Source: Patescibacteria group bacterium (GTDB taxonomy: Bacteria > Patescibacteriota > Patescibacteriia > Magasanikbacterales > GWA2-37-8). Taken from it: a DNA stretch of 64,000 bases. Positions 1-64,000 of this stretch are shown one piece after another. The notes beneath the pieces were generated by a model that ran no database searches, had not been told where the DNA came from, and saw only the letters and a program-made list of their open reading frames with translations. Positions within the stretch are counted from its first letter, which is position 1; each line of letters begins with the position of its first letter. The stretch is from positions 20,614-84,613 of the forward strand of contig JAKLGL010000001.1 in assembly GCA_022710645.1 (NCBI GenBank), read 5' to 3'. The translations under genes and the position numbers were made by a program.

Positions 1-185
1 CAAGCGTCGGATTTTTGAACACAACTCCTCATCTCTGGGCGCGAAATACACTCGCGCGCGTCGTCCGGTGAAACTCGTTTGGTCAAAAAAATTCAAAACC
101 AGATCTTTGGCTTGCAAAACGGAATGGAAAATAAAACAGATGAAAAGGGGAGAGAAAATGAAATTAATTAAAACGATAAAATAAA

Positions 186-215
186 CACTTCAGCCAGCGG
201 GTTGAAGTGTTTTTG
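186..215 (+). terminator. Rho-independent terminator (hairpin cacttca...tgaagtg followed by a T-run) ending an upstream plus-strand unit
   Basis: Inverted repeat followed by TTTTT, read directly from the sequence. Confidence 0.5.
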
Positions 216-218
216 GTA

Positions 219-248
219 TTGACAAAATCGTTAAAATATGCTATAATT
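219..248 (+). promoter_or_regulatory. sigma70-like promoter TTGACA-18-TATAAT
   Basis: TTGACA at 219-224 and TATAAT at 243-248. It lies upstream of the ORF at 309, whose RBS is AAGGAGG. Confidence 0.55.
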
Positions 249-308
249 AGCTGTCATTTTAGTTCTTTCAAATAAATAAACGTTTATTATCGTTATAAGG
301 AGGATGTC

Positions 309-971
309 ATGTTTTTATTTTTTCTTGTACTCGTACTCAATGTCGTGATTTCTGTCTGGAATTGCTATGCAGTAGGGATAGCTTGGAAGGACACGATGGC
401 TTTCGGTGGATGGTTCAATAAAACTCTTCTCTGGTCAGGGGTTATCCAGTCGGGTGTAGGATTTTCTATGCCGATAATGCTCATCTTGGGTTTTGGCGCT
501 TCTTTCTTCCTGTCATCCGGAGAAAACCCGATGTTCACACTGGAAGAAGCTGATCAAATCCTGCAGGGAATGTTTTCTCTCTGGTATGTTCTGGTAATTT
601 TTCCTGTCCTTGGATCAGGGTTGGCTATCTGGGCGCATTCGCTCCGTGAAGCTTATCGCAGGCGCGATTTCGGCAGTATTGCGGTAGCCGGATACAACAG
701 CTTTGCCCAGATTCACAACATGGTCAGCGCAGCCAATAACCTTGGCGGAGCGTTTGGAAATGTTGGCGAATTGTTTGGCAAGGCTTTGGATTCCAAAGGG
801 GGAAAAGGGAAAGATAAATTATTCATTCTCTTGATAATCCTGGTTATTGTAGCAATTATTGCCGGTTTCATGATCGCTTTTGCGTTGGTAAGGCATTACG
901 CCTCCAACACCGATTCCAGAATAGAGGAATATGGCGATCAGATTGAAAGGCAAAGATATGCCAACAGATAG
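309..971 (+). CDS. hypothetical integral membrane protein
   Basis: ORF of 220 aa with several hydrophobic segments. It has an AGGAGG RBS and a terminator hairpin at 991-1017. Confidence 0.5.
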   Translation: MFLFFLVLVLNVVISVWNCYAVGIAWKDTMAFGGWFNKTLLWSGVIQSGVGFSMPIMLILGFGASFFLSSGENPMFTLEEADQILQGMFSLWYVLVIFPVLGSGLAIWAHSLREAYRRRDFGSIAVAGYNSFAQIHNMVSAANNLGGAFGNVGELFGKALDSKGGKGKDKLFILLIILVIVAIIAGFMIAFALVRHYASNTDSRIEEYGDQIERQRYANR

Positions 972-1120
972 GGATAATAAACCTTTTCACAGCGGGGCTT
1001 TTGGCTCCGCTTTTTTTATATCATTTTATCTAATATAAATCCTTGCTTTTTTTCTCCAAGCCTGTTATGGTTTAAGCGGGTTCTTTATAAAATTATTAAC
1101 GGATTATATGGGAGTGTATC

Positions 1121-1720
1121 ATGAATTTCACACCTTTGGTTCAAAAAGCGATTGACATGTCCGCCAGATTGCACAACGGACAAAATCGCAAGAATGACGA
1201 AACTTTGCCTTATGTCAGTCACTGTTTTTCAGTAGCGTGCATTTTGAGTCAATACACAGGTAAACCCGAAGTCATCGCCGCCGGACTTCTGCATGATGTT
1301 CTGGAAGATGTCAAAGGGTACACTTACTATGACTTGTTGAGAGACTTTGGTCCGGAAGTGGCCAATCTCGTCAAAGCAGTATCCGAAGATAAGGATCCCA
1401 ATGCCAAAACGGACAAGCGGGCTTCTTGGATGAAGAGGAAAAAGGGATATCTGGAAAATCTGCAGAAACACGGCTCGGGAGCAATGCTCATTTGTGCCGC
1501 GGACAAGATTAACAACCTGAGATCTGTTACAGCTTGGTATTTAGAGACAGGGGAGAAAACTTGGGAAAAGTTTAATTCCTCGGTCAAAAATCAGATTTGG
1601 TATTATCAGGAAGTCTTGAGGATTTTGAAAATCGGTCTCCGCGGTAACACTATTATAAGTTCGCTGGAGAAAGAAATTGAAAGATTCCTTGATGTCTTGT
1701 TAAAAAGCAAATCCATTTAA
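1121..1720 (+). CDS. HD-domain phosphohydrolase, RelA/SpoT-type (p)ppGpp hydrolase-like (small alarmone hydrolase)
   Basis: The motif AGLLHDVLEDVK and the N-terminal 'LHNGQ.R..DETLPYVSH' match the SpoT/RelA HD hydrolase domain. At 199 aa it lacks a synthetase domain. Confidence 0.65.
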   Translation: MNFTPLVQKAIDMSARLHNGQNRKNDETLPYVSHCFSVACILSQYTGKPEVIAAGLLHDVLEDVKGYTYYDLLRDFGPEVANLVKAVSEDKDPNAKTDKRASWMKRKKGYLENLQKHGSGAMLICAADKINNLRSVTAWYLETGEKTWEKFNSSVKNQIWYYQEVLRILKIGLRGNTIISSLEKEIERFLDVLLKSKSI

Positions 1721-1789
1721 CATTTTTTCCGTCCTCAGTGGCGGATTTTTTTATCTTTTATTTAGCTGGTTTTAGCGAAAAATTATTTA

Positions 1790-1818
1790 TTGCAAAAGAA
1801 GAAGAATTGGAGTAAAAT
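1790..1818 (+). promoter_or_regulatory. sigma70-like promoter TTGCAA-17-TAAAAT upstream of hsdM
   Basis: Hexamers and spacing read from the sequence. Confidence 0.45.
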
Positions 1819-1843
1819 ATAGTCATCTTATTTAATAAAAATT

Positions 1844-3307
1844 ATGTTTGAACAATCATTAAAAAATATAGACGATATTCTTCACCAAGATTCTGGTTGT
1901 GCTACTGAACTTGATTATATTGAACAAACCTCATGGATTTTATTTTTGAAATATTTGGATGATTTGGAAAAAGATAGAGAAACCTCGGCAAAATTGGCAG
2001 GTAAAAAATATGAATATATTATTGACCCTCAATATCGTTGGGAAAAATGGGCGATGCCAAAAAATAAAGATGGCAAAATTGATCACAACACTGCTTTGTC
2101 AGGGGATGATTTGAAAGATTTTGTTAATGGTAAATTATTTCCTTATCTTAAAAAATTTAGAGCAGATGCATCAAGTCCGGATACGATTGAATATAAAATT
2201 GGGGAAATTTTTAGTGAATTAAAAAATAGAATAGAGAGCGGTCACAGACTTCGTGAAATTTTGGAAATAGTGGACGCGCTACATTTTCGTACTGATGCGG
2301 AAAAACACGAACTTTCTCATCTTTATGAAAGCAAAATTGCCAAAATGGGCAATGCTGGACGTAATGGTGGGGAATATTACACTCCAAGACCGCTTATTCG
2401 CACGATTGTAAAAATTGTCGCGCCGAAAATTGGAGAGAAAATTTACGACGGAGCATGTGGCAGCGCCGGCTTTTTGGTGGAAGCTTTTGATTATCTCAAA
2501 TCTGAAAATAAAGATCGTTCTACAAAAAATGATGAAATTTTGCAAAAGAAAACTTTTTACGGCAAAGAAATAAAATCCCTGGCTTATATCATCGGCACAA
2601 TGAATATGATCTTGCATGGCATTGAAGCGCCAAACATCACTCATACCAATACCTTGGCGCAAAATATCAATGATATTCAAGAAAAAGACAGGTTTGATGT
2701 TATCCTTGCCAATCCGCCATTTGGCGCAGGTATTGGCCGAGAAATTCAACAAAACTTTCCCATCAAAACAGGTGAGACTGCTTTTCTTTTTCTTCAACAC
2801 TTTATCAAAATTCTCAAAGCCGGTGGGCGAGCGGGTATTGTTATCAAAAATACTTTTCTTTCCAATACCGACAATGCTTCGGTTAGTTTGCGTAAACTAC
2901 TTTTAGAAAATTGTAATTTGCATACGATTTTAGATTTACCAGGTGGCGCTTTTCAAGGCGCTGGTGTAAAAACTATAGTTTTATTTTTTGAAAAAGGAAA
3001 ACCAACGAAAAATGTTTGGTATTACCAACTCAGCCTTGATCGAAATCTTGGCAAAGGTAATCCACTTAACGAAAATGACTTAGCGGAATTTGTAAAATTG
3101 CAAAAAACAAAAGCAGACAGTGAAAACTCTTGGAGTTTAGATGTGTCTAAAATTGATCAAAATACTTTTGATTTATCAGTTAAAAATCCGAATAAAAAAG
3201 AGGAAAATGTTTTGAGAGAACCGAAGGAGATTTTGGAGGAGATGGAAGAAATAGACGAGGAAAACAAAATAATATTTAAAAAAATCAAAAATTTAGTACA
3301 TGACTAA
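1844..3307 (+). CDS. hsdM: type I restriction-modification system, DNA methyltransferase subunit M
   Basis: HsdM-like N-terminal domain. The N6-adenine methyltransferase motif NPPFG is present, as is an AdoMet-binding DGACGSAGFL motif. Confidence 0.9.
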   Translation: MFEQSLKNIDDILHQDSGCATELDYIEQTSWILFLKYLDDLEKDRETSAKLAGKKYEYIIDPQYRWEKWAMPKNKDGKIDHNTALSGDDLKDFVNGKLFPYLKKFRADASSPDTIEYKIGEIFSELKNRIESGHRLREILEIVDALHFRTDAEKHELSHLYESKIAKMGNAGRNGGEYYTPRPLIRTIVKIVAPKIGEKIYDGACGSAGFLVEAFDYLKSENKDRSTKNDEILQKKTFYGKEIKSLAYIIGTMNMILHGIEAPNITHTNTLAQNINDIQEKDRFDVILANPPFGAGIGREIQQNFPIKTGETAFLFLQHFIKILKAGGRAGIVIKNTFLSNTDNASVSLRKLLLENCNLHTILDLPGGAFQGAGVKTIVLFFEKGKPTKNVWYYQLSLDRNLGKGNPLNENDLAEFVKLQKTKADSENSWSLDVSKIDQNTFDLSVKNPNKKEENVLREPKEILEEMEEIDEENKIIFKKIKNLVHD

Positions 3308-4802
3308 TGCTGATATTAAAATTTATTTTTCTGATTTTTTTGAAGTAGATCATAATAAATTAGAAAGTTATGGCGCTCTTGATATCTCGTTATTGTCAGA
3401 TAATCCAGCTTTTATTGACCCATTTTTAATATTTTATAGTAAAAATAAAGATTATCAACAATTACACCAATCTATTGTCAATTATTTAATCTTTTTAAAA
3501 AAACAAAGTGACGAAGGTAATTTTTCTAATTTATTTTATACATTTCCAGAAGTAAATGAAGTTTGGCTTGGTTTTTCAAAAAGTGGTAATAAAGGACTCG
3601 GTTTAGGACCATATTTTGCTAATGAATTAAATGAAAATCTAATCAATATTTTTAAGGGTAATAAAAATAAAATTACAAAAAGTACACACATTGAAAAACT
3701 TTGTATTATTGGAGAGCGAATTGGAGCGGATAAAATAAGTGATTTTACACTAAATTTGATAAAACATTATTTAGTAAAGTATACTGAAAAATTTGCCATT
3801 GAAAATTTAGACAATAAATACATTTCAAAATTTAGAATATCAAAATTATTTTTTGATTTCGAAAAAAGTAATTGGGTTGATGGTGAAGCTGTCCTTCCAA
3901 TAAATCCGCATGATAAGTCGAACTATGTTTTATTAACACCAAAAGATATTCTAGTGAAAGAGGAAGGGTGGATTTCAGTTAATGATTTTTTAAATAATGA
4001 CGGTTTAATTATAAGTAATATTTCAAATGATGATTTGCGTTATAAAATAAACCAATACTTTCTTTCTTTGATTCCTGATAAGCGTAATAGAAATGGTAAA
4101 CCTGAAAAAGACTTATCGAAGAAAAATACGAGAAATGCAATGAAAGAAACGGCAAAGAAATATCCCGAATTAATCGATTATTTTATTAAATGTAAAGAAG
4201 AAAACGGGCAGGGTGCGGTTGAAGCTAGTTTAGTTGATAATGACTTTTTGAAACAAGTGTTCTATCTTGGTATTAAAGCTATTACTAAAAATTTAAAAAT
4301 TGAAGGTTTTTATAAAACAAATATAAAAGACAATTCATTTTTAGAAACAATAGATAAAATTAAAAAATTTAAGTATGTAATGGAAAAAAGAGATGGGTAT
4401 ACTGTATTTTGGGATGATAAAAAATTAAGAAAATTTAAAGAGCCAGATGTAGACAAAATGATTGATTTAGTTTTCGCTTCTTCTGATTTTTCCATAGATA
4501 AACAAGTTAATAACGGAAGAGGCTCGTCGGATATTAAGGTTTCAAAAGGATCCGCTGATTGTACTATTATAGAAACAAAACTTGCAAAAAACCCTCAATT
4601 AGAAAATAATTTACAAAAACAGTTAAATATTTATAAAGAAGCAAATAATACAACAAATGGTGTTTATGTAATTTTATATTTTAATGAAGATGAATTTAAA
4701 AAGGTGCAAAAAATATTCAAAAAATTAGGAATAGATGATTGTGTTGACAAATGGATATTTTTAATTGATTGTAGAAAGAAAATATCCGCCTCAAAGGCTT
4801 AA
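3300..4802 (+). CDS. uncharacterised 500-aa protein embedded between hsdM and hsdS, with a C-terminal PD-(D/E)xK-like motif (putative nuclease-fold defence protein)
   Basis: It overlaps the hsdM stop by 8 bp, which suggests translational coupling. The C-terminus has '...EPDVDKMIDLVF...(about 30 aa)...CTIIETKLA', a D...ExK pattern. There is no Walker A. Confidence 0.55.
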   Translation: MTNADIKIYFSDFFEVDHNKLESYGALDISLLSDNPAFIDPFLIFYSKNKDYQQLHQSIVNYLIFLKKQSDEGNFSNLFYTFPEVNEVWLGFSKSGNKGLGLGPYFANELNENLINIFKGNKNKITKSTHIEKLCIIGERIGADKISDFTLNLIKHYLVKYTEKFAIENLDNKYISKFRISKLFFDFEKSNWVDGEAVLPINPHDKSNYVLLTPKDILVKEEGWISVNDFLNNDGLIISNISNDDLRYKINQYFLSLIPDKRNRNGKPEKDLSKKNTRNAMKETAKKYPELIDYFIKCKEENGQGAVEASLVDNDFLKQVFYLGIKAITKNLKIEGFYKTNIKDNSFLETIDKIKKFKYVMEKRDGYTVFWDDKKLRKFKEPDVDKMIDLVFASSDFSIDKQVNNGRGSSDIKVSKGSADCTIIETKLAKNPQLENNLQKQLNIYKEANNTTNGVYVILYFNEDEFKKVQKIFKKLGIDDCVDKWIFLIDCRKKISASKA

Positions 4803-4809
4803 TATTTTT

Positions 4810-5922
4810 ATGAAAAATATTATTACTGATAAAAATAATTGGCAAACAAAAAAACTTGGTGAACTTTGCGATATTACAACTGGCAATTCAAATACAGTCG
4901 ATGCTGTCAGTGATGGTCAATATGCTTTTTTTGATCGATCGAAAATAATTAAAAGGAGTCATAATTTTTTGTTTGATTCGGAAGCGTTGATTATTCCAGG
5001 AGAAGGTGCTGAATTTTTCCCTAGATATTATTCAGGAAAATTTAATTTACACCAAAGAGCTTATGCTTTGTTAAATTTTAATAAAAATACAAATGTTAAA
5101 TTTGTAGAATATTTTTTAATTTTTGAACACAAATATTTTGAAAGGGTTGCAGTTGGAGCTACTGCAAAGTCTTTAAGAAGAAGACATTTTGAAGATTTAG
5201 AAATTCCGCTTCCACCCCTCCCCGAACAACATCGCATCGTAAAAATTTTAGATGAAGTTTTTGAAAATATTACGGAAGCGAAAGAAAACGCTGAAAAAAA
5301 TCTTCAAAATTCAAAAGATCTTTTTGAATCGTATTTACAGAATGTATTTGCGAAAAAGGGGAATGGTTGGGAGGAAAAGACTTTAGGCGAGGTGTGTAGA
5401 TATGATAAAACACCATATAAAAAAAGTAATTTACCCTATGTTGGACTTGAAGATATAGAATCAAATTCAGGTAAATTTTTAGGTTCTTTGGATTCAAAAA
5501 AAGTAAAAAGTAATACTTTTCATTTTACACCAGAACATGTTTTATATGGCCGTTTAAGACCTTATTTAAATAAAGTGTTACTTCCAGATTTTGAAGGTCA
5601 TTGTTCAACAGAGATTTTTCCTATAAAGCCCAGCAAAGATTTATATAGAGGGTTTTTATTTTTTTGGCTTATTTCTAAAAAAATAGTTAAAAAAATAAAT
5701 GCCACTTGGACTGGAGCTCGAATGCCTAGGGCAAACATGAATGAAGTATTAGATTTTATAATCCCAATACCATCAATATCCGAACAAAAATCCATCGTTG
5801 CCAAACTTGACGCGCTTTCGGAACAAACTAAAAAACTGGAAGAAATTTATAAACAAAAATTAGCGGATTTGGAGGAATTAAAAAAGTCGGTGTTGAAAAA
5901 GGCTTTTAGCGGGGAATTATGA
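4810..5922 (+). CDS. hsdS: type I restriction-modification system, specificity subunit S
   Basis: Two target-recognition-domain halves separated by the conserved central 'LPPLPEQHRIVKILDEVF' helix, with a C-terminal 'LEELKKSVLKKAFSGEL'. The start was chosen at MKNIITD; the ORF track's 4765 start overlaps the preceding gene. Confidence 0.85.
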   Translation: MKNIITDKNNWQTKKLGELCDITTGNSNTVDAVSDGQYAFFDRSKIIKRSHNFLFDSEALIIPGEGAEFFPRYYSGKFNLHQRAYALLNFNKNTNVKFVEYFLIFEHKYFERVAVGATAKSLRRRHFEDLEIPLPPLPEQHRIVKILDEVFENITEAKENAEKNLQNSKDLFESYLQNVFAKKGNGWEEKTLGEVCRYDKTPYKKSNLPYVGLEDIESNSGKFLGSLDSKKVKSNTFHFTPEHVLYGRLRPYLNKVLLPDFEGHCSTEIFPIKPSKDLYRGFLFFWLISKKIVKKINATWTGARMPRANMNEVLDFIIPIPSISEQKSIVAKLDALSEQTKKLEEIYKQKLADLEELKKSVLKKAFSGEL

Positions 5923-6473
5923 AAGCCAGTGAATATCAAAATCAAATCGCAGAACTTTTAAAACAAATTTTTCCGGCTGAATTGGTAAAAAAGGAATGGG
6001 ATTCGTCTGTGACTTTTAATGACTTGTCTCATAATAAAATGGTTTATGCTCCACGTATAGATGTTGCAATTGGCCCGTTTAATAATCGTTTTAATTTAGA
6101 TGTTGGAGAAATGCCGAGCGATTTGATGAAAAAACATCCTTTTACTAGAATGATGTTTGAAAGGCATTATAATGATATAGATGATTTTGATAAGGTATGG
6201 AATAGTTTTTCTCGTTGTTATTTAGCGATCGAAGTGGAGTTTAGTGGTTCAGCAAAACATATTTTTGGTAGCATAATTAATGCAGTTACAAATGGATCTT
6301 TAGCTTTTATTATTACAAATAAAGAAAATTACAGTAAAGTAGATCGAATTATTAAGTATATTTGGCGACAAGAAAATCAAGAGGTAATAGAATTAAATAC
6401 TTTGAAAAATTTATTGGTATTTGAGGAAGGGGAATTTTTGGAAGTATTGAGGGAATATTTAAAAAAAGTATAA
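5919..6473 (+). CDS. hypothetical protein translationally coupled to hsdS (ATGA overlap), with a possible restriction-endonuclease-like fold
   Basis: 184-aa ORF whose start overlaps the hsdS stop by 4 bp. It has 'YAPRIDVAIGP' and 'LAIEVEFSGSAKH' acidic motifs. The fold assignment is speculative. Confidence 0.5.
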   Translation: MKASEYQNQIAELLKQIFPAELVKKEWDSSVTFNDLSHNKMVYAPRIDVAIGPFNNRFNLDVGEMPSDLMKKHPFTRMMFERHYNDIDDFDKVWNSFSRCYLAIEVEFSGSAKHIFGSIINAVTNGSLAFIITNKENYSKVDRIIKYIWRQENQEVIELNTLKNLLVFEEGEFLEVLREYLKKV

Positions 6474-6557
6474 AATAGGTATAACTAGACTTATTTAAGA
6501 AATTTTATACAAGAGAATTGTAAACAATTTATCTATAATTAGCCAAAAAAAGCAGTA

Positions 6558-6617
6558 TTGACATTACTTATATAATGTAATATACTAGTAATATAACATA
6601 CTAGTATAATCTAATAT
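6558..6617 (+). promoter_or_regulatory. Promoter region (TTGACA-17-TATACT, with a second TATAAT at 6605-6610) carrying two copies of the 8-bp palindrome TACTAGTA
   Basis: TTGACA at 6558-6563. The palindromes are in 'tatactagtaatataacatactagtataat'. The ATG at 6618 has no RBS and sits about 7 nt after the TATAAT, so the mRNA may be leaderless. Confidence 0.45.
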
Positions 6618-8051
6618 ATGAATCAAGAATTAATACAATATTTACAAAAACAAATAAGAACAGTTGAAGATAGGTTATATAAATATACTCACAATACCCA
6701 AGGAGGTAAATTACCTCAACGTTTTTTGTTTGTTAAAATTCAAAAATATCTCAATGATTTTTTAGGTAAAATTTCAGAAAACAGATTAATTATTATTCCT
6801 GGATTACGAGGTGTAGGTAAAACTACTTTGATGGCTCAAATTTGTAGTGATTTAATTGTAAATAAAAAAAATGTAAAAACATTATTCCTGTCATTAGATG
6901 AAGTAAAAAATCTTTTTAATGTTGGGATATCTGAAGTTATGCAAGCATATGAAGAAATTTTAGGTGAAGATTTGGAAAGTTTATCAGAAAATGTTGTTAT
7001 TTTTTTCGATGAAGTGCAAAGTGATCCAACCTGGGCAAAAGCATTGAAAATACTTCATGATAAAACATCCAAAATATTCTTTTGTTGTACAGGATCTTCA
7101 GCAGTAGTATTGCAATCAACCCCAGATATAGCTAGAGGTAGGGCTATATTTGAAAGAATGACCCCGATGTGTTTTATGGAATTTGAAATGGTTAAAGACA
7201 AAGTTTTTCCTACAAAACAATTAAAAAAAGATATATGGGATGCTGTTTATTTTTCCAAAGATGCTGTAGAGGTTTATGATAAATTATCAAAACTACAAAG
7301 TTTGGTAAATAATTATTGGAGCAAGGTGGATAGAAGAGATATGGAGAAATTTTTAGCATATGGATCTTTGCCATTTACTTTACAACTTCCAAACGAAACT
7401 ATTATTAATGATTCTATTTCTTTGTTATTGGATGGAATTATTAAAAAAGATTTACCGATGCTGAATGGTTTTGATGTTAAAACGTTATCACAAGTCAAAA
7501 GATTACTTTTTATTCTTGCTGAAAATGACACGACCAGTATCAATAAATTAGAGGAAATATTAGGTATTGATAGACTAACTATAGCGAGTTTATTGGATGC
7601 TTTAGAAAAAGCAGAATTGATTATAAAAATTTCGGCTTATGGTTCCAATATGTCGGTGGCAAAAAAACCAGCAAAATATCTTTTTATGTCTTCAGCTGTG
7701 CGTATGTCATTTTTTTCAATATCTGGAAATGAAAATACTTTTTCTACAAGAAAAGGAAAGCTCTTGGAAGATTCTGTAGGTACACATTTATATAGAGAAT
7801 TTATACTTAAAAATGATGGCGCTTTACGATATGATAGTTCGCAGAATGGCGCAGATTTTATTTTGCAAATTGCTAATAAAAAACAGATAATAATTGAAGT
7901 TGGTTTGGGTAAAAAAGACAGAAAACAAATTTTAAATAGCATGGAAAGAATTGATTCAGATTATGGCATAGTTTTTTCAAGTAATCCTTTAGTTATTGAT
8001 CAAGATAAAAAAATAGTCAATGTACCTTTGGATTATTATTTTTTAATGTAA
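6618..8051 (+). CDS. AAA+ ATPase of the AAA_14/DUF4143 (COG1373-like) type, embedded in the type I R-M locus
   Basis: Walker A 'GLRGVGKTTL' and Walker B 'VIFFDEVQ'. The C-terminal region 'NGADFILQ...IIIEVGLGKK' resembles the DUF4143 nuclease-like module. Confidence 0.7.
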   Translation: MNQELIQYLQKQIRTVEDRLYKYTHNTQGGKLPQRFLFVKIQKYLNDFLGKISENRLIIIPGLRGVGKTTLMAQICSDLIVNKKNVKTLFLSLDEVKNLFNVGISEVMQAYEEILGEDLESLSENVVIFFDEVQSDPTWAKALKILHDKTSKIFFCCTGSSAVVLQSTPDIARGRAIFERMTPMCFMEFEMVKDKVFPTKQLKKDIWDAVYFSKDAVEVYDKLSKLQSLVNNYWSKVDRRDMEKFLAYGSLPFTLQLPNETIINDSISLLLDGIIKKDLPMLNGFDVKTLSQVKRLLFILAENDTTSINKLEEILGIDRLTIASLLDALEKAELIIKISAYGSNMSVAKKPAKYLFMSSAVRMSFFSISGNENTFSTRKGKLLEDSVGTHLYREFILKNDGALRYDSSQNGADFILQIANKKQIIIEVGLGKKDRKQILNSMERIDSDYGIVFSSNPLVIDQDKKIVNVPLDYYFLM

Positions 8052-8055
8052 TCGT

Positions 8056-10395
8056 ATGAATGAATCAGAAACACGAGCTGAACTCATTGATCCCAAACTG
8101 AAAGCTAGTGGTTGGGGAGAAATAGAGGGCTCAAAAATTTTACGTGAATTTCGAATTACTGATGGACGTATTCAAACAGGTGGCACACGCACAAAGCCGG
8201 AAATAGCCGACTATATTTTGGTTTATAAAAATCAAAAGCTTGCGGTGATTGAAGCAAAAAAAGAAAGTTTGTCGGCTAGCGAGGGTGTAGCTCAAGCTAA
8301 AACTTATGCGGAAAAATTACAGATTGATTTTACTTATTCCACCAATGGCAAAGCAATTTACGAAATTTCAATGAAAACAGGTAAAGAAGGATTAGTGCGA
8401 GATTTTCCGACCCCCGACGAATTATGGAATAGAGTAAATGCAAAATCAAATGAATGGAAAGAAAAATTTGCAACTGTGCCAAACGAGGGAGATTATGGTA
8501 GTCGTTATTATCAAGAGATTGCGATAAACAATGTTTTGAATGCTGTGGCTGAAGGTAAAAATAGAATTCTTTTGACTATGGCAACTGGTACGGGTAAAAC
8601 CGCGGTAGCTTTTCAAATTGCTTGGAAACTTTTTCAAACGCGTTGGAATTTACAAAGAAATGGCGAACGCCGACCGAGAATTTTGTTTTTAGCTGATAGA
8701 AATATTTTGGCCGACCAAGCTTACAATGCTTTTTCTGCTTTTAAAGAAGACGCGCTTGTTCGAATTAATCCACTTGATATTCGTAAAAAGGGCAAAGTGC
8801 CAACTGGTGGAAGTATCTTTTTTACAATTTTTCAAACTTTCATGAGTGGTCCGAATAATACTTCATATTATGGAGATTATCCAGCGGACTTTTTTGATTT
8901 TATTATTATTGATGAGTGCCATCGTGGTGGAGCAAATGACGAAAGTAATTGGCGAGGAATTATGGAATATTTTGCTCCAGCAGTTCAACTTGGTTTAACC
9001 GCTACCCCACAAAGACGAGACAACGTTGATACCTATAGATATTTTGGGGAACCAGTTTATATTTATTCCCTCAAAGAAGGCGTAAACGATGGATTTTTAA
9101 CCCCGTTTAAAGTAAAAAGAATCAAAACTACCTTAGATGACTATGTTTATACGGTAGAAGATCAGATTGTGGAAGGGGAAGTTGAAGAAGGAAAAATTTA
9201 TGAAGAAGAAGATTTTAATAGAATTATAGAAATTCAAGAAAGAGAAGCAAAACGTGTAAAAATCATGTTTAGTGAAATAAATCAAAATGAAAAAACCATT
9301 GTGTTTTGTGCTACTCAAAGTCATGCTGCGGCTGTTCGCGATTTGATCAACCAATTGAAAGAAAATAAAGATCCAAATTATTGCGCTCGTGTAACAGCCA
9401 ATGATGGCGCGCGAGGAGATCAATTTTTACGTGATTTTCAAGATAATGAAAAAACTATTCCAACAATTTTGACCACTTCGCAAAAACTCTCAACTGGTGT
9501 GGATGCTCGCAATGTTCGCAATATTGTGTTGATGCGACCGGTAAATTCCATGATTGAATTTAAACAAATTATTGGACGCGGAACTCGTCTTTTTGATGGA
9601 AAAGAATTTTTTACTATTTTGGATTTTGTAGATGCTTATAAAAATTTTTCTGATCCAGCTTGGGACGGAGATCCTGTAGAAGTGATTGAAGAAAAACCTA
9701 CTAAAAAGAAGGTTGATAAAATAAAAGAGCCCAAAGCAAAATACGAACCGATTAGCGAAGAAGGAGAAGGCGAAGAACCAAAAAAGAAATTGGTTATTAA
9801 ATTAAGAAATGGAAAAGAACATGAAATTCAACACATGGTCTCAACTTCTTTTTGGAGTGCAGATGGCAAACCAATCACTTTGCAAGAATTATTAAATAGT
9901 ATGTATGAAAAATTGCCAGAATTTTTCAAAAATGAAGACGATTTACGTAGAATTTGGTCTAACCCTATTACTCGTAAAGCATTATTAGAAAAAATAGCTG
10001 ATGCAGGATATGGAAGAGAAGAATTGGAAACATTGCAAAAAATGATTGATGCAGAAAATAGCGATTTATTTGATGTTTTGTCTTTCTTTTTATATTCAGT
10101 TAAACCGATCACTAGAGAACAAAGAGTGGAAAAATCAAAGAAAACCATTTTTGATAAATTAGACAATGAACAAAAAGAATTTTTAGAATTTGTTTTGCAA
10201 AAATATATTGATAATGGCGTGGAAGAGTTGGAAGAAGAAAAATTACCTTTGTTGTTGAATTTAAAATATCATGCGATTGCCGATGCTATTAATCAGCTTG
10301 GTGATGTGGATAAAATTCGTTCGGTATTTTTTAGTTTCCAAAAGGAACTATATACTAAAGAAAAAATTAGTAATTTGTTTAGATGTTTTATTTAA
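8056..10395 (+). CDS. hsdR: type I restriction enzyme, R subunit (EcoEI-like short form)
   Basis: N-terminal 'ETRAELIDPKLKASGWG' HsdR_N motif. SF2 helicase motifs 'MATGTGKT' and the DECH box 'IIDECHRGG'. The C-terminal domain is EcoEI-R-like. Confidence 0.9.
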   Translation: MNESETRAELIDPKLKASGWGEIEGSKILREFRITDGRIQTGGTRTKPEIADYILVYKNQKLAVIEAKKESLSASEGVAQAKTYAEKLQIDFTYSTNGKAIYEISMKTGKEGLVRDFPTPDELWNRVNAKSNEWKEKFATVPNEGDYGSRYYQEIAINNVLNAVAEGKNRILLTMATGTGKTAVAFQIAWKLFQTRWNLQRNGERRPRILFLADRNILADQAYNAFSAFKEDALVRINPLDIRKKGKVPTGGSIFFTIFQTFMSGPNNTSYYGDYPADFFDFIIIDECHRGGANDESNWRGIMEYFAPAVQLGLTATPQRRDNVDTYRYFGEPVYIYSLKEGVNDGFLTPFKVKRIKTTLDDYVYTVEDQIVEGEVEEGKIYEEEDFNRIIEIQEREAKRVKIMFSEINQNEKTIVFCATQSHAAAVRDLINQLKENKDPNYCARVTANDGARGDQFLRDFQDNEKTIPTILTTSQKLSTGVDARNVRNIVLMRPVNSMIEFKQIIGRGTRLFDGKEFFTILDFVDAYKNFSDPAWDGDPVEVIEEKPTKKKVDKIKEPKAKYEPISEEGEGEEPKKKLVIKLRNGKEHEIQHMVSTSFWSADGKPITLQELLNSMYEKLPEFFKNEDDLRRIWSNPITRKALLEKIADAGYGREELETLQKMIDAENSDLFDVLSFFLYSVKPITREQRVEKSKKTIFDKLDNEQKEFLEFVLQKYIDNGVEELEEEKLPLLLNLKYHAIADAINQLGDVDKIRSVFFSFQKELYTKEKISNLFRCFI

Positions 10396-10398
10396 AAT

Positions 10399-10764
10399 AT
10401 GTCTAATAATAAACTAAAAATAACCATTGCTAGTGTATTTTTATTTATTATTTTTTCTTTTTATTCCTATTCCGACATCTGTTGTATGTTCGGCGCGACG
10501 AGATATTATGGTTGGCCTTTTTCCTTTATTTCTTTGAATAAAACCGTAGAAACTTATGAAGAGGCGAGTAGGATAAAAACCGATTGGTTTTGGAATTTGA
10601 AAAAAGACGGGTGGGAGTTTTCTTTTTCCGCTAACCCTATTTCACCAAAACCTTTTCAAGCCATCGCCTTGAATAATCCGGTGATAGGTATGGTATTTGA
10701 TGTAGGTTTGAGTTTTTTGTTGGTGTGGGGAATAAATAAAATTTATAAAAAATTTTTAAATTAA
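10399..10764 (+). CDS. hypothetical small membrane protein, 4 bp downstream of hsdR
   Basis: 121 aa with an N-terminal TM helix. It is tightly linked to hsdR. Confidence 0.4.
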   Translation: MSNNKLKITIASVFLFIIFSFYSYSDICCMFGATRYYGWPFSFISLNKTVETYEEASRIKTDWFWNLKKDGWEFSFSANPISPKPFQAIALNNPVIGMVFDVGLSFLLVWGINKIYKKFLN

Positions 10765-10774
10765 TTTTTATTTT

Positions 10775-11410
10775 ATGAATGGAAAAAATATTTTAATTAT
10801 TATTGGGGCTACTGCTTTGCTTGGTGCTGGAGTCTATGCTGGTTCAGAATTCATAGATTGGAAAGCAGAACACGATAAAATGGCGCAAGATATAGCAGAT
10901 AAAAATTTTTGGCAAGATAAACAAACTGAGTGGGAAGAAGATTTGGCTCGTAAAAATAATAAGGAAGAAATAAATTGGGATGAAGAAGGCGCGCAAATGA
11001 TGTATGAATTGTCAGATGAATCAGCTTTGGGAAAATATTTAGAAATAGATTGGGAAAAAGAAACAGATAAAATGTCTGATGATTTAAAAATTAAACTTTA
11101 CTCTGGTGTTTGGGAACAAATTGCTACTTATATGAATGGTGAATTGCAAGCAGATAGCGCTAAAGCAACTCTTGTTTTGAGTAAAGATAGTTATGAATCC
11201 AAAACCAGTTGCGTCTCTACCGGAGGTTTGAAAATTTTGGATGAAGTGATGGCAATGACAGTGAAAACAAATACTTGTTATGCTGGCATGATAGGTAGTA
11301 CTGTTGACTATAGTTACGAACTTTCCAAAGACGCGCAGATTTTAGTTTTGAATTATAGTCAAGGAGATTTTTCTATGCGTGAGGTTTTCAAAAGAGTGAA
11401 AAATAAATAA
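10775..11410 (+). CDS. hypothetical secreted protein (signal peptide)
   Basis: The N-terminal 'ILIIIGATALLGAGVYA' looks like a signal sequence. The rest is acidic and repetitive (W/E-rich). Confidence 0.45.
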   Translation: MNGKNILIIIGATALLGAGVYAGSEFIDWKAEHDKMAQDIADKNFWQDKQTEWEEDLARKNNKEEINWDEEGAQMMYELSDESALGKYLEIDWEKETDKMSDDLKIKLYSGVWEQIATYMNGELQADSAKATLVLSKDSYESKTSCVSTGGLKILDEVMAMTVKTNTCYAGMIGSTVDYSYELSKDAQILVLNYSQGDFSMREVFKRVKNK

Positions 11411-11413
11411 AGT

Positions 11414-12022
11414 TTGTATATGAAAAAACAAATCATCGTCATCCACGGCGGAGATAGTTTCAACAGTTACAAACAATATTTTTCCAATTTAAAAAACATC
11501 AAAATCAATTTTGAGAAAATGTTTCGTAAAGGTTGGAAAGATGGTCTCCCCAAAATGCTTGGCAAAAACTATCAAGTAATAATGCCGAGCATGCCCAATA
11601 AATCCAATGCCCGTTTTGAGGAATGGAAGATTTGGTTTGAAAAATTGTTCCCATTTTTGAATAGAGAAGTTGTGTTGGTCGGTCATTCGCTTGGCGCGAG
11701 TTTTTTATTGCGTTATTTATCCGAAAATAAATTCCCGAAAAAAATCAAAGCGACTTTTTTGGTTTCCGCGCCATATCAACAAAAGGGGATGCGTACCGAT
11801 TTGGGCGATGATTTTCGTTTTGGCCAAGATATGAGTTTGTTAATCAAACAATCCCCGAGGCTGGTTTTTTATCAGAGTCAAGACGATAAGGTCGTGCCTG
11901 TCTCCGATTTTGAAAAATTCAAAGATCTTTTTCCCGGCGCTTGTTTTGTAGAGTTCAAAGATAGAGGACATTTTGGTCAAGAAAATTTCCCGGAAATAGT
12001 CAGGGATATAAAGAAAATATAA
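11414..12022 (+). CDS. alpha/beta-fold serine hydrolase (YdeN/RBBP9-like)
   Basis: Nucleophile elbow 'VGHSLGAS' with downstream Asp and His candidates, in about 200 aa. Confidence 0.6.
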   Translation: MYMKKQIIVIHGGDSFNSYKQYFSNLKNIKINFEKMFRKGWKDGLPKMLGKNYQVIMPSMPNKSNARFEEWKIWFEKLFPFLNREVVLVGHSLGASFLLRYLSENKFPKKIKATFLVSAPYQQKGMRTDLGDDFRFGQDMSLLIKQSPRLVFYQSQDDKVVPVSDFEKFKDLFPGACFVEFKDRGHFGQENFPEIVRDIKKI

Positions 12023-12078
12023 TAAAGAGGATACTGGATATTAAAACCCCGGCTGAAAGGCCGGGTTTTATAATAGGA

Positions 12079-12107
12079 TTGACTTTTGTTAAATTTTATG
12101 TTATAAT
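12079..12107 (+). promoter_or_regulatory. sigma70-like promoter TTGACT-17-TATAAT for the GC-rich DUF218 gene
   Basis: Read directly from the sequence. It is preceded by the terminator hairpin ccggc...gccgg at about 12045-12068. Confidence 0.55.
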
Positions 12108-12159
12108 CTCGAGTTAGTGTTCTTTTTATTATAAATCCAAAATATCATGGAGGTGGCTC

Positions 12160-12786
12160 ATGCCGAGAGAAGGAAATGTTACGCGGGTGATTTTTGTCCC
12201 CGCTGAACAGATTGAAAAAGAAAATCGTCTTTCAGTGAGAACGACGATGCGTCTTGAACGAGCCCTGGCTCTTTTTAAGACGGGAGAGTATGATCTGATT
12301 ATTCTTTCGGGAGGTATTTTCAATCCTCTCGAAGTGCAGACAGTTTCTGCAGCCAGACTGATGAAGACCTGGCTTTTGCAGAAAGAGGTGAAAAGAGAGT
12401 GTATTATTACAGAGAATCATTCTCTCGACACCTACGAGAATATAAAGTTTTCATTCGGGCATCTCTGGTCGTGTTTCAAAGAAAAATATTCTCCCTTTTC
12501 CGGAGTTGTCGGTTGTGGCGCTGACCGTGCATCAATCATAGAGGGGAGCTTCAGGGGAGAAATCACCCTGATAAGTGACTACTGGCATTTAGAACGCTTT
12601 AAGGTTATTGTCGCACATTCGACATCTGTTTTTGCCACAATGCCGTGGATCTACGAAGATTCCGGCTATAAGCTTGATTTTATCGGGAGGATCAAGGAGA
12701 AAATTTTTCTCCTTATCACCAAAAATGACCCCGAAGGCACAGGGTGGTTGGCAAGGTTTAACCGCTATTGCCGCCGCCAACTATAA
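12160..12786 (+). CDS. DUF218 (YdcF/ElyC/SanA-like) domain protein with anomalously high GC
   Basis: 'LIILSGG...' and 'HSLDTYEN' motifs are typical of DUF218. Local GC is near 48% against a background near 35%. Confidence 0.65.
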   Translation: MPREGNVTRVIFVPAEQIEKENRLSVRTTMRLERALALFKTGEYDLIILSGGIFNPLEVQTVSAARLMKTWLLQKEVKRECIITENHSLDTYENIKFSFGHLWSCFKEKYSPFSGVVGCGADRASIIEGSFRGEITLISDYWHLERFKVIVAHSTSVFATMPWIYEDSGYKLDFIGRIKEKIFLLITKNDPEGTGWLARFNRYCRRQL

Positions 12787-12921
12787 AATTTTGTTTTTTG
12801 GATTTTTATAACCGTCTTGGCTTTATGTCACGACGGTTTTTTATTACTTGTATGCATTGATTTTTTCTCTTTTATTTTTAATCAAAAAATGTTATAATTT
12901 CTTCAAATAAAACTATTTATT

Positions 12922-13614
12922 ATGACCAAACCTCGTCGTGTTGCCATTTTTGACATTGACGGAACGATATTTCGCTCCAGTTTGTTGATAGAAGTGACGG
13001 AAGAATTAATAGAACAAGGAATATTTCCGACTAAGGTCAGAAATATTTATATGAAGCCTTATAAAAATTGGTCCAATCGTCGCGATACCTACGAAAAATA
13101 TATTGATTCGGTAGTTGTGGCTTTCATGAAAAATATCAAAGGCGTGGATTATAAAGCTTTTGCTAAAGTAGCAAACAAGGTGATAAACGCCAAAAAAGAC
13201 CGAGTTTATCGTTACACTCGCGATTTGGTGTATGAATTGAAAAAGAAAGGATTTTTCCTTTTAGCTATTTCTCAATCTCCCAAAGAATTGGTTCAAAATT
13301 TCGGTTATAAAATGGGTTTTGATAAAGTTTACGGTCGAGATTATGAAGTTGGTAAAAATGGTAAGCTTACCGGCAAAGTTTTGTTTTTGGATTTGATAGA
13401 AGATAAAGCCAATGTTTTGAAACGCGCGGTGGAAAGAAATAACCTGACTTTGAGAGGGTCTTACGGAGTCGGGGACAGCGAGGGTGATATTACTTTGTTG
13501 CAAATGGTAGAAAATCCTATTTGTTTCAATCCCAATAATAAACTATACCAACACGCCAAAAAACACGGTTGGGCTGTGGTGGTGGAGAGAAAAGATAATA
13601 TATATAAATTATGA
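12922..13614 (+). CDS. HAD-superfamily hydrolase (HAD-IB/phosphoserine-phosphatase-like)
   Basis: Motif I 'IFDIDGTIF' and a C-terminal 'GVGDSEGDITLL' motif IV. Confidence 0.75.
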   Translation: MTKPRRVAIFDIDGTIFRSSLLIEVTEELIEQGIFPTKVRNIYMKPYKNWSNRRDTYEKYIDSVVVAFMKNIKGVDYKAFAKVANKVINAKKDRVYRYTRDLVYELKKKGFFLLAISQSPKELVQNFGYKMGFDKVYGRDYEVGKNGKLTGKVLFLDLIEDKANVLKRAVERNNLTLRGSYGVGDSEGDITLLQMVENPICFNPNNKLYQHAKKHGWAVVVERKDNIYKL

Positions 13615-13715
13615 TACTTACTATATTAATAATATTGGTTTTGGTGATTATCGGAGTGGTGAGTCGGTATTTTATTGATTAATCAAATTAAAAAATAATT
13701 TATTAATAAAATTTT

Positions 13716-14165
13716 ATGACCAAAAAATTATCATTATTACTCGGGATTGTTATTGTCTTGGCCGGGGCAAGTGTTTTTTTGACACTTTATCCGGAAAAAA
13801 TCAGTAATCGTAATTTTGTAGATGAAGGACAAAAACAACCTGTCGGCATGGCTAATCCGGCGAGTGTAAATTGCGCGGAAAAGGGCGGAACTTTGGAAAT
13901 CAAAGAAAACGGTGTCGGACAATATGGATTATGTTTTTTTGATGATAATCGAGCTTGCGAAGAGTGGGCTTTGATGCGAGGCGAATGTCCGCTTGGCGGG
14001 ATGAAAACTACGGGATATGACACTGAAGAACAAAGATATTGCGCTTGGGTAGGAGGACATACGACGACTAACGAAGGTGGTGTTTGTACTTTTGATGACG
14101 GATCAACCTGCGCGCTTGATAAATTATATAAAGCGGAATGCAAAAGAGGTGAAATGAAAAATTAA
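13716..14165 (+). CDS. secreted DUF333 ('putative hemolysin') domain protein
   Basis: Signal peptide. Two repeats of 'NPASV.C...GG.......G..G.C.F.D...C..W....G.C' with conserved cysteines. Confidence 0.55.
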   Translation: MTKKLSLLLGIVIVLAGASVFLTLYPEKISNRNFVDEGQKQPVGMANPASVNCAEKGGTLEIKENGVGQYGLCFFDDNRACEEWALMRGECPLGGMKTTGYDTEEQRYCAWVGGHTTTNEGGVCTFDDGSTCALDKLYKAECKRGEMKN

Positions 14166-14168
14166 GTT

Positions 14169-15554
14169 ATGCACAAATATTCGATTAGACGAAAAAAAAG
14201 CGACGAACAAAAATTTACAGAAAAAAAAGACGATAAAAATCGTTTTTCTAATATTGAAATAAATGATGAATTTGCGGAAGCTCTGGATATTTTGGAAAAT
14301 CGCCGCGACCATATTTTTTTGACCGGTAAAGCCGGAACGGGCAAATCCACATTGCTTGAGTATTGGCGCGCCAAAACCGGACAAAATATCGCCGTGTTGG
14401 CGCCAACCGGCGTGGCTGCGCTCAATGTTCGCGGACAAACTATCCATTCTTTTTTTGGTTTTCGTCCGGGGATAACCCCGAATATGGTTCGTAAGCACGG
14501 ACAAGCCGGAGCCAATTCACTTTATGGTAAATTGGATGCATTGGTAATAGACGAGATTTCCATGGTGCGTGCCGATCTTTTGGATTGTATTGATAAGTTT
14601 ATGCGACTGAACGGCAAAGATCCGCGAAAACCTTTTGGCGGAACCAGAATGATATTTTTGGGAGATCTATATCAACTTCCGCCCGTGGTGACTGATGATG
14701 AAAAAGATTATTTCAACGATTATTACGCTTCACCGTATTTTTTCTCCGCCAAAGTTCTCAACGACAAAAGATTGCTTGGTGATGATTTTACTTTTAGGAT
14801 ATTAGAACTAAATAAAATTTACCGACAAAAAGACGGGGGATTTATAAAATTACTCAATCGGGTGCGAGAAAATTTGGTTGAAGAAGAGGATTTGAAATTA
14901 CTCAATAAACGCGTTGATCCGAATTTTGTCTGTCCGGAAGATGATTTCTATATTTATCTTACCGCTACCAATGCGCTCGCCGCGCAAATAAATGAAAATC
15001 GTTTACGAAAACTGCCGGATGCGGAAAGAACTTTCAAAGGTAAGATGGAAGGTGATTTTGAAGATCGGGTAATTCCGGCGGAAAATCTCCTCAAACTCAA
15101 AGTCGGCGCGCAAGTAATGTTGCTCAATAATGACAAAGAAAGTCGTTGGGTCAACGGCACTGTGGGAAAAGTGGTTGATATTGGTAGAGAAATAAAAGGC
15201 GCCAAAATTTCAGTGGAACTTGATGGGGGAGATATAGTGGAAGTTTTACCTTACACTTGGCACAATTACAAACATTTTTTGGATAAAGGAAAAAATAAAG
15301 TGGAAACCGAAATTGTCGGTACTTACACTCAATATCCACTCAAGCTCGCTTGGGCCGTGACTATTCACAAAGCGCAAGGCAAAACTTTTCAAAAAGCTAT
15401 CCTGGATATCGGTTGGGGAACGTTCGCGCACGGACAACTCTATGTTGCGCTTTCTCGTTGTTCCAATTTATCCGGACTTGTTCTCAAACAACCGCTTCTC
15501 AAACGACATGTTATCACCGATCCGGCTGTTACTGATTTTTTAAAAAATCAGTAA
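14169..15554 (+). CDS. PIF1/RecD2-like SF1 DNA helicase
   Basis: Walker A 'GKAGTGKSTLL' and 'LVIDEISMV'. C-terminal 'AVTIHKAQGKTF' and 'VALSRCSNLSGLVL', typical of the PIF1/RecD family. Confidence 0.8.
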   Translation: MHKYSIRRKKSDEQKFTEKKDDKNRFSNIEINDEFAEALDILENRRDHIFLTGKAGTGKSTLLEYWRAKTGQNIAVLAPTGVAALNVRGQTIHSFFGFRPGITPNMVRKHGQAGANSLYGKLDALVIDEISMVRADLLDCIDKFMRLNGKDPRKPFGGTRMIFLGDLYQLPPVVTDDEKDYFNDYYASPYFFSAKVLNDKRLLGDDFTFRILELNKIYRQKDGGFIKLLNRVRENLVEEEDLKLLNKRVDPNFVCPEDDFYIYLTATNALAAQINENRLRKLPDAERTFKGKMEGDFEDRVIPAENLLKLKVGAQVMLLNNDKESRWVNGTVGKVVDIGREIKGAKISVELDGGDIVEVLPYTWHNYKHFLDKGKNKVETEIVGTYTQYPLKLAWAVTIHKAQGKTFQKAILDIGWGTFAHGQLYVALSRCSNLSGLVLKQPLLKRHVITDPAVTDFLKNQ

Positions 15555-15645
15555 ATTAGCCAATTTCAAAATTACAAGATTTAAAGATTAAGCCGCCTTA
15601 TTGGCGGTTTTTTTATTTTTTATTTTAAAAATGGTATAATAATTC

Positions 15646-15700
15646 TGTCATTCTGAGTGAAACGAAGAATCCCTTCAATAAAACTTCAGAATAACGAAAA
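15646..15700. repeat. Dispersed imperfect-palindrome repeat, copy A (partly degenerate right arm)
   Basis: 'tgtcattctgagtgaaacgaagaatccc...cttcagaataacga' matches the left arm of the repeats at 17433, 20121 and 53766. Confidence 0.5.
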
Positions 15701-15742
15701 ATTTGTAATCTTTAAATCTTTTAATCTTTAAATAAATTTTGT

Positions 15743-16240
15743 ATGTCAAAATTTGTTAAATATTTTATAGCCATTGCTATTCCTTTATTAGCCAGTGGAA
15801 TAGGTTCTTTATTTACCACCCCGAGCATTCCAGGTTGGTATACAACGTTGGTTAAACCGAGTTTCAATCCGCCAAGTTGGGTATTCGGACCGGTTTGGAC
15901 GATACTTTTCATCATGATGGGTGTGGCGTTTGCTCTTATTTGGATGAATAAACAAGGAAATTGGTTTACCAGATTATTCAAAAAGGAACATTTTAGACAA
16001 TGGGCTTTTACCGCTTATTTTGTTCAATTGACGTTAAATGTTTTTTGGTCGATTTTTTTCTTCGGCCTTCATAATCCGCTTTTGGCTTTTATAGATATAG
16101 TATTTTTATGGTTTGCCATTGCTACCAATATTTATTTCTTTTATAAAATCAACAAAACAGCGGGTTATTTACTTATTCCTTATTTACTTTGGGTAAGTTT
16201 TGCTAGCGTACTTAACTTAACAATCGTACTAATTAACTAA
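15743..16240 (+). CDS. tspO: TspO/MBR family tryptophan-rich sensory protein
   Basis: Five TM helices with Trp-rich conserved segments 'PSWVFGPVWTILFIMMG' and 'LLIPYLLWVSFA'. Confidence 0.8.
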   Translation: MSKFVKYFIAIAIPLLASGIGSLFTTPSIPGWYTTLVKPSFNPPSWVFGPVWTILFIMMGVAFALIWMNKQGNWFTRLFKKEHFRQWAFTAYFVQLTLNVFWSIFFFGLHNPLLAFIDIVFLWFAIATNIYFFYKINKTAGYLLIPYLLWVSFASVLNLTIVLIN

Positions 16241-16309
16241 ATAATGATTACAAAAATTGCAAAAATTACAGAGATTGAAAATTCAATGTAAATTGTAAAT
16301 TAAAAATTT

Positions 16310-16783
16310 ATGAAAATATTGATTGTATATTTTAGTCGAACAGGGATGACGAAAAAAGTTGCGGAGGAGTTGAAAAATAAACTTGGCGCCGATATCGAGG
16401 AGATAACAGACCCGACGGACAGGCGTGGTGTGCTCGGATATTTCAAATGTGGAAAAGAAGCAATGCAAAAAATATCTGCACCGATTAACCCGATAAAATC
16501 GGATTTTAACGTCTATGATTTGGTGATCGTCGGTACTCCGGTTTGGGGTTGGAATATTTGTTCTCCGATCAGAGGTTTGATGGTTAAATATGGACAAGTT
16601 ATGAAGAAAATAGCTGTTTTTTGCACTCAGGGAGGCTCTGGAGCGGAGATTGCCGTAAAAACGATAGAAGAGCTGTCCGGCAAGAAAACCATCGCCAGTG
16701 TGGCGATAAATAACAAGGAAATGCAGAGTGCGGGGTTTGACAAAATATTGAACGATTTCGTGGAAAAAGTTACAATGAAGTAA
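16310..16783 (+). CDS. flavodoxin-family protein
   Basis: N-terminal 'MKILIVYFSRTGMTKKVAEEL' FMN-binding loop, in about 157 aa. Confidence 0.6.
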   Translation: MKILIVYFSRTGMTKKVAEELKNKLGADIEEITDPTDRRGVLGYFKCGKEAMQKISAPINPIKSDFNVYDLVIVGTPVWGWNICSPIRGLMVKYGQVMKKIAVFCTQGGSGAEIAVKTIEELSGKKTIASVAINNKEMQSAGFDKILNDFVEKVTMK

Positions 16784-16900
16784 GGGTGATGATTGAAAAA
16801 TTACAAGATTACAAGATTGCAAGATTCCTTTTGCAACTTTGTGTTTCGTTGTTTAATCTTTCAATCTTTAAATTTTTTAATTATCTAATTTTAAAAAAGT

Positions 16901-17425
16901 ATGGGTCCAAAAACAAAGAAAAACTTGGAAGAAGCTTTTTGCGGAGAAAGTAAAGCAAGAAATAAATATACTTATTATTCTTCCGTTGCTCGCAAAGCAG
17001 GTTATATCCAAATTGCAAATATTTTTGAAGAAACTGCTAATAACGAAAAAGAACATGCCAAACTCTGGGCTAAAGCTCTGGGAATGGTAAAAGATTTACC
17101 AGATGATCTCAAAGACGCTATTGAGGGTGAACTTTATGAAACCAATGAAATGTATCCGCGCATGGAAAAAGAAGCAATAGAAGAAGGAGAGACGGAAATC
17201 GCCAAAATGTTCAAAGAAGTCGGTGAAGTAGAAGAAAAACATGCTATTCGCTATCAAAAATTGTTAGAAAATTTAGAAAAAGGCGAAGTATTTAAAAAAG
17301 AAGATTCAAAACGTTGGAAATGTAACAATTGCGGATATATCCATGAAGGCGATGAAGCTCCGGATAAATGCCCGGCTTGTTCCCATCCGCAAGGATATTT
17401 TGAAGTATTTGTAGAGACCTACTAA
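16901..17425 (+). CDS. rbr: rubrerythrin
   Basis: Ferritin-like diiron ExxH motifs (EKEHAKLW, EEKHAIRY) and a C-terminal rubredoxin-like CNNCG...CPACS. Confidence 0.9.
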   Translation: MGPKTKKNLEEAFCGESKARNKYTYYSSVARKAGYIQIANIFEETANNEKEHAKLWAKALGMVKDLPDDLKDAIEGELYETNEMYPRMEKEAIEEGETEIAKMFKEVGEVEEKHAIRYQKLLENLEKGEVFKKEDSKRWKCNNCGYIHEGDEAPDKCPACSHPQGYFEVFVETY

Positions 17426-17432
17426 ATTTAAC

Positions 17433-17510
17433 TGTCATCCTGAGTGTAACGAAGGATCTGTAAGAAAAGATTTTGCCTGTTGCAGATTCTTCACTTCGTT
17501 CAGAATGACA
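17433..17510. repeat. Dispersed imperfect-palindrome repeat, copy B (between rbr and the dfx start)
   Basis: Left arm tgtcatcctgagtgtaacgaaggatctg and right arm cagattcttcacttcgttcagaatgaca are near reverse complements. Confidence 0.6.
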
Positions 17511-17518
17511 CCAATACT

Positions 17519-17893
17519 ATGGCTAGAATAAACGAAATTTATAAGTGTGCGACTTGCGGCAATATTGTCGAAGTCACACACGGAGGTGCCGGACAATTGG
17601 TTTGCTGCGGCAAGCCGATGCTTTGGATGGAGGAAAATACCATAGACGCGAGTTTGGAAAAACACGTGCCGGTGATTGAAATTTCGGAAGGAAAGATAAA
17701 AATCAAAGTCGGCACTGTGGAACATCCTATGACTGAGGAACATTATATTGAATGGATAGAATATGTCACAGCGGAAAAAGTAGATAGAAAATATCTCAAA
17801 CCCGGAGACAAGCCCGAAGCGGAATTCGGTTTGACTGATGATGGTTTTGCCAGAGCTTATTGCAATTTACATGGACTGTGGAAATCGAAATAA
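17519..17893 (+). CDS. dfx: desulfoferrodoxin / superoxide reductase (2Fe-SOR)
   Basis: N-terminal desulforedoxin 'YKCATCGNIVEV...LVCCGKPM' and a SOR domain 'EKHVPVIE...HPMTEEHYIEWIE'. Start chosen at MARINE; the ORF track's TTG-start extension runs through the repeat. Confidence 0.85.
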   Translation: MARINEIYKCATCGNIVEVTHGGAGQLVCCGKPMLWMEENTIDASLEKHVPVIEISEGKIKIKVGTVEHPMTEEHYIEWIEYVTAEKVDRKYLKPGDKPEAEFGLTDDGFARAYCNLHGLWKSK

Positions 17894-17937
17894 ATTGCAG
17901 AAATTACAGAGATAGCAAAGATTGCAGAAATTAAAAA

Positions 17938-17992
17938 ACCGCTGATGAAGCGGTTTTTTAATAAAAAAATCCGTTCACATTGCTGTGAACGG
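17938..17992. terminator. Two adjacent hairpins (ccgctgatgaagcgg+T7 and ccgttcacattgctgtgaacgg) forming a bidirectional terminator between dfx and the convergent minus-strand operon
   Basis: Inverted repeats with T-runs, read from the sequence. Confidence 0.55.
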
Positions 17993-18005
17993 AAGGAAAA
18001 GAACT

Positions 18006-18173
18006 TTATTCTTCGTTATCTTCGGATAAAGCGGTGATAACGGTCGCGCCGATTACTATCATAATAATAGCGACCGGCAATAGAATAGGATATTTAATAG
18101 GTTTAGGAAGTTTATCAAGCCAGTTGAAGAATTTTTCCAGGAGATATTCCCGGGAATTCATGGTCTCGGTCAT
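18006..18173 (-). CDS. unannotated small membrane peptide (55 aa)
   Basis: Below the 60-aa ORF-track cutoff. It has an ATG with a GGAG RBS ('ttttaaggag', 6 nt upstream) and a hydrophobic core 'PILLPVAIIMIVIGATVITAL'. It lies downstream of the 110-aa gene in the same orientation. Confidence 0.35.
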   Translation of the reverse strand: MTETMNSREYLLEKFFNWLDKLPKPIKYPILLPVAIIMIVIGATVITALSEDNEE

Positions 18174-18184
18174 AATACCCCTCC

Positions 18185-18514
18185 TTAAAAGTAACTGATG
18201 TTTTCCTCTTCAAAAAGACGGATGCTATTGAAAGCGTCAATGAACCAGGAGAGATGCGAGAAGAGAGGATTTTTTTTGAAATCTTCTTCTGTCTTGGTAA
18301 GCGCGATTTCCAGATCGGAAACCGTACTGACCAGTTTCTTGGCCAGGTAATGGTTGTCGGCACCTTGTGAAAACAGTCGGCTCATCAGAGCCGTTCTGCG
18401 TTTGACACAGGTGATTCGATAGCTGATGATAGCCGGAAGTTTTGTTTCTTCCGTTTTTTCCAAAAAAGAAACGAATTCTTTCATGGTTTTTGCGCTTTCT
18501 TCCTTCCAGTTCAT
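18185..18514 (-). CDS. hypothetical protein (110 aa)
   Basis: The internal Met start 'MNWKEESAK' is preceded by an AAGAGGAAGG RBS. The minus-strand promoter TTGACA-17-TATATT lies at plus 18573-18601. Confidence 0.45.
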   Translation of the reverse strand: MNWKEESAKTMKEFVSFLEKTEETKLPAIISYRITCVKRRTALMSRLFSQGADNHYLAKKLVSTVSDLEIALTKTEEDFKKNPLFSHLSWFIDAFNSIRLFEEENISYF

Positions 18515-18572
18515 GGCCTTCCTCTTTAAAAAGTGGATAAACACACTTTGTTGTCAAAAGAACGGATTAATA

Positions 18573-18601
18573 AATATACCAAAATTATCGGTTTTTGTCA
18601 A
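18573..18601 (-). promoter_or_regulatory. sigma70-like promoter TTGACA-17-TATATT (minus strand)
   Basis: Reverse complement of plus 18573-18601. Confidence 0.5.
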
Positions 18602-18608
18602 TATAAAA

Positions 18609-18640
18609 CTGTCCGCTTCAGACGGACAGTTTTTTAATAC
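18609..18640 (-). terminator. intrinsic terminator downstream of asnS
   Basis: Hairpin ctgtccg-cttcaga-cggacag flanked by T/A runs on both strands. Confidence 0.55.
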
Positions 18641-18654
18641 TTTATTATTGGGTG

Positions 18655-20052
18655 TTAAAAGATAATGTTATTGGGTGTTCGCGGATAGGTGATTACATCA
18701 CGCACGTTTTTCATCCCTGTGAAATACATTATAGCGCGTTCAAAGCCCAGTCCGAATCCGGTATGAGGGAAAGTGCCGAATTTGCGAGAATCCAAATACC
18801 AAGAATAATCATCCGGATTGAGGCCGTGATCTTTTAATTTTTGCGTTAAAATATCCAAACGTTCTTCACGTTGCGATCCGCCGATGATTTCACCGATTCC
18901 CGGCACGAGCAAGTCAGTGGCAGCCACGGTTTTGCCGTCATCGTTGAGGCGCATATAAAACGCTTTTATTTCTTTCGGATAGTTGTAGACAAATACCGGT
19001 TTTTTATAAACGGTTTCTGCAAGATATCTTTCATGTTCGCTTTGCAAACCATCTTCCCATTTTACCGGGTATTCAAATTTTACTTTGGCTTTTTTGAGAA
19101 TTTCAATCGCTTCCGTATAAGTAATTCTGGCAAAATCATCTTTTAGAATATTTTCCAATTTTTCTATCAATCCCGGTTCGATGAATTCGTTGAAAAATTT
19201 CATTTCATCCGGCGCTTTTTCTAATAAATCTTTGATAAGATATTTGACAAATTCTTCGGCCAAATCCATATCATCAAACAGATCGGCAAAAGCTATCTCC
19301 GGTTCAATCATCCAAAATTCATTGGCGTGACGAGCGGTATTGCTATTTTCCGCGCGAAATGTCGGCCCGAAAGTATAGACATTACGATAAGCAAAACACA
19401 TTGATTCCACGGCCAATTGTCCGGAAACGGTAAGATAAGCTTCTTTTCCGAGTAATTCTTCGGAATAATTGATTTTCCCTTCAGCGGTTTTGGGAAGTTT
19501 GTTCAGGTCAAGTGTAGTGACGCGAAACATTTCACCTGCGCCTTCAGCGTCGTTACTCGTGATTATCGGAGTGTGAATATAAGTAAAACCTTTGTTTTCA
19601 AAAAAACGATGGATAGCTTGCGCTACTATGGAACGCGCGCGGAAAGTAGCCATAAAAGTATTGGTGCGCGGACGTAGGTGGGGGACAGTGCGTAAAAATT
19701 CAAAAGAATGACGTTTGGTTTGGATGGGATTACTCAAATCAGAGACGCCGACGATTTCAATACTCTTGGCTTGAACTTCAAAAGCTTGTTTTTCACCTTC
19801 GGACTTCACCAATTTACCCTCAACAATGAGAGATGAACCGGTATAAATATTTTCCAATTCGGAAAAATTTGGCAATTTATCGGTTAAAACGATTTGAATA
19901 TTTTTGTAACATGAACCGTCGTTAAATTCGATAAAGGCAAATGTTTTGGAAGAACGGGAAGTGCGGACCCAACCGGAAAGGCGCACTTCTTTGTCCAAGA
20001 ATTTTTTTGGGTTTTCCCAAATTTGTTTTACTAAGACGTTATTTTTTGACAT
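18655..20052 (-). CDS. asnS: asparaginyl-tRNA synthetase
   Basis: Class IIb aaRS with an N-terminal OB fold. '[21 protein letters not shown]' is diagnostic of AsnRS rather than AspRS. Length 465 aa. Confidence 0.9.
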
Positions 20053-20120
20053 AAGCGGATGAAGTTTAGTTGAAAATTACCTGTTAATTATACAACAATT
20101 CATTATAAGATTGCAAGAAA

Positions 20121-20218
20121 TGTCATCCTGAACGCAGTGAAGGATCTGTAAGTAAAATAATTACTTTTTGCAGACCTACCTGCCGGTAGGCAGGTTCTTC
20201 GCTTCGCTCAGAATGACA
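20121..20218. repeat. Dispersed imperfect-palindrome repeat, copy C, with the embedded 20-bp palindromic module cctacctgccggtaggcagg (20175-20194)
   Basis: The same arms as copies B and D. The inner module is shared with 53723-53742. Confidence 0.6.
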
Positions 20219-20265
20219 ATAAAATTATTTCACGGGGTAAAAAAAAGACCCCGCAGGGTCTTGGG

Positions 20266-20679
20266 TTAATTGAAAGAAAAAATACGATTTTCTTTCGGAG
20301 GAGTGCTTACCGGAATTACCTGGTTTTTTTTCAGGTAACCGTAAATAAGAACTCCTTCCTTATTTGACCAACACTTCAAAGAAGCACAGCCGATGATTTT
20401 AGTCATCTCGATTTCTTTTTGGTGAAAGGTTTTTTTCTCGCAGATTACGCAAATGTTTTTTGGTAGTTTTTCGATATCCGTTTTTCTGTACAACGCGTAC
20501 AAAGTAACAGGTTCGCCTTCGACAAGCGGATTGTGACACCAAGGACACACAAAATGACTTGTCGTTACTACTTCTTTTTTTCTTCTCTGGAAAAATTTTT
20601 CCAAGAATTTTTCGAAAAAATTTCTCATGATATGCTCCGTATTGAAAGTTTGATAATAAAGAACGACTGCAGTATACAT
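20266..20679 (-). CDS. hypothetical Cys-rich (zinc-finger-like) protein
   Basis: CPWC...CVIC...C..C cysteine pairs. The terminator hairpin gaccccgcagggtc+T8 lies just downstream at 20240-20262. Start may be the internal M at 20626. Confidence 0.4.
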   Translation of the reverse strand: MYTAVVLYYQTFNTEHIMRNFFEKFLEKFFQRRKKEVVTTSHFVCPWCHNPLVEGEPVTLYALYRKTDIEKLPKNICVICEKKTFHQKEIEMTKIIGCASLKCWSNKEGVLIYGYLKKNQVIPVSTPPKENRIFSFN

Positions 20680-20710
20680 TCAACCGGTGTAAATGTAAAG
20701 GATGTTGAAG

Positions 20711-21016
20711 ATTAATAAAGGCGCGTGTACGGTCACGCGCCAAGGTGTTGATCTTTGCGTTTGTTTGTTCGATTGCCATGGCATAGGGTTGATCCTGGTT
20801 TTCGCATGTAAACAGAGTTCACATCTACTTGCCATCAGGAGGGCTCGAAAGAAACCGTATTCTTTCGGACAAACCAGCGGGCCCCCAAGAAGAGAGCTGC
20901 GCTGGGAGAATGGCCTCCCGGTTTTCACAGATAACGAATCGGCGACGATAATGTGGCGGATTTACCGCGGAGAAAAGAACCGTCGCCCCCTACTCAATCG
21001 CAAACACAAAGAACAA
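20711..21016 (-). ncRNA. candidate ~300-nt structured RNA or cis-regulatory leader in a GC-rich island (unclassified)
   Basis: Perfect TTGACA-17-TATAAT on the minus strand (plus 21047-21052 and 21023-21028). A strong terminator hairpin ggcgcgtg-tacggt-cacgcgcc plus a U-run lies at plus 20711-20741. GC is near 50%. ORFs overlap in three frames with no plausible protein. Confidence 0.4.
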
Positions 21017-21054
21017 CAGATGATTATAGCATAAAACAGAAGATTTGTCAATAT

Positions 21055-21083
21055 TTGCTTTATTATCAACCTTTGACTATAAT
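21055..21083 (+). promoter_or_regulatory. sigma70-like promoter TTGCTT-17-TATAAT, divergent from and back-to-back with the minus-strand ncRNA promoter
   Basis: Read from the sequence. It drives the 84-aa zinc-ribbon gene, whose RBS is GGGGGAGG. Confidence 0.5.
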
Positions 21084-21142
21084 ACAAACAGAAGGAAAAA
21101 GGCCAAAATAGGCCCTTTACCAACTTTCCGGGGGAGGATAAA

Positions 21143-21397
21143 ATGCCGGAAAACAACAAAAGTTGTCCTTTATGCGGCGGACAACTGAAAAAAAGCCGTG
21201 TAGGCAGTGTTGTCAACATCATGGTGGGCGAAATTCAACACCTTTTCGCCAAAGGGTTGACAATGGAAAAAAAACCGTTCCTTTCATTTAGGTGTTGGGG
21301 CTACCAATGTCAGAATTCTCAATGCGGAAATATCTTTTCCGCAAGACAACTTGAGCAAGAGAAGGAGGAGTATCTTCACCAAACAGCATGCGGGTAG
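21143..21397 (+). CDS. small zinc-ribbon protein (84 aa)
   Basis: CPLCGG...CWGYQCQNSQCG cysteine motifs. Strong RBS, and a terminator hairpin at about 21400-21470. Confidence 0.5.
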   Translation: MPENNKSCPLCGGQLKKSRVGSVVNIMVGEIQHLFAKGLTMEKKPFLSFRCWGYQCQNSQCGNIFSARQLEQEKEEYLHQTACG

Positions 21398-21523
21398 CTT
21401 TTGCCCAAAGGCGGTTCTTCTTTAACAGCGTTCGCGCTGTAAACTGAAGACCGCCTTTACTTTTTTTATAATTTATTTTAATATTTTAAAAGAACTTTTG
21501 ATAAACAGGAGGAAAGAGGAAAA

Positions 21524-21691
21524 ATGGAAAAGTTTTGTTCTCTAACCGGAGATATTGTTGGCGGTTGTGTGATAGTTTTTGTCATCGCCGTATCTCTGGT
21601 TATTGTTACAACGCCGGTGATTATCTGTCGCGGCGGCCTGGAAATTTTCTGGTTTTTTCAAACCAAAAAATACAAGGCAAAACAAGGCTCT
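21524..21691 (+). CDS. unannotated small membrane peptide (55 aa)
   Basis: RBS 'caggaggaaagagg' before the ATG. Hydrophobic core 'GCVIVFVIAVSLVIVTTPVII'. The terminator ccctttcgcgcgaaaggg+T follows immediately. Confidence 0.4.
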
Positions 21692-21740
21692 TTTTAACCC
21701 TTTCGCGCGAAAGGGTTTTTTATTATATTATTATATATAG

Positions 21741-21769
21741 TTGACAAAACCGCTATTATGTTCTATGAT
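21741..21769 (+). promoter_or_regulatory. sigma70-like promoter TTGACA-17-TATGAT
   Basis: Read from the sequence. It lies upstream of the 112-aa zinc-ribbon ORF, whose RBS is GGAGG. Confidence 0.5.
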
Positions 21770-21829
21770 TAGCTGTTCTTTAAAAATAAAATTATTCCCG
21801 ATTTTTTAATAAATAATGGAGGAAAAAGA

Positions 21830-22168
21830 ATGAATGGCTTCGATTATTTTAAAGGAATTGACCCAACAATCCCGGTGGAAAAGTGCAAAAAATGCGGAAG
21901 AGGGTTCATGATGCTTTTTGGAGAAATTCCGAGAGTAGATTATCCTTTCATTCCGCCAAATGAAGAGGATCCCGTTCTTGTCAATCTCTCGTTGAGAAAA
22001 CCAGGAGAAGACAAGGAAAAGTTAATTGCCGGAATAATCCGTCTTTTTTACAGGTGCAACTGTTGCGGTAACAAAGAAAACACCGCTACTGGCAGAGAAA
22101 AAAACGAGACGGAAATTATCGGTAAACATGGAACCACCCAACCCGGTGATAGCCTGGAAATGGAATAG
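21830..22168 (+). CDS. small zinc-ribbon protein (112 aa)
   Basis: CKKCGRG...CNCCGN motifs. It has its own promoter, RBS and terminator-like hairpin. Confidence 0.5.
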   Translation: MNGFDYFKGIDPTIPVEKCKKCGRGFMMLFGEIPRVDYPFIPPNEEDPVLVNLSLRKPGEDKEKLIAGIIRLFYRCNCCGNKENTATGREKNETEIIGKHGTTQPGDSLEME

Positions 22169-22289
22169 TTTTTTATTCAACCAAAGGCCTTGATCTCAAG
22201 GTCTTTTTTTATTTTGTTTTTTGTTTTAGCCAGGGTTGTCTTTTTTCTTCTTTTACGTTATGATAAAGACACTAAAATTAATAAATTTA

Positions 22290-25222
22290 TGTCAAAAAAC
22301 ACTTTAAATAAAGCGCAAAAAACAGCTATTGAATATGTTGATGGTCCGCTCATGATAGTGGCTGGCGCCGGTACGGGCAAAACTACGGTGATTACCAAAA
22401 AAATAGCCCACATTTTGGAAAACAAATTGGCAACTCCCGAACAAATTTTAGCTTTGACTTTCAATGAAAAAGCGGCGGCTGAAATGCAAGAGAGATTAGA
22501 TGAGATGCTATCTATCGGTTATACGGAAATGCAAATTTCCACTTTTCACGCTTTTGCGGAAAAGATTTTGGAAAACTACGGTTTGGATATCGGGCTTTCC
22601 AATCAGTTCAAAATTTTGACTGAAACTGACGCTTGGTTATTGATGAAAAAAAATTTGGACAAGTTTAATCTGGATTATTATCGTCCTTTGGGCAATCCGG
22701 TGCGTCATATTCACGAACTCATCAAACATTTCAGCAAGTGCAAAGATGAATTGATAACTCCGGAAAAATATCTGGAATACGCGGAAAATTTAAAATTGGA
22801 TAAAGATAACGTTGAAATCGAAGAAAAAACCCGATTGAGCGAGGTGGCCAACGCTTATCATGTTTACAATCGTCTTTTGCTGGATAGTAATGCTTTGGAT
22901 TTCGGAGATTTGATTTATTACAGCGTGGAATTATTGAAAAAAAGAAAAAATATTTTGCAACAATTTCATCGCCGATTCAAATATATTTTGGTGGATGAAT
23001 TTCAAGATGTGAATTACGCGCAATATGAATTGGTCAAAATATTGGTTGAAGGTGGCGCGCAATTGACCGTGGTCGGAGACGATGATCAGAGTATCTACGC
23101 TTTCCGTGGCGCCAATGTGAGTAATATTTTGCGTTTTAAAGAAGATTTCAAAAATTGCAAGGAAGTTGTTTTGACGGAAAATTATAGAAGCGGACAAGAA
23201 ATACTCGATGTTGCTTATAAAAGCGTTGCAAATAACAATCCGGATAGATTGGAAGTAAAATTAAATATTGATAAAAGACTCGTCGCTTCCGGAGAGATAA
23301 AAACAGGAGAAGTTATTCACGCTCATTTGGAAACTCTGGACGATGAAGCCAAATTTGTCATTGATGAAATAAAGAAAATAAAAGAAAAAAACAAAGATGT
23401 CACTTGGGACGATTTTGCCATTTTGGTGCGTGCCAATTCTCATGCCGACCCTTTTATAAATTTATTGCAAAATTTCGGCATCCCTTACGAATTTTTGAGC
23501 AGTAGCGGATTGTTTCGTCAAGAAGTTGTTTTGGATTGTTATAATTTTTTCAAAGCTATAGACGGTTATCATGAAAATACCGCAATTTATAGAATATTAC
23601 GTTTGCCGTTTTTGGAGGTAAGTGAAAATGATTTGCAAAAAATGCTTTTATTTGCCAAACGTAAAACCGTATCTTATTACGAAGCTCTGAAACGCGGCAA
23701 AGAATACGGACTCGGTAAAGAAGGCGAGAAAATTTTTGCGGAAATCCTCGATTTTTTACACGAGGGGATGAAACAACAGAAAAGCGAAAAACCCACCAGA
23801 ATTTTGTATAATTTTTTGGAAAATAGCGGTTATTTGAAATTTTTGGCGCGCGGCGAACAAGAAGGAAACAGAGAAGTTATTCGTCGAATTTATCAATTGA
23901 AGCAATATTTTGATTACGTGCAAAATTTCGAAAAAATGGTTCCGGGAGCCAAAGTTTCCGATTTTGTCGCGCATTTTGCCGATGTACTGGATGCCGGAGA
24001 TTTGGGTGTTCTCAAACAACCGCAAGAAAGTCCGGATTCGGTCAATATCATGACTGTACACATGTCCAAAGGTTTGGAATTCAAATATGTTTTTGTGGTT
24101 AATTTGGTGGAAGATAGATTTCCGACTAGAAAAAGAAATGAAGGTATAGATATGCCAATACCTCTTCTTCACGAACAGATGCCCGAAGGGGATTATCATC
24201 TGCAAGAAGAAAGAAGGTTGTTTTATGTGGCAATTACTCGCGCCAAAGAAAAACTTTATTTATTGTCCGGAAAAAATTACGGCGGATCTCGTGATAAAAA
24301 AATCAGTCGATTTTTGAACGAGCTCGGATATACGGTCGGTAAATATGACAAGAAAAAATCCACAAGCGCTTTACCAAAATTGGAAAAAGTCAACGAAGAA
24401 AAAGGTAAGTTTATTTATGATTTACCGAAAAGTTTTTCTTTTTCTCAAATCAGTTCTTATGAAGATTGTCCTTACCAATATAAATTGAAAAATATTTTGC
24501 AATTGCAGATTAAAGGCGGTCCGCAATTTTCTTTCGGCCAAAGTATGCATTCCACTTTGCAAAAATTTTATATCCGCATCAAAGACTTGAATTCCGCTAA
24601 ACAAGAAAGTTTATTTGGTTTACCGGAAAAAAATTCGAAAATCGACGGTGAAATAAAGGTTCCGACTTTGGAAGAATTGTTGAAAATGTATGAAGAATCG
24701 TTTATCGATGATTGGTATAATAGTGCCAAACAACGCGAAGATTATTTTTTGCGAGGTAAAGAAATATTGCGTGATTATTATCGTGTTAACGAAGGTAAAT
24801 GGACCGTGCCGGTAGCCTTGGAGCAAAGATTCAAATATAAATTGGGAAAGTATCTGATTTCCGGACGAATTGACAGGATAGATATGACACCGGATAAAAA
24901 ATTAAAAATCGTGGATTATAAAACCGGAAATCCAAAAGAAAAGCTGGAGACCGAAGATAAAAATCAATTGTTAATATATCAATTGGCGTTATCCTCTTTG
25001 CCGGAATTTAAAAATCTCGGAGAAGTGAACGCTTTGACCTATCTTTATTTGTCCGATCAAAGCGAACTGACTTTTATCGGCACGGAAAAAGAATTGGAAA
25101 AAATAAAAGAGAAAATCACGGAAATTATCGATGCTATAAATTCCGGTAATTTTGAAGCCGAGCCGAGTAAATTTACTTGCGCGCGTTGCGATTTTCGAGA
25201 TATTTGCGAATTCAGAGAATAA
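22290..25222 (+). CDS. UvrD/PcrA-family SF1 helicase fused to a C-terminal Cas4/AddB-like PD-(D/E)xK Fe-S nuclease domain
   Basis: Walker A 'AGAGTGKTTVI', then 'LVDEFQD' and 'VGDDDQSIY'. The C-terminus has 'IDRIDMT...IVDYKTG' and a 'C...CARCDFRDIC' cysteine cluster. Start at MSKNTLNK; the ORF-track 22190 extension is hydrophobic junk. Confidence 0.85.
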
Positions 25223-25514
25223 TATGAAATCACTTTTTTCTATTTTAAAAGAAAAAATTCAAGATACGCCGGTATTGCGCAGCGCCAATGCTTCTTTAAC
25301 TGTTGAAGAAGCCAATAAAATATTGGGTGAAATTTTCGGTCAAGAAGCCATGTCTTTTTTGCAAGCGCGTTATATCAAAAACGATATTTTACACATCTGG
25401 TGTCAAAGTCCGACCGTAGCCAGTGAAATACGACTTAATGAAAATGAAATTTTGGCTAAAATAAGAGAAAAAAATACTTCAGCTAAGATTATCAGAATAA
25501 AAACCATAGTTTAG
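25215..25514 (+). CDS. DUF721 (DciA-like) protein
   Basis: About 100 aa with 'LHIWCQSPTVASEIRLNENEILAKI', the typical DUF721 core. Confidence 0.45.
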   Translation, partial: ENNMKSLFSILKEKIQDTPVLRSANASLTVEEANKILGEIFGQEAMSFLQARYIKNDILHIWCQSPTVASEIRLNENEILAKIREKNTSAKIIRIKTIV

Positions 25515-25554
25515 CTTGCCAAAAGGGCTTTTCTTCTGTTAAAATCAATTTACT

Positions 25555-25941
25555 ATGAACTTAAAAGAATATCTATTTTCCATAGGTTTGGGCTCTTTAC
25601 TTTGTATTACGATTTGTATTTTGGTGGTCATGAATTTTGATCCGGAAATTAACGCTACTTTGCCTTTGGTTTTCTTTTATTCCAGTTTATTTATGGGAAT
25701 TTTTAGCGGTTTTTCTTTTTTTGCTATTTTGGCGAAAAAGATAAAATATCGCGAAGATGAAATAGTGTTTCGTCAAATCAAAAAAGTTTTTCGCCAAGCA
25801 TTGATTTTTTCTTGTTTAGTGTCCGGAATCTTATATTTGGCGCATATGGATTTGCTCAACTGGTTAACATTTTTACTTATAATTTTCTTTTACTTAATTT
25901 TTGAGGGGGTAATTTTCAGCAAGGGGGAGATGCAACAATAG
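25555..25941 (+). CDS. hypothetical membrane protein
   Basis: Four predicted TM helices. No recognisable motif. Confidence 0.4.
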   Translation: MNLKEYLFSIGLGSLLCITICILVVMNFDPEINATLPLVFFYSSLFMGIFSGFSFFAILAKKIKYREDEIVFRQIKKVFRQALIFSCLVSGILYLAHMDLLNWLTFLLIIFFYLIFEGVIFSKGEMQQ

Positions 25942-25944
25942 AAT

Positions 25945-26994
25945 ATGTTAGATAAAATTTTTAACAAATTTAGAAAAGATATCGGTATAGATTTAGGGAC
26001 CGCCAACACCTTGCTTTATTTCAAAGGGCGAGGAATTGTGATTAATGAACCCAGTGTGGTAGCCGTCAACACCAAGACTGAACAGATTTTGGCCGTCGGT
26101 AACGAAGCCAAAGATATGATCGGAAAAACTCCGCCTCATATTTTAACCACCAAACCTCTGACCAATGGTATTATTTCCGATTTTGAAGTTACGGAAAAAA
26201 TGATTACTTACTATATTGAAAAAATTAATGCCGGTAGTGTGGGTTTTGTCGCGCGACCGAAAGTGGTTATTGGCGCCCCGCTTGATTTGACGGAAGTGGA
26301 ACGTAAAGCGGTGAGCGATGCTGTTTTAAATTCCGGAGCTTCCAAAGTTTTTATCGTGGAAGAACCGATGTTGGCGGCCATAGGTTCTCGTATGCCGGTA
26401 AAAGATCCTGTCGGTAATTTCATCATTGATATCGGCGGTGGAACTACTGAAATCGCGGTTATTTCTTTGTCGGGTATAGTCAAAAGCAAATCTATCAAAA
26501 TAGCCGGCGATGAATTTAATCAAAATATCATGCAATACGCTCGTGATAATTTCAATTTATTGGTCGGTGAAAGACAAGCCGAAGAAATTAAAATTAAAAT
26601 CGGTTCGGCTGTAGAATTGCCTGAAAGAATGGAATTTCCTATGCGCGGTCGCGATATGGTCACCGGGTTGCCTAAAGAAGTTATCATCAACGACAAACAG
26701 GTGCGTGAAGCTCTTTCTCGTTCGCTCAAAGCTATTATAGACGATATAAAAGCAACGGTGGAAATAACCCCGCCGGAACTTATTGCTGATATTCATGAGC
26801 GAGGGATTTTGCTTACCGGAGGTGGAGCTTTGTTGCGAGGTATTGACCAGTTGGTTTCTCGAGCCACGGAATTGCCGGTGCGTGTGGCTGATGATCCGCT
26901 AACGGCCGTGGTACGCGGTTGCGGTATGTTGCTCGATGATGAAGAATTGTTGCAAAACGTGGCGGTATTTCCGACTCAAGACAATATAGATTAA
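25945..26994 (+). CDS. mreB: rod shape-determining protein MreB
   Basis: Actin-like ATPase with 'IGIDLGTANTLLY', 'DIGGGTTEIAVIS' and 'LTGGGALLRGI'. Confidence 0.9.
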   Translation: MLDKIFNKFRKDIGIDLGTANTLLYFKGRGIVINEPSVVAVNTKTEQILAVGNEAKDMIGKTPPHILTTKPLTNGIISDFEVTEKMITYYIEKINAGSVGFVARPKVVIGAPLDLTEVERKAVSDAVLNSGASKVFIVEEPMLAAIGSRMPVKDPVGNFIIDIGGGTTEIAVISLSGIVKSKSIKIAGDEFNQNIMQYARDNFNLLVGERQAEEIKIKIGSAVELPERMEFPMRGRDMVTGLPKEVIINDKQVREALSRSLKAIIDDIKATVEITPPELIADIHERGILLTGGGALLRGIDQLVSRATELPVRVADDPLTAVVRGCGMLLDDEELLQNVAVFPTQDNID

Positions 26995-26998
26995 AATT

Positions 26999-27802
26999 AT
27001 GCGTAAAAGTAATTGGCAAAAAACGACTATTTTGATCGGGGGAATAATTTTATTCCTCGTTTTTTTTAATTATCTTGGCTGGTTTGATTTCGGAAAAAAA
27101 GTATTACGTCAATTATTTGTGCCGTTTATCAGACAAAGTGGCGATTTCAGTGTCAAAATAAAAGACGATTATGAATTTTTTCAAAATCGTGAACAATTTT
27201 TCAATGCTTATCGCGCCGCACAATTATCTTTGCAAAAAAAAGACGAGAACGAAGCAAAGCTGAAATTATTGGAAGAAGAGAATAGTGAATTAAAAAAACA
27301 ACTGGGATTTAAAGATAAAACACATTACAACGTCGTGTTGACCAAAGTTATAGGTAATAATTTGGAAGGAACGGAAAAAACCATCATTATTGACAGGGGA
27401 GAAAATGAAGGGATAAAAGTGGGGGATCCGGCGGTGGTGGACGAGGGTGTGTTGGTGGGAAAAGTTATTAAAACCGAAAAAGATATATCTATAATTCGGT
27501 TGCTTAGCGACAATCAAAGTAAAGTAGCCTCAACCATCATCAATCGTGAAAAAAGTTTGGGCGTGGTCGAAGGTGGTTATGGTTTGTCGGTAAAAATGAA
27601 CTTTATTCCTCGCAACGAAGTGGTGCAAATAGGTGATTTGGTGGTTACTTCCGGGTTGGAGGAAGATACGCCCCGAGGTTTACTCATCGGAAAAGTGGCG
27701 GCCATAGAAAACGAAGCTTACCAACCTTTTCAACAAGCCATATTGACTCCGAGCGCCGATTATAATCGTTTTGTTTATATTAGTATCATCTTAACGCAAT
27801 AA
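26999..27802 (+). CDS. mreC: rod shape-determining protein MreC
   Basis: N-terminal TM, a coiled-coil and a C-terminal beta-barrel with 'GDLVVTSGLEE...P.GLLIGKV'. It follows mreB. Confidence 0.8.
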   Translation: MRKSNWQKTTILIGGIILFLVFFNYLGWFDFGKKVLRQLFVPFIRQSGDFSVKIKDDYEFFQNREQFFNAYRAAQLSLQKKDENEAKLKLLEEENSELKKQLGFKDKTHYNVVLTKVIGNNLEGTEKTIIIDRGENEGIKVGDPAVVDEGVLVGKVIKTEKDISIIRLLSDNQSKVASTIINREKSLGVVEGGYGLSVKMNFIPRNEVVQIGDLVVTSGLEEDTPRGLLIGKVAAIENEAYQPFQQAILTPSADYNRFVYISIILTQ

Positions 27803-27804
27803 TT

Positions 27805-28341
27805 ATGTTTAAGTTGATAATGTCTTTTTTGTTTAAAGCTGTATTGTTGGCCGGAATTTTTATCGCGCATATTTGGGTAAACAATGTATTGCCTTATCCT
27901 TTTGAACATATTAATTTGATTTTTGCTTTTCTTTTTATTTATTTATTAACCGATGAAAACGCTCAGGCGCTATGGTATGCTCTGATTCTCGGCCTTTTTT
28001 TGGAACTTTTTGTTTCCGCTTCTTTTGGTGTGACGATGTTATCTCTTTATTTTTGTATTTTATCCACTTCTTGGCTTTTAACTTATTTTTTGACCAATCG
28101 CAGTTTTTATATCGTTACTTTGGCCGCCGCGATAAGTATGTTCATTTATAGGATTTATTTTTTGGGATTAAATTCTATTTTTAACTTTTTTTTCAAAAGA
28201 AATTTTTTATATACTTCGCGTACAGCCGCGGATTATGCCTATGAGATGGCTCTGACCGCGCTTTTTGTCATGTTGGTTTACCTGTTGCTGTCGCGCATCA
28301 TAAAAAAATTAAACCCGAAATATTTGGGAAAATATGAGTAA
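27805..28341 (+). CDS. mreD: rod shape-determining protein MreD (putative)
   Basis: Polytopic small membrane protein sitting immediately between mreC and PBP2. Confidence 0.55.
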   Translation: MFKLIMSFLFKAVLLAGIFIAHIWVNNVLPYPFEHINLIFAFLFIYLLTDENAQALWYALILGLFLELFVSASFGVTMLSLYFCILSTSWLLTYFLTNRSFYIVTLAAAISMFIYRIYFLGLNSIFNFFFKRNFLYTSRTAADYAYEMALTALFVMLVYLLLSRIIKKLNPKYLGKYE

Positions 28342-30304
28342 AGAAGTTTTTGAATTTTTTGATAAAAGCGAAGGTGATCTCAGTGGTAAATATCGTCAAA
28401 CTTGGGTGGAAGAATCTTTCAGTTTTGAACAACAAACCGGAAAACAAAGAATTTTTTCCGCTACCAAAGATCACCTCGGCCCCTCGTTAAACGCCAAAAA
28501 AATATTTTATTTTTTTCTGGCGATTGTTTTTGGTGTTTTAATTTTAGTTTCCCGAGTTTTATTTTTACAAGCTGTCAAAGGTGAAGAATACCGCTTGCTT
28601 GCGGAGAATAATCGCGCTCGTATTCGTCCTATTCCGGCGGAACGCGGTATTATCTATGATCGTTTTCAAACACAATTAGTGCAAAATATCCCCAGTTTTT
28701 CTCTTTCCATAGTTCCTCAAGATTTTCCCAAAGATAAAGAATTGGCAAAAAAAACCATGGAGCGATTATCTTTTATGACGGGAGTTAAACAAGAAGAAAT
28801 AGAACGTCTTTTGGAAAAATATGGTTCATACAGTTATGAATCTTTGGTAATAAAAGAAAATCTTGATTATGAAACAGCTCTCAAGCTCTATATTGAAAAC
28901 GCCGATTTACCGGGAATTCTGATAGAGAAAGGCACAAAAAGACTTTATTTGAATCGTGATCCTGCCGAAAAAGAAGGAACTTTGAGTTTATCTCATTTAC
29001 TCGGATATTTGGGTAAACTCAATGATGATGATTTGACGCGACTTAAAAGCAAAGGTTATTTAACTACGGATAATTTGGGGAAAGCGGGCATTGAAAAAAC
29101 TTACGAAGAAGTCTTGCGCGGAGTTTATGGGAAGAAAAAAGTGGAAGTGGACGCTTTGGGTAAAGAGCAAAATGTTTTAGCCGAAGAACCGCCGACTCCG
29201 GGAAAAAATCTGGTTTTATCGCTTGATGCGCAGGCTCAAGTTAAATTGGAAAAATTATTAAGCGCACAATTAAAGAAAATAGGTAAAAGTAAAGGATCAG
29301 CTATAGCTATGAATCCGGAGACTGGAGAAATTTTGGCTATGGTTTCTTTACCGTCTTTTGATAATAATGATTTCTCCGGCGGTATTTCCACAGAACGATA
29401 TCGTCAATATCTTTATGACAAAAACAAACCTTTGTTTAATCGCGCTATCGGCGGCGCTTATCCTTCCGGTTCAACCGCCAAATTGGTGGTAGCGGCCGCA
29501 GCTTTGCAAGAACATGTAGTTTCTCGCACTACGGCTTTTCTTTCTACCGGAGGATTGGAAGTCGGAAATTGGTTTTTCAAAGATTGGCAAGCCGGAGGTC
29601 ATGGTATAACCAACGTGGTCAAAGCACTAGCCTGGTCGGTAAATACTTTCTTTTATTATGTAGGCGGCGGGTATAATAATTTCTCCGGTTTGGGAGCGGA
29701 CAAGATTATTCAATATATGAAAGAGTTTAATCTTGGAAAAAGCACAGGCATAGATTTACCAGGAGAAAATACCGGTTTTGTTCCGAGTAAACAATGGAAA
29801 CAAGAAACTAAAAATGAACGCTGGTATGTCGGAGATACATACAATCTGGCTATCGGGCAAGGGGATTTATTGGTGACTCCGTTGCAAGTAGCAGTTTGGA
29901 CCGGAGCGGTTGCTAATGGAGGTAAAGTGATAAAACCTCATCTGGCAAAATATGTTGTCGATACTTCCGAAAAAACAGCTTATGAAATTTCCACACAAGT
30001 CATCAATAGTGGATTTGTCTCTGAAAATAATATCAATATTGTTCGTGAAGGTATGCGTGAATGCGTGAAAACCGGCAGTTGTAAATTGTTGAATTCTTTG
30101 CCATTTTTGGCGGCTGGCAAAACCGGAACCGCTCAATGGAGTAAAAAAGCCGATCCGCACGCTTGGTTTACGGGTTTTGCGCCATATAATAACCCCAAAA
30201 TCGTCATTACTGTGCTTATAGAGGAGGGAAAAGAGGGTTCTACAGCCGCCATGCCGGTAGCCAACGAATTCTTACGTTGGTGGGGTCAAAAATACTTGAA
30301 ATAA
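28334..30304 (+). CDS. mrdA: penicillin-binding protein 2 (elongation transpeptidase)
   Basis: N-terminal TM and a PBP dimerisation domain. Transpeptidase motifs include 'SGSTAK' and 'KTGTAQ'. It sits in the mre context. Confidence 0.85.
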   Translation: MSKEVFEFFDKSEGDLSGKYRQTWVEESFSFEQQTGKQRIFSATKDHLGPSLNAKKIFYFFLAIVFGVLILVSRVLFLQAVKGEEYRLLAENNRARIRPIPAERGIIYDRFQTQLVQNIPSFSLSIVPQDFPKDKELAKKTMERLSFMTGVKQEEIERLLEKYGSYSYESLVIKENLDYETALKLYIENADLPGILIEKGTKRLYLNRDPAEKEGTLSLSHLLGYLGKLNDDDLTRLKSKGYLTTDNLGKAGIEKTYEEVLRGVYGKKKVEVDALGKEQNVLAEEPPTPGKNLVLSLDAQAQVKLEKLLSAQLKKIGKSKGSAIAMNPETGEILAMVSLPSFDNNDFSGGISTERYRQYLYDKNKPLFNRAIGGAYPSGSTAKLVVAAAALQEHVVSRTTAFLSTGGLEVGNWFFKDWQAGGHGITNVVKALAWSVNTFFYYVGGGYNNFSGLGADKIIQYMKEFNLGKSTGIDLPGENTGFVPSKQWKQETKNERWYVGDTYNLAIGQGDLLVTPLQVAVWTGAVANGGKVIKPHLAKYVVDTSEKTAYEISTQVINSGFVSENNINIVREGMRECVKTGSCKLLNSLPFLAAGKTGTAQWSKKADPHAWFTGFAPYNNPKIVITVLIEEGKEGSTAAMPVANEFLRWWGQKYLK

Positions 30305-30319
30305 TGCTATAATATATCC

Positions 30320-31045
30320 ATGTCCTATTATAATACTTATCTCAAAAAATTGAACTCTGTCTGTAAACGGAAAAAACTTGATTTGATAGAAATCGGTAGA
30401 GTTGGATTTAAAAAAGAATATCCGATTTATAAAATCGTTATCAATCCGCTTAAAAAGGGGAGAGTTGTTTGTTTTTCCGCCGGAATTCACGGATATGAAA
30501 TCGCCGGACCTTGGGCGGTTTTGGAATTTTTGAAAAAACTGAATGTTGAAAAATTAAAAAACAAACTAATCATTTTTCCAGTTGCCAATCCGTCCGGCTT
30601 TGACAAAAACATAAGACATAATTGGCAAAGAAAAAATCTGAACGCTTTATTTTGCAGTAAAAAAATGCCGGAAGAAAATAAAATTTTGTTGAATGCCTTA
30701 AAAAATGAAAAGGTACGCTTTTTCCACGCTTTACATGAAGATGTAGAAGAAAAATCTTTTTATCTGTATAATTTTGAGAAAAAGCCGGAGAAAATTTATC
30801 GTGATATTATCAAGCTTGCCAAAAAATACTTTCCAATAAATTTGGCAAAAGAAATTTATGGTGATAAATCTGTCGGAGGATTAATAATTAATCGAGCAGA
30901 TGGTTCTTTTGAAGATAGATTGTTTCGCGAAGGCACGCCATATAGTATGTGTACGGAAACTCCGGGAAAACACTCTCTTAAAAAACGCGTTGAATTAAGT
31001 GTAGTAATAATGGAAAAAGTGATTAAATTTATTAATAAAAAATAA
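30320..31045 (+). CDS. M14-family zinc carboxypeptidase-like protein (MpaA / succinylglutamate-desuccinylase-aspartoacylase superfamily)
   Basis: 'FSAGIHGYEIAG' is the HxxE zinc motif, and 'FHALHEDVE' holds a second His. Adjacent to PBP2. Confidence 0.5.
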   Translation: MSYYNTYLKKLNSVCKRKKLDLIEIGRVGFKKEYPIYKIVINPLKKGRVVCFSAGIHGYEIAGPWAVLEFLKKLNVEKLKNKLIIFPVANPSGFDKNIRHNWQRKNLNALFCSKKMPEENKILLNALKNEKVRFFHALHEDVEEKSFYLYNFEKKPEKIYRDIIKLAKKYFPINLAKEIYGDKSVGGLIINRADGSFEDRLFREGTPYSMCTETPGKHSLKKRVELSVVIMEKVIKFINKK

Positions 31046-31054
31046 ATAATTGTT

Positions 31055-31315
31055 ATGACTTTAAATGAATCATTTAAAAAAGCGGAAGAAATATTAGGCC
31101 CAACCAAAAAAGACATTGATACTGCAATTTTAAGTTTACAAGAATCTGCTACTAAAATTTGGCAGGCTGTGGAAAATGATCAAAAAGACAAAATAAATAC
31201 TCGCGCGGCGAACGCTTTGATTTCTGTATTTTATGTTATGCGTGAACTTGGAATTAATGATCCGGAAAATTGTTTGTCCATGAGATTTGAAGAAATTAAA
31301 AACGAAAATAAATAA
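31055..31315 (+). CDS. hypothetical small protein
   Basis: 86 aa with no diagnostic motif. Confidence 0.35.
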   Translation: MTLNESFKKAEEILGPTKKDIDTAILSLQESATKIWQAVENDQKDKINTRAANALISVFYVMRELGINDPENCLSMRFEEIKNENK

Positions 31316-31317
31316 TA

Positions 31318-31676
31318 TGATTAATATAAGTCCCATTAAAAAAATCATTGAAAATAACGCCGTGGCTTTTGCAACAGTTAATAGATTTGGCAAGCCGAAT
31401 GTTATCGGTACGGCCTGTCTTAAAGTTGTATCCAAAAATCAGGTTTTGATTACCGACAATTACATGAAACAAACAAAAGCCAATATAATGAAAAATAATA
31501 ATGTTTGTTTGGCGGTTTGGGATAAAAATTGGAAGGGCTTTAAAATTATCGGTAAAGCCAATTACTATTCCGTCGGCAAATGGAAAGAATTTGTTAAGGA
31601 AATGCCGGAAAACAAGGGAATGCCAGCCAAAGGCGCCATAATTATTACCGTTTCCAAAATAATTAAACTTGGATAA
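31318..31676 (+). CDS. pyridoxamine 5'-phosphate oxidase-like FMN-binding (split-barrel) protein
   Basis: 'AVAFATVNRFGKPNV...VCLAVWD' is typical of the PNPOx-like family. Start at MINISP. Confidence 0.6.
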
Positions 31677-31775
31677 AATAATATAATTTTTAACTTCATT
31701 GGTAAATTTAAACATCCCGATAAAACTACGGGGTGTTTTTTTTGGCTAATATTAGTACAAACCCTCATTAAACTA

Positions 31776-31804
31776 TTGACAAATTACCATTTTTGTGCTA
31801 TAAT
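31776..31804 (+). promoter_or_regulatory. consensus sigma70 promoter TTGACA-17-TATAAT
   Basis: Exact consensus hexamers with a 17-nt spacer. It lies upstream of the GC-rich 290-aa gene, whose RBS is AAGAGGTG. Confidence 0.6.
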
Positions 31805-31863
31805 CAACGGTTATTTCAAAATAACACAGTTCTTTTTATAAACAGTCCAAAAAGAGGTGTCTC

Positions 31864-32736
31864 ATGAACAACCAGAGCATTCAAAACCTGGAAAATCTTT
31901 TCCGGGAGGAACTTTCGAAGATGAATCTCGACGGCCGGCTCATGGATGAAAATCTGTGCGCTTTACTTAGCAACCAGGAGGAGGTTCGGAAAGAAATTGT
32001 CTATACCTTACTCAAACACCGGTTCTGCACGAAGTTCGGCTATGACCGCGAATACTTGGCCATAGTCAACAAAGATCACGAACAGCAGGTTGAATTGGGA
32101 AAGAAGAGGCTGGAAATGGTTCTTACATATTTCCCCGAACTCAAATTCGTCGACAACCATATCTTCGACCGACCGCTGGGGCTGGCCGAAGGTTACTTCG
32201 TCTTCCCTAAATGGGAAAAAATCGCGGGTTCGCCTTCCGTCGCGGCAAAGCGGATCGATGTCGTGTTGGAGGAAACCAAGCAAGCCAGTTGCTGTTCCTT
32301 CCATAATCTCGAACTCCGAGTCAACGAGAGAACCAGGGAGATGTACAAGAAACTGTGCGAACAGCAAAAAGGCGATGTTCTCATCGTGCCCGCACAACTG
32401 GGTGGAAAGCATCGTGACATTTCCGTCGTATCGGCCAGAGACAAATTCGCCGACAACGAGTTCGGTCTTATGCTCTACATGGGTGGCCTTTCCATGCTCA
32501 CCACTCCCGAACTGACAAAGCCCGCGACTCTTTTTCTGAACTATTATATCTGCTGCGGGGAAAATTATCTGGACGGAGAGATGGGCCTCAACTCCTGGAA
32601 CCACTCGCCGATATATTTCCAGCAGGAAATGGGCGGCAGACTCAGGATGACCCTGGGAGGAATTGCCCACGAAATTTCCAAAAACGGCGATTATCATGAA
32701 CGCTACGGCTGTATGACTGGATTTGTCCCGGAATAA
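31864..32736 (+). CDS. hypothetical protein (290 aa) on a GC-rich island
   Basis: GC is above 50% against a background near 35%. It has a dedicated consensus promoter and a strong terminator at 32763-32791. No motif recognised. Confidence 0.55.
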   Translation: MNNQSIQNLENLFREELSKMNLDGRLMDENLCALLSNQEEVRKEIVYTLLKHRFCTKFGYDREYLAIVNKDHEQQVELGKKRLEMVLTYFPELKFVDNHIFDRPLGLAEGYFVFPKWEKIAGSPSVAAKRIDVVLEETKQASCCSFHNLELRVNERTREMYKKLCEQQKGDVLIVPAQLGGKHRDISVVSARDKFADNEFGLMLYMGGLSMLTTPELTKPATLFLNYYICCGENYLDGEMGLNSWNHSPIYFQQEMGGRLRMTLGGIAHEISKNGDYHERYGCMTGFVPE

Positions 32737-32762
32737 TATCTCGCCCGGACTGTTTTTCCAAA

Positions 32763-32791
32763 GGGCATTCGCAAACGGATGCCCTTTTTTT
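32763..32791 (+). terminator. intrinsic terminator (gggcat...atgccc followed by T8)
   Basis: Read from the sequence. The next promoter, TTGACA-17-TACAAT at 32793-32821, follows immediately. Confidence 0.6.
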
Positions 32792-32887
32792 CTTGACACT
32801 GTTTTATTAAAAAGGTACAATAAAATAAACATATTCCGAAAACTTTCGGAATCTTATTTTTTACTAAAATTGAATTTAAAAAGAAAT

Positions 32888-33352
32888 ATGGCGGACAAAA
32901 TCCACTATTTAAGCAAAGAAAGTTTGGAAGCTCTGAAAAAAGAGTATGATGATGTCAAATACAATCAAATTCCCGCTGTAGCCAACAAAATAAATGAGGC
33001 TAAACAACAGGGTGATTTGTCTGAAAATGCCGAATATCATCAAGCCAAAGAAGAAATGGCCTGGGCGCAAGGTCGTCTTTTGGAATTGGACACAATAATC
33101 AACAACGCTCAGATCATAGAAAAAGAAAAAACCGGAGGAAAAATCGAAATAGGCAGTACGGTAAAAATAAAAATAAATAACACGGAAAAAACCTATCAAA
33201 TTGTCGGGGCTCAAGAAGCCGACCCTCTAAACGGCAAGATTTCCAATGAATCACCGCTTGGAAACGCTTTTTTGGGACATAAAGCCGGCGATAAAGTGGA
33301 AGTTCGCACACCAGCGGGTTTGCAAAATTACGAGATAAAAGAGGTTATTTAA
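32888..33352 (+). CDS. greA: transcription elongation factor GreA
   Basis: N-terminal coiled-coil 'LSKESLEALKKEYDDVKY...GDLSENAEYHQAKEEMAWAQGRLLEL' and a C-terminal FKBP-like domain. Start at MADKIHY. Confidence 0.85.
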   Translation: MADKIHYLSKESLEALKKEYDDVKYNQIPAVANKINEAKQQGDLSENAEYHQAKEEMAWAQGRLLELDTIINNAQIIEKEKTGGKIEIGSTVKIKINNTEKTYQIVGAQEADPLNGKISNESPLGNAFLGHKAGDKVEVRTPAGLQNYEIKEVI

Positions 33353-33452
33353 TACGAAATACCAGGAATCCCGTCTTTAACAGGCGGGATTCTTTACTTT
33401 TTGGGCAATTTTAGCTATAATTTTATTATAAAAATATAATTAAAATTTCAAT

Positions 33453-34919
33453 ATGACTGATAAAAATTTAAGCGAAGAAGCGGTCCGAACAGGCCGACTT
33501 GAAGAACTACAGCAACAAGGCATAAATCCTTATCCGAGTTCATGTAAAATGTCTCATTCTATCGCAGAGGCCAGAGCTTTGCCTATGGATAGTACTGTTA
33601 CATTGGTCGGTCGTTTAGTCGGCAGACGTGAAATGGGGAAATTGTGTTTCGCTCATTTGAAAGATTTTAGCGATAAAATTCAATTGGCCATATCGGAAAA
33701 AGATTTGGGTAAAGAAAAATTTAAATTTTTTACCAAAAATTTTGATATTGGTGATTTTCTAGAAATAACCGGGAAAATATTCACCACGCACAAAGGTGAG
33801 GTTTCTGTTTTAGTTGAAGAATACAGGCTTTTAACCAAAGCTTTATTGCCGATGCCGGAAAAATTTCACGGATTAAACGATATTGAAGTGCGCTACAGAC
33901 AACGTTATTTGGATTTATTGGCTAATGAAGAATCCATGAAGATTGCGATTGCTCGCAGTTTGCTGGTCAAAGAATTACGTAATTATTTCAATGAATTGGG
34001 TTTTTATGAAGTGGAAACTCCGATTTTGCAATCACTTTACGGAGGAGCCAACGCCAAACCTTTTACTACACATCATAATGCGCTCGGAGCGGATTTATAT
34101 TTACGTATCGCTCCGGAACTTTATTTAAAAAGATTGATTGTCGGTGGTTTTGAAAAAGTTTATGAAATCGCCAAATGTTTTCGCAATGAAGGTATAGACA
34201 ACAACCATAATCCGGAATTTACACAAATAGAATTTTATTGGGCTTATGCCAACTATCAAGATTTGATGAAATTGATGGAAGATTTATTGCCGAGACTTAT
34301 TAAAGCGATGAATTTACCGCTCAAGATGACTATTGGGGAGCAAGAAGTGGATTTTACTCCGCCTTATTCACGTTTAACCATGAGGGAAATCATTAAACAA
34401 TACGTCAAAATAGATATCGAGGATTATCCGGATCAAGCCTCTCTTTTCAAAAAAGCCGTTGAACTCAAAGTGGAAGGGATAGATAAAAATACCGGCCGAG
34501 GAAAATTGATTGATGAAATTTATAAAACTTACGCCAGACCGAAAATCATTAATCCTGTTTTTATGATTGATCATCCGGTAGAACTATCTCCTTTGGCTAA
34601 ACGCAAAACTGATAATCCAAATTATGCGGAAAGAATGCAATTGGTTTGTGTCGGTGGTAATGAATTGTGTAACGCTTTTTCCGAGCTTAATGATCCGCTT
34701 GATCAAGAAGCTCGTTTCAAAGAACAAGAAAAACTTCGTACAGCAGGGGATGATGAAGGTATGCGATATGATGCAGATTTTATCACCGCGCTCAAACACG
34801 GTATGCCGCCGACTGCCGGACTTGGTATGGGAATTGATCGTTTGGTAAAACTCCTGATGAACACCGACAATCTCAAAGAAGTGATTTTATTTCCCACTTT
34901 AAAACCTGAAGAAAAATAA
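33453..34919 (+). CDS. lysS: lysyl-tRNA synthetase (class II)
   Basis: OB-fold N-domain and class II motifs ('FRNEGID...', 'GMGIDRLVKLL'). Confidence 0.9.
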   Translation: MTDKNLSEEAVRTGRLEELQQQGINPYPSSCKMSHSIAEARALPMDSTVTLVGRLVGRREMGKLCFAHLKDFSDKIQLAISEKDLGKEKFKFFTKNFDIGDFLEITGKIFTTHKGEVSVLVEEYRLLTKALLPMPEKFHGLNDIEVRYRQRYLDLLANEESMKIAIARSLLVKELRNYFNELGFYEVETPILQSLYGGANAKPFTTHHNALGADLYLRIAPELYLKRLIVGGFEKVYEIAKCFRNEGIDNNHNPEFTQIEFYWAYANYQDLMKLMEDLLPRLIKAMNLPLKMTIGEQEVDFTPPYSRLTMREIIKQYVKIDIEDYPDQASLFKKAVELKVEGIDKNTGRGKLIDEIYKTYARPKIINPVFMIDHPVELSPLAKRKTDNPNYAERMQLVCVGGNELCNAFSELNDPLDQEARFKEQEKLRTAGDDEGMRYDADFITALKHGMPPTAGLGMGIDRLVKLLMNTDNLKEVILFPTLKPEEK

Positions 34920-34929
34920 TTTTTAAAAT

Positions 34930-36186
34930 ATGTTAGACATTAAATTCATTCGCGAAAATAAAGAATTGGTAAAACAAAATTGTCTTGACCGTCGTGCCAA
35001 AGCCGATATTGATTTGGTTTTATCTCTTGACGAAGCAAGAAAAAATTTATTGAAACAAGCGGAGGAATTACGCGGTTTACGCAACGCAAAATCCAAAGGC
35101 AAACCTACGGATGAAGAAATCGCGAAAATGCGCGAGGTGGGGGATAATATCGCAAAAATTGAAAAAGAATTAGGAGAAGTGGAAAAAAGATATTTGGAAG
35201 AAATGATGAAAATTCCCAATTTGACTCATCCGGAATCTCCGATTGGTGAAGAAGCTGATTTCAAAATAGTTTATAAAAATTTCGAACCGAAAGATTTTTC
35301 TTTCAAACCGCTTGATCACGAAGAATTGATGATCAAAAATGATTTGATAGATTTTGAAAGAGCCACCAAAACCAGCGGGGCTAAATTTTATTTTTTAAAA
35401 AATAATCTGGTTCGCCTGAATCAAGCGTTATTGAATTATGGTATGGATATTGCCGTGAAACACAGCTTTGTTTTATTGGAAACCCCGGACATGGCCAAAA
35501 ATGAAATTTTGCAAGGTATAGGTTTCAATCCGAGAAGCGGGGAAGAAACTCAGATTTATTCCATAGAAAATTCTGATTTGAGTTTGATAGGCACGGCGGA
35601 AATTACCGTCGGAGGATATCATTCCAACGAAATTTTGGATTTGAAAGACGGACCGAAAAAATACATCGCTTTATCTCATTGTTTTCGCACCGAGGCCGGA
35701 GCTTATGGTAAAACCAGCAAAGGACTTTATCGCGTTCATCAATTCACCAAATTGGAAATGTTTGTCTTTTGTAAACCGGAAGACAGTGAAAAATATCATG
35801 CAGAAATTTTGAAAGTAGAAAAAGAAATTATGGACGGATTGGAAATTCCGTATCAAGTCATAGATATTGCCAGTGCCGATTTGGGCGGTCCCGCTTATCG
35901 CAAATTTGATATAGAAGGGTATATGATTATGAAAGGCGACGATAAACATCAAGGTGGTTATGGAGAACTGACATCTTGTTCCAACTGTACCGATTATCAA
36001 GCCAGACGATTGAATATCAAATATAAAAAAGATGACGGTTCCAACGCCTTTGTACACACGTTAAACGGCACTGCCGTAGTACTAAGTCGTTTTCCGATAG
36101 TTATAGCGGAAAATCATCAACAAGCGGACGGAACTATAGAAGTGCCGAAAGCTCTCCAAAAATATTGCGGATTCAAAAAAATATAA
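34930..36186 (+). CDS. serS: seryl-tRNA synthetase
   Basis: N-terminal coiled-coil arm 'MLDIKFIREN' and class II catalytic motifs ('FRTEAG', 'TLNGTAVV.SR'). Confidence 0.9.
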   Translation: MLDIKFIRENKELVKQNCLDRRAKADIDLVLSLDEARKNLLKQAEELRGLRNAKSKGKPTDEEIAKMREVGDNIAKIEKELGEVEKRYLEEMMKIPNLTHPESPIGEEADFKIVYKNFEPKDFSFKPLDHEELMIKNDLIDFERATKTSGAKFYFLKNNLVRLNQALLNYGMDIAVKHSFVLLETPDMAKNEILQGIGFNPRSGEETQIYSIENSDLSLIGTAEITVGGYHSNEILDLKDGPKKYIALSHCFRTEAGAYGKTSKGLYRVHQFTKLEMFVFCKPEDSEKYHAEILKVEKEIMDGLEIPYQVIDIASADLGGPAYRKFDIEGYMIMKGDDKHQGGYGELTSCSNCTDYQARRLNIKYKKDDGSNAFVHTLNGTAVVLSRFPIVIAENHQQADGTIEVPKALQKYCGFKKI

Positions 36187-36189
36187 TTT

Positions 36190-37251
36190 ATGACTTCGGG
36201 AGGAAAAAGACCGTATCTTGATTTTAAAAAATACAGATACGACGAAGAAAAACGTCCGATTTTTTCTTTTCCCAAAAAACCGGCGATTAAACAAATCAAA
36301 AGTTTTGAAGCTGCGACCCCCGTCGAATCGGTTAATTTTATCGTTGGTAACAATCCTTTTCGCAAAGAGCCGAAAAAAAAGATTAATTATAAAAAGTTTT
36401 TCTTCGGTTTTTTCATTTTTTTCTTTTTAGCCGCGTGGTTTTGGCTTATTTTTTATTTACCTTATTTTGATATTGAAAATATTTATTATTCAGGCATAAA
36501 AACAACGAATGAGGCGACTTTAAAAACCTATGTCTACGACAATTTCATCAAATCCGGTAAATATTGGCATAGAAATAATTATTTTGTCACTGACGCGGAA
36601 GAGATCGTTATAGGTATAAAAAATAATTTTGATTTAAGCGATGTCAAAGTGACCAAGATTTTTCCCGATAAATTACAGATTGATGTGATAGAGAAGAGTC
36701 ACAGTATGGTTTTGTGCACGCAACGAGGTTATTATCTACTAGACAGCGATGGTGGTGTAATAAAGATTTTTTGGGAAAAAGAATTTACTAGCACAAGTAT
36801 TTTTACCACAGGAACCGTTCAAAATGAAGTTAACGGACCGACATCAACCACATCGAGCATGCCGGTAGCTGAAGAAATATTCAAACCGACAAGACAAAAA
36901 ATAGATAAAGAATATCAAAATTTACCACTGTTTTGCATTGACGAAGAAAAAAAACTATCTTTAGTCAATAAAAATGTCGTTTCCGAAGCTTTTCTCAAAA
37001 ACATCATTGATTGGCATGAAGCTTTAATCAAGGAGGGGATAGGATCTCCGGAATATTTTCTGGGACAGCTCAATCAATGGACCGGCTTTGAAGCTTATTT
37101 CAAAGATAAGAAATGGCATTTAAAATTATCTCCGGAAAATATCCAATCGCAAATTATAAAAATCAAAGCTGTTATTGAAAGTAAAGAAAGCATATCTCAA
37201 ATCAAAGAATATATAGATGTTCGCTTTGGAGATAGAGTGACTTGGAAGTAA
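36190..37251 (+). CDS. FtsQ/DivIB-like (POTRA-domain) membrane-anchored protein
   Basis: Single N-terminal TM, followed by a POTRA-like 'YWHRNNYFVTDAEEIVIGIKNNFDLSDVKVTKIFPDKLQIDVIEKSHSMVL'. Confidence 0.45.
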   Translation: MTSGGKRPYLDFKKYRYDEEKRPIFSFPKKPAIKQIKSFEAATPVESVNFIVGNNPFRKEPKKKINYKKFFFGFFIFFFLAAWFWLIFYLPYFDIENIYYSGIKTTNEATLKTYVYDNFIKSGKYWHRNNYFVTDAEEIVIGIKNNFDLSDVKVTKIFPDKLQIDVIEKSHSMVLCTQRGYYLLDSDGGVIKIFWEKEFTSTSIFTTGTVQNEVNGPTSTTSSMPVAEEIFKPTRQKIDKEYQNLPLFCIDEEKKLSLVNKNVVSEAFLKNIIDWHEALIKEGIGSPEYFLGQLNQWTGFEAYFKDKKWHLKLSPENIQSQIIKIKAVIESKESISQIKEYIDVRFGDRVTWK

Positions 37252-37335
37252 GAGAAGCGGTGATTTGCAAGATTTTAAACAATGTGAAATAATATACCTA
37301 ACTTCGTATAACAGAGGATAACCGAAGTAAAGACT

Positions 37336-38307
37336 ATGCAAAAATCAAATACATCGCTAATAAAGCATATCCCAACCTTTTTGGAATACTGTGAGGTAGA
37401 AAAAGGTCTTTCTCCCGTATCCTCCAAAAACTATCACAATTTTTTAAAAGTTTTTATTGAATGGCTTGATAAATCCAAATTAAACAATCTCTTACCACAC
37501 GAATTGACACCTGAACATATTTGGAGTTACCGCCTCTTTTTATCTCGTAAACAGGACTACAAGGGCGCCTATCTCAAAAAGACTTCTCAGAGCTATTATC
37601 TTCGAGCTTTACGAAATTTCCTGAAATATCTGACAGACAAAGACATTGTCACATTACCGTCGGAAAAAATAAAATTACCAAAATTGACTGATAAAGACAA
37701 ACAAATTAAATTTTTGAGTTTTGATCAGGTAGAAAAACTACTATCCATGCCAGACACTTCAAATACCGAAGGGTTACGCGATAGAACCATCCTTGAAGTA
37801 CTCTTCTCCACTGGTATGCGTGTCTCAGAGCTTACTTCGCTTAACCTAAAACAGTTTAATGTTAATGATTTAATAGCTGGAAAAATTCCAGATTTTACCG
37901 AACTTAATATTATAGGTAAAGGCGGTAAGATGCGCACGGTTTATTTTTCCAAAAGATCCCTGGAATGGTTGGCTAAATATCTCAAAGAACGCAAAGATAT
38001 GCTCCCTCCCCTGTTTATCAATTACTTCAAAGCTGCCAAAGACGAGGATGCCAGACGTTTATCACCCAGATCGGTTGAAAGTATCGTGCGTAAATATACG
38101 ATGATGGCCGGATTGCCGGTAGAAGCCACACCACATACTCTGAGACACAGTTTTGCCACTGATTTACTCTCCCACGGCGCTGATTTACGTTCAGTCCAGG
38201 AACTCTTGGGTCATAGCAATGTTGCCACTACTCAAATCTATACTCACGTAACCAACGCCGGATTAAAAAATGTTTATAAAAGCTTTCATAGTGGAGCGAA
38301 GAAATAA
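37336..38307 (+). CDS. xerD: tyrosine site-specific recombinase XerC/XerD
   Basis: Catalytic residues in context 'TPHTLRHSFATDLLSHGADLRSVQELLGHSNVATTQIYTHV'. Core-binding N-domain present. Confidence 0.85.
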   Translation: MQKSNTSLIKHIPTFLEYCEVEKGLSPVSSKNYHNFLKVFIEWLDKSKLNNLLPHELTPEHIWSYRLFLSRKQDYKGAYLKKTSQSYYLRALRNFLKYLTDKDIVTLPSEKIKLPKLTDKDKQIKFLSFDQVEKLLSMPDTSNTEGLRDRTILEVLFSTGMRVSELTSLNLKQFNVNDLIAGKIPDFTELNIIGKGGKMRTVYFSKRSLEWLAKYLKERKDMLPPLFINYFKAAKDEDARRLSPRSVESIVRKYTMMAGLPVEATPHTLRHSFATDLLSHGADLRSVQELLGHSNVATTQIYTHVTNAGLKNVYKSFHSGAKK

Positions 38308-38309
38308 AT

Positions 38310-38795
38310 ATGAAATTTCTGTCCGATCAAGAAGAAAAACAAGCACTGGATTATATTGAAAAAGCGGCTAAAATAGCTCTCTATTCAACCTGTGAACGTG
38401 CTCGTTGCGGTTGTGTAATAATAAAAGACAATAAAATCATCGGCGAAGGATTCAATAATCCGCCCCAAAATAAAATTGAACAAAAAAGATGTTCTATTTC
38501 TAAAGATACTTACCATAAAAAGGTTACGGATAAAACTTGTTGCGTCCACGCTGAACAACGAGCAATTATGGATGCATTAAGAAATAATCCAAATGAACTG
38601 AACGGATCAAGATTGTATTTTGTTCGATTAGATAAAGACGGTAATTCTCAAAAAGCCGGCAAACCTTATTGTACTATTTGCAGTAAAATGGCGTTGGATG
38701 TTGGAGTAGTTGAATTTGTTTTATGGCATGACCAGGGTGTATGCGTTTATAATACCGATGAATACAATCTTCTTTCGTATCAATACCAAGATTAA
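38310..38795 (+). CDS. dCMP/cytidine deaminase family zinc enzyme
   Basis: 'CVHAEQRAIMDAL' (H-A-E) and 'PYCTICSKMA' (PCxxC) zinc motifs. Confidence 0.75.
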   Translation: MKFLSDQEEKQALDYIEKAAKIALYSTCERARCGCVIIKDNKIIGEGFNNPPQNKIEQKRCSISKDTYHKKVTDKTCCVHAEQRAIMDALRNNPNELNGSRLYFVRLDKDGNSQKAGKPYCTICSKMALDVGVVEFVLWHDQGVCVYNTDEYNLLSYQYQD

Positions 38796-38849
38796 TTGAA
38801 AGACTAATAAAAACGCCCTGATAAAACAGGGTGTTTTTTTATTTATATT

Positions 38850-40085
38850 TTAATCTTTCAAATATCCCGTAGGATCTACCGGGATGCCGCTTTTACGAAC
38901 TTCAAAGTGCAAATGAGGGCCGGTGGTGAAAGGTCCGGCGCCAACAGTGCCAGGTTTACCGCCGGAATAACCTATGATATCACCCCTGTTTACAAAATCA
39001 TCTTCATTAACGGAAATAGAGCTTAGATGACCGTATACAGTAGATAAGTTTCCGGTATGAATAAGTAAAACATAACTATAACAAGATGAAGAGGTGCATC
39101 TTTTGGTGCGCCCGACATATCCCGCAGTTGCGGCGCGAACCGCTGTTCCTTGAGAAGCGCGGATATCTATAGCATTATGTTCAAAAACATTTCTGAAAGA
39201 ATAGGTAGAATCATGAAAAGACGCGGTAATATAATGCGAAGGAACTGGCCAACTTAATTCTCCGGATCCGCTCAAATTTTTGAATTTTTCCTGTTCAGCA
39301 AGTTTTTTGCGCACCTGTTCTTCGTAAGATCGAACTTCCCCTTCTATTACTTGATATTGTCTTTTCAAACTTTCAAGCAAAGTTTGATATTTCATTTCCG
39401 AAGCTCTGGTTTCGGCCAAAAGATCTTGTTTATCTCCGGATTGTTCTTTGAAATCAAGTTTTTTATTTTCTAAAGCAAATTTCTGTTCTTCATAAATTTT
39501 CTTTTTGGCTTCCACTTGAGATTTTTTATCAGCCAGATCTTCCGCAGTTACGCGCAAATTCTTGACCGACCTTCCTAAATCCACATAAATACTTTCAAGG
39601 TATTGGACTTGATTGTAGAAATCGGCAAAAGTATCGTTAGTAAGCAGTATTTCCAAATAATTTTTCTGATCATTGGCGTGGATATTGCGTATAATCTGAG
39701 AAATGATGACTTTTTGTCTATCCATGGCTTTTTGTTTATCTTCAATAGACAATTGTAAAGCCTCTATCTCCAACTTGGTTTCATCGATTTTCAATTGAAT
39801 CATTTTGATTTCAGCTTCGGTTTGCTTGATTTTATTCTCCAAAATACTAAGCTGGTTTTTCAAAGATACGGCTTCGGTTTGTTTCTGACTGATATTTTTC
39901 TTATAAACACTTATGGTATCTTCCAGTTGTTTGATTTTATCTTTGCGGGCACTAATCTCTTTATTTAAAGATTCTATTTCATCCTTATTGCTGGCCAAAT
40001 TGGCGGTTTGCGAATAAACAAAAATCGGCGCCAAAAACAATGTCGCGATAAAACAAACTATAAATAATTTTAAACTTTTAGGCAT
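38850..40085 (-). CDS. M23 (LytM) peptidoglycan endopeptidase with an N-terminal coiled-coil (EnvC-like)
   Basis: Signal peptide and long heptad-repeat region. The C-terminus has 'HTGNLSTVYGHL...GPHLHFEV', the M23 HxxxD/HxH motifs. Confidence 0.8.
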   Translation of the reverse strand: MPKSLKLFIVCFIATLFLAPIFVYSQTANLASNKDEIESLNKEISARKDKIKQLEDTISVYKKNISQKQTEAVSLKNQLSILENKIKQTEAEIKMIQLKIDETKLEIEALQLSIEDKQKAMDRQKVIISQIIRNIHANDQKNYLEILLTNDTFADFYNQVQYLESIYVDLGRSVKNLRVTAEDLADKKSQVEAKKKIYEEQKFALENKKLDFKEQSGDKQDLLAETRASEMKYQTLLESLKRQYQVIEGEVRSYEEQVRKKLAEQEKFKNLSGSGELSWPVPSHYITASFHDSTYSFRNVFEHNAIDIRASQGTAVRAATAGYVGRTKRCTSSSCYSYVLLIHTGNLSTVYGHLSSISVNEDDFVNRGDIIGYSGGKPGTVGAGPFTTGPHLHFEVRKSGIPVDPTGYLKD

Positions 40086-40178
40086 GACAATATTATAACA
40101 TATTTTGGAATTTGTGCGAAGAACAAAAAATACCCGCTTTTGGCAAGGTATTTTTTGTTAGAAATTATTTTTATAAAA

Positions 40179-41663
40179 CTACATTTTGGCTATTGCCAAT
40201 TCAATTCTACTAACAGTTTCTTCTTTTCCCAAAACTTCGGCGATTTCAAACGGTGGCGGAGATTTTTCCATTCCCGACAAAGCCACACGCATTGGCCAGA
40301 GCACACTGCCGTTGCTATAACCTTTTTCTGTTATCCACTCCCCTATCTTTTCTTGTAAATTTTTAGATTCAAATTCTTGAACACTAAAATTGTTCAATAA
40401 TTCTTTCAATTCAGGTAATACTTTCTTGACTTCTTCCAAACTACCTTTTTTCCAGACTAAAAGCTCTTTTTGATAATCCGGGACTTGCAACAAAAATCCT
40501 ATACTTTGTGCCAATTCAACCAAAGTATTTACTCTGCCTTTTTCCAAATTCAAAGCTTTCACCAACCATTCTTCTTTACCAGACAACTGTTTTTCCGTCA
40601 TTACACCGGAAGACAAGATAAAAGGAACGGTCAAATTAACCAATTCTTTTTCATTAAGTTTGGAAATATATTGTGAATTGTACCAATCCAATTTTTCCAG
40701 ATTGAAAACCGCACCTGACTTACCTATTTTTTCCAAAGAAAATTCTTTTGTTAATTCTTCCAATGTAAATATTTCTCGTTCGTCGCCCGGATTCCAACCC
40801 AAAAATACGACAAAATTAATCATTGCTTCCGGTAAATAACCTTTTTTACGATAATCTTCCACAGAAACATCACCTTGACGTTTGCTAAGTTTACTTTTGT
40901 CAGAATTAAGAAGTAGTGGCAAATGAGCCATTTTCGGAGCTTCCCAGCCGAACATTTTATAAAGATTAATATGTTTTGGAACACTACTTATCCATTCATC
41001 ACCGCGAATAATATGGGTTATTCCCATATAATGATCATCCACCACTACCGCTAAATGATAAGTGGGAAATCCGTCGGATTTCAATAAAACTTGATCATCC
41101 ACTAATTCGTTTTTTATTCTAACTTCCCCTTTAACTTCGTCAAAAAACACAGTTTCCCCCGTTAACGGCATTTTCATACGAACCACGTATTTTTCTCCGG
41201 CCGCGATTCTTTTTTTGGCCTCTTCTATAGAAATATCGCGACAATGTCTATCATAGCCTGTAGGTAATTTATTCAGCTGTTGAAATTGACGCAATTCTTC
41301 CAACCTTTCTCCGGTACAAAAACAATAATAAGCATGGCCTTTTTCAACCAATTCATCTATGTGTTTTTTGTAAATTTCCAAACGTTCCGATTGTATATAA
41401 GAGCCTCCGCAATCTCCTGTCTGATAAATATCTCCGTTTTCTTTTCTTTGCACACCTTCATCGGGAATAACACCAGCCCAATAAAGAGATTTCAAAATAT
41501 TGGCGATACCGTCGGCGACATATCTTTCTCTGTCCGTATCTTCAATACGCAAAACAAATTTACCCTCATTTTTTTTAGCAAATAGATACGAATATAGGGC
41601 TGTTCTTAAACCTCCCACATGCAAATAACCTGTCGGGCTTGGAGCAAATCTAGTTTTTATCAT
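40179..41663 (-). CDS. gltX: glutamyl-tRNA synthetase
   Basis: N-terminal 'RFAPSPTGYLHVGGLRTALY' HIGH region, 'KLSKR' KMSKS, and a GluRS anticodon-binding domain. Confidence 0.9.
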   Translation of the reverse strand: MIKTRFAPSPTGYLHVGGLRTALYSYLFAKKNEGKFVLRIEDTDRERYVADGIANILKSLYWAGVIPDEGVQRKENGDIYQTGDCGGSYIQSERLEIYKKHIDELVEKGHAYYCFCTGERLEELRQFQQLNKLPTGYDRHCRDISIEEAKKRIAAGEKYVVRMKMPLTGETVFFDEVKGEVRIKNELVDDQVLLKSDGFPTYHLAVVVDDHYMGITHIIRGDEWISSVPKHINLYKMFGWEAPKMAHLPLLLNSDKSKLSKRQGDVSVEDYRKKGYLPEAMINFVVFLGWNPGDEREIFTLEELTKEFSLEKIGKSGAVFNLEKLDWYNSQYISKLNEKELVNLTVPFILSSGVMTEKQLSGKEEWLVKALNLEKGRVNTLVELAQSIGFLLQVPDYQKELLVWKKGSLEEVKKVLPELKELLNNFSVQEFESKNLQEKIGEWITEKGYSNGSVLWPMRVALSGMEKSPPPFEIAEVLGKEETVSRIELAIAKM

Positions 41664-41665
41664 AA

Positions 41666-42403
41666 TTATTTTATAAATTTATTTTTTATAACAATATAAG
41701 GAAATATCGTGATCGCATTCCAAATTCTTTGAATACGACTCGGTTGTTTTATGAGACGATACAACCATTCTAAACCGATTTTGCGTAAAAAACAAGGGGC
41801 GCGACGCACAGTTCCGGAAAGATAATCAAATGACCCCCCTACCCCCATCGCTATTTTAATGTTTGGCATTTTACTCAAATTTTCCGATATCCATCGTTCT
41901 TGTTTATTCATTCCGAAAGCGACAAAGAGAATACCTGCCTTTGATTCATTTATACTTTGAATTGTCCTTTCATTTTCTTCCTTATCATAGGATAATATTG
42001 AATTGATTTGAATTCCTTTATTATAACCGGTGATTTCCAAACCCGGAATTTGTATTTGCAAATTTTCTGCGGTTTTTTTCACAACTTCATCATTTCCAGA
42101 ACCCAACAAATAAACATTGATATTTTTCTCTGCGGAAATTTTACAAATCTCTATCATAAAATCCACTCCAGTAATCCGGGGACAACCGGAAAATAAACTG
42201 AGGCCGAACCCGTCGCAAATATTCAAATCTCCGGCATTCAAAATATTTTTAAAATCATCGTCTTTTTGGGCTTGCACGATAAATTCCGGATTTGGAGTAA
42301 AAATTTTATATTGTTTTGTCGAACTCAAAAAATCACCAACTCTATCTTTGGCTTGTTTTAAATCCAAACCGTCTAATTTTACATTGCAAAAAACCATAGA
42401 CAT
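41666..42403 (-). CDS. tagA: WecB/TagA/CpsF-family glycosyltransferase
   Basis: 'IAMGVGGSFDYLSGTVRRAP...WLYRL' conserved C-terminal block. Start chosen at MSMVF. Confidence 0.7.
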   Translation of the reverse strand: MSMVFCNVKLDGLDLKQAKDRVGDFLSSTKQYKIFTPNPEFIVQAQKDDDFKNILNAGDLNICDGFGLSLFSGCPRITGVDFMIEICKISAEKNINVYLLGSGNDEVVKKTAENLQIQIPGLEITGYNKGIQINSILSYDKEENERTIQSINESKAGILFVAFGMNKQERWISENLSKMPNIKIAMGVGGSFDYLSGTVRRAPCFLRKIGLEWLYRLIKQPSRIQRIWNAITIFPYIVIKNKFIK

Positions 42404-42981
42404 TACTTTTCTCTGAAAGTCGTAGATGTAAAAATATAAATATCGCTGTTTTTTTCCATCCAAGCATTGGCCGGCAAACCGGCTTTTTCAATACACAGAG
42501 CTTCGAGCATCGTGCCTAAATCCCAATTTTCTCTTTTAGCCACTTCAGGCAAAAATACCCCGCTTTTTTTACCTTGTATTATCATTACTCCGTGTTTATC
42601 CAATTCTATTTCTTGTATATTTTTTATTTTATGCAACGGAGAAAGAATGGAAATTTCTATTTTAATCTCCGGCAATTCATTTAAAACCAAAGGTTTAAAT
42701 CGATTATCTTTGACTGCTGCTTCTATCGCCATATCTACCACTGTTTCATTCAGGGGTTTATCAGTTTCCATCAACCCTATACAACCGCGCAACTCATTAC
42801 TCTTCCATAACGTAACAAAAATACCGACTTTTCTTTTTAACATCTGATTGTTGGTGATAGCCTGAATAACCCAACCTTCTTGTAAGTATGTCTCTATAGC
42901 TACTCTGGCCCATTCTAACAGTTGTTTTTTCTCATTTTCATTATATATCGGCTCAGAAAGTAAAACGTTCTTTTTAATCAT
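42403..42981 (-). CDS. AMMECR1-domain protein
   Basis: 'GIFVTLWKSNELRGCIGLME' is the AMMECR1 signature. Start chosen at MIKKNVLL to avoid overlapping the upstream ABC gene. Confidence 0.75.
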   Translation of the reverse strand: MIKKNVLLSEPIYNENEKKQLLEWARVAIETYLQEGWVIQAITNNQMLKRKVGIFVTLWKSNELRGCIGLMETDKPLNETVVDMAIEAAVKDNRFKPLVLNELPEIKIEISILSPLHKIKNIQEIELDKHGVMIIQGKKSGVFLPEVAKRENWDLGTMLEALCIEKAGLPANAWMEKNSDIYIFTSTTFREK

Positions 42982-42985
42982 ATTT

Positions 42986-44758
42986 TTACACGATAAAACC
43001 CCCGGCTTGTATATGCCAAAGTTTAGCATAAAGACCGTTTGCTTTGATCAAATCACTATGGTTTCCTTCTTCGATTATTTTTCCTTCTTCCATAACAATA
43101 ACTCTATCCATTTTGGCAATGGTTGATAATCGATGAGCGACAACTATCACTGTTTTTTCTTTCATCAAATTTTCCAAAGCTTTTTGAATCAACTGTTCAG
43201 ACTCGGAATCAAGCGAAGAAGTGGCTTCGTCCATTATCAAAATAGGCGCGTTTTTCAAAATCGCTCGAGCAATAGCCACGCGTTGTCTTTCACCACCGGA
43301 AAGCTTGATACCTCGTTCACCGACTTCAGTATTATAACCTTCCTTTAATTTAATGATAAAATCATGAGCATAAGCTTTTTTGGCCGCTTCTTCAACTTCT
43401 TCTTTGGTAGCACCTTTCTTACCATAAGCAATATTTTCAAAAAGTGATCGGTGAAACAAAGCCGGATCTTGAGGAACGAATGAAATATTTTCCCATAAAC
43501 TTTCTTTGGTAACTTTGGAAATATCTTGTCTGTCAATATTTATTTTTCCTTTATTCAAGTTATACATGCGTAATAGGAGTTTTATTACTGTAGATTTTCC
43601 AGAACCGCTTGGACCGACTAAAGCAAGTTTTTCATTATCTTTAACCGTTAAAGAAAAATTTTCAAATATTTTATTATTTTCTTTATAACCGAAATTTACT
43701 TTATCAAATACTATTTCTCCTTTGGTAACTTTGATATTTTTGGCATTTTCAATATCCTTAACCTCGGTTTCTTTGGTAATTATCGCAGTCATTTCTGTAG
43801 CATCGGCCATGGATTCATAAAGTCGTTGAATGGATCTTCCCAACCCCCAAACATTCATCATAATCATCACCACATAAGCTTGAATCATCACAAAATCACC
43901 GATGGTCAAGATATCTTTTTGAAAAAATCCGATAGCCAAATAATTGATACCAACTTCCAATAAAATAAACAAGAAACCTTGAATAGCAAAAAACAAAATA
44001 CTATAACGCCAACTTTTCAAATTGAGTAAGCGAATAGTTTCATTTTTATTTTCTAAATTTTTTATTTCTTCTTCCGTTTTTCCAAAAAGTTTAACATTGG
44101 AGTAGTTAGCGAAAACGTCAGCCGCATATCCGGTAGTCTTATTACCTTCTTTGTTGCTTTCAATATCTATTTTCATTTTTCCTTTTAACACTAGTAAATT
44201 CAACAAAATAAAGAATAACAACCAAACCAAAACACTGTAAGCCAAAATCGGATTACGTCCATATAAAACCACACAAATACCGCCGGTGCCTATAAATAAA
44301 TTACTTAATTCAAAAAATATAATATCATTAAGTGTAAAAAACGCTCCAGCAAATTTGTTTATTTTTCGAACCAAAGATCCGATAAATTGATCATTAAAAA
44401 AAGAAAAAGAATGTTCCAACATGCGAATGACGCAAAATTGTTGAATATCTTTATCACCATATGTTTCAAAATAACTAACAACAAAAAAATACGCTCGTTG
44501 AAAAATGAAAGATACTAATTTCAGAACAAAAACAATTAATAAAACTTTTATTGCAGTATCAAAAATACCAACAGACAAGAAATCAACTATCTTTTTATAA
44601 TAAATCGGAACAATAATTTCCAAAACCTGGTTAATGACGGTAAAAATAACCATCAATACCAAAAATTGCCATCTTTTTTTGTAGAAAGAGGCAAAAATCC
44701 TCAGGGTTTGTTTTACCAAACCGAAATCCAATTTTTCTTGTTTTTCTTGTTCTTCCAT
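42986..44758 (-). CDS. ABC exporter, fused permease/ATPase (MsbA/MdlB-like)
   Basis: Six-TM N-domain. C-terminal NBD with Walker A 'GPSGSGKST', signature 'LSGGERQRVAIARA' and Walker B 'ILIMDEATS'. Confidence 0.85.
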   Translation of the reverse strand: MEEQEKQEKLDFGLVKQTLRIFASFYKKRWQFLVLMVIFTVINQVLEIIVPIYYKKIVDFLSVGIFDTAIKVLLIVFVLKLVSFIFQRAYFFVVSYFETYGDKDIQQFCVIRMLEHSFSFFNDQFIGSLVRKINKFAGAFFTLNDIIFFELSNLFIGTGGICVVLYGRNPILAYSVLVWLLFFILLNLLVLKGKMKIDIESNKEGNKTTGYAADVFANYSNVKLFGKTEEEIKNLENKNETIRLLNLKSWRYSILFFAIQGFLFILLEVGINYLAIGFFQKDILTIGDFVMIQAYVVMIMMNVWGLGRSIQRLYESMADATEMTAIITKETEVKDIENAKNIKVTKGEIVFDKVNFGYKENNKIFENFSLTVKDNEKLALVGPSGSGKSTVIKLLLRMYNLNKGKINIDRQDISKVTKESLWENISFVPQDPALFHRSLFENIAYGKKGATKEEVEEAAKKAYAHDFIIKLKEGYNTEVGERGIKLSGGERQRVAIARAILKNAPILIMDEATSSLDSESEQLIQKALENLMKEKTVIVVAHRLSTIAKMDRVIVMEEGKIIEEGNHSDLIKANGLYAKLWHIQAGGFIV

Positions 44759-44824
44759 ATATAAAATAGATTAACTGACTTATTTTACCTTAAATTAAGA
44801 AAAAATTCAAATAAATAAAGGTAT

Positions 44825-44852
44825 TTGACAAAATTTTAGTCTATGCTACAAT
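44825..44852 (+). promoter_or_regulatory. sigma70-like promoter TTGACA-16-TACAAT upstream of clpB
   Basis: Read from the sequence. The CIRCE-like element follows immediately. Confidence 0.5.
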
Positions 44853-44853
44853 A

Positions 44854-44880
44854 TTATCACTCTACTCTATGGAGTGATAA
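44854..44880 (+). promoter_or_regulatory. CIRCE-like inverted repeat TTATCACTC-N9-GAGTGATAA (putative HrcA operator)
   Basis: A perfect 9-bp inverted repeat with a 9-nt spacer. It matches the CIRCE consensus TTAGCACTC-N9-GAGTGCTAA at 7 of 9 positions per arm. It sits between the promoter and clpB. Confidence 0.55.
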
Positions 44881-44948
44881 TAGCTCGTCCTGGAGTTTTT
44901 CTGTCCCTTATGGACTTTATGGACTTTATAGACTTTTAACTTATTTAT

Positions 44949-47582
44949 ATGTTTCCAAACAATTTTACCCACAAATCTCAAGAAATAATTCAACTTGCAG
45001 CACAAATTGCCGGGGCTAACGGACAACCTCAAGTGGAACCCCCTCATTTAATATTAGCCATGTTGCAAGATGAAGAAGGTATAGTGTCTTCGATTTTTAG
45101 CAAATTAAACATTTCTCTTGCCAATATTCATGCAGATATGGAAAAATTGGTAAACAAATTACCAAAAAATCCCGGCGCTTCTCCCCTGCTTAACAACGGT
45201 CAATTGATGTTGTCACAAGCTATGGTTTTTATCATGCAAAATTCCGCAGAAATCGCCAAAAAAATGGGTGACGATTATATTAGTGTGGAACATTTATTTT
45301 TATCTCTTTTGAGCGGAAAAAATCCCATAAGCGAGCTATTGTCGGTTTATAAAATAAACTATGATGAAATTTTAAAAGTATTGGCTTCTATCCGTGGAAA
45401 TCAAAAAGTAGATTCTCCCGAACCGGAAAGCAAATACAACGCTTTGCAAAAATATGGAAAAAATTTAACCGAACTTGCACGAAAAGAAAAAATAGATCCG
45501 GTGATAGGTCGTGACGATGAAATTCGTCGTGTGATGCAAATACTCACTCGCCGGACCAAAAATAATCCCGTATTAATCGGCGAACCAGGCACGGGAAAAA
45601 CAGCTATTGCCGAAGGTCTGGCTCAAAGAATCATCAATAACGATGTTCCCGAATCGTTAAAAAATAAAGAATTGATAACACTGGATATTTCCGCTTTGGT
45701 TGCCGGGTCTAAATTTCGCGGTGAGTTTGAAGATCGTCTCAAAGCCGTATTGAAAGAAGTTAATGCCGCAAACGGTAAAATAATTTTGTTTATTGATGAA
45801 TTGCACACTATTGTCGGAGCCGGAAGTTCCGAAGGTTCTATTGATGCGGCCAATATGCTCAAACCCATGCTTGCTCGCGGCGAATTACGCGCTATCGGCG
45901 CCACCACTCTCAAAGAATATCAAAAATATATTGAAAAAGATGCGGCTTTAGAACGTCGTTTTCAACCGGTAATAGTAGTCGAACCCAATGAAGAAGACGC
46001 TATCGCTATCTTACGCGGAATTAAAGAAAAATACGAAGTTCATCATGGTGTCCGTATTACCGATTCGGCGATTGTTTCCGCTGTAAAACTTTCGGAACGT
46101 TATATCTCCGATCGTTTTTTACCGGATAAAGCCATTGATTTGGTAGACGAAGCCGCTTCCGCTTTGCGTTTACAAGTAGAATCAATGCCCGAAGAGTTAG
46201 ATCGTCTGAAACGTCAAATAATGAAATTGGAAATTGAAAAAAGGGCTTTAGCGAATGAAAAGACCGAAGATGTCAAGGAACAACTTTTCAAATTGGAAAA
46301 AGAACTTGCCGAAACAAAAGAAAAAGCTACAGAACTTGAAGCCAAATGGAAAAATGAAAAGGAGGCTATTGAAAAAATTCACGATTTAAAAAAAGAAATA
46401 GACAAAACTAAACAACAAGCCGATATTGAGGAACGTAAAGGCGATCTGCAAAAAGTCGCCGAGTTGCGTTATGGAAAAATTCCGGAATTGGAAAAAGAAG
46501 TTAAAAATAGCGAAAAAAAATTACGTGAAATGCAAAAAAATCGCGGCATCTTAAAAGAAGAAATTACGGAAAACGATATAGCAACCGTAGTCGCCCGTTG
46601 GACCGGTATTCCGGTAACCAAAATGTTACAAAGCGACACGGAAAAACTTGCTCACATGGAAGAAGAGCTGAAAAAACGTGTTATCGGACAAGACGAAGCC
46701 GTTTCCGCGGTTTCTCGAGCTATTCGTCGTTCTCGAGCCGGAATCTCCGAACCAAACAAACCTATAGGATCGTTTATTTTCTTGGGTCCGACAGGGGTAG
46801 GTAAAACGGAATTAGCAAAGACTTTGGCGGAATTTCTATTTGATACACCGGAAGCTCTGGTGCGCGTGGACATGAGCGAATATATGGAAAAACATAGCGT
46901 TAGTAAAATCATAGGTTCTCCGCCGGGATATGTGGGTTATGACGAAGGCGGACAGTTAACGGAAATAGTTCGTCGTCGACCATATAGTGTAATTTTGTTT
47001 GATGAAATCGAAAAAGCTCATGGGGATATTTTCAATATCATGTTACAGATACTTGACGATGGACATATAACCGATGCTAAGGGACGTACGGTTAACTTCA
47101 AAAATACGGTTATTATTATGACAAGCAATATCGGAAGCGAATCAATATTAAATTTACGCAAAAACAGCGAATTTGGATTTACTTCCAACAATAAAAACCG
47201 ACAAAATGAAGAAAATAAAATAAAAGAAAAAATAACCGATTCTTTACGGGACCATTTCAAACCGGAATTTCTCAATCGTATTGATGAAACGATAATTTTC
47301 CATTCTCTAAACGAAAAAGATATAGAAAAAATAGTGGAATTACAACTTCTTCAAGTGGAAAAACGTCTGGCGGAAAAGAAAATCTATCTTGCTTTTGATG
47401 AAAAAATCAAAAAACATCTGACTGAAAAAGGTTATGATGTAAACTATGGAGCCAGACCTCTCAAACGAGTCGTTCAAAACGAACTCTTGGACAAACTTTC
47501 TTTATTGATTATCGAGGGTAAAATCAAAGAAGGACAAAAAGTCAAAATATCTCTGAACAAAAATGAAATCACGATAAAATAA
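44949..47582 (+). CDS. clpB: ATP-dependent chaperone ClpB
   Basis: Clp N-domain, two AAA+ modules ('[10 protein letters not shown]', '[11 protein letters not shown]') and an intervening coiled-coil M-domain. Length 877 aa. Confidence 0.9.
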
Positions 47583-47660
47583 ATCCGGTTACAATCACTG
47601 AAAAAATATAAAACAACCTCTTTAAAAGGGGTTGTTTTATATTTGAAAAAATGTTAAAAT

Positions 47661-50069
47661 ATGACTGGAGAAAAATTCAATAAAACAATTATGAAACTAT
47701 TACGTATTATAGTCTTTTTTGCTTATATTTTTGGTCTTCTTTTACCGGGACTTTCTTTAGCGCAAGCCGATTTCAATCCAAATCTCATCATTACCGACGA
47801 AGAAATGCAGATGTGTTCGGCTTTAGGTGTAAATGAGATTCAGAAATTCCTGGAAGCCAAGGGTAGTTATCTGTCAACTTACTCGGCTTTAGATATAGAT
47901 AATGCTTATAAATCCGCCGCGCAAATAATTTACGAAGCTGCTCAACGAAATAAGATAAATCCCAAATTTCTTTTGGTAACTTTGCAAAAAGAACAAAGTT
48001 TGATTACCGATGATTCCCCTACTCAAAAACAACTTGATTGGGCGACCGGGTATGCTGTTTGCGATTCTTGTTCCATGAATGATCCGAAAATTCAAAAACA
48101 TAAAGGATTTGCCAATCAGGTTGACAATGCAGCCGGTATAATTCGTTGGTATTATGAAAACACCAATAACGGTATTGTCAAAAAAATAAATTCTCCGGTA
48201 TTTATAGACAATCAACAAGTCGTACCTCAAAGTTGGGCGACCGCTTTTCTTTATACTTATACCCCTCATCTTCACGGCAATAAAAATTTCTGGCGTATTT
48301 GGAATACTTGGTTTGCCGGTGTTTATCCCAATGGTACTATTTTATTATCAGCTTCTTCTTCGCAATATTATTTAGTATCCGATGGTAAAAAAAGACTGTT
48401 TAAAAACAAAAATGTATTAATTTCCAGAATTGACCCTAGTCTGGCGGTCGTTATTTCCGATATTGATTTGAATAATTATTCCGACGGTACACCGATATCT
48501 TATCCAAACTATTCCATACTGAAAACCGAATCCGGTTATTATTTATTGGACTATGATACCCTGCGTCCTTTTGCGGATGAACAAACGGTTAAAAAATTAG
48601 GTTATAATCCTCAAGAAATATTGGAAGCCTCGGATGCCGATTTTGTCGGTTATGAAATAGGTCAAACCATAACCGCATCGACCACAAACCCTCAAGGTAT
48701 AATCTACAAAATTACCGATGCGCAGAATGCTCATTTTTTATTGAAAGACGGCACTTTATTTCCTCTTCTTTCCGCCGAAGTGGCCAAAACAAACTTTCCC
48801 GGATTATCAATTGAAAATCACCTGAAAAAAGAAATTCTTAAATATCCTATTTCGGATAAACTTATCACTTTTACAGATGGGACTTTACTCAAAATGAAGG
48901 ATAGTAAAACTTTATATGTAGTTGATAAAAATAAAAAAAGAAAAATCAGCGACGAAGAAACTTTTTCCGCCATGGGTTATAATGTAAAAAATTTAATAAC
49001 TGTAGAACTTTCCACGCTTTTGGCTATGGCTGAAGGAGAACCTCTGTACGTGAACAACAGTTTGGCCTCTTCACAAAATAAATTTTTAGGTGATAGCGAA
49101 GTACCGGTCGAAGACCTGTATAGAAGCAATCTCCCTTCTTATTTAGTCGCCGAATATCCGAGTGGACGTATCATTTCCGGTAAAAATATTGATACGCAAA
49201 GACCCATAGCTTCATTAACTAAAATCATAACGGCTTATGAAGCTTTGTCATCTGATTTTAATTTGACAAAAACTTCAATATTTAACAGCAAAACACAGAC
49301 AGCCGAAGGAAATCCTTTGAAATTAACCAATGGCGATAAAATTAAAAATAAAGATTTACTTTATGGCATGCTTGTCGGTTCGGCCAATAATGCTTCCAGA
49401 ATGATTGCTCAAAACAGCGGGGTCGCTGAAAATGTTTTCATACAAAACATGAACGCGCGATTGCAAAATTGGGGCGCTGACAATACAACTTTAAACGACA
49501 CTTCCGGATTAAGTGAAAAAAACGTTTCCACCGCCCGCGATCTTTTGAAAATTTTCACCAAAGTTTTGGATAAAAAAGAAATCAAAGAAGCTCTAAGTTT
49601 AAAAACTTACAAATTTTCCAAAACTTCCGGTAAAACGACTAATTATTTAACCTTATCCAACACTAATAAACTTTTGGATTCAACGAAAAATTTATACAAA
49701 ATCACTGCCAGTAAAACCGGTTATACGCAAGAAGCAGGATCGACTTTAATCATGCTTATCGAGGCGCCAAGTAAAGATAAAATAAGTTTATTGTCTGAAA
49801 AATTAAAGTTCGGAGAACGAAGTTCCAAAGTGAAAGAACTACAAGGACTACTTCGTACAGCCGGATTTTTTAAGCACCCCTCCGATTCCGGTTATTATGG
49901 CACAGTTACCAAAGAAGCTTTGGATAAATATTTAAAATCTTTGAATAAAAAACAATTTATAGTAATCACGTTGGGAAATCCGGATTATAACAACCGGTTT
50001 GTCGAACCTGACAAAATTGCTCAATGGGCGGCGGCTGAAAAATACGCTCAACTCGCCTCTCAAAAATAA
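47661..50069 (+). CDS. secreted protein with an S11 D-Ala-D-Ala carboxypeptidase (PBP5-like) domain, a C-terminal peptidoglycan-binding domain and a large uncharacterised N-terminal region
   Basis: Signal peptide. 'ASLTKIITAYEAL' (SxxK), 'SANNAS' and 'SKTGYT' (KTG). C-terminal 'VKELQGLLRTAGFF...GYYGTVTKEALDKYL' is PG_binding_1-like. The first ~450 aa are unassigned. Confidence 0.6.
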   Translation: MTGEKFNKTIMKLLRIIVFFAYIFGLLLPGLSLAQADFNPNLIITDEEMQMCSALGVNEIQKFLEAKGSYLSTYSALDIDNAYKSAAQIIYEAAQRNKINPKFLLVTLQKEQSLITDDSPTQKQLDWATGYAVCDSCSMNDPKIQKHKGFANQVDNAAGIIRWYYENTNNGIVKKINSPVFIDNQQVVPQSWATAFLYTYTPHLHGNKNFWRIWNTWFAGVYPNGTILLSASSSQYYLVSDGKKRLFKNKNVLISRIDPSLAVVISDIDLNNYSDGTPISYPNYSILKTESGYYLLDYDTLRPFADEQTVKKLGYNPQEILEASDADFVGYEIGQTITASTTNPQGIIYKITDAQNAHFLLKDGTLFPLLSAEVAKTNFPGLSIENHLKKEILKYPISDKLITFTDGTLLKMKDSKTLYVVDKNKKRKISDEETFSAMGYNVKNLITVELSTLLAMAEGEPLYVNNSLASSQNKFLGDSEVPVEDLYRSNLPSYLVAEYPSGRIISGKNIDTQRPIASLTKIITAYEALSSDFNLTKTSIFNSKTQTAEGNPLKLTNGDKIKNKDLLYGMLVGSANNASRMIAQNSGVAENVFIQNMNARLQNWGADNTTLNDTSGLSEKNVSTARDLLKIFTKVLDKKEIKEALSLKTYKFSKTSGKTTNYLTLSNTNKLLDSTKNLYKITASKTGYTQEAGSTLIMLIEAPSKDKISLLSEKLKFGERSSKVKELQGLLRTAGFFKHPSDSGYYGTVTKEALDKYLKSLNKKQFIVITLGNPDYNNRFVEPDKIAQWAAAEKYAQLASQK

Positions 50070-50078
50070 TTTTACATT

Positions 50079-50870
50079 ATGTCTTTAGTTTTTGCCGGCA
50101 TTACGCCTCATCCGCCAATGCTTTTACCCACCATAGGAAAAGATGAAACGAAAAAAATAGATAAAACCAAAAAAGCTTTTTCCGTCATGGAACAAAGATT
50201 GTACGCTTCACACCCCGATGTGATTATCATTATTTCCCCTCACGGAAGTTATTTTGTAGATGCTTTTACGGTAAATTCTTGTCCTGAATACGAAACCGAT
50301 TTCAAAGAGTTCGGGGATATTTCAACCAAAATAAAATTCAAAGGAGAAACATCTTTGGCTTACAAAATACGCAAAGCTGCGTTTTCTCAAAATTTACCGA
50401 CCGCAACCATCAGTGAATTCAAATTGGATCACGGTAGCGGCGTGCCGCTTTATTTTCTAACCTCTCACTTAAAAAACTTCAGCTTGCTACAATTGGGATT
50501 CTGCGATCTATCCCACAAAAATCATGTGGAATTTGGAAATGTACTACAAGAATTGATCCTAAGTAGCAACAAAAGGATCGCTGTGATAGCTTCCGGAGAC
50601 ATGTCTCACTCTCTAACTTCCGATTCTCCGGCCGGTTTTTCTCCGGAAGGAAAGAAATTTGATGCAAAAATACAAGAACTGCTTTCTCAACAAAGCATTT
50701 CTGGGTTTTTGCAACTTTCGCCTGATTTTATCAATGCCGCAGCCGAATGCGGTTTACGCTCTCTGCTTATATTATTGGGTATTATTCAGGGTGTCAGATG
50801 TTCATATCACCAACTCAATTACGAAGCGCCTTTCGGTGTCGGTTATCTGACGGCTTTTTACGAATTTTAA
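50079..50870 (+). CDS. Memo-like / LigB-superfamily (class III extradiol dioxygenase fold) protein
   Basis: 'IIISPHGSY' and 'ASGDMSHSL' resemble the MEMO1 'GPSHH' and 'SSDFSHYG' motifs. The assignment is tentative. Confidence 0.45.
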   Translation: MSLVFAGITPHPPMLLPTIGKDETKKIDKTKKAFSVMEQRLYASHPDVIIIISPHGSYFVDAFTVNSCPEYETDFKEFGDISTKIKFKGETSLAYKIRKAAFSQNLPTATISEFKLDHGSGVPLYFLTSHLKNFSLLQLGFCDLSHKNHVEFGNVLQELILSSNKRIAVIASGDMSHSLTSDSPAGFSPEGKKFDAKIQELLSQQSISGFLQLSPDFINAAAECGLRSLLILLGIIQGVRCSYHQLNYEAPFGVGYLTAFYEF

Positions 50871-50876
50871 AAAAAT

Positions 50877-52745
50877 ATGAGGGCTCAAATCATACTCTTT
50901 CGGAGGATGCCGCCAAAAATCTCCCATTTTGATTATTTGGTCCCGGAAAATTTAAAAAAAGAAATTAAAGTCGGACAATTGGTGGAAGTTCCCTTTCGCT
51001 CCGGTAACGAATACGGCTTGGTCCATTCGTTGGATCAAAAAACACTTCTGAATTCCAAAACAAAATTACGCTATTTAAATCGCATTTGTTTTTCGAATTG
51101 TTTTTTACCCGACAACACATCATATTTTTTTAAAGAAATTTCCGAATTTTACGGTACTGATTTGGGTTTTATTTATAAATTCAGCTTGCCAAAATTCACC
51201 AAAAAATTTATTGCAAGTTTAACTTCTGCGGATTTTCCTTTGGAAAAAACAAAAAGAGAAACCGAAAAACCGCAAACGATTGTTTTACAAAATGAAAAAC
51301 ACAAAGATGACTTTTTAAACAAAATATTATCAAATTCCGCACAACATCTTATTTTAGTTCCGGAAAAATCCGATATTGCTCCGCTTTATGAAAATTTAAA
51401 AAAAGTTTTTCCGATAGAAATTCTTTCCAGCGAAATTACGGATAAAAACACAACCGCGCTCTGGCGAAAAATAAGACACGGTGAAAATATCGTAATCATA
51501 GGTACGCGCAAAGCTTTGTTTTTACCTTGGACAAATTTAAAAACAATCACCATTATTGATGAAGGTAATGAAAATTACAAATCTTTTGATATGGCTCCGC
51601 GTTATCACACTCGAGACGCCGCTCTGCTACTCTCCTCTTTTTGCAAATGCGCAGTTTATCTCGTTTCTCACACGCCTTCCGTATCTTCTTTTTATTTCAG
51701 TAAACAAAAAATATACAACATTGTCGGAGAACCGACCAAAATAAAAAATTCTTTTAAAATTATAGACCTTAATTTGGAAAAACGCGCCAAAAACTATTCT
51801 CCTTTGAGTTTTGAATTATCCGAAGAACTAAAAGGTTTACAAAGAAACGAATCGGCTTTTTTATTTTTAAACAAAAAAGGAAGCGCCGGTTATTTATTTT
51901 GCGGAGATTGTAAAAAGCCTTTTGTGTGTTCTACTTGCGGGCGGCCACTGTCTTATTTTGCCTCCAAAAAAGAATTACGTTGTAATTTTTGCGAAACCGT
52001 TCAACCTCTTTTTGATTCCTGTCCCAATTGTCAAAGTTTAAATATGAAAATGCGCAACCCTGGCACTGAAAGTGTGGAAAAAGAATTGCGCAAAGAAAAG
52101 GCACTACAACATTTTCAAATAGTTCGTCTTGATTCTGAAAATGAAGAAAATTATTCTTTCGTACGAAAACCCGGTACTATCTATATAGGAACAGAGATGG
52201 CTTGGGGACTGATACCTTGGAGAGAAATTAAGCTCGTAGGTTTTCTTAACACCGATTCTTCTCTTGTTTCTTCCGAATACAAAAATTTGGAGCATTTATG
52301 GCAAAAAATACGGGATTCTTTTTATAAAAGCGACATTGAAACAAAAATTATTTTACAAACATCACACCCCGATCATTATCTGTTTTCAGCTTTAAACGAA
52401 CCAAATATTTTTTACGAAAATCAATTAAAAGAAAGATCTTTATTTCAATATCCACCCTTCAATTTTTGGCTAAAAATAGCTATTTTGTCTCCAAACGCAA
52501 ATTCCGCCATAAGAGAAGCTACAGACTTGAAAAATCGTCTTTCATCCTTGACAAACAGCTTAAAAAACGCTAAGATAAGCGGTCCTCATCAAGCAACTCC
52601 TTTTTTACAAAAAGGAAAATACCGTTATATTTTACTTATACGTCTCGGATATGAAAATTATCGTTCTTCGGTCAAAGAAATAAACAAACTTATTCCAAAT
52701 AATTGGAAGATTGATCCAAACCCAAATACACTACTTTCCGTATAA
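50877..52745 (+). CDS. priA: primosomal protein N' (PriA)-like, lacking Walker A and DExH helicase motifs
   Basis: PriA 3'-DNA-binding N-domain. The segment 'LILVPE...IVIIGTRKALFLP...IIDEGNENYKSFD..PRYHTRDAA' is colinear with PriA helicase domain 1, but GxGKT is absent and DEEH is DEGN. A 4xCys zinc-binding region follows (CGDC...CSTC...CNFC...CPNC). Confidence 0.65.
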   Translation: MRAQIILFRRMPPKISHFDYLVPENLKKEIKVGQLVEVPFRSGNEYGLVHSLDQKTLLNSKTKLRYLNRICFSNCFLPDNTSYFFKEISEFYGTDLGFIYKFSLPKFTKKFIASLTSADFPLEKTKRETEKPQTIVLQNEKHKDDFLNKILSNSAQHLILVPEKSDIAPLYENLKKVFPIEILSSEITDKNTTALWRKIRHGENIVIIGTRKALFLPWTNLKTITIIDEGNENYKSFDMAPRYHTRDAALLLSSFCKCAVYLVSHTPSVSSFYFSKQKIYNIVGEPTKIKNSFKIIDLNLEKRAKNYSPLSFELSEELKGLQRNESAFLFLNKKGSAGYLFCGDCKKPFVCSTCGRPLSYFASKKELRCNFCETVQPLFDSCPNCQSLNMKMRNPGTESVEKELRKEKALQHFQIVRLDSENEENYSFVRKPGTIYIGTEMAWGLIPWREIKLVGFLNTDSSLVSSEYKNLEHLWQKIRDSFYKSDIETKIILQTSHPDHYLFSALNEPNIFYENQLKERSLFQYPPFNFWLKIAILSPNANSAIREATDLKNRLSSLTNSLKNAKISGPHQATPFLQKGKYRYILLIRLGYENYRSSVKEINKLIPNNWKIDPNPNTLLSV

Positions 52746-52748
52746 AAT

Positions 52749-53201
52749 ATGTCAACAAATTACGATAATTATCAAATTTCATTAAAACTTATTCTTCAAA
52801 ATAAAGAGAATAAATTTTTATTGTTAAAAGTTGAGGACGGAGGCGGATATCACGGATATTATGATTTTCCCGGAGGCAGAATTAACGAGGAAGAATTTAC
52901 TGTCGGACTATCTGAAATTTTAAAACGTGAAACAAGTGAAGAAATAGGAACTACGATAAAATACGAATTAATATCCAAAACACCGATTGCTTATGGAAGA
53001 CACAAATGGTTTTCAAAAAGACAAAATAAATTAGCAAATTGTTTTTATCTCGTCTTTGAAGGAAAACTCTTGGAAGGAGATGTAAAAATAAGCAACGAAC
53101 ATGCTTCATACGTTTGGATGTCTTATGAAGATATAAAAAATAATTTAGAAACATTATTTGTTTCAGGAATTTTAGAATGCGCTAAAATGTATTTTAAATA
53201 A
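52749..53201 (+). CDS. NUDIX hydrolase
   Basis: Nudix box 'GGRINEEEFTVGLSEILKRETSEEIGT'. Confidence 0.7.
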   Translation: MSTNYDNYQISLKLILQNKENKFLLLKVEDGGGYHGYYDFPGGRINEEEFTVGLSEILKRETSEEIGTTIKYELISKTPIAYGRHKWFSKRQNKLANCFYLVFEGKLLEGDVKISNEHASYVWMSYEDIKNNLETLFVSGILECAKMYFK

Positions 53202-53202
53202 T

Positions 53203-53691
53203 ATGTTATTACAAATATTGACGGAACCGAATAAAATCTTGCGTCAAGTCGGAAAAAAATTGACGTTAGAAGAAATCGGTTCCAAAAAGTTCAAAAAATT
53301 CATCAAAGATTTAACCGAGACCATGTATATTCGCGACGGTGTCGGTATTGCCGCTCCACAAGTCGGAGAATCGGTTATGTTTTGCGTTATTGCCAAAGAT
53401 TTTACTCCGACCAAAGAGAAAGATTTGATTTTGATAAATCCTGTTTGGGAGAAAAAAAGCATAACCAAGCTAATTGATGAAGAAGGTTGTTTATCCGTAC
53501 CCGGAATTTACGGGTTGGTAAAACGTTATAAAAAAATAAAAGTTAAAGCACTCGATGAAAACGGTAAAGAAATTTGTTTTGAGGCTGAAAACTTCCCCGC
53601 TCGCGTTATACAACATGAAATCGACCACCTTAACGGAATTTTATTTATAGATAAGGCCACAAAATTAAGACAAGCGGAAAAAACGCTTTAA
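53203..53691 (+). CDS. def: peptide deformylase
   Basis: 'GVGIAAPQVG', 'EGCLSVPG' and 'QHEIDHLNG' are the three Def motifs. Confidence 0.9.
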   Translation: MLLQILTEPNKILRQVGKKLTLEEIGSKKFKKFIKDLTETMYIRDGVGIAAPQVGESVMFCVIAKDFTPTKEKDLILINPVWEKKSITKLIDEEGCLSVPGIYGLVKRYKKIKVKALDENGKEICFEAENFPARVIQHEIDHLNGILFIDKATKLRQAEKTL

Positions 53692-53722
53692 TAAAATTGA
53701 AAAGATTACAAAAATTACAGAG

Positions 53723-53742
53723 CCTACCTGCCGGTAGGCAGG
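53723..53742. repeat. 20-bp palindromic module cctacctgccggtaggcagg (second copy)
   Basis: Identical to 20175-20194. It lies 25 bp upstream of repeat copy D. Confidence 0.55.
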
Positions 53743-53765
53743 ATTTCAAAGATTATTACATTTAT

Positions 53766-53845
53766 TATCATCCTGAGTCGTAGACGAAGGATCTGCAAAA
53801 AGCAATAATGCTACTTACAGATTCTTCACTTTGTTCAGAATGACA
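53766..53845. repeat. Dispersed imperfect-palindrome repeat, copy D (between def and fmt)
   Basis: Arms atcatcctgagtcgtagacgaaggatctg and cagattcttcactttgttcagaatgaca, the same family as 17433 and 20121. Confidence 0.6.
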
Positions 53846-53857
53846 ACCAAAATATAT

Positions 53858-54751
53858 ATGACAAAAATAGTTTTCTTCGGAACACAGGAATTTGCCAAAG
53901 GAATATTGGAATCATTATTGAACGATTCTGATTTTGAAGTTGTTGGCGTATTTACTCAACCTGATAAACCGGTCGGACGTAAACAAGAAATACAGATGTC
54001 ACCGGTAAAAATTTTAGCCTTGGAAAAAAACATTCCTATTTTTCAACCTGAGAGTTTAAAAAATTATGAAATGCCAAATTTGGGTGCGGATTTAAATATT
54101 GTTTGCCAATATGGTTTGATAATTCCACAAACAGTTTTGGACTCAGCAAAACACGGAAGTATAAATATTCACACATCATTACTTCCAAAATATCGTGGCG
54201 CCTCCCCTATCCAATCCGCTATTTTAAATGGTGAGAAAGAAACCGGCACAACCATCATGCTCATGGACAGTAAAATGGATCACGGTCCGATTTTGATGCA
54301 AGAAAAAATTACTATTGATCCGGATGATACTTATTTGACATTAAGCGACAAAATGTTGCCAACAGCTTCAACTTTGCTTTTAAATACTATCAAAGATTAT
54401 TTGAAAGGAATTGTAAAACCTCAAGAACAAGATCATGACAAAGCTATACTTTGCAAAATGTTTACACGTGAAGATGGAAAAATAGATTTCAATAAATCGG
54501 CACAAGAAATTTACAACCAATTCCGCGGATTTTATGTCTGGCCCGGAGTGTTTACTTTTTTTGGAGATAAAAGGGTAAAACTTTTGAATATCAAACCAGT
54601 TGAAAAAAAATCAGAACCGGGAAAATTCATTACTGAAAACGGAAGATTATTTATCGGATGTGCAGACGGAGCGATAGAAATTTTCAAACTTCAACCTGAA
54701 GGCAAAAATCCCATGACTGCCGAGGCGTTTGTGAATGGATACATTAAATAA
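53858..54751 (+). CDS. fmt: methionyl-tRNA formyltransferase
   Basis: N-terminal 'IVFFGTQEFA' and 'HTSLLPKYRGASPIQSAILNGEKETGTTIM' formyltransferase core. It follows def. Confidence 0.85.
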   Translation: MTKIVFFGTQEFAKGILESLLNDSDFEVVGVFTQPDKPVGRKQEIQMSPVKILALEKNIPIFQPESLKNYEMPNLGADLNIVCQYGLIIPQTVLDSAKHGSINIHTSLLPKYRGASPIQSAILNGEKETGTTIMLMDSKMDHGPILMQEKITIDPDDTYLTLSDKMLPTASTLLLNTIKDYLKGIVKPQEQDHDKAILCKMFTREDGKIDFNKSAQEIYNQFRGFYVWPGVFTFFGDKRVKLLNIKPVEKKSEPGKFITENGRLFIGCADGAIEIFKLQPEGKNPMTAEAFVNGYIK

Positions 54752-54856
54752 TTTTCAATTTAAAATTTACAATTTTTAATAAATTTTCAATTATCCAATT
54801 ATCAATTGTAAATTGAAACATTGTAAATTCAATGAAAATTAAAAATTAAAAATTTC

Positions 54857-56221
54857 ATGTTTTCTTCTTACCCCACATATTTACTCTTACTCGACTACGC
54901 ATTACTGCGTATTTTTTCCTTTTATTTTCAACCAGGTTCGTTGTTAAATACTGTTTTGACCATTTTCTTTTTGAGTGTAACTGTCGCTTTACTTATTGCT
55001 CGTCGTAAAGAAGGCTGGTATTTTATCGCATTTGAAATTATTTTAGGTGGAGCTGGAGGGTTTTTATCCGCTTTTGGATTATCGCTTCGTACTTTGCTTT
55101 TACTTTCTTCAGCTTTGATTTTTATTACTCAAAAAATAAAAAGTAAAAAAATACTTCCTTTGCTAAAAGAAAATAAAATTATCAATATAATTTTTGGTCT
55201 ATTACTTCTTTTTGCCGGTATTTCTGCTCTTGTCGGATTTAAAAACGGCCATAGTTTGAATTTGATTTTTGCCGATGCTCTTCCCTATTTTTTTATTTTT
55301 TATTATTTCCCGCTCAAAGATCTTTTATTGGATTCAGAATTTGCACCTTTTGCCAAAAAAATGATTTTGACCGCAATTATCGGCAACGCGCTTTTCATCT
55401 TAATAACTTTTATCGGTTATTCCTCCGGATCTTTGGTAATGTTTGATCCATATTACCATTGGTATCGCGATATCGCTCTTGGAAAAATCACCGAGATGGG
55501 CGGAAATTTCTTTCGCCTGGTTCTCAACGAACAATTACTTCTCGCGCCAGTTTTGCTTTATTGGCTTTATAAAACCATCAAAGAAAAAATCACTTGGCAA
55601 AATATTGCCGTATTATCTGCTTTGCTTTTTGTCCTCGGGATAAATTTCACACGTATTTATCATCTGGCTATAATTTTCGGCGCTTTATTTTTAATCACCA
55701 AACTAAATTGGAAAAAAGCTTTTTCTGTATTTTTTATTTCCGCATTTATTTATTTATTTATTTTTTGCAGTACAAATTTAATTATCTCCAGTGGTAAAGA
55801 CACGGGGTTAAATTTACTTCTTGGTCGCGCTCAAAGTGTGATTGATCCAAATTCAGAAAACAGTTCTCTTTCCCGCATAATGTTATTGCCAAAAATTTGG
55901 GAAAAAATAAAAGCTAGTCCAATTATCGGCAACGGTTTGGGTGATACTCTCACGGTTTATTCTCCGGTTTTCAAAAAAGAAATTACTACATCACATTATG
56001 ATTGGGGCTATTTGGAAATTATTGGCGAAACCGGAATTATCGGACTGATTATCTGGCTCGTATTGATTTGGATATTACTCAAACAAACAAAAAACGACAA
56101 ACTTTCTCTGTCGCTTCTAATTTCTCTTTTGATTATCAATATTACCTCCCCGGCTTTGTTTCATGTGATGGGAATGATTCTGATAATTTTTCTTCTAAAC
56201 AAAAAACATCACTTAGATTAA
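54857..56221 (+). CDS. O-antigen ligase/polymerase (Wzy_C)-family polytopic membrane protein
   Basis: About 12 TM helices with a large loop. It heads a glycosyltransferase/flippase cluster. Confidence 0.55.
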   Translation: MFSSYPTYLLLLDYALLRIFSFYFQPGSLLNTVLTIFFLSVTVALLIARRKEGWYFIAFEIILGGAGGFLSAFGLSLRTLLLLSSALIFITQKIKSKKILPLLKENKIINIIFGLLLLFAGISALVGFKNGHSLNLIFADALPYFFIFYYFPLKDLLLDSEFAPFAKKMILTAIIGNALFILITFIGYSSGSLVMFDPYYHWYRDIALGKITEMGGNFFRLVLNEQLLLAPVLLYWLYKTIKEKITWQNIAVLSALLFVLGINFTRIYHLAIIFGALFLITKLNWKKAFSVFFISAFIYLFIFCSTNLIISSGKDTGLNLLLGRAQSVIDPNSENSSLSRIMLLPKIWEKIKASPIIGNGLGDTLTVYSPVFKKEITTSHYDWGYLEIIGETGIIGLIIWLVLIWILLKQTKNDKLSLSLLISLLIINITSPALFHVMGMILIIFLLNKKHHLD

Positions 56222-56917
56222 GTGATGTTTTTTGTAGATAATCTCTTTCGCTTCTTCGTACTTTTTCACTTCTTTGCTTTTCCACGGTAGTTTATAAAAA
56301 AACTTCGGTAACCAAGAACTGATTCCTTTTCGTCCACGGACGATTTTTTTGTACAAAATTTCATTTATCCATTCTCCTTTTTTCCCCGCTAACGCGAGCC
56401 CTAACCAAAAATCCCAATCTTGGAATTTTTTCAAACTCTCATCAAACGGAACAAAATCTTTTCTTCTTATCAAACTGGTAATATCTATAAAATTAAATTT
56501 TTTCAATTTTTCCAGATTAAACGGACAATTTTTAAAAGTCTTCCAGCCGAATTTAAATCCGCTATAAACAAAACTGATTTCCGGCTTTTTTTCCAAAATT
56601 TTCACCATTTTAGCAACCATTGTCGATTCCCCGATAGTATCAGCATCCCAAAAGATAACATACTCTCCGGAAGAGGCCAAAAAACCCTCATTTCTGGCCT
56701 TTGGAGCCCCGAAATTAGCCTGATTGAGTATTTTTACGCTCACCCCGTTTATAACACCAATTTGGACCAATTTTGGTACTATTTCCTCAAACCCATCGGT
56801 ACTACCGTCATTTACAATTATTACTTCCAAAGGACGATAATTTTGCCCCATAATTGACTCTAAAGCCGGGATAATTGTGTGTTTGTGATTAAAGATTGGA
56901 ATTATTACCGAGACCAT
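56213..56917 (-). CDS. family 2 glycosyltransferase
   Basis: 'VSVIIPIFNHKHTI...IIVNDGSTDG' and 'WDADT' (DxD-like). Confidence 0.8.
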   Translation of the reverse strand: MVSVIIPIFNHKHTIIPALESIMGQNYRPLEVIIVNDGSTDGFEEIVPKLVQIGVINGVSVKILNQANFGAPKARNEGFLASSGEYVIFWDADTIGESTMVAKMVKILEKKPEISFVYSGFKFGWKTFKNCPFNLEKLKKFNFIDITSLIRRKDFVPFDESLKKFQDWDFWLGLALAGKKGEWINEILYKKIVRGRKGISSWLPKFFYKLPWKSKEVKKYEEAKEIIYKKHHLI

Positions 56918-56920
56918 AAA

Positions 56921-58033
56921 TTATTCTAGTTTTGCAATTTGTTTCTCCCAGTTGAATTCTTGAATTATGCGTCGCCTTCCCGCCTCTCCCATCTGCTTGG
57001 CATAATCGGAATTTTTCAAAATTTCAGTTATTGCCGAAATCACTCCTTGATCTTGATAAACATCCACCAAAATTCCCGTAACCAGATTTTCCACCACTTC
57101 TTCCACTCCGCCCACACGGCCAGCGATGACCGGTAAACCGGAAGCTGAAGCTTCCAAAAAAGCCGTTCCCCAACCTTCTTCACTTTCTTCGTCTTTGTGA
57201 GTTAACAAAACAAAAGCATCGGCAAGTTGATAATATTTAGGTAATTCGTTTAACGGAATGAATCCCAAGATACGTACGACATTTTGCAAATAATTCTTCT
57301 GTATATTCTTGATTATATCTTCCTTTTTCGGACCATCGCCGATAATAATCCAGACTAAATTCGGAACCTTTTCCAAAATTTTCGGTAACAATCTTACCAT
57401 ATGCGGAAAACCTTTGCCGTCCGCCATTCTACCGACGGAAATCAAAACTTTTTTTCCTTTTAACGCCAGTTTAGCTCGTAAAATTTCCAATTCTTCTTCT
57501 TTATTTTTTTTCAAAAAGAAATCCGACGGACAAGGATGTAAAACAACTATTTTATTTTCCAATTCTTCAAACTTAGCAGATAATTTATTTTTCAAAAAAT
57601 CTCCGCTAACTACGATTTTTTCCGCATTATTGCAAACCATTTTTATTTTACCGGCTTTTCTTTTCAGTCCTACAACCAAATCCGTTCCGTGAAAAAAAAT
57701 CGTATAAGGAATTTTAAAAAACTTTTTGCATAAATACGCGACATAACCGGACGGCAAAGCGTGATGAACATAAATTTTTTCCACTTTTTCTTTTTTTATA
57801 ATCTTACGCACCTGCCAAAACATTTTTAACCATCTGGGCCAAATAACTTTGAAATAAGGGTTGTAACGATATGTTTTCCAATCGTTTTTGGCGTCAAATT
57901 CTTTATCACCTTGTTGTTTGGGCGCGTAAACGCAAATTTCTTCCGAATCAAAATGAGCGGCAAAATTATAAGTATAAGAAGCGATACCGCCGATTTTTGG
58001 CGGATACTCCAAGGTTATCAGTAAAATTTTCAT
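56921..58033 (-). CDS. family 4 (GT-B) glycosyltransferase
   Basis: C-terminal 'EGWGTAFLEASASGLPVIAGRVGGVEEVV' is the GT4 signature. Confidence 0.8.
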   Translation of the reverse strand: MKILLITLEYPPKIGGIASYTYNFAAHFDSEEICVYAPKQQGDKEFDAKNDWKTYRYNPYFKVIWPRWLKMFWQVRKIIKKEKVEKIYVHHALPSGYVAYLCKKFFKIPYTIFFHGTDLVVGLKRKAGKIKMVCNNAEKIVVSGDFLKNKLSAKFEELENKIVVLHPCPSDFFLKKNKEEELEILRAKLALKGKKVLISVGRMADGKGFPHMVRLLPKILEKVPNLVWIIIGDGPKKEDIIKNIQKNYLQNVVRILGFIPLNELPKYYQLADAFVLLTHKDEESEEGWGTAFLEASASGLPVIAGRVGGVEEVVENLVTGILVDVYQDQGVISAITEILKNSDYAKQMGEAGRRRIIQEFNWEKQIAKLE

Positions 58034-59454
58034 ATTAGTTTTTTAACATTCAAATCGTCGCGAGTTAAACCGCCAAACACAAACACGGCGGCAAGATAGA
58101 CAAAAATTCCCGCAACAATACACAAAATAAAATGCCAATAATTTTGCAAATAAATAACTACCGCAGCCATAATCACCGACGGCCAAAAACATTTATCAAC
58201 TAACAATATTATTTCTTTTATCGGGAGTAAAATCACTTTTCGCACTCGCCACAAAGTAAAAGCAAACAAAATTCCATTACTCAGAAGCGCGGAAACGGCC
58301 GCACCCATTACGGCAAACTTGGGTAACAACCACAAATTCAAACACACACTCAAAATCAAAGCGAAAAATAAAAGTAAAGTCTGTTCTGTTTGTTTATTCA
58401 CCGCATTGAGTAGTGCCGCCATAGTATAATTGAGATAACTGAAAATCAAACTAAAAATCAAAACTTTAAGCACAGCAGCAGACGGCGCATAGGCGGAGGT
58501 GTAAAAAGAAACTATAAAATTATCGGCAATCGCATAAATTCCAAACATCAAAGGCATGACAATAAGCAAAAGATATCGCCAACCTTTGAGTAATAGCTCT
58601 GCTATACGTTCTTTATTTTCACCGGTGTGCAAGGCGGAAATTACCGGATACAAACTGGCGGTTAAAGCCGTCGGAATAAACTGAAAGGCGAAAACTATTT
58701 TATACGGGACACTCCAATATCCGAGCTGAGTTTTATCCAAGATTTTACTCATTAACAAAGAATCACTGAAAGAATACAGTTTACCGATAATCGCAGCGGC
58801 AAAAAAAGGCAAAGCCATCAAAAAGAAAGGTTTCAAAATTTCTTTTTGCCAAACGGGACGAAAACGCCAATTGACGTTTTTGGCGGTAAAATATCCGGCA
58901 TAAAATACACTCAAGAAACTCGGAATCGTATAAGCTAAAATCAAAAAATATAGAGGCCACTGCAAAATCAATGCGGTCGTGCCTATAATCATAGTCAAAA
59001 CTTGGGACATAAATATACCCAATGCTTCATATTTCAGTTTTTCCGCCGCTCGTAAAGAAGCGTAGAAAAGATTTTGCAAACTATCAAAAATTACCGTGAT
59101 TCCGGCAACATAAATCAATTGTTTGGTATTTTCAGCATACCCGAGAATATTGGCAAACAAAATTATCAAGACATATGAAAAAATTCCTAGAATGAATTTC
59201 AAACTAAGCAAACTGTTGAGATAATTATTTCCTTTTTCTTGATCGCGCGCCAATTCGCGAACCAAAACATTATTCAAACCAAAATCAGCCACTACCAAAA
59301 ATATGGTGGAAAAAGACAAAGCGAAAAAGTAATCGCCTGTGTTCTCTACCCCGATGATTCGCGCGATAATGATGAAGTAAACAAAAGAAACGACTCTCTG
59401 AGCTATAGAGGCCGCGGTCATAAAAGTCGTATTTTTTGCCACACTTGAAGCCAT
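58030..59454 (-). CDS. oligosaccharide flippase (Wzx/MOP superfamily) polysaccharide biosynthesis protein
   Basis: About 14 TM helices, 474 aa, in a glycosyltransferase context. Confidence 0.7.
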   Translation of the reverse strand: MASSVAKNTTFMTAASIAQRVVSFVYFIIIARIIGVENTGDYFFALSFSTIFLVVADFGLNNVLVRELARDQEKGNNYLNSLLSLKFILGIFSYVLIILFANILGYAENTKQLIYVAGITVIFDSLQNLFYASLRAAEKLKYEALGIFMSQVLTMIIGTTALILQWPLYFLILAYTIPSFLSVFYAGYFTAKNVNWRFRPVWQKEILKPFFLMALPFFAAAIIGKLYSFSDSLLMSKILDKTQLGYWSVPYKIVFAFQFIPTALTASLYPVISALHTGENKERIAELLLKGWRYLLLIVMPLMFGIYAIADNFIVSFYTSAYAPSAAVLKVLIFSLIFSYLNYTMAALLNAVNKQTEQTLLLFFALILSVCLNLWLLPKFAVMGAAVSALLSNGILFAFTLWRVRKVILLPIKEIILLVDKCFWPSVIMAAVVIYLQNYWHFILCIVAGIFVYLAAVFVFGGLTRDDLNVKKLI

Positions 59455-59543
59455 AAATATATTTTATCTCATTATATCAGCAAATTCGGCTTTTTACAAA
59501 CAAAAAACACCCCCGAATTGAGGGTGCTTTTTTGAAGTATTTT

Positions 59544-59972
59544 TTAACGTTTGCTCCATTGCGGTGCTCTGCGGGCTTTTTTGAGACCCGGTTTCTTTCT
59601 TTCTTTGATACGAGGATCGCGAGTTAATAAACCAGCGACTTTCAAAGATTTTTTGAAATCAATATTCCATTTTACCAAAGCGCGAGCGATGCCGTGTTGT
59701 ACAGCTTTTGCTTGACCGTTTTTTCCTCCGCCGTTAACTTTGGCGGAAATATTCAAATCTTTTTCTTTACCCAAAATTTTCAAAGGAACCAAAACGATTT
59801 CTTGTTCGGAAAGAGTGAAATATTGTTTAAGCTCTTTTCCGTTAACAATAATTTTTCCTTCGCCTTTGTCCAAACGCACGCGAGCGGTAGCCATTTTACG
59901 GCGTCCGACAGCGCGGTTTTCTTCTTTTTTCTCTTTTACGCTTTTAAGCGCGGTTTTAACTGTTTTTACCAT
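59544..59972 (-). CDS. rpsI: 30S ribosomal protein S9
   Basis: C-terminal 'KKARRAPQWSKR' and 'GGGKNGQAKAVQHGIARAL'. Confidence 0.9.
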   Translation of the reverse strand: MVKTVKTALKSVKEKKEENRAVGRRKMATARVRLDKGEGKIIVNGKELKQYFTLSEQEIVLVPLKILGKEKDLNISAKVNGGGKNGQAKAVQHGIARALVKWNIDFKKSLKVAGLLTRDPRIKERKKPGLKKARRAPQWSKR

Positions 59973-59978
59973 AGAGGA

Positions 59979-60326
59979 TTATTTAAAAGATATTCTTAAC
60001 AATCTGCCGTCGCGTAGTTTATTTTTCGGCAACATTTTGGTTACCGCAAGAATCACCACTTTTTTTGGATCTTCTTTCATCACTTTTTTAGCCGGAGTTT
60101 CTTTCAAACCACCCGGATAATTACTGTGATGGCGATAAACTTTTTGATCGAGTTTTTTGCCGGTAAATTTTATTTTATCGACATTTAAGATAGCAACCTT
60201 GTCGCCTTTATCCAAACGCGGCTCATAACCGACTTTGTGTTTACCCATCAAAATCATCGCGATTTTGGTGGCCAAACGTCCGGGAGCCATGCCGGCGGCG
60301 TCAATTTCAATTTTCTTTCTGTTCAT
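59979..60326 (-). CDS. rplM: 50S ribosomal protein L13 (compact form)
   Basis: 'IDAAGMAPGRLATKIAMILMGKHK' and 'YRHHSNYPGGLKE' match L13. At 115 aa it is shorter than typical. Confidence 0.8.
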   Translation of the reverse strand: MNRKKIEIDAAGMAPGRLATKIAMILMGKHKVGYEPRLDKGDKVAILNVDKIKFTGKKLDQKVYRHHSNYPGGLKETPAKKVMKEDPKKVVILAVTKMLPKNKLRDGRLLRISFK

Positions 60327-60337
60327 AACGCAAAAAA

Positions 60338-60688
60338 TTAAATAAATTCAACAACCGCTTCTTCGGCTCCATCGCCTTTACGGTTTTTTAAAGCGGTTAT
60401 GCGAGTATATCCGCCTTTGATTTCTTTATATTTCGGGCCGTATACTTCCATCATTTTTTTGACGGCATTTTCAGTATAAAGAGTTTTAGAAATTTGACGA
60501 CGAGCGGTCAAATTATTTTTTCCGGCCACTGTCACCAATTTCTCAACCAAAGAACGTACGGCTTTGGCTTTGGCTTTGGTAGTTTTGATTTTTCCGTAGA
60601 TAATCAAACTTTCCGCCAAATTAGCGAGCAAAGAGCGACGTCCGGCTGTTTTTCTATCCAATGTAATTTTTTTACTTTGATGTCTCAT
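60338..60688 (-). CDS. rplQ: 50S ribosomal protein L17
   Basis: 'MRHQSKKITLDRKTAGRRSLLANLAESLIIYGKIKTTKAKAK' is a typical L17 N-terminus. Confidence 0.9.
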   Translation of the reverse strand: MRHQSKKITLDRKTAGRRSLLANLAESLIIYGKIKTTKAKAKAVRSLVEKLVTVAGKNNLTARRQISKTLYTENAVKKMMEVYGPKYKEIKGGYTRITALKNRKGDGAEEAVVEFI

Positions 60689-60696
60689 ATAGGGGT

Positions 60697-61527
60697 TTAC
60701 TTACTTTTTTTACTGACTTTCTTAACTTTTTTTGCGACTTTTTCTTCCCCCTTTTTAGTTTTAATTGTATCTTCTTCGTCAATACCTTCGATTTCTTTTT
60801 CCGCGGAAATTTCCGGTTCACGCATCATTTCTTCTTCGGTTTTAATACCGGAAGCCACAATGCGGAAATGTTCCATCAAAATATCGTTGGCTTGTTGTAT
60901 GGCGTATTTGGGAGAAATAGAGCCATTGGTTTCAATGGTCAATGTCAATTTTTCATAGTTGGTGATATCGCCCACGCGAGTATATTCGACATGGTAACCG
61001 ACATCTTTGACCGGAGTATAAATGGAATCTATCAAGATAGTTCCCAAATCTACAGCTTGTTTATCTTTTTCTTCCACAGTGCGAAAACCGCGACCGACAC
61101 CGACAGTAATTTCCATTTCAAAAGTTTTGTTGGAAGTCAAATTGGCAATAACCAAATCCGAATTGATAATTTCCACCGCGGAATTTTTTTCAAAATCTCC
61201 GGCTTTTACTTCACCCGGACCTTTTTTGGTCAAAGACAAAGTAACCGGTTCTTCAGAATAAACTTTTACCACCAATTGTTTGAGATTTAACATTACTTCC
61301 ACTGCATCTTCTTTCATTCCTTCCATGGTCGAAAATTCATGTTGTATACCTTTAATTTTAAAGGATTCTACAGCCGCACCTGGTAAAGAAGATAAAAGTA
61401 CTCGACGCAAAGCGTTACCCAGAGTTGTGCCGTAACCGTAATAACACGGACTTACGGTAACCACCCCGATATTACCTTGTTCGCCTTCTTTAAATTCCAC
61501 TTTTGACGGTAATAATAAGTTCTCCAT
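60697..61527 (-). CDS. rpoA: DNA-directed RNA polymerase alpha subunit (short form)
   Basis: Alpha-NTD dimerisation and beta-binding motifs ('TLGNALRRVLLSSLPG'). The Lys-rich C-tail replaces a canonical alpha-CTD. Length 276 aa. Confidence 0.85.
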   Translation of the reverse strand: MENLLLPSKVEFKEGEQGNIGVVTVSPCYYGYGTTLGNALRRVLLSSLPGAAVESFKIKGIQHEFSTMEGMKEDAVEVMLNLKQLVVKVYSEEPVTLSLTKKGPGEVKAGDFEKNSAVEIINSDLVIANLTSNKTFEMEITVGVGRGFRTVEEKDKQAVDLGTILIDSIYTPVKDVGYHVEYTRVGDITNYEKLTLTIETNGSISPKYAIQQANDILMEHFRIVASGIKTEEEMMREPEISAEKEIEGIDEEDTIKTKKGEEKVAKKVKKVSKKSK

Positions 61528-61549
61528 ATGGTTTTAAATTAAAAAATTT

Positions 61550-62176
61550 TTAGCGTGAATAATACTCAATGATAGATTTGGCGTTAAAGCCCGGATCTTC
61601 AACTTGAGGAACGTTTAAAACCTTTGCGGAGATATCTTTGCTGTTTACAGCCAACCAAGCCGGAGCTTCTATTTTGGAAAGTCTTTCGGAAATATTTTCA
61701 AAACCTTTTTTATTTTTTCCTTTAGCGCTCAAAGCCACAACATCACCTATTTTGGTATTGAAAGACGGTACATCGACTTTTTTACCGTTAACAACAATCA
61801 ATCCGTGGGAAACTATTTGACGAGCTGCCAAACGAGATTTTCCCAAACCCATACGATAAACAACATTGTCCAAACGACTTTCTAAAGCGGCTAATAAAAT
61901 TTTGGAAGTATCGCCGACTTTTTTGGAAGATTTTTCCACGTAATTGGCAAATTGTCTTTCTATCAAACCGTAAACTCTTTTAGCTTTTTGTTTTTCACGC
62001 AACTGAGCACCGTATCCGGAAAGTTTTCCGCGACGAGAATCAGGTCCGTGTTGACCGGGAGCGTAACTGCGTTTGGCAAAAGGACATTTTGGACCCAAAC
62101 ATTTATCTCCTTTGAGCAATAATTTTACTCCGGCACGACGACATTTGGCGCAATTTGTATTAATTTTTTTAGACAT
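61550..62176 (-). CDS. rpsD: 30S ribosomal protein S4
   Basis: N-terminal zinc ribbon 'CAKCRRAGVKLLLKGDKC' and an S4 RNA-binding domain. Confidence 0.9.
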   Translation of the reverse strand: MSKKINTNCAKCRRAGVKLLLKGDKCLGPKCPFAKRSYAPGQHGPDSRRGKLSGYGAQLREKQKAKRVYGLIERQFANYVEKSSKKVGDTSKILLAALESRLDNVVYRMGLGKSRLAARQIVSHGLIVVNGKKVDVPSFNTKIGDVVALSAKGKNKKGFENISERLSKIEAPAWLAVNSKDISAKVLNVPQVEDPGFNAKSIIEYYSR

Positions 62177-62203
62177 ATCTATAATTTAAAGATTTCAGAA
62201 GTA

Positions 62204-62605
62204 TTAAACGCGACGCGGCTTCGGAGCGCGGCAGCCGTTGTGAGGAATCGGAGTTACATCGTTGATAGAAATCACATTGATGCCATTGGTATGAAAAGCG
62301 CGAATAGCACCTTCACGTCCTTGACCGATACCTTTGATAAATACAGTAACTTCTTTTACTCCGTAATCCGCGATTTTGTCAGTTAAATTTTTGACTACCA
62401 CGGAAGCGGCGTAAGGAGTTGCTTTTTTCGGACCTTTAAAACCAGCCATACCGGCGGAAGCCCAACCAAGAGCATTACCGTTCGGATCAGTGACTGTAAT
62501 AATAGTATTATTATAAGAAGCCAAAATATGCGCTACGGCGCGCGGTACTTGTTTGACAACTTTTTTCTTTTTAGCTTTTACAGCTTTAGCTTGTTCTTGA
62601 GCCAT
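62204..62605 (-). CDS. rpsK: 30S ribosomal protein S11
   Basis: 'VTDPNGNALGWASAGMAGFKGPKKATPYAA'. Confidence 0.9.
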   Translation of the reverse strand: MAQEQAKAVKAKKKKVVKQVPRAVAHILASYNNTIITVTDPNGNALGWASAGMAGFKGPKKATPYAASVVVKNLTDKIADYGVKEVTVFIKGIGQGREGAIRAFHTNGINVISINDVTPIPHNGCRAPKPRRV

Positions 62606-62620
62606 ATATCAAATTAATTA

Positions 62621-63007
62621 TTATGTTTTAATACCGGATTTGGCGCGACCGCTACCCATAGTCTTTCTGGTATTACCACGAACGGTGCGAGAATTTGTTT
62701 TGGTGCGTTGTCCGCGAACCGGCAAATGGCGCATATGACGCACGCCACGGTAACATTTAATATCTTTGAGACGTTTGATGTTAGCTCCGATTTCACGACG
62801 TAAATCGCCTTCGGTTACATGTTCTTTTTCCACCAAAGCGCGAATTTTGTCTTCTTGTTCCGGAGTCAAATCTTTGGTGCGAAGTTCACCGTCAACTTTG
62901 GCTTGTTTTAATATTTTTTCCGCCAAAGTAGGACCGACGCCGAAAATATAACGCAAAGAAATACGAATTTTCTTTTCTTTGGGTATATTGGTACCTGCTA
63001 TACGCAT
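62621..63007 (-). CDS. rpsM: 30S ribosomal protein S13
   Basis: 'MRIAGTNIPKEKKIRISLRYIFGVG'. Confidence 0.9.
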   Translation of the reverse strand: MRIAGTNIPKEKKIRISLRYIFGVGPTLAEKILKQAKVDGELRTKDLTPEQEDKIRALVEKEHVTEGDLRREIGANIKRLKDIKCYRGVRHMRHLPVRGQRTKTNSRTVRGNTRKTMGSGRAKSGIKT

Positions 63008-63035
63008 AATATATGTACATTACTTAAAAAATAAA

Positions 63036-63149
63036 TTAACCTTGACGCTGTTTATGCTTTTTGTTTGCACAAATCACATAGACCCTTCCTTTGCGTCTGA
63101 CCACTTTACATTTTTGGCAAATTTTCTTTGCCGATGGACGTACTTTCAT
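63036..63149 (-). CDS. rpmJ: 50S ribosomal protein L36
   Basis: Not in the ORF track because it is under 60 aa. The minus-strand translation is [37 protein letters not shown], with a C..C...C..H zinc motif. Confidence 0.8.
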
Positions 63150-63258
63150 AAAACATTTTAAATTACACAAAAACATCAACCACTGCCGCGATATCGACGC
63201 TCGACTCTATTGTCAAGCTACACCGCAGTGGTTGATATTTCTTTTTTAATTATATTTT

Positions 63259-63474
63259 TTAAAACCGATAAGTAATTCTGCCTTTAGTCAAATCGTAAGG
63301 AGTCATTGCGATTTTAACTTGATCGCCAAGACTCAAACGAATTTTGTTGAGGCGCATTTTACCGGACAAGTGAGCCAAAACCATTTGACCGCTTTCAAGT
63401 TTAACTTTGAAAGTCCCAGCTGGTAAAAGCTCTTCAATTGTCCCTTTTATCTCAATAGCATCGTTATTCGCCAT
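63259..63474 (-). CDS. infA: translation initiation factor IF-1
   Basis: S1-like OB fold '[45 protein letters not shown]'. Confidence 0.9.
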
Positions 63475-63571
63475 TTGAAAAGGATTATTTATATGAATAT
63501 ATTAAACTATTTTTTAAAATTAGTCAAGGGTTAGCCAAAAACCAGTTACTTACTTATTATTTTGGCTAATA

Positions 63572-63937
63572 TTAGCTATTTTGGTCATTAACCATTGGAA
63601 TTTGGTCATTCTTCACTTTATACACCCATTCTTTATACAACAAAAAATTCCAAGAAACTGCCAAAGCAATATTAGCCATTCTGACCAGTAAATAATTAAA
63701 TCCGAATTTATGATTAAATAGCCACATCCAAAAAACCGCAAAAATATAATTTCCCAAAGCGACTGTCAAAAATTTTATCATTTGTTTATGCGCTTCTCCG
63801 CCGGCTTTAAAACTCATTTTCTTATTCATCAAAAATACATAAAGCAAAATAAAAGCTTGATTAACAACTACCGCTACCACTGGTAATAAACCGAAAAATT
63901 CTTTCAAAATCCACAGAGACAACATATCAAAAAACAA
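63572..63937 (-). CDS. GtrA-family membrane protein (polysaccharide synthesis associated)
   Basis: Four TM helices over about 120 aa, with a C-terminal 'NFLLYKEWVYK' typical of GtrA-like proteins. Confidence 0.5.
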   Translation of the reverse strand: MFFDMLSLWILKEFFGLLPVVAVVVNQAFILLYVFLMNKKMSFKAGGEAHKQMIKFLTVALGNYIFAVFWMWLFNHKFGFNYLLVRMANIALAVSWNFLLYKEWVYKVKNDQIPMVNDQNS

Positions 63938-64000
63938 AGCGGAAATTCCAACACTGAAATATCTGACAAATTGACCTCGATGAAACCAAAGATATGTTAA

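Follow-up and report, generated by a model that had tools for sequence, protein, structure and literature searches.

ORF290, a divergent homologue of CPR DGR target proteins in a Magasanikbacteria lineage, probably uncoupled from DGR machinery

A stand-alone GC-rich gene ahead of greA

Between a PNPOx-like gene and greA, the window (the whole stretch of 64,000 nucleotides analysed here) carries a gene of 290 codons, ORF290, together with its own expression signals. The features of this interval are as follows.

31677..32788, no strand assigned: lineage-specific insert of ~1.1 kb, from the stop of the PNPOx-like gene (31676) to the greA promoter (TTGACA at 32793)
31776..31804, + strand: sigma-70-type promoter, TTGACA-17-TATAAT with a TG-extended -10, 12/12 match
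31854..31859, + strand: Shine-Dalgarno sequence GAGGTG, 4 nt 5' of the ORF290 ATG
31864..32736, + strand: ORF290 coding sequence, 290 aa, ATG start; its product is a divergent homologue of CPR DGR variable proteins, with a helical N-terminal region and a predicted C-type-lectin-like C-terminal half
32569..32733, + strand: VR-equivalent region of ORF290, aligned past the motif that reads DCAGDEY in the family and ICCGENY here, with no sign of diversification
32760..32794, + strand: intrinsic terminator with a 12-bp GC-rich stem (32760-32787), a 4-nt loop and T7
32008..32832, - strand: antisense ORF of 274 aa in the exact codon-complement frame of ORF290, an artefact

An earlier note on this DNA had described a 290-aa reading frame in an autonomous transcription unit with an exact promoter, a good ribosome-binding site and a strong terminator, and all of these elements are present in the form claimed. 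The terminator hairpin has a predicted energy of -19.3 kcal/mol (z = -3.3), and the ORF290 start codon is backed by the N-terminus of the protein, which reads MNNQSIQ where family members, introduced below, read MTTQSIT. The arrangement TTGACA-17-TATAAT occurs exactly three times in the 64-kb window compared with 0.02 occurrences expected from shuffles, and is therefore beyond chance. With its extended -10 it is the strong-promoter type of the host and is not peculiar to ORF290; the two further perfect copies, both with the extended -10 TGCTATAAT, lie at 219 and at 21023-21051 (- strand). A candidate homology between the ORF290 promoter and those of its family was dropped, as TGCTATAAT also stands at these two unrelated promoters.

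With respect to composition, the coding GC of ORF290 is 49.5%, so that the figure of above 50% given in the earlier note was a slight overstatement, compared with 35.9% for the window as a whole. GC at the three codon positions is 54/32/62%, and GC3 of the other genes in the window ranges from 17 to 49%. A codon-usage comparison, which the earlier note had named as a check, places ORF290 as the most atypical in synonymous codon usage among 52 window genes, at about 4 sd from the median (score -1.39; median -0.96, sd 0.10). The antisense ORF, which the note had likewise taken for an artefact, ends at the complement of the TTA that forms codon 49 of ORF290. Its frame is open because ORF290 uses no TTA, CTA or TCA codon past codon 49 (P = 4e-5 given the codon frequencies of the host), and protein homology is confined to the + strand.

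An insert absent from syntenic loci

Using LysRS as an anchor, we scanned 80 syntenic loci with LysRS identities of 53-89%, and none of the 80 carries a homologue of ORF290. The gene order widespread at the locus is PBP2-greA-lysS-serS. In the closest relatives, L128 (LysRS identity 89%), L129 and L179 (86%), the order is PBP2-AstE-like-(PNPOx)-greA, and only ~100 nt precede greA where the window holds ~1.1 kb extra. In L179 nothing separates the PNPOx stop, GGATAA, from TTTTCTTGAC, the -35 element of greA, and homology to all three of these relatives picks up again at about position 32789 of the window.

Absence of the gene from all 80 syntenic loci, together with the ~1.1-kb insert at 31677-32788 facing ~100 nt in the closest relatives, supports horizontal acquisition, and the gain of ORF290 in this lineage is well supported. 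The gene thereby joins absence from relatives at the locus to atypical composition, as a horizontally acquired gene or genomic islet does. The acquisition proposed in the earlier note accordingly stands, and the homologues of like GC at the same locus in close relatives that it had named as counter-evidence were not found in the 80 loci. The traces that it had proposed to look for in the flanks did not appear: the insert junctions carry no integrase gene, tRNA or target-site duplication, and the search for terminal repeats gave just the 8-mer AATAATAT close to either end, a match that AT-rich DNA readily yields.

Two further observations concern the surroundings of the insert. An integrase-like gene with an XerC/D-type domain set (37336-38307) lies 4.6 kb downstream, with the conserved genes greA, lysS and serS intervening. 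In addition, the PBP2-greA junction (30320-32790 in the window) looks like an insertion hotspot: in most relatives greA comes straight after PBP2, in the closest ones an AstE/AspA-like gene and then a PNPOx-like gene stand between the two, and the window interval additionally holds an 86-aa ORF (31055-31315) and ORF290.

A large family of CPR DGR targets

The earlier note had called ORF290 an orphan with no recognisable motif. The second statement holds for Pfam, NCBIfam, PADLOC, PHROGs and PDB sequences, which returned nothing usable for the single protein, and fails against an exhaustive search for remote homologues. A word-indexed search of 5.8 billion clusters matched the protein to itself alone, suggesting a true orphan, a reading that was overturned when exhaustive phmmer against 1.84 billion representatives recovered 639 relatives at E<=1e-3, including 116 at E<=1e-10. 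These relatives are mostly 220-300 aa long and 27-44% identical to the query, and E-values between ORF290 and family representatives run from 1e-19 to 1e-23. A family profile search extended the membership to at least 1524 clusters, all annotated as 'hypothetical', whose named members belong to Parcubacteria, Nealsonbacteria, Gribaldobacteria, Patescibacteria and a few other uncultivated lineages. Motifs common to an alignment of 74 family sequences are AEGWFAIPRW, VPAQFGLRHRGRS, NEFGLG, LLTHPER, DCAGDEY and GSASGF; Pfam gave no meaningful match for any of the 74 members, and a PDB profile search was likewise empty. With tblastn, 30 family members match a single region of the window, 31846-32733 on the + strand, and ORF290 aligns end to end with the target proteins of loci L002 and L212. 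Members in which a VR/TR pair has been demonstrated are thus homologous to ORF290 over its full length. Curated libraries (Pfam, NCBIfam, PADLOC and PHROGs) and the word-indexed search miss this gene despite the size of its family, and an apparent orphan becomes an interpretable gene.

What the family is can be settled from the neighbourhoods of its members. At six of nine homologous loci a nearby copy of the last ~100 nt of the gene differs from it only at adenines of that copy. For L002 and L209-L212 the copy of the last 100 nt is 80-86% identical and every mismatch falls on one of its adenines; these five loci and L006 served as positive controls for the TR search, at 100/100 positions identical or A. 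At L006, a repeat of the last 135 nt of the homologue sits 421 nt downstream and is followed by an RVT_1 gene; aligned with each other, the VR (6736-6870) and this repeat (7157-7291) agree at 117 of 135 positions, and 133 of 135 either agree or have A in the repeat. A bAvd gene and a reverse transcriptase are also present at five of the six copy-bearing loci, and at L209-L212 bAvd (PF22296) and RVT_1 adjoin the copy. Within one cluster at 90% identity, residues 1-245 are almost constant and residues 247-281 are hypervariable among the variants. The VRs of canonical members are depleted in adenine (A fraction 0.08-0.13, compared with 0.23-0.27 in the remaining gene) and enriched in codons ending in C or T (0.65-0.82). 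Because adenine-specific VR/TR pairs, reverse transcriptase with bAvd, a hypervariable C-terminus and adenine depletion are the defining signatures of DGRs, the family consists of domain-less variable (target) proteins of CPR DGRs, one of the most abundant hypermutation systems of candidate-phyla bacteria. It corresponds to the CPR 'clade 2' DGR targets, for which Roux et al. 2021 (PMC8144416) report no transmembrane or conserved domain that could be recognised.

In canonical members, the reverse transcriptase acts with bAvd to copy the template repeat, making errors specifically at adenines, and the copy goes into the 3' end of a Pfam-less gene for a protein of ~288 aa, whose last ~40 residues would form the diversified ligand-binding surface. 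The predicted architecture of the family is a helical region at the N-terminus and a C-type-lectin-like domain at the C-terminus, with no signal peptide or transmembrane segment. A C-type lectin fold is found in structurally characterised DGR variable proteins such as TvpA of Treponema denticola (PDB 2Y3C) and Mtd of Bordetella phage BPP-1. For ORF290 itself, an AF2 model from the single sequence reached a pLDDT of 33, so that AF2 confidence is owed largely to the family alignment rather than to the ORF290 sequence, and a Foldseek search against the PDB gave no significant match.

Individual loci vary in how complete the cassette is. L002 has a clear TR (7267-7406, 100/100 identical or A) 3' of the target and no called RT or Avd genes within 6 kb, which may make it a split or RT-less cassette. 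In L004 the VR is depleted in adenine, yet no TR was found within 12 kb. L007 (6001-7907) carries two tandem family paralogues of 289 and 297 aa, each followed by the same 3' repeat element, with no TR found within 12 kb for either; the test for adenine depletion, run on the first copy, was negative, and the VR-equivalent of that copy looks template-like, with many N, D and K residues. A scan of viral contigs with the family profile gave a single weak locus (L208) and no evidence for a mainly phage-borne family, though L209 and L210 adjoin prophage genes. At two independent loci a LOOT RNA (Rfam RF03000) lies within about 0.2-0.7 kb of the DGR cassette (L209:11488-11607 on the - strand and L212:9066-9185 on the + strand, 91 and 73 bits, respectively); none was detected in the window.

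Canonical members also share two non-coding elements. One is a ~150-nt structured leader that has no Rfam match and consists of a long hairpin and a second small hairpin ahead of the ribosome-binding site (L002:5868-6003, L209:7868-8003, L210:7868-8003, L212:7868-8003 and L007:5868-6003). Compensatory changes occur in 12 of the 33 predicted pairs of the leader hairpin across these five sequences. The other is an array of CTTGA/CTTGG (CTTGR) repeats at ~10-nt spacing, in 2-4 copies per 90 nt, between the stop codon of the target and a downstream GC hairpin (L007:6871-6950 and 7908-7990, L002:6868-6930, L004:6883-6940 and L006:6868-6895). At L006 the sequence past the template repeat has no CTTGR repeats. 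The arrays may be a target-recognition element.

High GC is likewise a property of the family. All homologues examined in AT-rich hosts have 54-61% GC in flanks of 35-46%, and the family genes at L002, L004, L006, L007 and L209-L212 lie 15-25 GC points above their flanks with a GC3 of 65-84%. In the five cassettes with an RT gene, that gene has only 28-43% GC, and the target is 15-30 points richer. A and T are equally depleted in the family genes, and the excess is therefore not a product of adenine mutagenesis. Given that high GC runs throughout the family, it provides no clock for recent transfer, and composition is not independent evidence of recency. The compositional argument of the earlier note is weakened by the GC that the whole family shares; composition alone would have led to the right answer, acquisition, for an incomplete reason, which counsels caution. 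The covarying leader hairpin and the CTTGR arrays may be unrecognised cis-requirements of CPR DGRs that ORF290 has shed, and at the level of the family they may, like the GC excess, deserve separate attention.

Divergence and diversification status of ORF290

ORF290 resembles the CPR targets in length (~288-290 aa), in its MxxQSI start and GF(L/V)P(Q/E) end (GFVPE in ORF290, GFLPQ in canonical targets), and in the motifs AEG(W/Y)F..P.W, VPAQ.G, NEFGL and C.G(D/E). Like them, it has no signal peptide and is encoded in a stand-alone GC-rich unit with its own promoter. In contrast, its identity to canonical CPR DGR targets is 27-34%, where these are 67-88% identical among themselves, and it is the most divergent family member sampled. 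ORF290 keeps 32 of the 46 columns that are at least 80% conserved, the lowest number among the 74 sequences (minimum of the others 35, median 43), and the retained columns include the invariant E199 and G232. Among the scaffold motifs scored (AEGWFAIPRW, PAQFGLRHRGRS, NEFGLG, LLTHPER, DCAGDEY and GSASGF), ORF290 reads TTPEL for THPER and ICCGENY for DCAGDEY; substitutions at positions conserved in 93% or more of the family are Q82R, I114F, Y124P, H214T and R217L. Unlike canonical members, ORF290 has neither the ~150-nt structured 5' leader with its long hairpin nor the 3' CTTGR array, and the lone CTTGA within 90 nt past its stop belongs to the greA promoter.

We found no sign that ORF290 is diversified. 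The best copy of its last 100 nt in the window matches at 48 of 100 positions, which is background level, and no TR-like copy of its 3' end exists in the ~83 kb that include L214 and L215. Queried by tblastn with the RTs of L006 and L209 and the Avd of L209, the window, L214 and L215 gave no match at E<=1, and the window with its flanks of ~10 kb has neither an RVT_1 or bAvd gene among the called genes nor a paralogue of ORF290. The VR-equivalent region shows no adenine depletion (A fraction 0.30, compared with 0.28 in the remaining gene) and no bias towards codons ending in C or T (0.56 in both). Hypervariability in the population, the third mark of adenine mutagenesis, is also absent from the ORF290 cluster, whose three sequences, present in several contigs of NCBI, JGI and ENA assemblies, are identical except for P249L; this near-invariance is weak evidence, since there are only three sequences and active clusters also show one dominant VR.

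ORF290 is probably a new, divergent family member that is uncoupled from DGR activity, and the fuller account that we favour, and consider likely, is that of an inserted self-sufficient unit encoding a DGR-target-derived, C-type-lectin-like cytoplasmic binding protein that is not, or never was, diversified here and is under altered constraint. The gene would have entered the Candidatus Magasanikbacteria lineage as a self-contained cassette of ~1.1 kb (promoter, ribosome-binding site, coding sequence and terminator), landing between the PNPOx-like gene and greA and becoming uncoupled from the RT/bAvd/TR machinery, in a genome presumed to have no DGR elsewhere. Its product would most likely be expressed as a fixed-sequence binding protein in the cytoplasm, evolving under altered or relaxed constraint with an intact reading frame.

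The words "or never was" take account of the relatives nearest by E-value, P0151 and P0002 (~480 aa, 1e-23), from a bacterium of 63% GC. These proteins have the core domain and motifs in common with ORF290; unlike it, they carry the core domain twice in tandem and have no helical region at the N-terminus. Their composition is that of the host, and no RT or TR was found within 8 kb. As the nearest relatives by E-value are duplicated-domain proteins with no DGR nearby, ORF290 could have its origin in a superfamily branch that was never diversified, rather than in a DGR target. At L213 (4075-6974), where the host has 63% GC, the best matches to ORF290 by E-value are two neighbouring proteins of ~480 aa, each with the family core domain in duplicate and with host-like composition, and no RT or TR lies nearby; they may be a non-DGR branch or a GC-rich source of the fold.

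A stronger version of the history, which we think unlikely though worth keeping in view, takes ORF290 for a horizontally captured DGR scaffold that is strongly expressed, in which diversification has ended and a new fixed function has arisen, an exaptation of a hypermutation target. The frozen C-type lectin surface would then have been remodelled by an 8-residue insertion and by the loss of H214 and R217.

The divergence of ORF290 might instead mark decay. ORF290 would then be a one-time DGR target, or a family member, that has ceased to function and whose frame merely happens to be open. In favour of this reading, several near-invariant residues are replaced in this most divergent of the sampled members, the leader and 3' repeats of the family are lost, and the protein forms a singleton lineage among ~15 billion proteins. 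We nonetheless judge a decaying relic unlikely, given an unbroken frame of family-typical length (290 compared with ~288 aa), the conserved termini, the strong codon-position structure, and a perfect promoter with a good ribosome-binding site and terminator. The ~70% divergence accumulated with no stop codon or frameshift argues for selection on the reading frame.

Alternatively, ORF290 could be an active remote target on which an RT/Avd/TR cassette elsewhere in the genome acts in trans. Remote targets of DGRs are documented and are missed by local searches (Roux 2021, PMC8144416), and our searches around ORF290 covered ~83 kb of a genome that probably exceeds 0.5 Mb. L004, described above, offers a family precedent for a VR with no TR close by, and a GC-rich hairpin begins 24 nt past the ORF290 stop codon, as it does 3' of many VRs. 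Against action in trans stand a VR-equivalent with neither adenine depletion nor NNY codon bias, a protein that is near-invariant across assemblies, the lack of TR, RT and Avd in those ~83 kb, the missing CTTGR array that flanks VRs elsewhere in the family, and strong divergence around the IMH-equivalent, and we regard it as quite improbable.

The suggestion that the GC-rich stretch is a structured non-coding RNA, or that the antisense ORF is the true gene, draws on the GC-rich islands that structured RNAs often form in AT-rich genomes and on the open frames of both strands, and is effectively refuted already by protein homology that is confined to the + frame (E = 1e-20 to 1e-23), by clear coding periodicity in the GC1/2/3 pattern, by the lack of an Rfam match at ORF290, and by codon choice, which accounts for the open antisense frame.

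Under the favoured account of a DGR-uncoupled family member, ORF290 offers a natural comparison point, as an undiversified member that could separate scaffold residues from those involved in DGR targeting or ligand binding. It does not overturn the current understanding of DGRs.

Elsewhere in the window, the promoter at 219 precedes a 220-aa gene (309-971) with no Pfam match, 45% GC and a GC3 of 49%. Among the 51 other window genes its codon usage ranks second in atypicality, and it may be another acquired gene. A very AT-rich block at 1844-10395 (26-34% GC) encodes type I restriction-modification proteins HsdM, HsdS and HsdR, interleaved with a DUF8370/DUF8371 protein and an nSTAND3/AAA_14/DUF4143 ATPase, and looks like a defence islet.

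Follow-up and report, generated by a model that had tools for sequence, protein, structure and literature searches.

A perfect palindrome just downstream of the promoter that precedes clpB in a Candidatus Magasanikbacteria bacterium is, judging from comparative sequence analysis, very probably an HrcA operator (CIRCE). Its symmetric G-to-T/C-to-A spelling is the clade's usual form at all promoters predicted to be HrcA-controlled. The whole stretch of DNA analysed, 64,000 nucleotides in length, is referred to as the window; for the genome from which it derives we infer the HrcA regulator and further operator sites from relatives with ClpB 65-89% identical. An earlier note on this DNA had proposed an HrcA operator on clpB, and the proposal is supported, as the variant precedes hrcA, groES, dnaK, hsp20, clpP and clpB in relatives. 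The variant spelling, whose presence on clpB the same note had called noteworthy, is that of the clade's normal predicted operator.

Promoter and operator architecture upstream of clpB

The clpB gene (44949-47582, + strand) encodes a protein of 877 aa carrying Clp_N, AAA, AAA_lid_9, AAA_2 and ClpB_D2-small, the full ClpB domain set. An intergenic region (44759-44948) separates it from its divergent neighbour, an ABC-transporter gene (42986-44758, - strand). The best promoter-like site of this region lies 97 nt upstream of clpB and comprises a -35 hexamer TTGACA (44825-44830, + strand), a sigma-70 consensus match that is kept in relatives, and, after a 16-nt spacer, the -10 hexamer TACAAT (44847-44852), which is part of an extended -10 element TGcTACAAT (44844-44852, + strand; TG at 44844-44845). 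With 11 of 12 matches to the sigma-70 consensus, the near-consensus promoter TTGACA-16-TACAAT that had been placed directly before the palindrome was confirmed, and the left arm TTATCACTC begins 1 nt past the -10 hexamer.

The predicted operator, a T-variant of the CIRCE type (44853-44881, no strand assigned), reads A-TTATCACTC-N9-GAGTGATAA-T. Direct reading and pattern search both gave TTATCACTC-TACTCTATG-GAGTGATAA at 44854-44880 as a perfect inverted repeat with 0 mismatches, comprised of the left arm TTATCACTC (44854-44862), the spacer TACTCTATG (44863-44871) and the right arm GAGTGATAA (44872-44880), while the flanking A44853 and T44881 lengthen the arms to 10 bp. The CIRCE consensus of the HrcA-controlled groESL and dnaK operons of Bacillus subtilis is TTAGCACTC-N9-GAGTGCTAA, from which the palindrome differs by 2 mismatches in 18 positions, arranged symmetrically, i.e. 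a match of 8 of 9 positions per arm. The earlier description of a perfect inverted repeat resembling CIRCE therefore stands, while its figure of 7 of 9 matches per arm was a miscount. As in B. subtilis, 9-bp inverted arms flank a 9-bp spacer, 16 of 18 bases agree, and the element is positioned at or just downstream of a sigma-70-type chaperone promoter; unlike B. subtilis, arm position 4 is T (A in the right arm) in place of G (C), throughout the clade. Searches with the variant and with canonical CIRCE found no match in the 64-kb window other than this palindrome, even at up to 3 mismatches. At that tolerance, dinucleotide shuffles put the number of matches expected by chance at 0.05 (variant) and 0.01 (canonical CIRCE).

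The transcription start is predicted inside the left arm, so that the operator spans approximately -6 to +23 and most of the palindrome would be transcribed. In the resulting RNA the arms pair to form a 9-bp hairpin at the mRNA 5' end. The palindrome could accordingly be read as mainly an RNA element, a 5'-terminal stem-loop setting the stability or translation of clpB mRNA, all the more since the G-to-T/C-to-A change relative to CIRCE preserves pairing. CIRCE has reportedly been seen to influence mRNA stability in B. subtilis. We hold this reading to be very improbable. A search for a terminator found no T-run after the hairpin, and the clpB leader had no Rfam match at gathering thresholds, the permissive mode returning just chance-level matches (E ~0.3); the sequence comparisons described below also argue against it. 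Predicted RNA structure of the leader was no better than that of shuffled sequences (z = -0.69), with the AUG unpaired. An RNA thermometer or riboswitch in the leader was rejected on the same observations, i.e. no Rfam match, ordinary folding and a start codon left free of pairing. A role of the palindrome in controlling the divergent ABC-transporter gene was likewise rejected, as the promoter-like site facing that gene (44782-44810) does not overlap the palindrome; it is further disfavoured by the upstream neighbour of clpB, which varies among relatives.

Conservation of the operator at clpB in related genomes

At least 15 Magasanikbacteria-like clpB loci (ClpB 62-73% identical to the window's) share, upstream of the gene, the succession TTGACA, 16-17 nt, -10 hexamer, 1-4 nt, palindrome. 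The -10 hexamer is TACAAT in loci L063, L238 and L239 and TATACT or TATAGT in the others, and L239 has TGt where the window has TGc before TACAAT. Beyond the palindrome, the relatives' leaders extend for 4-139 nt with no common sequence and no Shine-Dalgarno motif. The corresponding remainder of the window's leader (44882-44948, + strand) is AT-rich, without a Shine-Dalgarno motif, and its sequence is not kept in relatives. Only 7 of 59 window genes have GGAG, GAGG or AGGA 4-20 nt before the start codon, so that an AT-rich clpB leader lacking such a motif is normal for this organism. On the same count, translation initiation in this organism seems to be mostly Shine-Dalgarno-independent.

The closest relatives available, L238 (ClpB 89% identical) and L239 (86%; GCA_036744835.1), share with the window the gene order AMMECR1, ABC transporter, clpB, D-Ala-D-Ala carboxypeptidase and LigB. 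The -35 and -10 hexamers and both palindrome arms are identical in all three, while the 9-nt spacer differs (TACTCTATG in the window, TCTGTTATG and TCCGTCATG in the sister species) and the leader is unalignable. Arms that stay invariant around a freely changing spacer characterise a protein-binding site, not an RNA helix.

An unselected sample of clpB genes was obtained from a metagenome ClpB scan, which was dominated by the universal DMSEYMEK motif and whose relatives of the window's ClpB were at most 66% identical. Canonical CIRCE was located within 130 nt upstream in 9 of 74 unrelated clpB loci of this sample, from diverse metagenomes. The earlier note had found CIRCE on clpB noteworthy; these canonical sites, together with the published Mollicutes cases discussed below, do not bear that out.

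Distribution of the variant across reference genomes

A scan for the exact variant covered 185,579 reference genomes, one per species (596 Gb), in which our own arithmetic puts chance matches at ~10-20, and yielded at least 120 loci. The neighbour gene was defined as the first open reading frame within 300 bp on either side, with open reading frames clustered. Among the 120 loci listed, 113 adjoin heat-shock genes, namely groES (49 loci), clpB or a clpC-like gene (27), an hrcA-like gene (23), hsp20 (8), dnaK (4) and clpP (2), with Pfam assigning Cpn10, HrcA, Clp ATPase, HSP20, HSP70 and CLP_protease to the neighbour representatives. Counted from record titles, ~85 of the 120 listed loci belong to Patescibacteria (Magasanikbacteria, Peribacteria, Saccharibacteria and Paceibacteria-type), a total that takes in ~27 TPA assemblies titled 'uncultured Gammaproteobacteria'. 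These assemblies were counted as Patescibacteria because, where the clpB locus was the one matched, their ClpB is 66-72% identical to the window's.

Nine genomes among the matches listed carry the variant at two heat-shock genes. The pair is clpB and hrcA in CAZHYG (L010 and L030), JBAZIZ (L102 and L108) and JAZDMW (L091 and L057), clpB and groES in CAZEYR (L093 and L101) and JABIGQ (L024 and L009), and hrcA and groES in LBTN (L038 and L059), JACKFN (L066 and L061), CAZTEU (L099 and L029) and CAZMEW (L049 and L122). Furthermore, a sample independent of the pattern was assembled by fetching Magasanikbacteria-type hrcA loci by protein similarity (L123, L129, L210, L220, L226 and L232). The exact variant was present just upstream of hrcA in all six, where it heads hrcA-grpE-hsp20-dnaK-dnaJ clusters. 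Upstream of the hrcA operon, relatives carry yidC and a Band_7 gene. Each relative that was examined had an hrcA gene, seen at 23 loci of the pattern scan and at 7 loci retrieved through protein similarity. Several Magasanikbacteria hrcA operons also encode a NUDIX-GrpE fusion (PF00293 + PF01025) of 288-312 aa with the NUDIX domain N-terminal (L123 6691-7557, L129 6800-7708, L225 4746-5618 and L236 6740-7678), and a plain GrpE of 184-190 aa is found in L210, L220 and L232.

The listed sites also bear on the RNA reading of the palindrome. Over at least 120 sites the arms are invariant in sequence, beyond what complementarity would demand, and the loop varies freely. With respect to placement, the 120 listed sites either abut the -10 hexamer, as is typical of clpB and groES, or overlap the core promoter, the latter at 16 of the 23 hrcA sites according to a promoter scan. 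Moreover, in ~20 of the 120 listed sites a -35-like TTGAC was read by us within the 9-nt spacer. Part of the palindrome must then lie upstream of the predicted start at sites of these two kinds, which argues against a function exerted mainly in the transcript.

Non-Patescibacteria among the listed loci were Rhodobacteraceae, Salinibacter/Salinivenus and Peptoniphilaceae, almost always at groES, indicating that the T spelling is not exclusive to Patescibacteria. The individual groES sites are L005, L055, L058, L060, L089, L104, L107, L110, L114 and L116 in Rhodobacteraceae, L014, L026, L052, L115, L117, L120 and L121 in Salinibacter/Salinivenus, and L044, L071, L082 and L109 in Peptoniphilaceae/Helcococcus. 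Spacers of the Salinibacter group mostly fit ACCNNTGGC, with GCCACTGGT in L117 and GCCGGTGAC in L120 as variants.

Several records recovered by the scan carry unexpected titles. Approximately 27 are titled 'MAG TPA_asm: uncultured Gammaproteobacteria bacterium' (e.g. L003, L004, L010, L013, L015, L017, L021, L022, L029, L030, L032, L036, L037, L039 and others), L007 is titled 'Candidatus Udaeobacter sp.' and L011 'Bdellovibrionales'. Those with a clpB or hrcA locus (e.g. L003, L007, L010, L021, L030, L032 and L039) encode either the short HrcA or a ClpB of Magasanikbacteria type, 66-72% identical to that of the window, and the rest of the oddly titled records were represented by just the palindrome beside groES. 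The Gammaproteobacteria, Udaeobacter and Bdellovibrionales labels of these records look wrong.

Predicted HrcA of the Magasanikbacteria and other Patescibacteria

The predicted HrcA proteins of Magasanikbacteria and other Patescibacteria are 224-284 aa in length, compared with 338 aa for T. maritima HrcA (1STZ). Examples of such short genes are L030 6962-7639 (- strand), L039 6351-7034 (+ strand), L123 6001-6687 and L129 6001-6738, with ~25 more. The clade protein is ~110 residues shorter than the canonical one. It retains the winged helix-turn-helix (wHTH) and a GAF-like core, and ~100 residues are missing between the wHTH-proximal part and the C-terminal GAF-like part; the missing stretch is apparently the inserted dimerizing domain of 1STZ. 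Family membership was examined on the protein of a relative (P0001, locus L030). The Pfam model PF01628 (HrcA) was matched at 60-80 bits against a cut-off of 22, while TIGR00331 gave 142-169 bits, short of its cut-off of 197.2, and this low score accounts for the NCBI names hypothetical, DeoR or winged-helix protein. The clade wHTH matched that of 1STZ with E = 1.8e-27, and an AF2 model (pLDDT 93, pTM 0.89) had 1stz_A as its best match (E = 2.5e-14; TM 0.79 when normalised to the length of the query, 0.57 to that of the target).

Given that the clade's HrcA-like protein is this much shortened and falls under the TIGR00331 cut-off, the palindrome might be bound by a regulator other than HrcA, with the G-to-T change having shifted specificity. 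We rate this as highly unlikely. The variant also stands before hrcA, where hrcA-grpE-(hsp20)-dnaK-dnaJ operons begin, which is the classical arrangement for autoregulation, and the clade protein and T. maritima HrcA share a strongly conserved DNA-binding wHTH. The same T-variant, furthermore, stands at groES in Rhodobacteraceae and Salinibacter/Salinivenus, whose HrcA we take to be full-length. Binding by HrcA is thus the preferred reading, with the qualification that the mode of regulation of the truncated clade protein could differ from the B. subtilis model.

The regulator gene of the window's own genome was sought in several ways. The window with 10 kb of flank on each side lacked hrcA, grpE, dnaK, dnaJ, groES/EL, clpP and hsp20, as well as any second CIRCE-like site, and tblastn of the relatives' HrcA, GrpE, DnaK, DnaJ, GroES, GroEL, ClpP and Hsp20 against the window returned just an MreB/DnaK cross-match. 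Among the best 120 matches of HrcA protein searches, extending down to ~54-55% identity, none was on a contig with this genus's ClpB; the HrcA candidates retrieved come from organisms other than this one, sampled in groundwater and elsewhere. As the ClpB of this genus is just 71-75% identical to ClpB outside it, its own HrcA probably falls just below the ~54-55% reached by these searches, and its not being retrieved is not evidence of absence.

Proposed regulation and comparison with known systems

The HrcA/GroE paradigm was established in Bacillus subtilis (Zuber and Schumann 1994; Mogk et al. 1997, both as cited in PMC4245973 and PMC7737663). By analogy with that model, an HrcA dimer on the operator would block RNA polymerase at normal temperature. 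GroEL/ES would keep HrcA active until unfolded proteins titrate GroEL/ES, whereupon HrcA would lose activity and leave the site, and clpB would be derepressed together with groESL, dnaK and other chaperone genes. The 9-bp hairpin with which the transcript would begin may secondarily influence mRNA stability.

As in B. subtilis, the element precedes hrcA-grpE-dnaK and groES-groEL in relatives. Unlike the B. subtilis system, the gene predicted to be regulated here is clpB; B. subtilis is not known to have a clpB. Unlike canonical HrcA, the clade protein lacks the ~100 residues that apparently form the inserted domain of 1STZ.

A closer parallel is found in Mollicutes, whose HrcA regulons (M. gallisepticum, S. 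melliferum and M. pneumoniae) include CIRCE before clpB, lon and dnaK (PMC4245973, PMC5138195, PMC7737663), with clpB being CIRCE-controlled in M. gallisepticum and S. melliferum (PMC4245973, PMC5138195). Both groups have reduced genomes and, by prediction in the Patescibacteria, HrcA acting on clpB and protease genes besides dnaK. In contrast, Mollicutes belong to another phylum and spell the canonical G, and the palindrome-adjacent set of Patescibacteria also takes in groES, hsp20, clpP and clpC-like genes. Sites with up to 2 mismatches to CIRCE have been treated as functional (PMC4245973, PMC5138195).

No paper was found, in the literature searched, on the T-variant string or on HrcA/CIRCE in CPR, Patescibacteria or Saccharibacteria. 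The clade-level picture of the T-variant is unreported in that literature, yet a respelling at one position is within the accepted tolerance of the motif, and the finding itself holds nothing surprising to the specialist. It fills in a small piece of regulation in the candidate phyla radiation, in that the heat-shock genes of Patescibacteria, including clpB, clpC-like genes, hsp20 and clpP, appear to answer to one HrcA repressor via a slightly respelled CIRCE. There is also value for annotation: strict scans for canonical CIRCE will miss the clade's regulon, and its short HrcA falls under the NCBI family cut-off and goes by the names hypothetical, DeoR or winged-helix.

Tandem repeat in the clpB leader

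The earlier note had also pointed to a tandem repeat of the ttatggact type in the leader. The repeat is real and was located by Tandem Repeats Finder at 44908-44936 (+ strand), where TTATGGACT is present in 3.2 copies with a period of 9, 95% matches and a score of 51. The successive copies are TTATGGACT, TTATGGACT and TTATAGACT, followed by TT. Arrays scoring at least 50 number 3 in the window compared with a mean of 0.83 in 30 shuffles, suggesting a real duplication that is not exceptional, and in this AT-rich genome such short arrays occur frequently (54 at a score of at least 30 in the window). The unit TTATGGACT showed no enrichment elsewhere in the window, and the repeat was identical, not polymorphic, in two independent metagenome samples. 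It was absent from the leaders of all relatives compared (at least 17), including the sister species with ClpB 89% and 86% identical. Most likely the repeat is a recent replication-slippage duplication in a hypervariable leader, without a conserved role.

A functional repeat, acting as a leader peptide, as a translation tuner of variable copy number or as the site of a second, CtsR-like regulator, is unlikely by comparison. Owing to its period of 9, the repeat yields an in-frame mini-ORF, MDFMDFIDF*, of 9 codons (44910-44939, + strand), which ends 9 nt short of the clpB ATG; the closest GGAG is found 13 nt before the mini-ORF's own ATG. Such a reading frame is speculative and probably not meaningful, and MDFMDFIDF was not conserved in the leaders of relatives. 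The sister species L239 has an unrelated tandem repeat, AATCTTAT x5.1 (2461-2501; Tandem Repeats Finder score 54-61), at the corresponding leader position, directly before the start codon, while no tandem repeat was detected in the clpB leader of L238. Against a function stand the lack of the repeat in at least 17 relatives' leaders, its identity in two samples, the unit's lack of enrichment, the ordinary RNA structure of the leader and the abundance of short arrays.

With respect to a second regulator, the CtsR box consists of tandem heptads (A/G)GTCAAA, 3 nt apart and thus with a 10-nt period, upstream of clp genes, and dual HrcA + CtsR control exists in some Firmicutes. The CtsR operator of Firmicutes is, like the leader repeat, made of direct repeats in front of a clp gene, and the minus-strand unit of the leader repeat, AGTCCATAA, loosely recalls the CtsR heptad. 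However, neither the unit sequence nor the period of 9 rather than 10 fits, and the repeat is not conserved. A CtsR operator was rejected on these grounds, i.e. the unit TTATGGACT, the period of 9 and the lack of conservation in relatives.

A more elaborate proposal takes the leader repeats as a slippage-prone, lineage-specific tuner of ClpB translation, possibly including the mini-ORF MDFMDFIDF, that would have arisen independently in two species (TTATGGACT x3.2 in the window and AATCTTAT x5.1 in L239) and be layered on an HrcA switch whose operator is the T-variant and whose HrcA is without the inserted domain. We give this proposal slightly less credence still than a functional repeat in general; slippage without a conserved role remains the preferred account of the repeat.

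Genomic surroundings of clpB

The window has a G+C content of 36%. Its ClpB is identical to NCBI HRY36317.1, named 'ATP-dependent chaperone ClpB' of Candidatus Magasanikbacteria bacterium in a MAG TPA record, and the same ClpB is also encoded on two JGI metagenome contigs, Ga0116154_10000058 (201 kb) and Ga0209310_1000252, as well as on one contig of 563 kb.

A type I restriction-modification cluster occupies 1844-10395 of the window and is comprised of hsdM, a gene for a DUF8370/DUF8371 protein, hsdS, a gene for an AAA_14/nSTAND3-like ATPase, and hsdR. It is situated in a stretch of low G+C (0.285 at 4001-8000 versus 0.36 overall) and may be an acquired island. On contig Ga0116154_10000058, ~5-8 kb past the right end of the window (L229 1995-4924), an SLT lytic transglycosylase gene is followed by one for a 630-aa homologue of TrwB/VirD4-like coupling proteins; the pair adjoins a ribosomal-protein and rpoA cluster and may be what is left of a module for conjugation or type IV secretion.

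What the first reader, a model, noticed from the sequence alone, without database searches (positions are those of the whole stretch)
50877..52745. PriA-like protein lacking helicase ATPase motifs
The protein is colinear with PriA. It has the 3'-DNA-binding N-domain, a helicase lobe-1 segment and a 4xCys zinc-binding region. Walker A (GxGKT) is missing and DEEH has become DEGN, which predicts no ATP hydrolysis. A helicase-dead PriA has been reported in at least one other bacterium. Here it suggests a scaffold-only restart primosome, or loss of function in a reduced genome.
Basis: partly seen in the sequence, partly recalled or inferred. Interest (0 to 1): 0.55.

Follow-up and report, generated by a model that had tools for sequence, protein, structure and literature searches.

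The report
ATPase-dead PriA restart protein, Patescibacteria
This gene is the bacterium's own PriA replication-restart protein, which keeps its fork-binding and zinc-finger parts under strong selection but has lost the ATP-burning motor site; the same loss is shared by a large family of related uncultured bacteria.

Summary
ORF 50877-52745(+) encodes a 622-aa PriA (NCBIfam TIGR00595 above cutoff). An AlphaFold model (pLDDT 92.9) matches E. coli PriA over its full length (TM 0.84 to 8FAK).

There is no P-loop anywhere in the protein. Motif II is degenerate, and the better-supported register is DEEH -> IDEG, not DEGN. The Q motif, motif V and the motif VI arginine fingers are also lost.

This is not gene decay. 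dN/dS is 0.08-0.19. The gene sits in a conserved priA-def-fmt position in about 30 species-level genomes. All 150 best 50%-identity cluster representatives lack Walker A and motif VI.

Within the family only the ATP pocket has drifted (motif I entropy 3.09 bits versus 0.43 in canonical PriAs). The 3'-end-binding domain, aromatic-rich loop, eight zinc cysteines and C-terminal domain are as conserved as in canonical PriAs.

Best reading: an ATP-independent fork-recognition and primosome-assembly scaffold, like E. coli PriA K230R/K230A and the published Deinococcus radiodurans pseudohelicase. Genome reduction does not explain the loss: Saccharimonas keeps every motif, while Nitrospirales and Bipolaricaulota lost them independently.

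It is a new member of a known kind, of moderate interest. ATPase loss and the scaffold role are inferred, not assayed.

The parts
50877..52745 (+). priA-type gene, 622 aa, ATPase motifs lost (identical to HRY36320.1, 'primosomal protein N'', Candidatus Magasanikbacteria MAG)
50877..51191 (+). 3'-DNA-binding domain (residues 1-105). [quoted passage not shown]
   Evidence: Pfam PF17764 E=3.8e-10; alignment; PMC5175346
51273..51776 (+). RecA-like helicase lobe 1 (residues ~133-300); fold kept
   Evidence: AF2 model and Foldseek
51285..51311 (+). Remnant of motif I / Walker A (residues 137-145, LQNEKHKDD); no glycine-rich loop and about 4 residues shorter than canonical
   Evidence: family entropy 3.09 bits versus 0.43 in canonical PriAs
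51555..51569 (+). Remnant of motif II (residues 227-231, IDEGN; Eco DEEH = I227-D228-E229-G230). Only E229 is conserved in the family (92%).
51576..51623 (+). Aromatic-rich loop (residues 234-249, YKSFDMAPRYHTRDAA; Eco K328-Y335 region); the most conserved stretch in the family
   Evidence: PMC5175346
51897..52040 (+). Cysteine-rich region (residues 341-388) with eight Cys at 342, 345, 351, 354, 369, 372, 382 and 385; spacing C2C-5-C2C-14-C2C-9-C2C as in E. coli
52041..52454 (+). Rest of RecA-like helicase lobe 2 (residues 389-526); motif V reduced to IGT
52314..52337 (+). Remnant of motif VI (residues 480-487, DSFYKSDI, where canonical PriAs have QxxGRxGR); arginine fingers lost
52455..52742 (+). 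PriA C-terminal domain (residues 527-622)
   Evidence: Pfam PF18074 29.3 bits versus cutoff 26.9
53203..53691 (+). def (peptide deformylase), part of the conserved priA-def-fmt order
53831..54751 (+). fmt (methionyl-tRNA formyltransferase), part of the conserved priA-def-fmt order
50079..50870 (+). LigB/MEMO-like gene ending 6 bp upstream of priA; this adjacency is conserved in about 30 related genomes, and no functional link has been shown

Best explanation
This is the genome's PriA ortholog, and it has become a pseudohelicase.

Shown by computation: it keeps the complete PriA fold (3'-end-binding domain, two RecA-like lobes, two-zinc cysteine-rich region, C-terminal domain) under purifying selection, while the nucleotide pocket has been erased. 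The Q motif, P-loop, catalytic motif II residues, motif V and the motif VI arginine fingers are all gone.

Inferred: it cannot bind or hydrolyse ATP in the canonical site, so it neither translocates nor unwinds. It still recognises abandoned forks and D-loops. [quoted passage not shown] The aromatic-rich loop and lobes contact the junction and the lagging-strand template. The CRR, lobe 2 and CTD enclose the lagging-strand ssDNA and present a docking surface.

In E. coli, DnaB loading and PriA-PriB restart work with ATPase-dead K230A/K230R PriA. The protein would then act as a platform that recruits the replicative helicase DnaB, either directly, as proposed for D. radiodurans, or through an adaptor not yet identified.

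Prediction: it can only act on forks whose lagging-strand template is already single-stranded. Any unwinding needed would have to come from another helicase in trans.
For: Identity and fold:
- TIGR00595 scores above its cutoff, and the PriA-specific Pfam domains are present.
- The AF2 model has pLDDT 92.9 and pTM 0.91.
- Foldseek's best hits are all PriA (8fak_H TMq 0.84), and the next family (Mfd/RecG) is only at E~1e-8.

Orthology: ClpB-S11 peptidase-LigB-PriA-Def-Fmt-WzyC is conserved in about 30 species-level genomes. Canonical PriA-Def-Fmt occurs in Firmicutes loci.

Loss of the ATP site:
- All 150 best cluster representatives lack both a P-loop and GRxGR.
- The catalytic Glu position (Eco E321) is Y/F/D/Q/K/R across the family.

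Selection:
- dN/dS is 0.08-0.19.
- Family length is tightly held (5th-95th percentile 597-642 aa).
- Family versus canonical entropy in bits: motif I 3.09 vs 0.43, motif II 2.09 vs 0.38, motif VI 3.11 vs 0.50.
- By contrast: ARL 1.44 vs 1.50, 3'BD 2.35 vs 2.41, CTD 2.57 vs 2.61.
- The eight Cys are 94-99% conserved, and CRR spacing is identical to E. coli.

The loss is specific to PriA: other ATPases in the window are intact.

Literature:
- priA300 (K230R) cells are near wild type, and the variant supports restart in vitro (PMC5778457).
- DnaB loading is reconstituted with K230A PriA.
- Fork binding alone pivots the CRR and forms the ssDNA pore (PMC10175261).
- D. radiodurans PriA lacks ATPase and helicase activity but binds forks and DnaB (PMC4504706).
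Against: - No biochemistry. ATPase loss, fork binding and DnaB recruitment are all inferred.
- No primosome partner (PriB, DnaT, DnaD, DnaB, a loader) was found in the 64-kb window, and the rest of the genome could not be searched. A second, intact priA cannot be formally excluded.
- In E. coli the ARL is described as coupling DNA binding to ATP hydrolysis, so its strong conservation here is not explained by the simple scaffold model.
- The WH domain, which contacts the parental duplex in E. coli, is absent.
- E. coli PriA has been reported to have a second, weak nucleotide site whose location is unknown (PMC5778457).
Confidence: 0.72

Rival explanations
1. Neofunctionalised fork- or 3'-end-binding protein. 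The PriA scaffold has been kept, but it no longer loads DnaB. It might instead cap or protect the nascent 3' end, block polymerase access, or serve recombination or DNA-uptake intermediates.
For: - No known primosome partner is seen nearby.
- The PriB-docking residues of E. coli are not conserved as a set.
- The family carries its own conserved residues absent from canonical PriAs (P12, Y92, T210, W610, Y513, Y525).
- Blocking Pol III at the 3' end is a described PriA activity (PMC5778457).
Against: - Every PriA-specific module is retained with canonical-like conservation.
- The gene occupies the ancestral priA-def-fmt position.
- No other priA is seen.
- The closest experimental analogue (D. 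radiodurans) still binds DnaB (PMC4504706).
Confidence: 0.15
2. Cryptic enzyme. The protein still binds or hydrolyses a nucleotide through a non-canonical site, so it retains some motor or switch activity.
For: - E229, K235, R211, T210 and E472 stay highly conserved near the former active-site cleft.
- A second, unlocated nucleotide site has been proposed for E. coli PriA (PMC5778457).
Against: - There is no glycine-rich loop anywhere.
- The P-loop and motif VI segments are the most variable parts of the family.
- The catalytic Glu and both arginine fingers are replaced by unrelated residues.
- A single K230 change already kills E. coli PriA ATPase (PMC5175346, PMC5778457).
Confidence: 0.06
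3. Non-functional relic. This is a decaying priA on its way to being lost from a reduced genome.
For: The genome is small and AT-rich, of the CPR type, and catalytic motifs are lost.
Against: - dN/dS is 0.08-0.19.
- ORFs are intact and of constant length in about 30 species-level genomes and at least 150 deep clusters.
- Decay is confined to the ATP pocket.
- The predicted fold is confident.
- Canonical PriA is retained in the equally reduced Saccharimonas.
Confidence: 0.03

Closest known systems
Deinococcus radiodurans / Deinococcus-Thermus PriA pseudohelicase (Lopper et al. 2015, PMC4504706)
   Same: A PriA ortholog with non-consensus motifs I and II, conserved across a lineage. The proposed function is ATP-independent restart initiation with retained DNA and DnaB binding.
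   Different: - In Deinococcus-Thermus the P-loop is still recognisable (GKT -> GRT). Here it is erased and shortened, and the Q motif, motif V and motif VI are also gone.
- The phylum is different (Patescibacteria), and the architecture is much smaller, about 620 aa with no WH domain.
- Nothing has been assayed here.
E. coli PriA K230R (priA300) and K230A
   Same: An ATPase- and helicase-dead PriA that still assembles the primosome and supports PriA-PriB restart in vivo and DnaB loading in vitro (PMC5778457, PMC10175261). It is the natural functional model for this protein.
   Different: These are engineered single substitutions in an otherwise intact motor. They depend on PriB, DnaT and DnaC, which are not known in Patescibacteria. 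priA300 is defective in the PriA-PriC pathway and in Mu transposition, so some substrates are lost.
Canonical PriA (E. coli / Klebsiella; PDB 4NL4, 6DGD, 6DCR, 8FAK)
   Same: - Same domain order and fold (TM 0.84 to 8FAK).
- Same 3'BD FDY triad and same CRR spacing.
- Conserved ARL and CTD.
- Same genomic position as in Firmicutes (priA-def-fmt).
   Different: It has no WH domain and no functional helicase motifs I, II, V or VI. Sequence identity is about 24%.
Other degenerate PriA lineages found here (Nitrospirales, Bipolaricaulota, an Omnitrophota sequence)
   Same: They have lost motifs I, II and VI while retaining four CxxC pairs.
   Different: Their nearest relatives are canonical PriAs, not this family. 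The Nitrospirales proteins are about 775 aa and have an insertion at the former P-loop. These look like independent losses.

Membership tests
PriA (primosomal protein N', TIGR00595) | N-terminal 3'-DNA-binding domain | tested here: met
   PF17764 at 17-105, 39.9 bits versus cutoff 22.7. The FDY triad aligns with Eco F16-D17-Y18.
PriA (primosomal protein N', TIGR00595) | Two RecA-like lobes of an SF2 helicase core with the PriA-type arrangement | tested here: met
   AF2 pLDDT 92.9. The top nine Foldseek PDB hits are all PriA, with TMq up to 0.84.
PriA (primosomal protein N', TIGR00595) | Cysteine-rich region: CxxC x4 binding two zinc ions, inserted in lobe 2 | tested here: met
   C342/345/351/354/369/372/382/385; spacing 5-14-9 as in E. 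coli. Zinc binding itself was not testable.
PriA (primosomal protein N', TIGR00595) | PriA C-terminal domain | tested here: met
   PF18074 at 527-616, 29.3 bits versus cutoff 26.9
PriA (primosomal protein N', TIGR00595) | Whole-protein score above the curated equivalog cutoff | tested here: met
   TIGR00595 scores 248.5 bits versus 230.35. It is far below the cutoffs of the PRK05580 sub-models.
PriA (primosomal protein N', TIGR00595) | Intact SF2 ATPase/helicase motifs (Q, I, II, V, VI) | tested here: not met
   No P-loop anywhere; DEEH -> IDEG; QxxGRxGR -> QKIRDSFYKS; no DEAD or Helicase_C Pfam hit
PriA (primosomal protein N', TIGR00595) | Winged-helix domain between the 3'BD and the helicase core | tested here: not met
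   Absent. It is also absent in short canonical PriAs (P0022, P0036, P0047, P0075, P0087), so it does not define the family.
PriA (primosomal protein N', TIGR00595) | Orthologous genomic position | tested here: met
   priA-def-fmt order is shared with canonical PriAs of Firmicutes and conserved in about 30 related genomes.
PriA (primosomal protein N', TIGR00595) | Fork/D-loop binding and primosome assembly (DnaB reloading) | not testable with these tools
   Needs EMSA, DnaB-loading assays or genetics.
PriA pseudohelicase (D. radiodurans type) | PriA ortholog with non-consensus Walker A and B, conserved across a lineage | tested here: met
   All 150 best cluster representatives and about 30 genome loci lack the motifs; dN/dS 0.08-0.19.
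PriA pseudohelicase (D. radiodurans type) | No ATP hydrolysis and no duplex unwinding | not testable with these tools
   Predicted from the sequence only.
PriA pseudohelicase (D. radiodurans type) | Retained DNA binding and interaction with the cognate DnaB | not testable with these tools
   The DNA-binding modules are conserved. The cognate DnaB was not identified.
PriA pseudohelicase (D. radiodurans type) | Common descent with the Deinococcus-Thermus proteins | not tested
   No Deinococcus sequence was retrieved. The different phylum and the different mode of decay suggest an independent origin.

The most novel reading that the evidence does not exclude
PriA's conserved, selectable function across bacteria may be ATP-independent fork recognition and platform formation, with the helicase motor an accessory that is repeatedly discarded.

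The motor is missing here in a large Patescibacteria radiation (at least 150 clusters at 50% identity). It has been lost independently in Nitrospirales, Bipolaricaulota, an Omnitrophota lineage and Deinococcus-Thermus.

Within that reading, the aromatic-rich loop is the best-conserved element of the motorless family. It would then have an essential ATP-independent role at the fork junction. These PriAs would hand forks to DnaB through a partner or a direct contact unlike PriB/DnaT or DnaD.
Probability: 0.4. Interest if true: 0.55.

Novelty: new member of a known kind. Interest (0 to 1): 0.42.

Why it matters
PriA is usually described as a near-universally conserved helicase, and Deinococcus-Thermus is cited as the notable exception (PMC4504706). 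This locus represents a much larger natural set of motorless PriAs, in which selection has separated what PriA needs from what it can lose.

- Kept: 3'BD, aromatic-rich loop, zinc CRR, CTD.
- Lost: the whole nucleotide pocket.

That gives a natural mutagenesis map for the ATP-independent core of replication restart. It also points to lineages where the link between PriA and DnaB is unknown. Finally, it warns that automatic 'primosomal protein N' / replication restart helicase' annotations in Patescibacteria, Nitrospirales and others name an activity these proteins almost certainly lack.

Tried and rejected
1. Shifted but intact Walker motifs. I searched the whole protein and all 150 representatives for [AG]xxxxGK[ST] and GRxGR and found none.
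2. Pfam at E<=1 for DEAD, Helicase_C or ResIII gave no hits.
3. A genome scan with a 59-sequence family alignment (A3) failed because no stretch was conserved enough. It worked with the closer 20-sequence alignment A4.
4. I tried to map the SSB-tail binding site from a remembered residue number (R697). The E. coli sequence has Ser at 697, so my memory was unreliable and I make no claim about the SSB site.
5. Motif II register. Two alignments disagree by one residue. I prefer DEEH = IDEG because the deeper family members (hDYEH, hDFEH) align without gaps to E. coli IDEEH.
6. Literature searches linking PriA to Patescibacteria/CPR found nothing relevant.
7. A second priA, dnaB, dnaC or dciA. There is none among the window ORFs of at least 150 aa.
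8. Rfam scan of the window found no RNA families.
9. A full phylogeny to count independent losses was not attempted, because only NJ was available and identity is about 25%. I used nearest-neighbour phmmer scores instead.
Full report
**1. What is at the coordinates**

The ORF 50877-52745(+) is real and encodes 622 aa. The protein is identical to GenBank HRY36320.1, 'primosomal protein N'' from a Candidatus Magasanikbacteria metagenome-assembled genome. The same sequence occurs on contigs up to 563 kb from anaerobic-digester metagenomes.

Pfam finds the PriA 3'-DNA-binding domain (17-105), the PriA C-terminal domain (527-616) and a weak PriA zinc ribbon (351-377). It finds no DEAD, Helicase_C or ResIII domain even at E<=1. 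NCBIfam TIGR00595 (priA equivalog) scores 248.5 bits against a cutoff of 230.35. phmmer against PDB sequences gives about 1e-45 to E. coli and Klebsiella PriA, but the alignment starts at E. coli residue 238, just after Walker A.

**2. The motifs**

I aligned the protein with 79 homologs, extracted the motif blocks, and made an L-INS-i alignment of 236 proteins that includes E. coli K-12 PriA.

| Motif | Canonical PriA | Window protein |
|---|---|---|
| Q motif | Eco Q203 | deleted |
| I | G(V/I)TGSGKT | LQNEKHKD, about 4 residues shorter |
| Ia | VPEIxLTPQ | VPEKSDIAP |
| II | DEEH | IDEG (or DEGN in the other register) |
| III | SATPS | SHTPS |
| IV | LFLNRRG | LFLNKKG |
| V | IGTQMxxKG | IGTEMAWGL |
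| VI | QxxGRxGR | QKIRDSFYKS |

The motif II register is ambiguous by one residue. In either register the motif II His is lost. Across the family the catalytic-Glu position holds Y, F, D, Q, K or R.

The '4xCys' region is four CxxC pairs, eight Cys in all. Its spacing, 5-14-9, is exactly that of E. coli. The winged-helix domain is missing, as it is in several short but otherwise canonical PriAs.

As an internal control I checked six other ATPases in the window: HsdR, an AAA_14 protein, a Pif1-like helicase, a UvrD-nuclease fusion, an ABC transporter and ClpB. All have textbook Walker A and B motifs.

**3. Fold**

An AlphaFold2 model built on the 80-sequence alignment is confident throughout (mean pLDDT 92.9, pTM 0.91, no segment below 50). 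Foldseek against the PDB returns only PriA structures as its top nine hits. The best is fork-bound E. coli PriA, 8FAK chain H (TMq 0.84, E 2e-45). Mfd, RecG and DEAD-box proteins follow at E~1e-8 or worse. Both RecA-like lobes, the CRR and the CTD are therefore structurally retained, and only the catalytic residues are gone.

**4. Not a decaying gene but a large family**

An exhaustive phmmer search of 1.84 billion cluster representatives gave 13,864 hits. The best 150 are all about 600-660 aa with 28-59% identity, and the 150th still scores E=4e-64. None of the 150 has a P-loop anywhere, and none has GRxGR.

A scan of species-representative genomes found about 30 loci of this type, mostly titled Magasanikbacteria or Patescibacteria. 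In all of them the gene order ClpB-S11 peptidase-LigB-PriA-Def-Fmt-WzyC is conserved. The priA-def-fmt core is shared with canonical PriAs in Veillonellaceae, Peptostreptococcus and Sarcina. This argues that the gene is the positional ortholog of priA and not an extra paralog.

Nei-Gojobori dN/dS for the closest pairs is 0.08-0.19. dS is saturated at 1.1-2.3, so the true ratios are if anything lower.

**5. Selective decay of the ATP pocket**

Per-column entropy in 168 family members against 55 canonical PriAs:

| Region | Family (bits) | Canonical (bits) |
|---|---|---|
| Motif I | 3.09 | 0.43 |
| Motif II | 2.09 | 0.38 |
| Motif VI | 3.11 | 0.50 |
| Aromatic-rich loop | 1.44 | 1.50 |
| 3'BD | 2.35 | 2.41 |
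| CTD | 2.57 | 2.61 |
| CRR | 2.43 | 2.04 |

Canonical invariants that have lost conservation in the family are exactly the nucleotide-site residues: Q203; G224, T226, G227, G229, K230, T231; D320, E321, H323; Q420, R428; Q540, K544, G545; Q580, G583, R584, G586, R587.

Positions that remain conserved: Y18, G29, P253, G302, R304, K328, R334, P359, N426, G429, all eight Cys, G490, G538, T539, D560, E572, Q597, R625, P631 and P632.

F18-D19-Y20 corresponds to E. coli F16-D17-Y18. [quoted passage not shown]

**6. Mechanism**

Established knowledge:
[quoted passage not shown] Helicase activity is needed only for the PriA-PriC route, Mu transposition and some other contexts (PMC5778457).
- In the cryo-EM structure of the PriA-PriB-fork complex, fork binding pivots the CRR by about 85 degrees. 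This forms a lagging-strand ssDNA pore framed by CRR, HD2 and CTD and exposes the partner-docking surface.
- DnaB loading is reconstituted with K230A PriA (PMC10175261).
- D. radiodurans PriA lacks ATPase and helicase activity but binds ssDNA, forks and its DnaB (PMC4504706).

Inference: the window protein retains every module used in those ATP-independent steps and has lost only the motor. It most likely acts as a structure-specific fork and D-loop sensor and as a primosome-assembly platform. It should be limited to substrates whose lagging-strand template is already single-stranded. Any unwinding would come from another helicase, and a Pif1-like helicase and a UvrD-nuclease fusion are encoded in the same window.

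The step from PriA to DnaB is unknown here. No PriB, DnaT, DnaD, DnaB or loader lies in the window, and the E. coli PriB-docking residues are not conserved as a set.

**7. Genome reduction is not the explanation**

Within CPR, Saccharimonas PriA (L064, L070) is fully canonical (GDTGTGKT, DESH, QAMGRVGR). A Moranbacteria PriA (L038) keeps Walker A.

Outside CPR, Nitrospirales (six loci), Bipolaricaulota (L074) and an Omnitrophota sequence (P0069) have also lost motifs I, II and VI. Their nearest relatives by phmmer score are canonical PriAs, not the CPR family, which points to independent losses. With the published Deinococcus-Thermus case, loss of the motor from PriA looks recurrent.

**8. Comparison with what is known, and novelty**

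The protein works like, and is best filed with, the PriA pseudohelicase described for D. radiodurans. It is an independent and more extreme case:
- the P-loop is erased instead of carrying a K-to-R change;
- the Q motif and motifs V and VI are also lost;
- it has no WH domain and is about 620 aa;
- it represents a very large uncultured radiation.

Full-text searches of 8 million papers and preprints found nothing on PriA motif loss in Patescibacteria/CPR. I rate it a new member of a known kind.

A replication-restart specialist would find the individual gene unsurprising, given priA300 and Deinococcus. Two things are of moderate interest. One is the breadth and recurrence of the loss. The other is that the aromatic-rich loop, described as an ATPase-coupling element, is the best-conserved part of a motorless family.

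**9. Limits**

- All functional statements are inferences from sequence, predicted structure and analogy.
- The whole genome could not be searched for a second priA or for partners.
- The count of independent losses rests on nearest-neighbour scores, not on a tree.
- Only the top 150 of 13,864 hits were scored for motifs.
- The better fit of the model to the fork-bound state than to the apo state may reflect WH absence or AlphaFold bias, and should not be over-read.

Noticed in passing
L043, L047, L054, L058, L065, L067 (Nitrospirales); L074 (Bipolaricaulota); P0069 (Omnitrophota); P0085; P0041/P0049: Further PriA lineages outside Patescibacteria have lost motifs I, II and VI. P0041/P0049 are only partly degenerate (GPRESGKE, DGEE, motif VI intact). 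The Nitrospirales proteins are about 775 aa with an insertion where the P-loop was. Their nearest relatives are canonical PriAs, so these look like independent losses.
   Followed up: partly
P0040, P0045, P0065 (Curtissbacteria-type; alignment): A more degraded CPR PriA form of about 575-595 aa. It also lacks the two middle CxxC pairs of the zinc region, so it can probably bind only one zinc ion.
   Followed up: no
window 234-249 of the protein (nt 51576-51623): In E. coli the aromatic-rich loop is described as coupling DNA binding to ATP hydrolysis. Here it is the most conserved stretch of the ATPase-less family (K235 98%, P241 100%, R242 92%), which implies an ATP-independent role.
   Followed up: partly
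window 1844-10395: A type I restriction-modification system (HsdM 1844-3307, HsdS 4765-5922, HsdR 8056-10395) is interrupted by two ORFs with no Pfam hit (3300-4802, 5919-6473) and an AAA_14/DUF4143 ATPase (6618-8051).
   Followed up: no
window 14169-15554 and 22190-25222: A Pif1-like helicase (461 aa) and a 1010-aa UvrD-helicase/PD-(D/E)XK nuclease fusion, both with intact Walker motifs. They are candidates for supplying unwinding in trans at forks.
   Followed up: no
window 42403-43029 and 50079-50870: An AMMECR1 gene and a LigB/MEMO-like gene, two components of an AmmeMemoRadiSam-type set, lie 7 kb apart with no radical-SAM gene between them. The LigB-like gene ends 6 bp before priA, and this adjacency is conserved in about 30 genomes.
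   Followed up: partly
window 52749-53201: A Nudix hydrolase gene lies between priA and def only in the window genome and its two closest relatives (L003, L004). The other roughly 27 loci have priA directly followed by def.
   Followed up: partly
window ~36000-39000: Cumulative GC skew peaks near 36-38 kb, next to a Xer-type tyrosine recombinase gene (37336-38307) and a switch of gene strand at about 38.8 kb. This could be a replication-terminus-like region, or simply skew linked to gene orientation.
   Followed up: no
window 1-64000: No Rfam family (tRNA, rRNA, riboswitch and so on) reaches its gathering score anywhere in the 64 kb.
   Followed up: no
L003, L005, L008-L010, L013, L015 and others (titles): Many loci that carry this Patescibacteria-type PriA and the Magasanikbacteria gene order are titled 'uncultured Gammaproteobacteria bacterium' in their records, and one is titled 'Candidatus Udaeobacter'. 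These are probably mislabelled MAG taxonomy.
   Followed up: no
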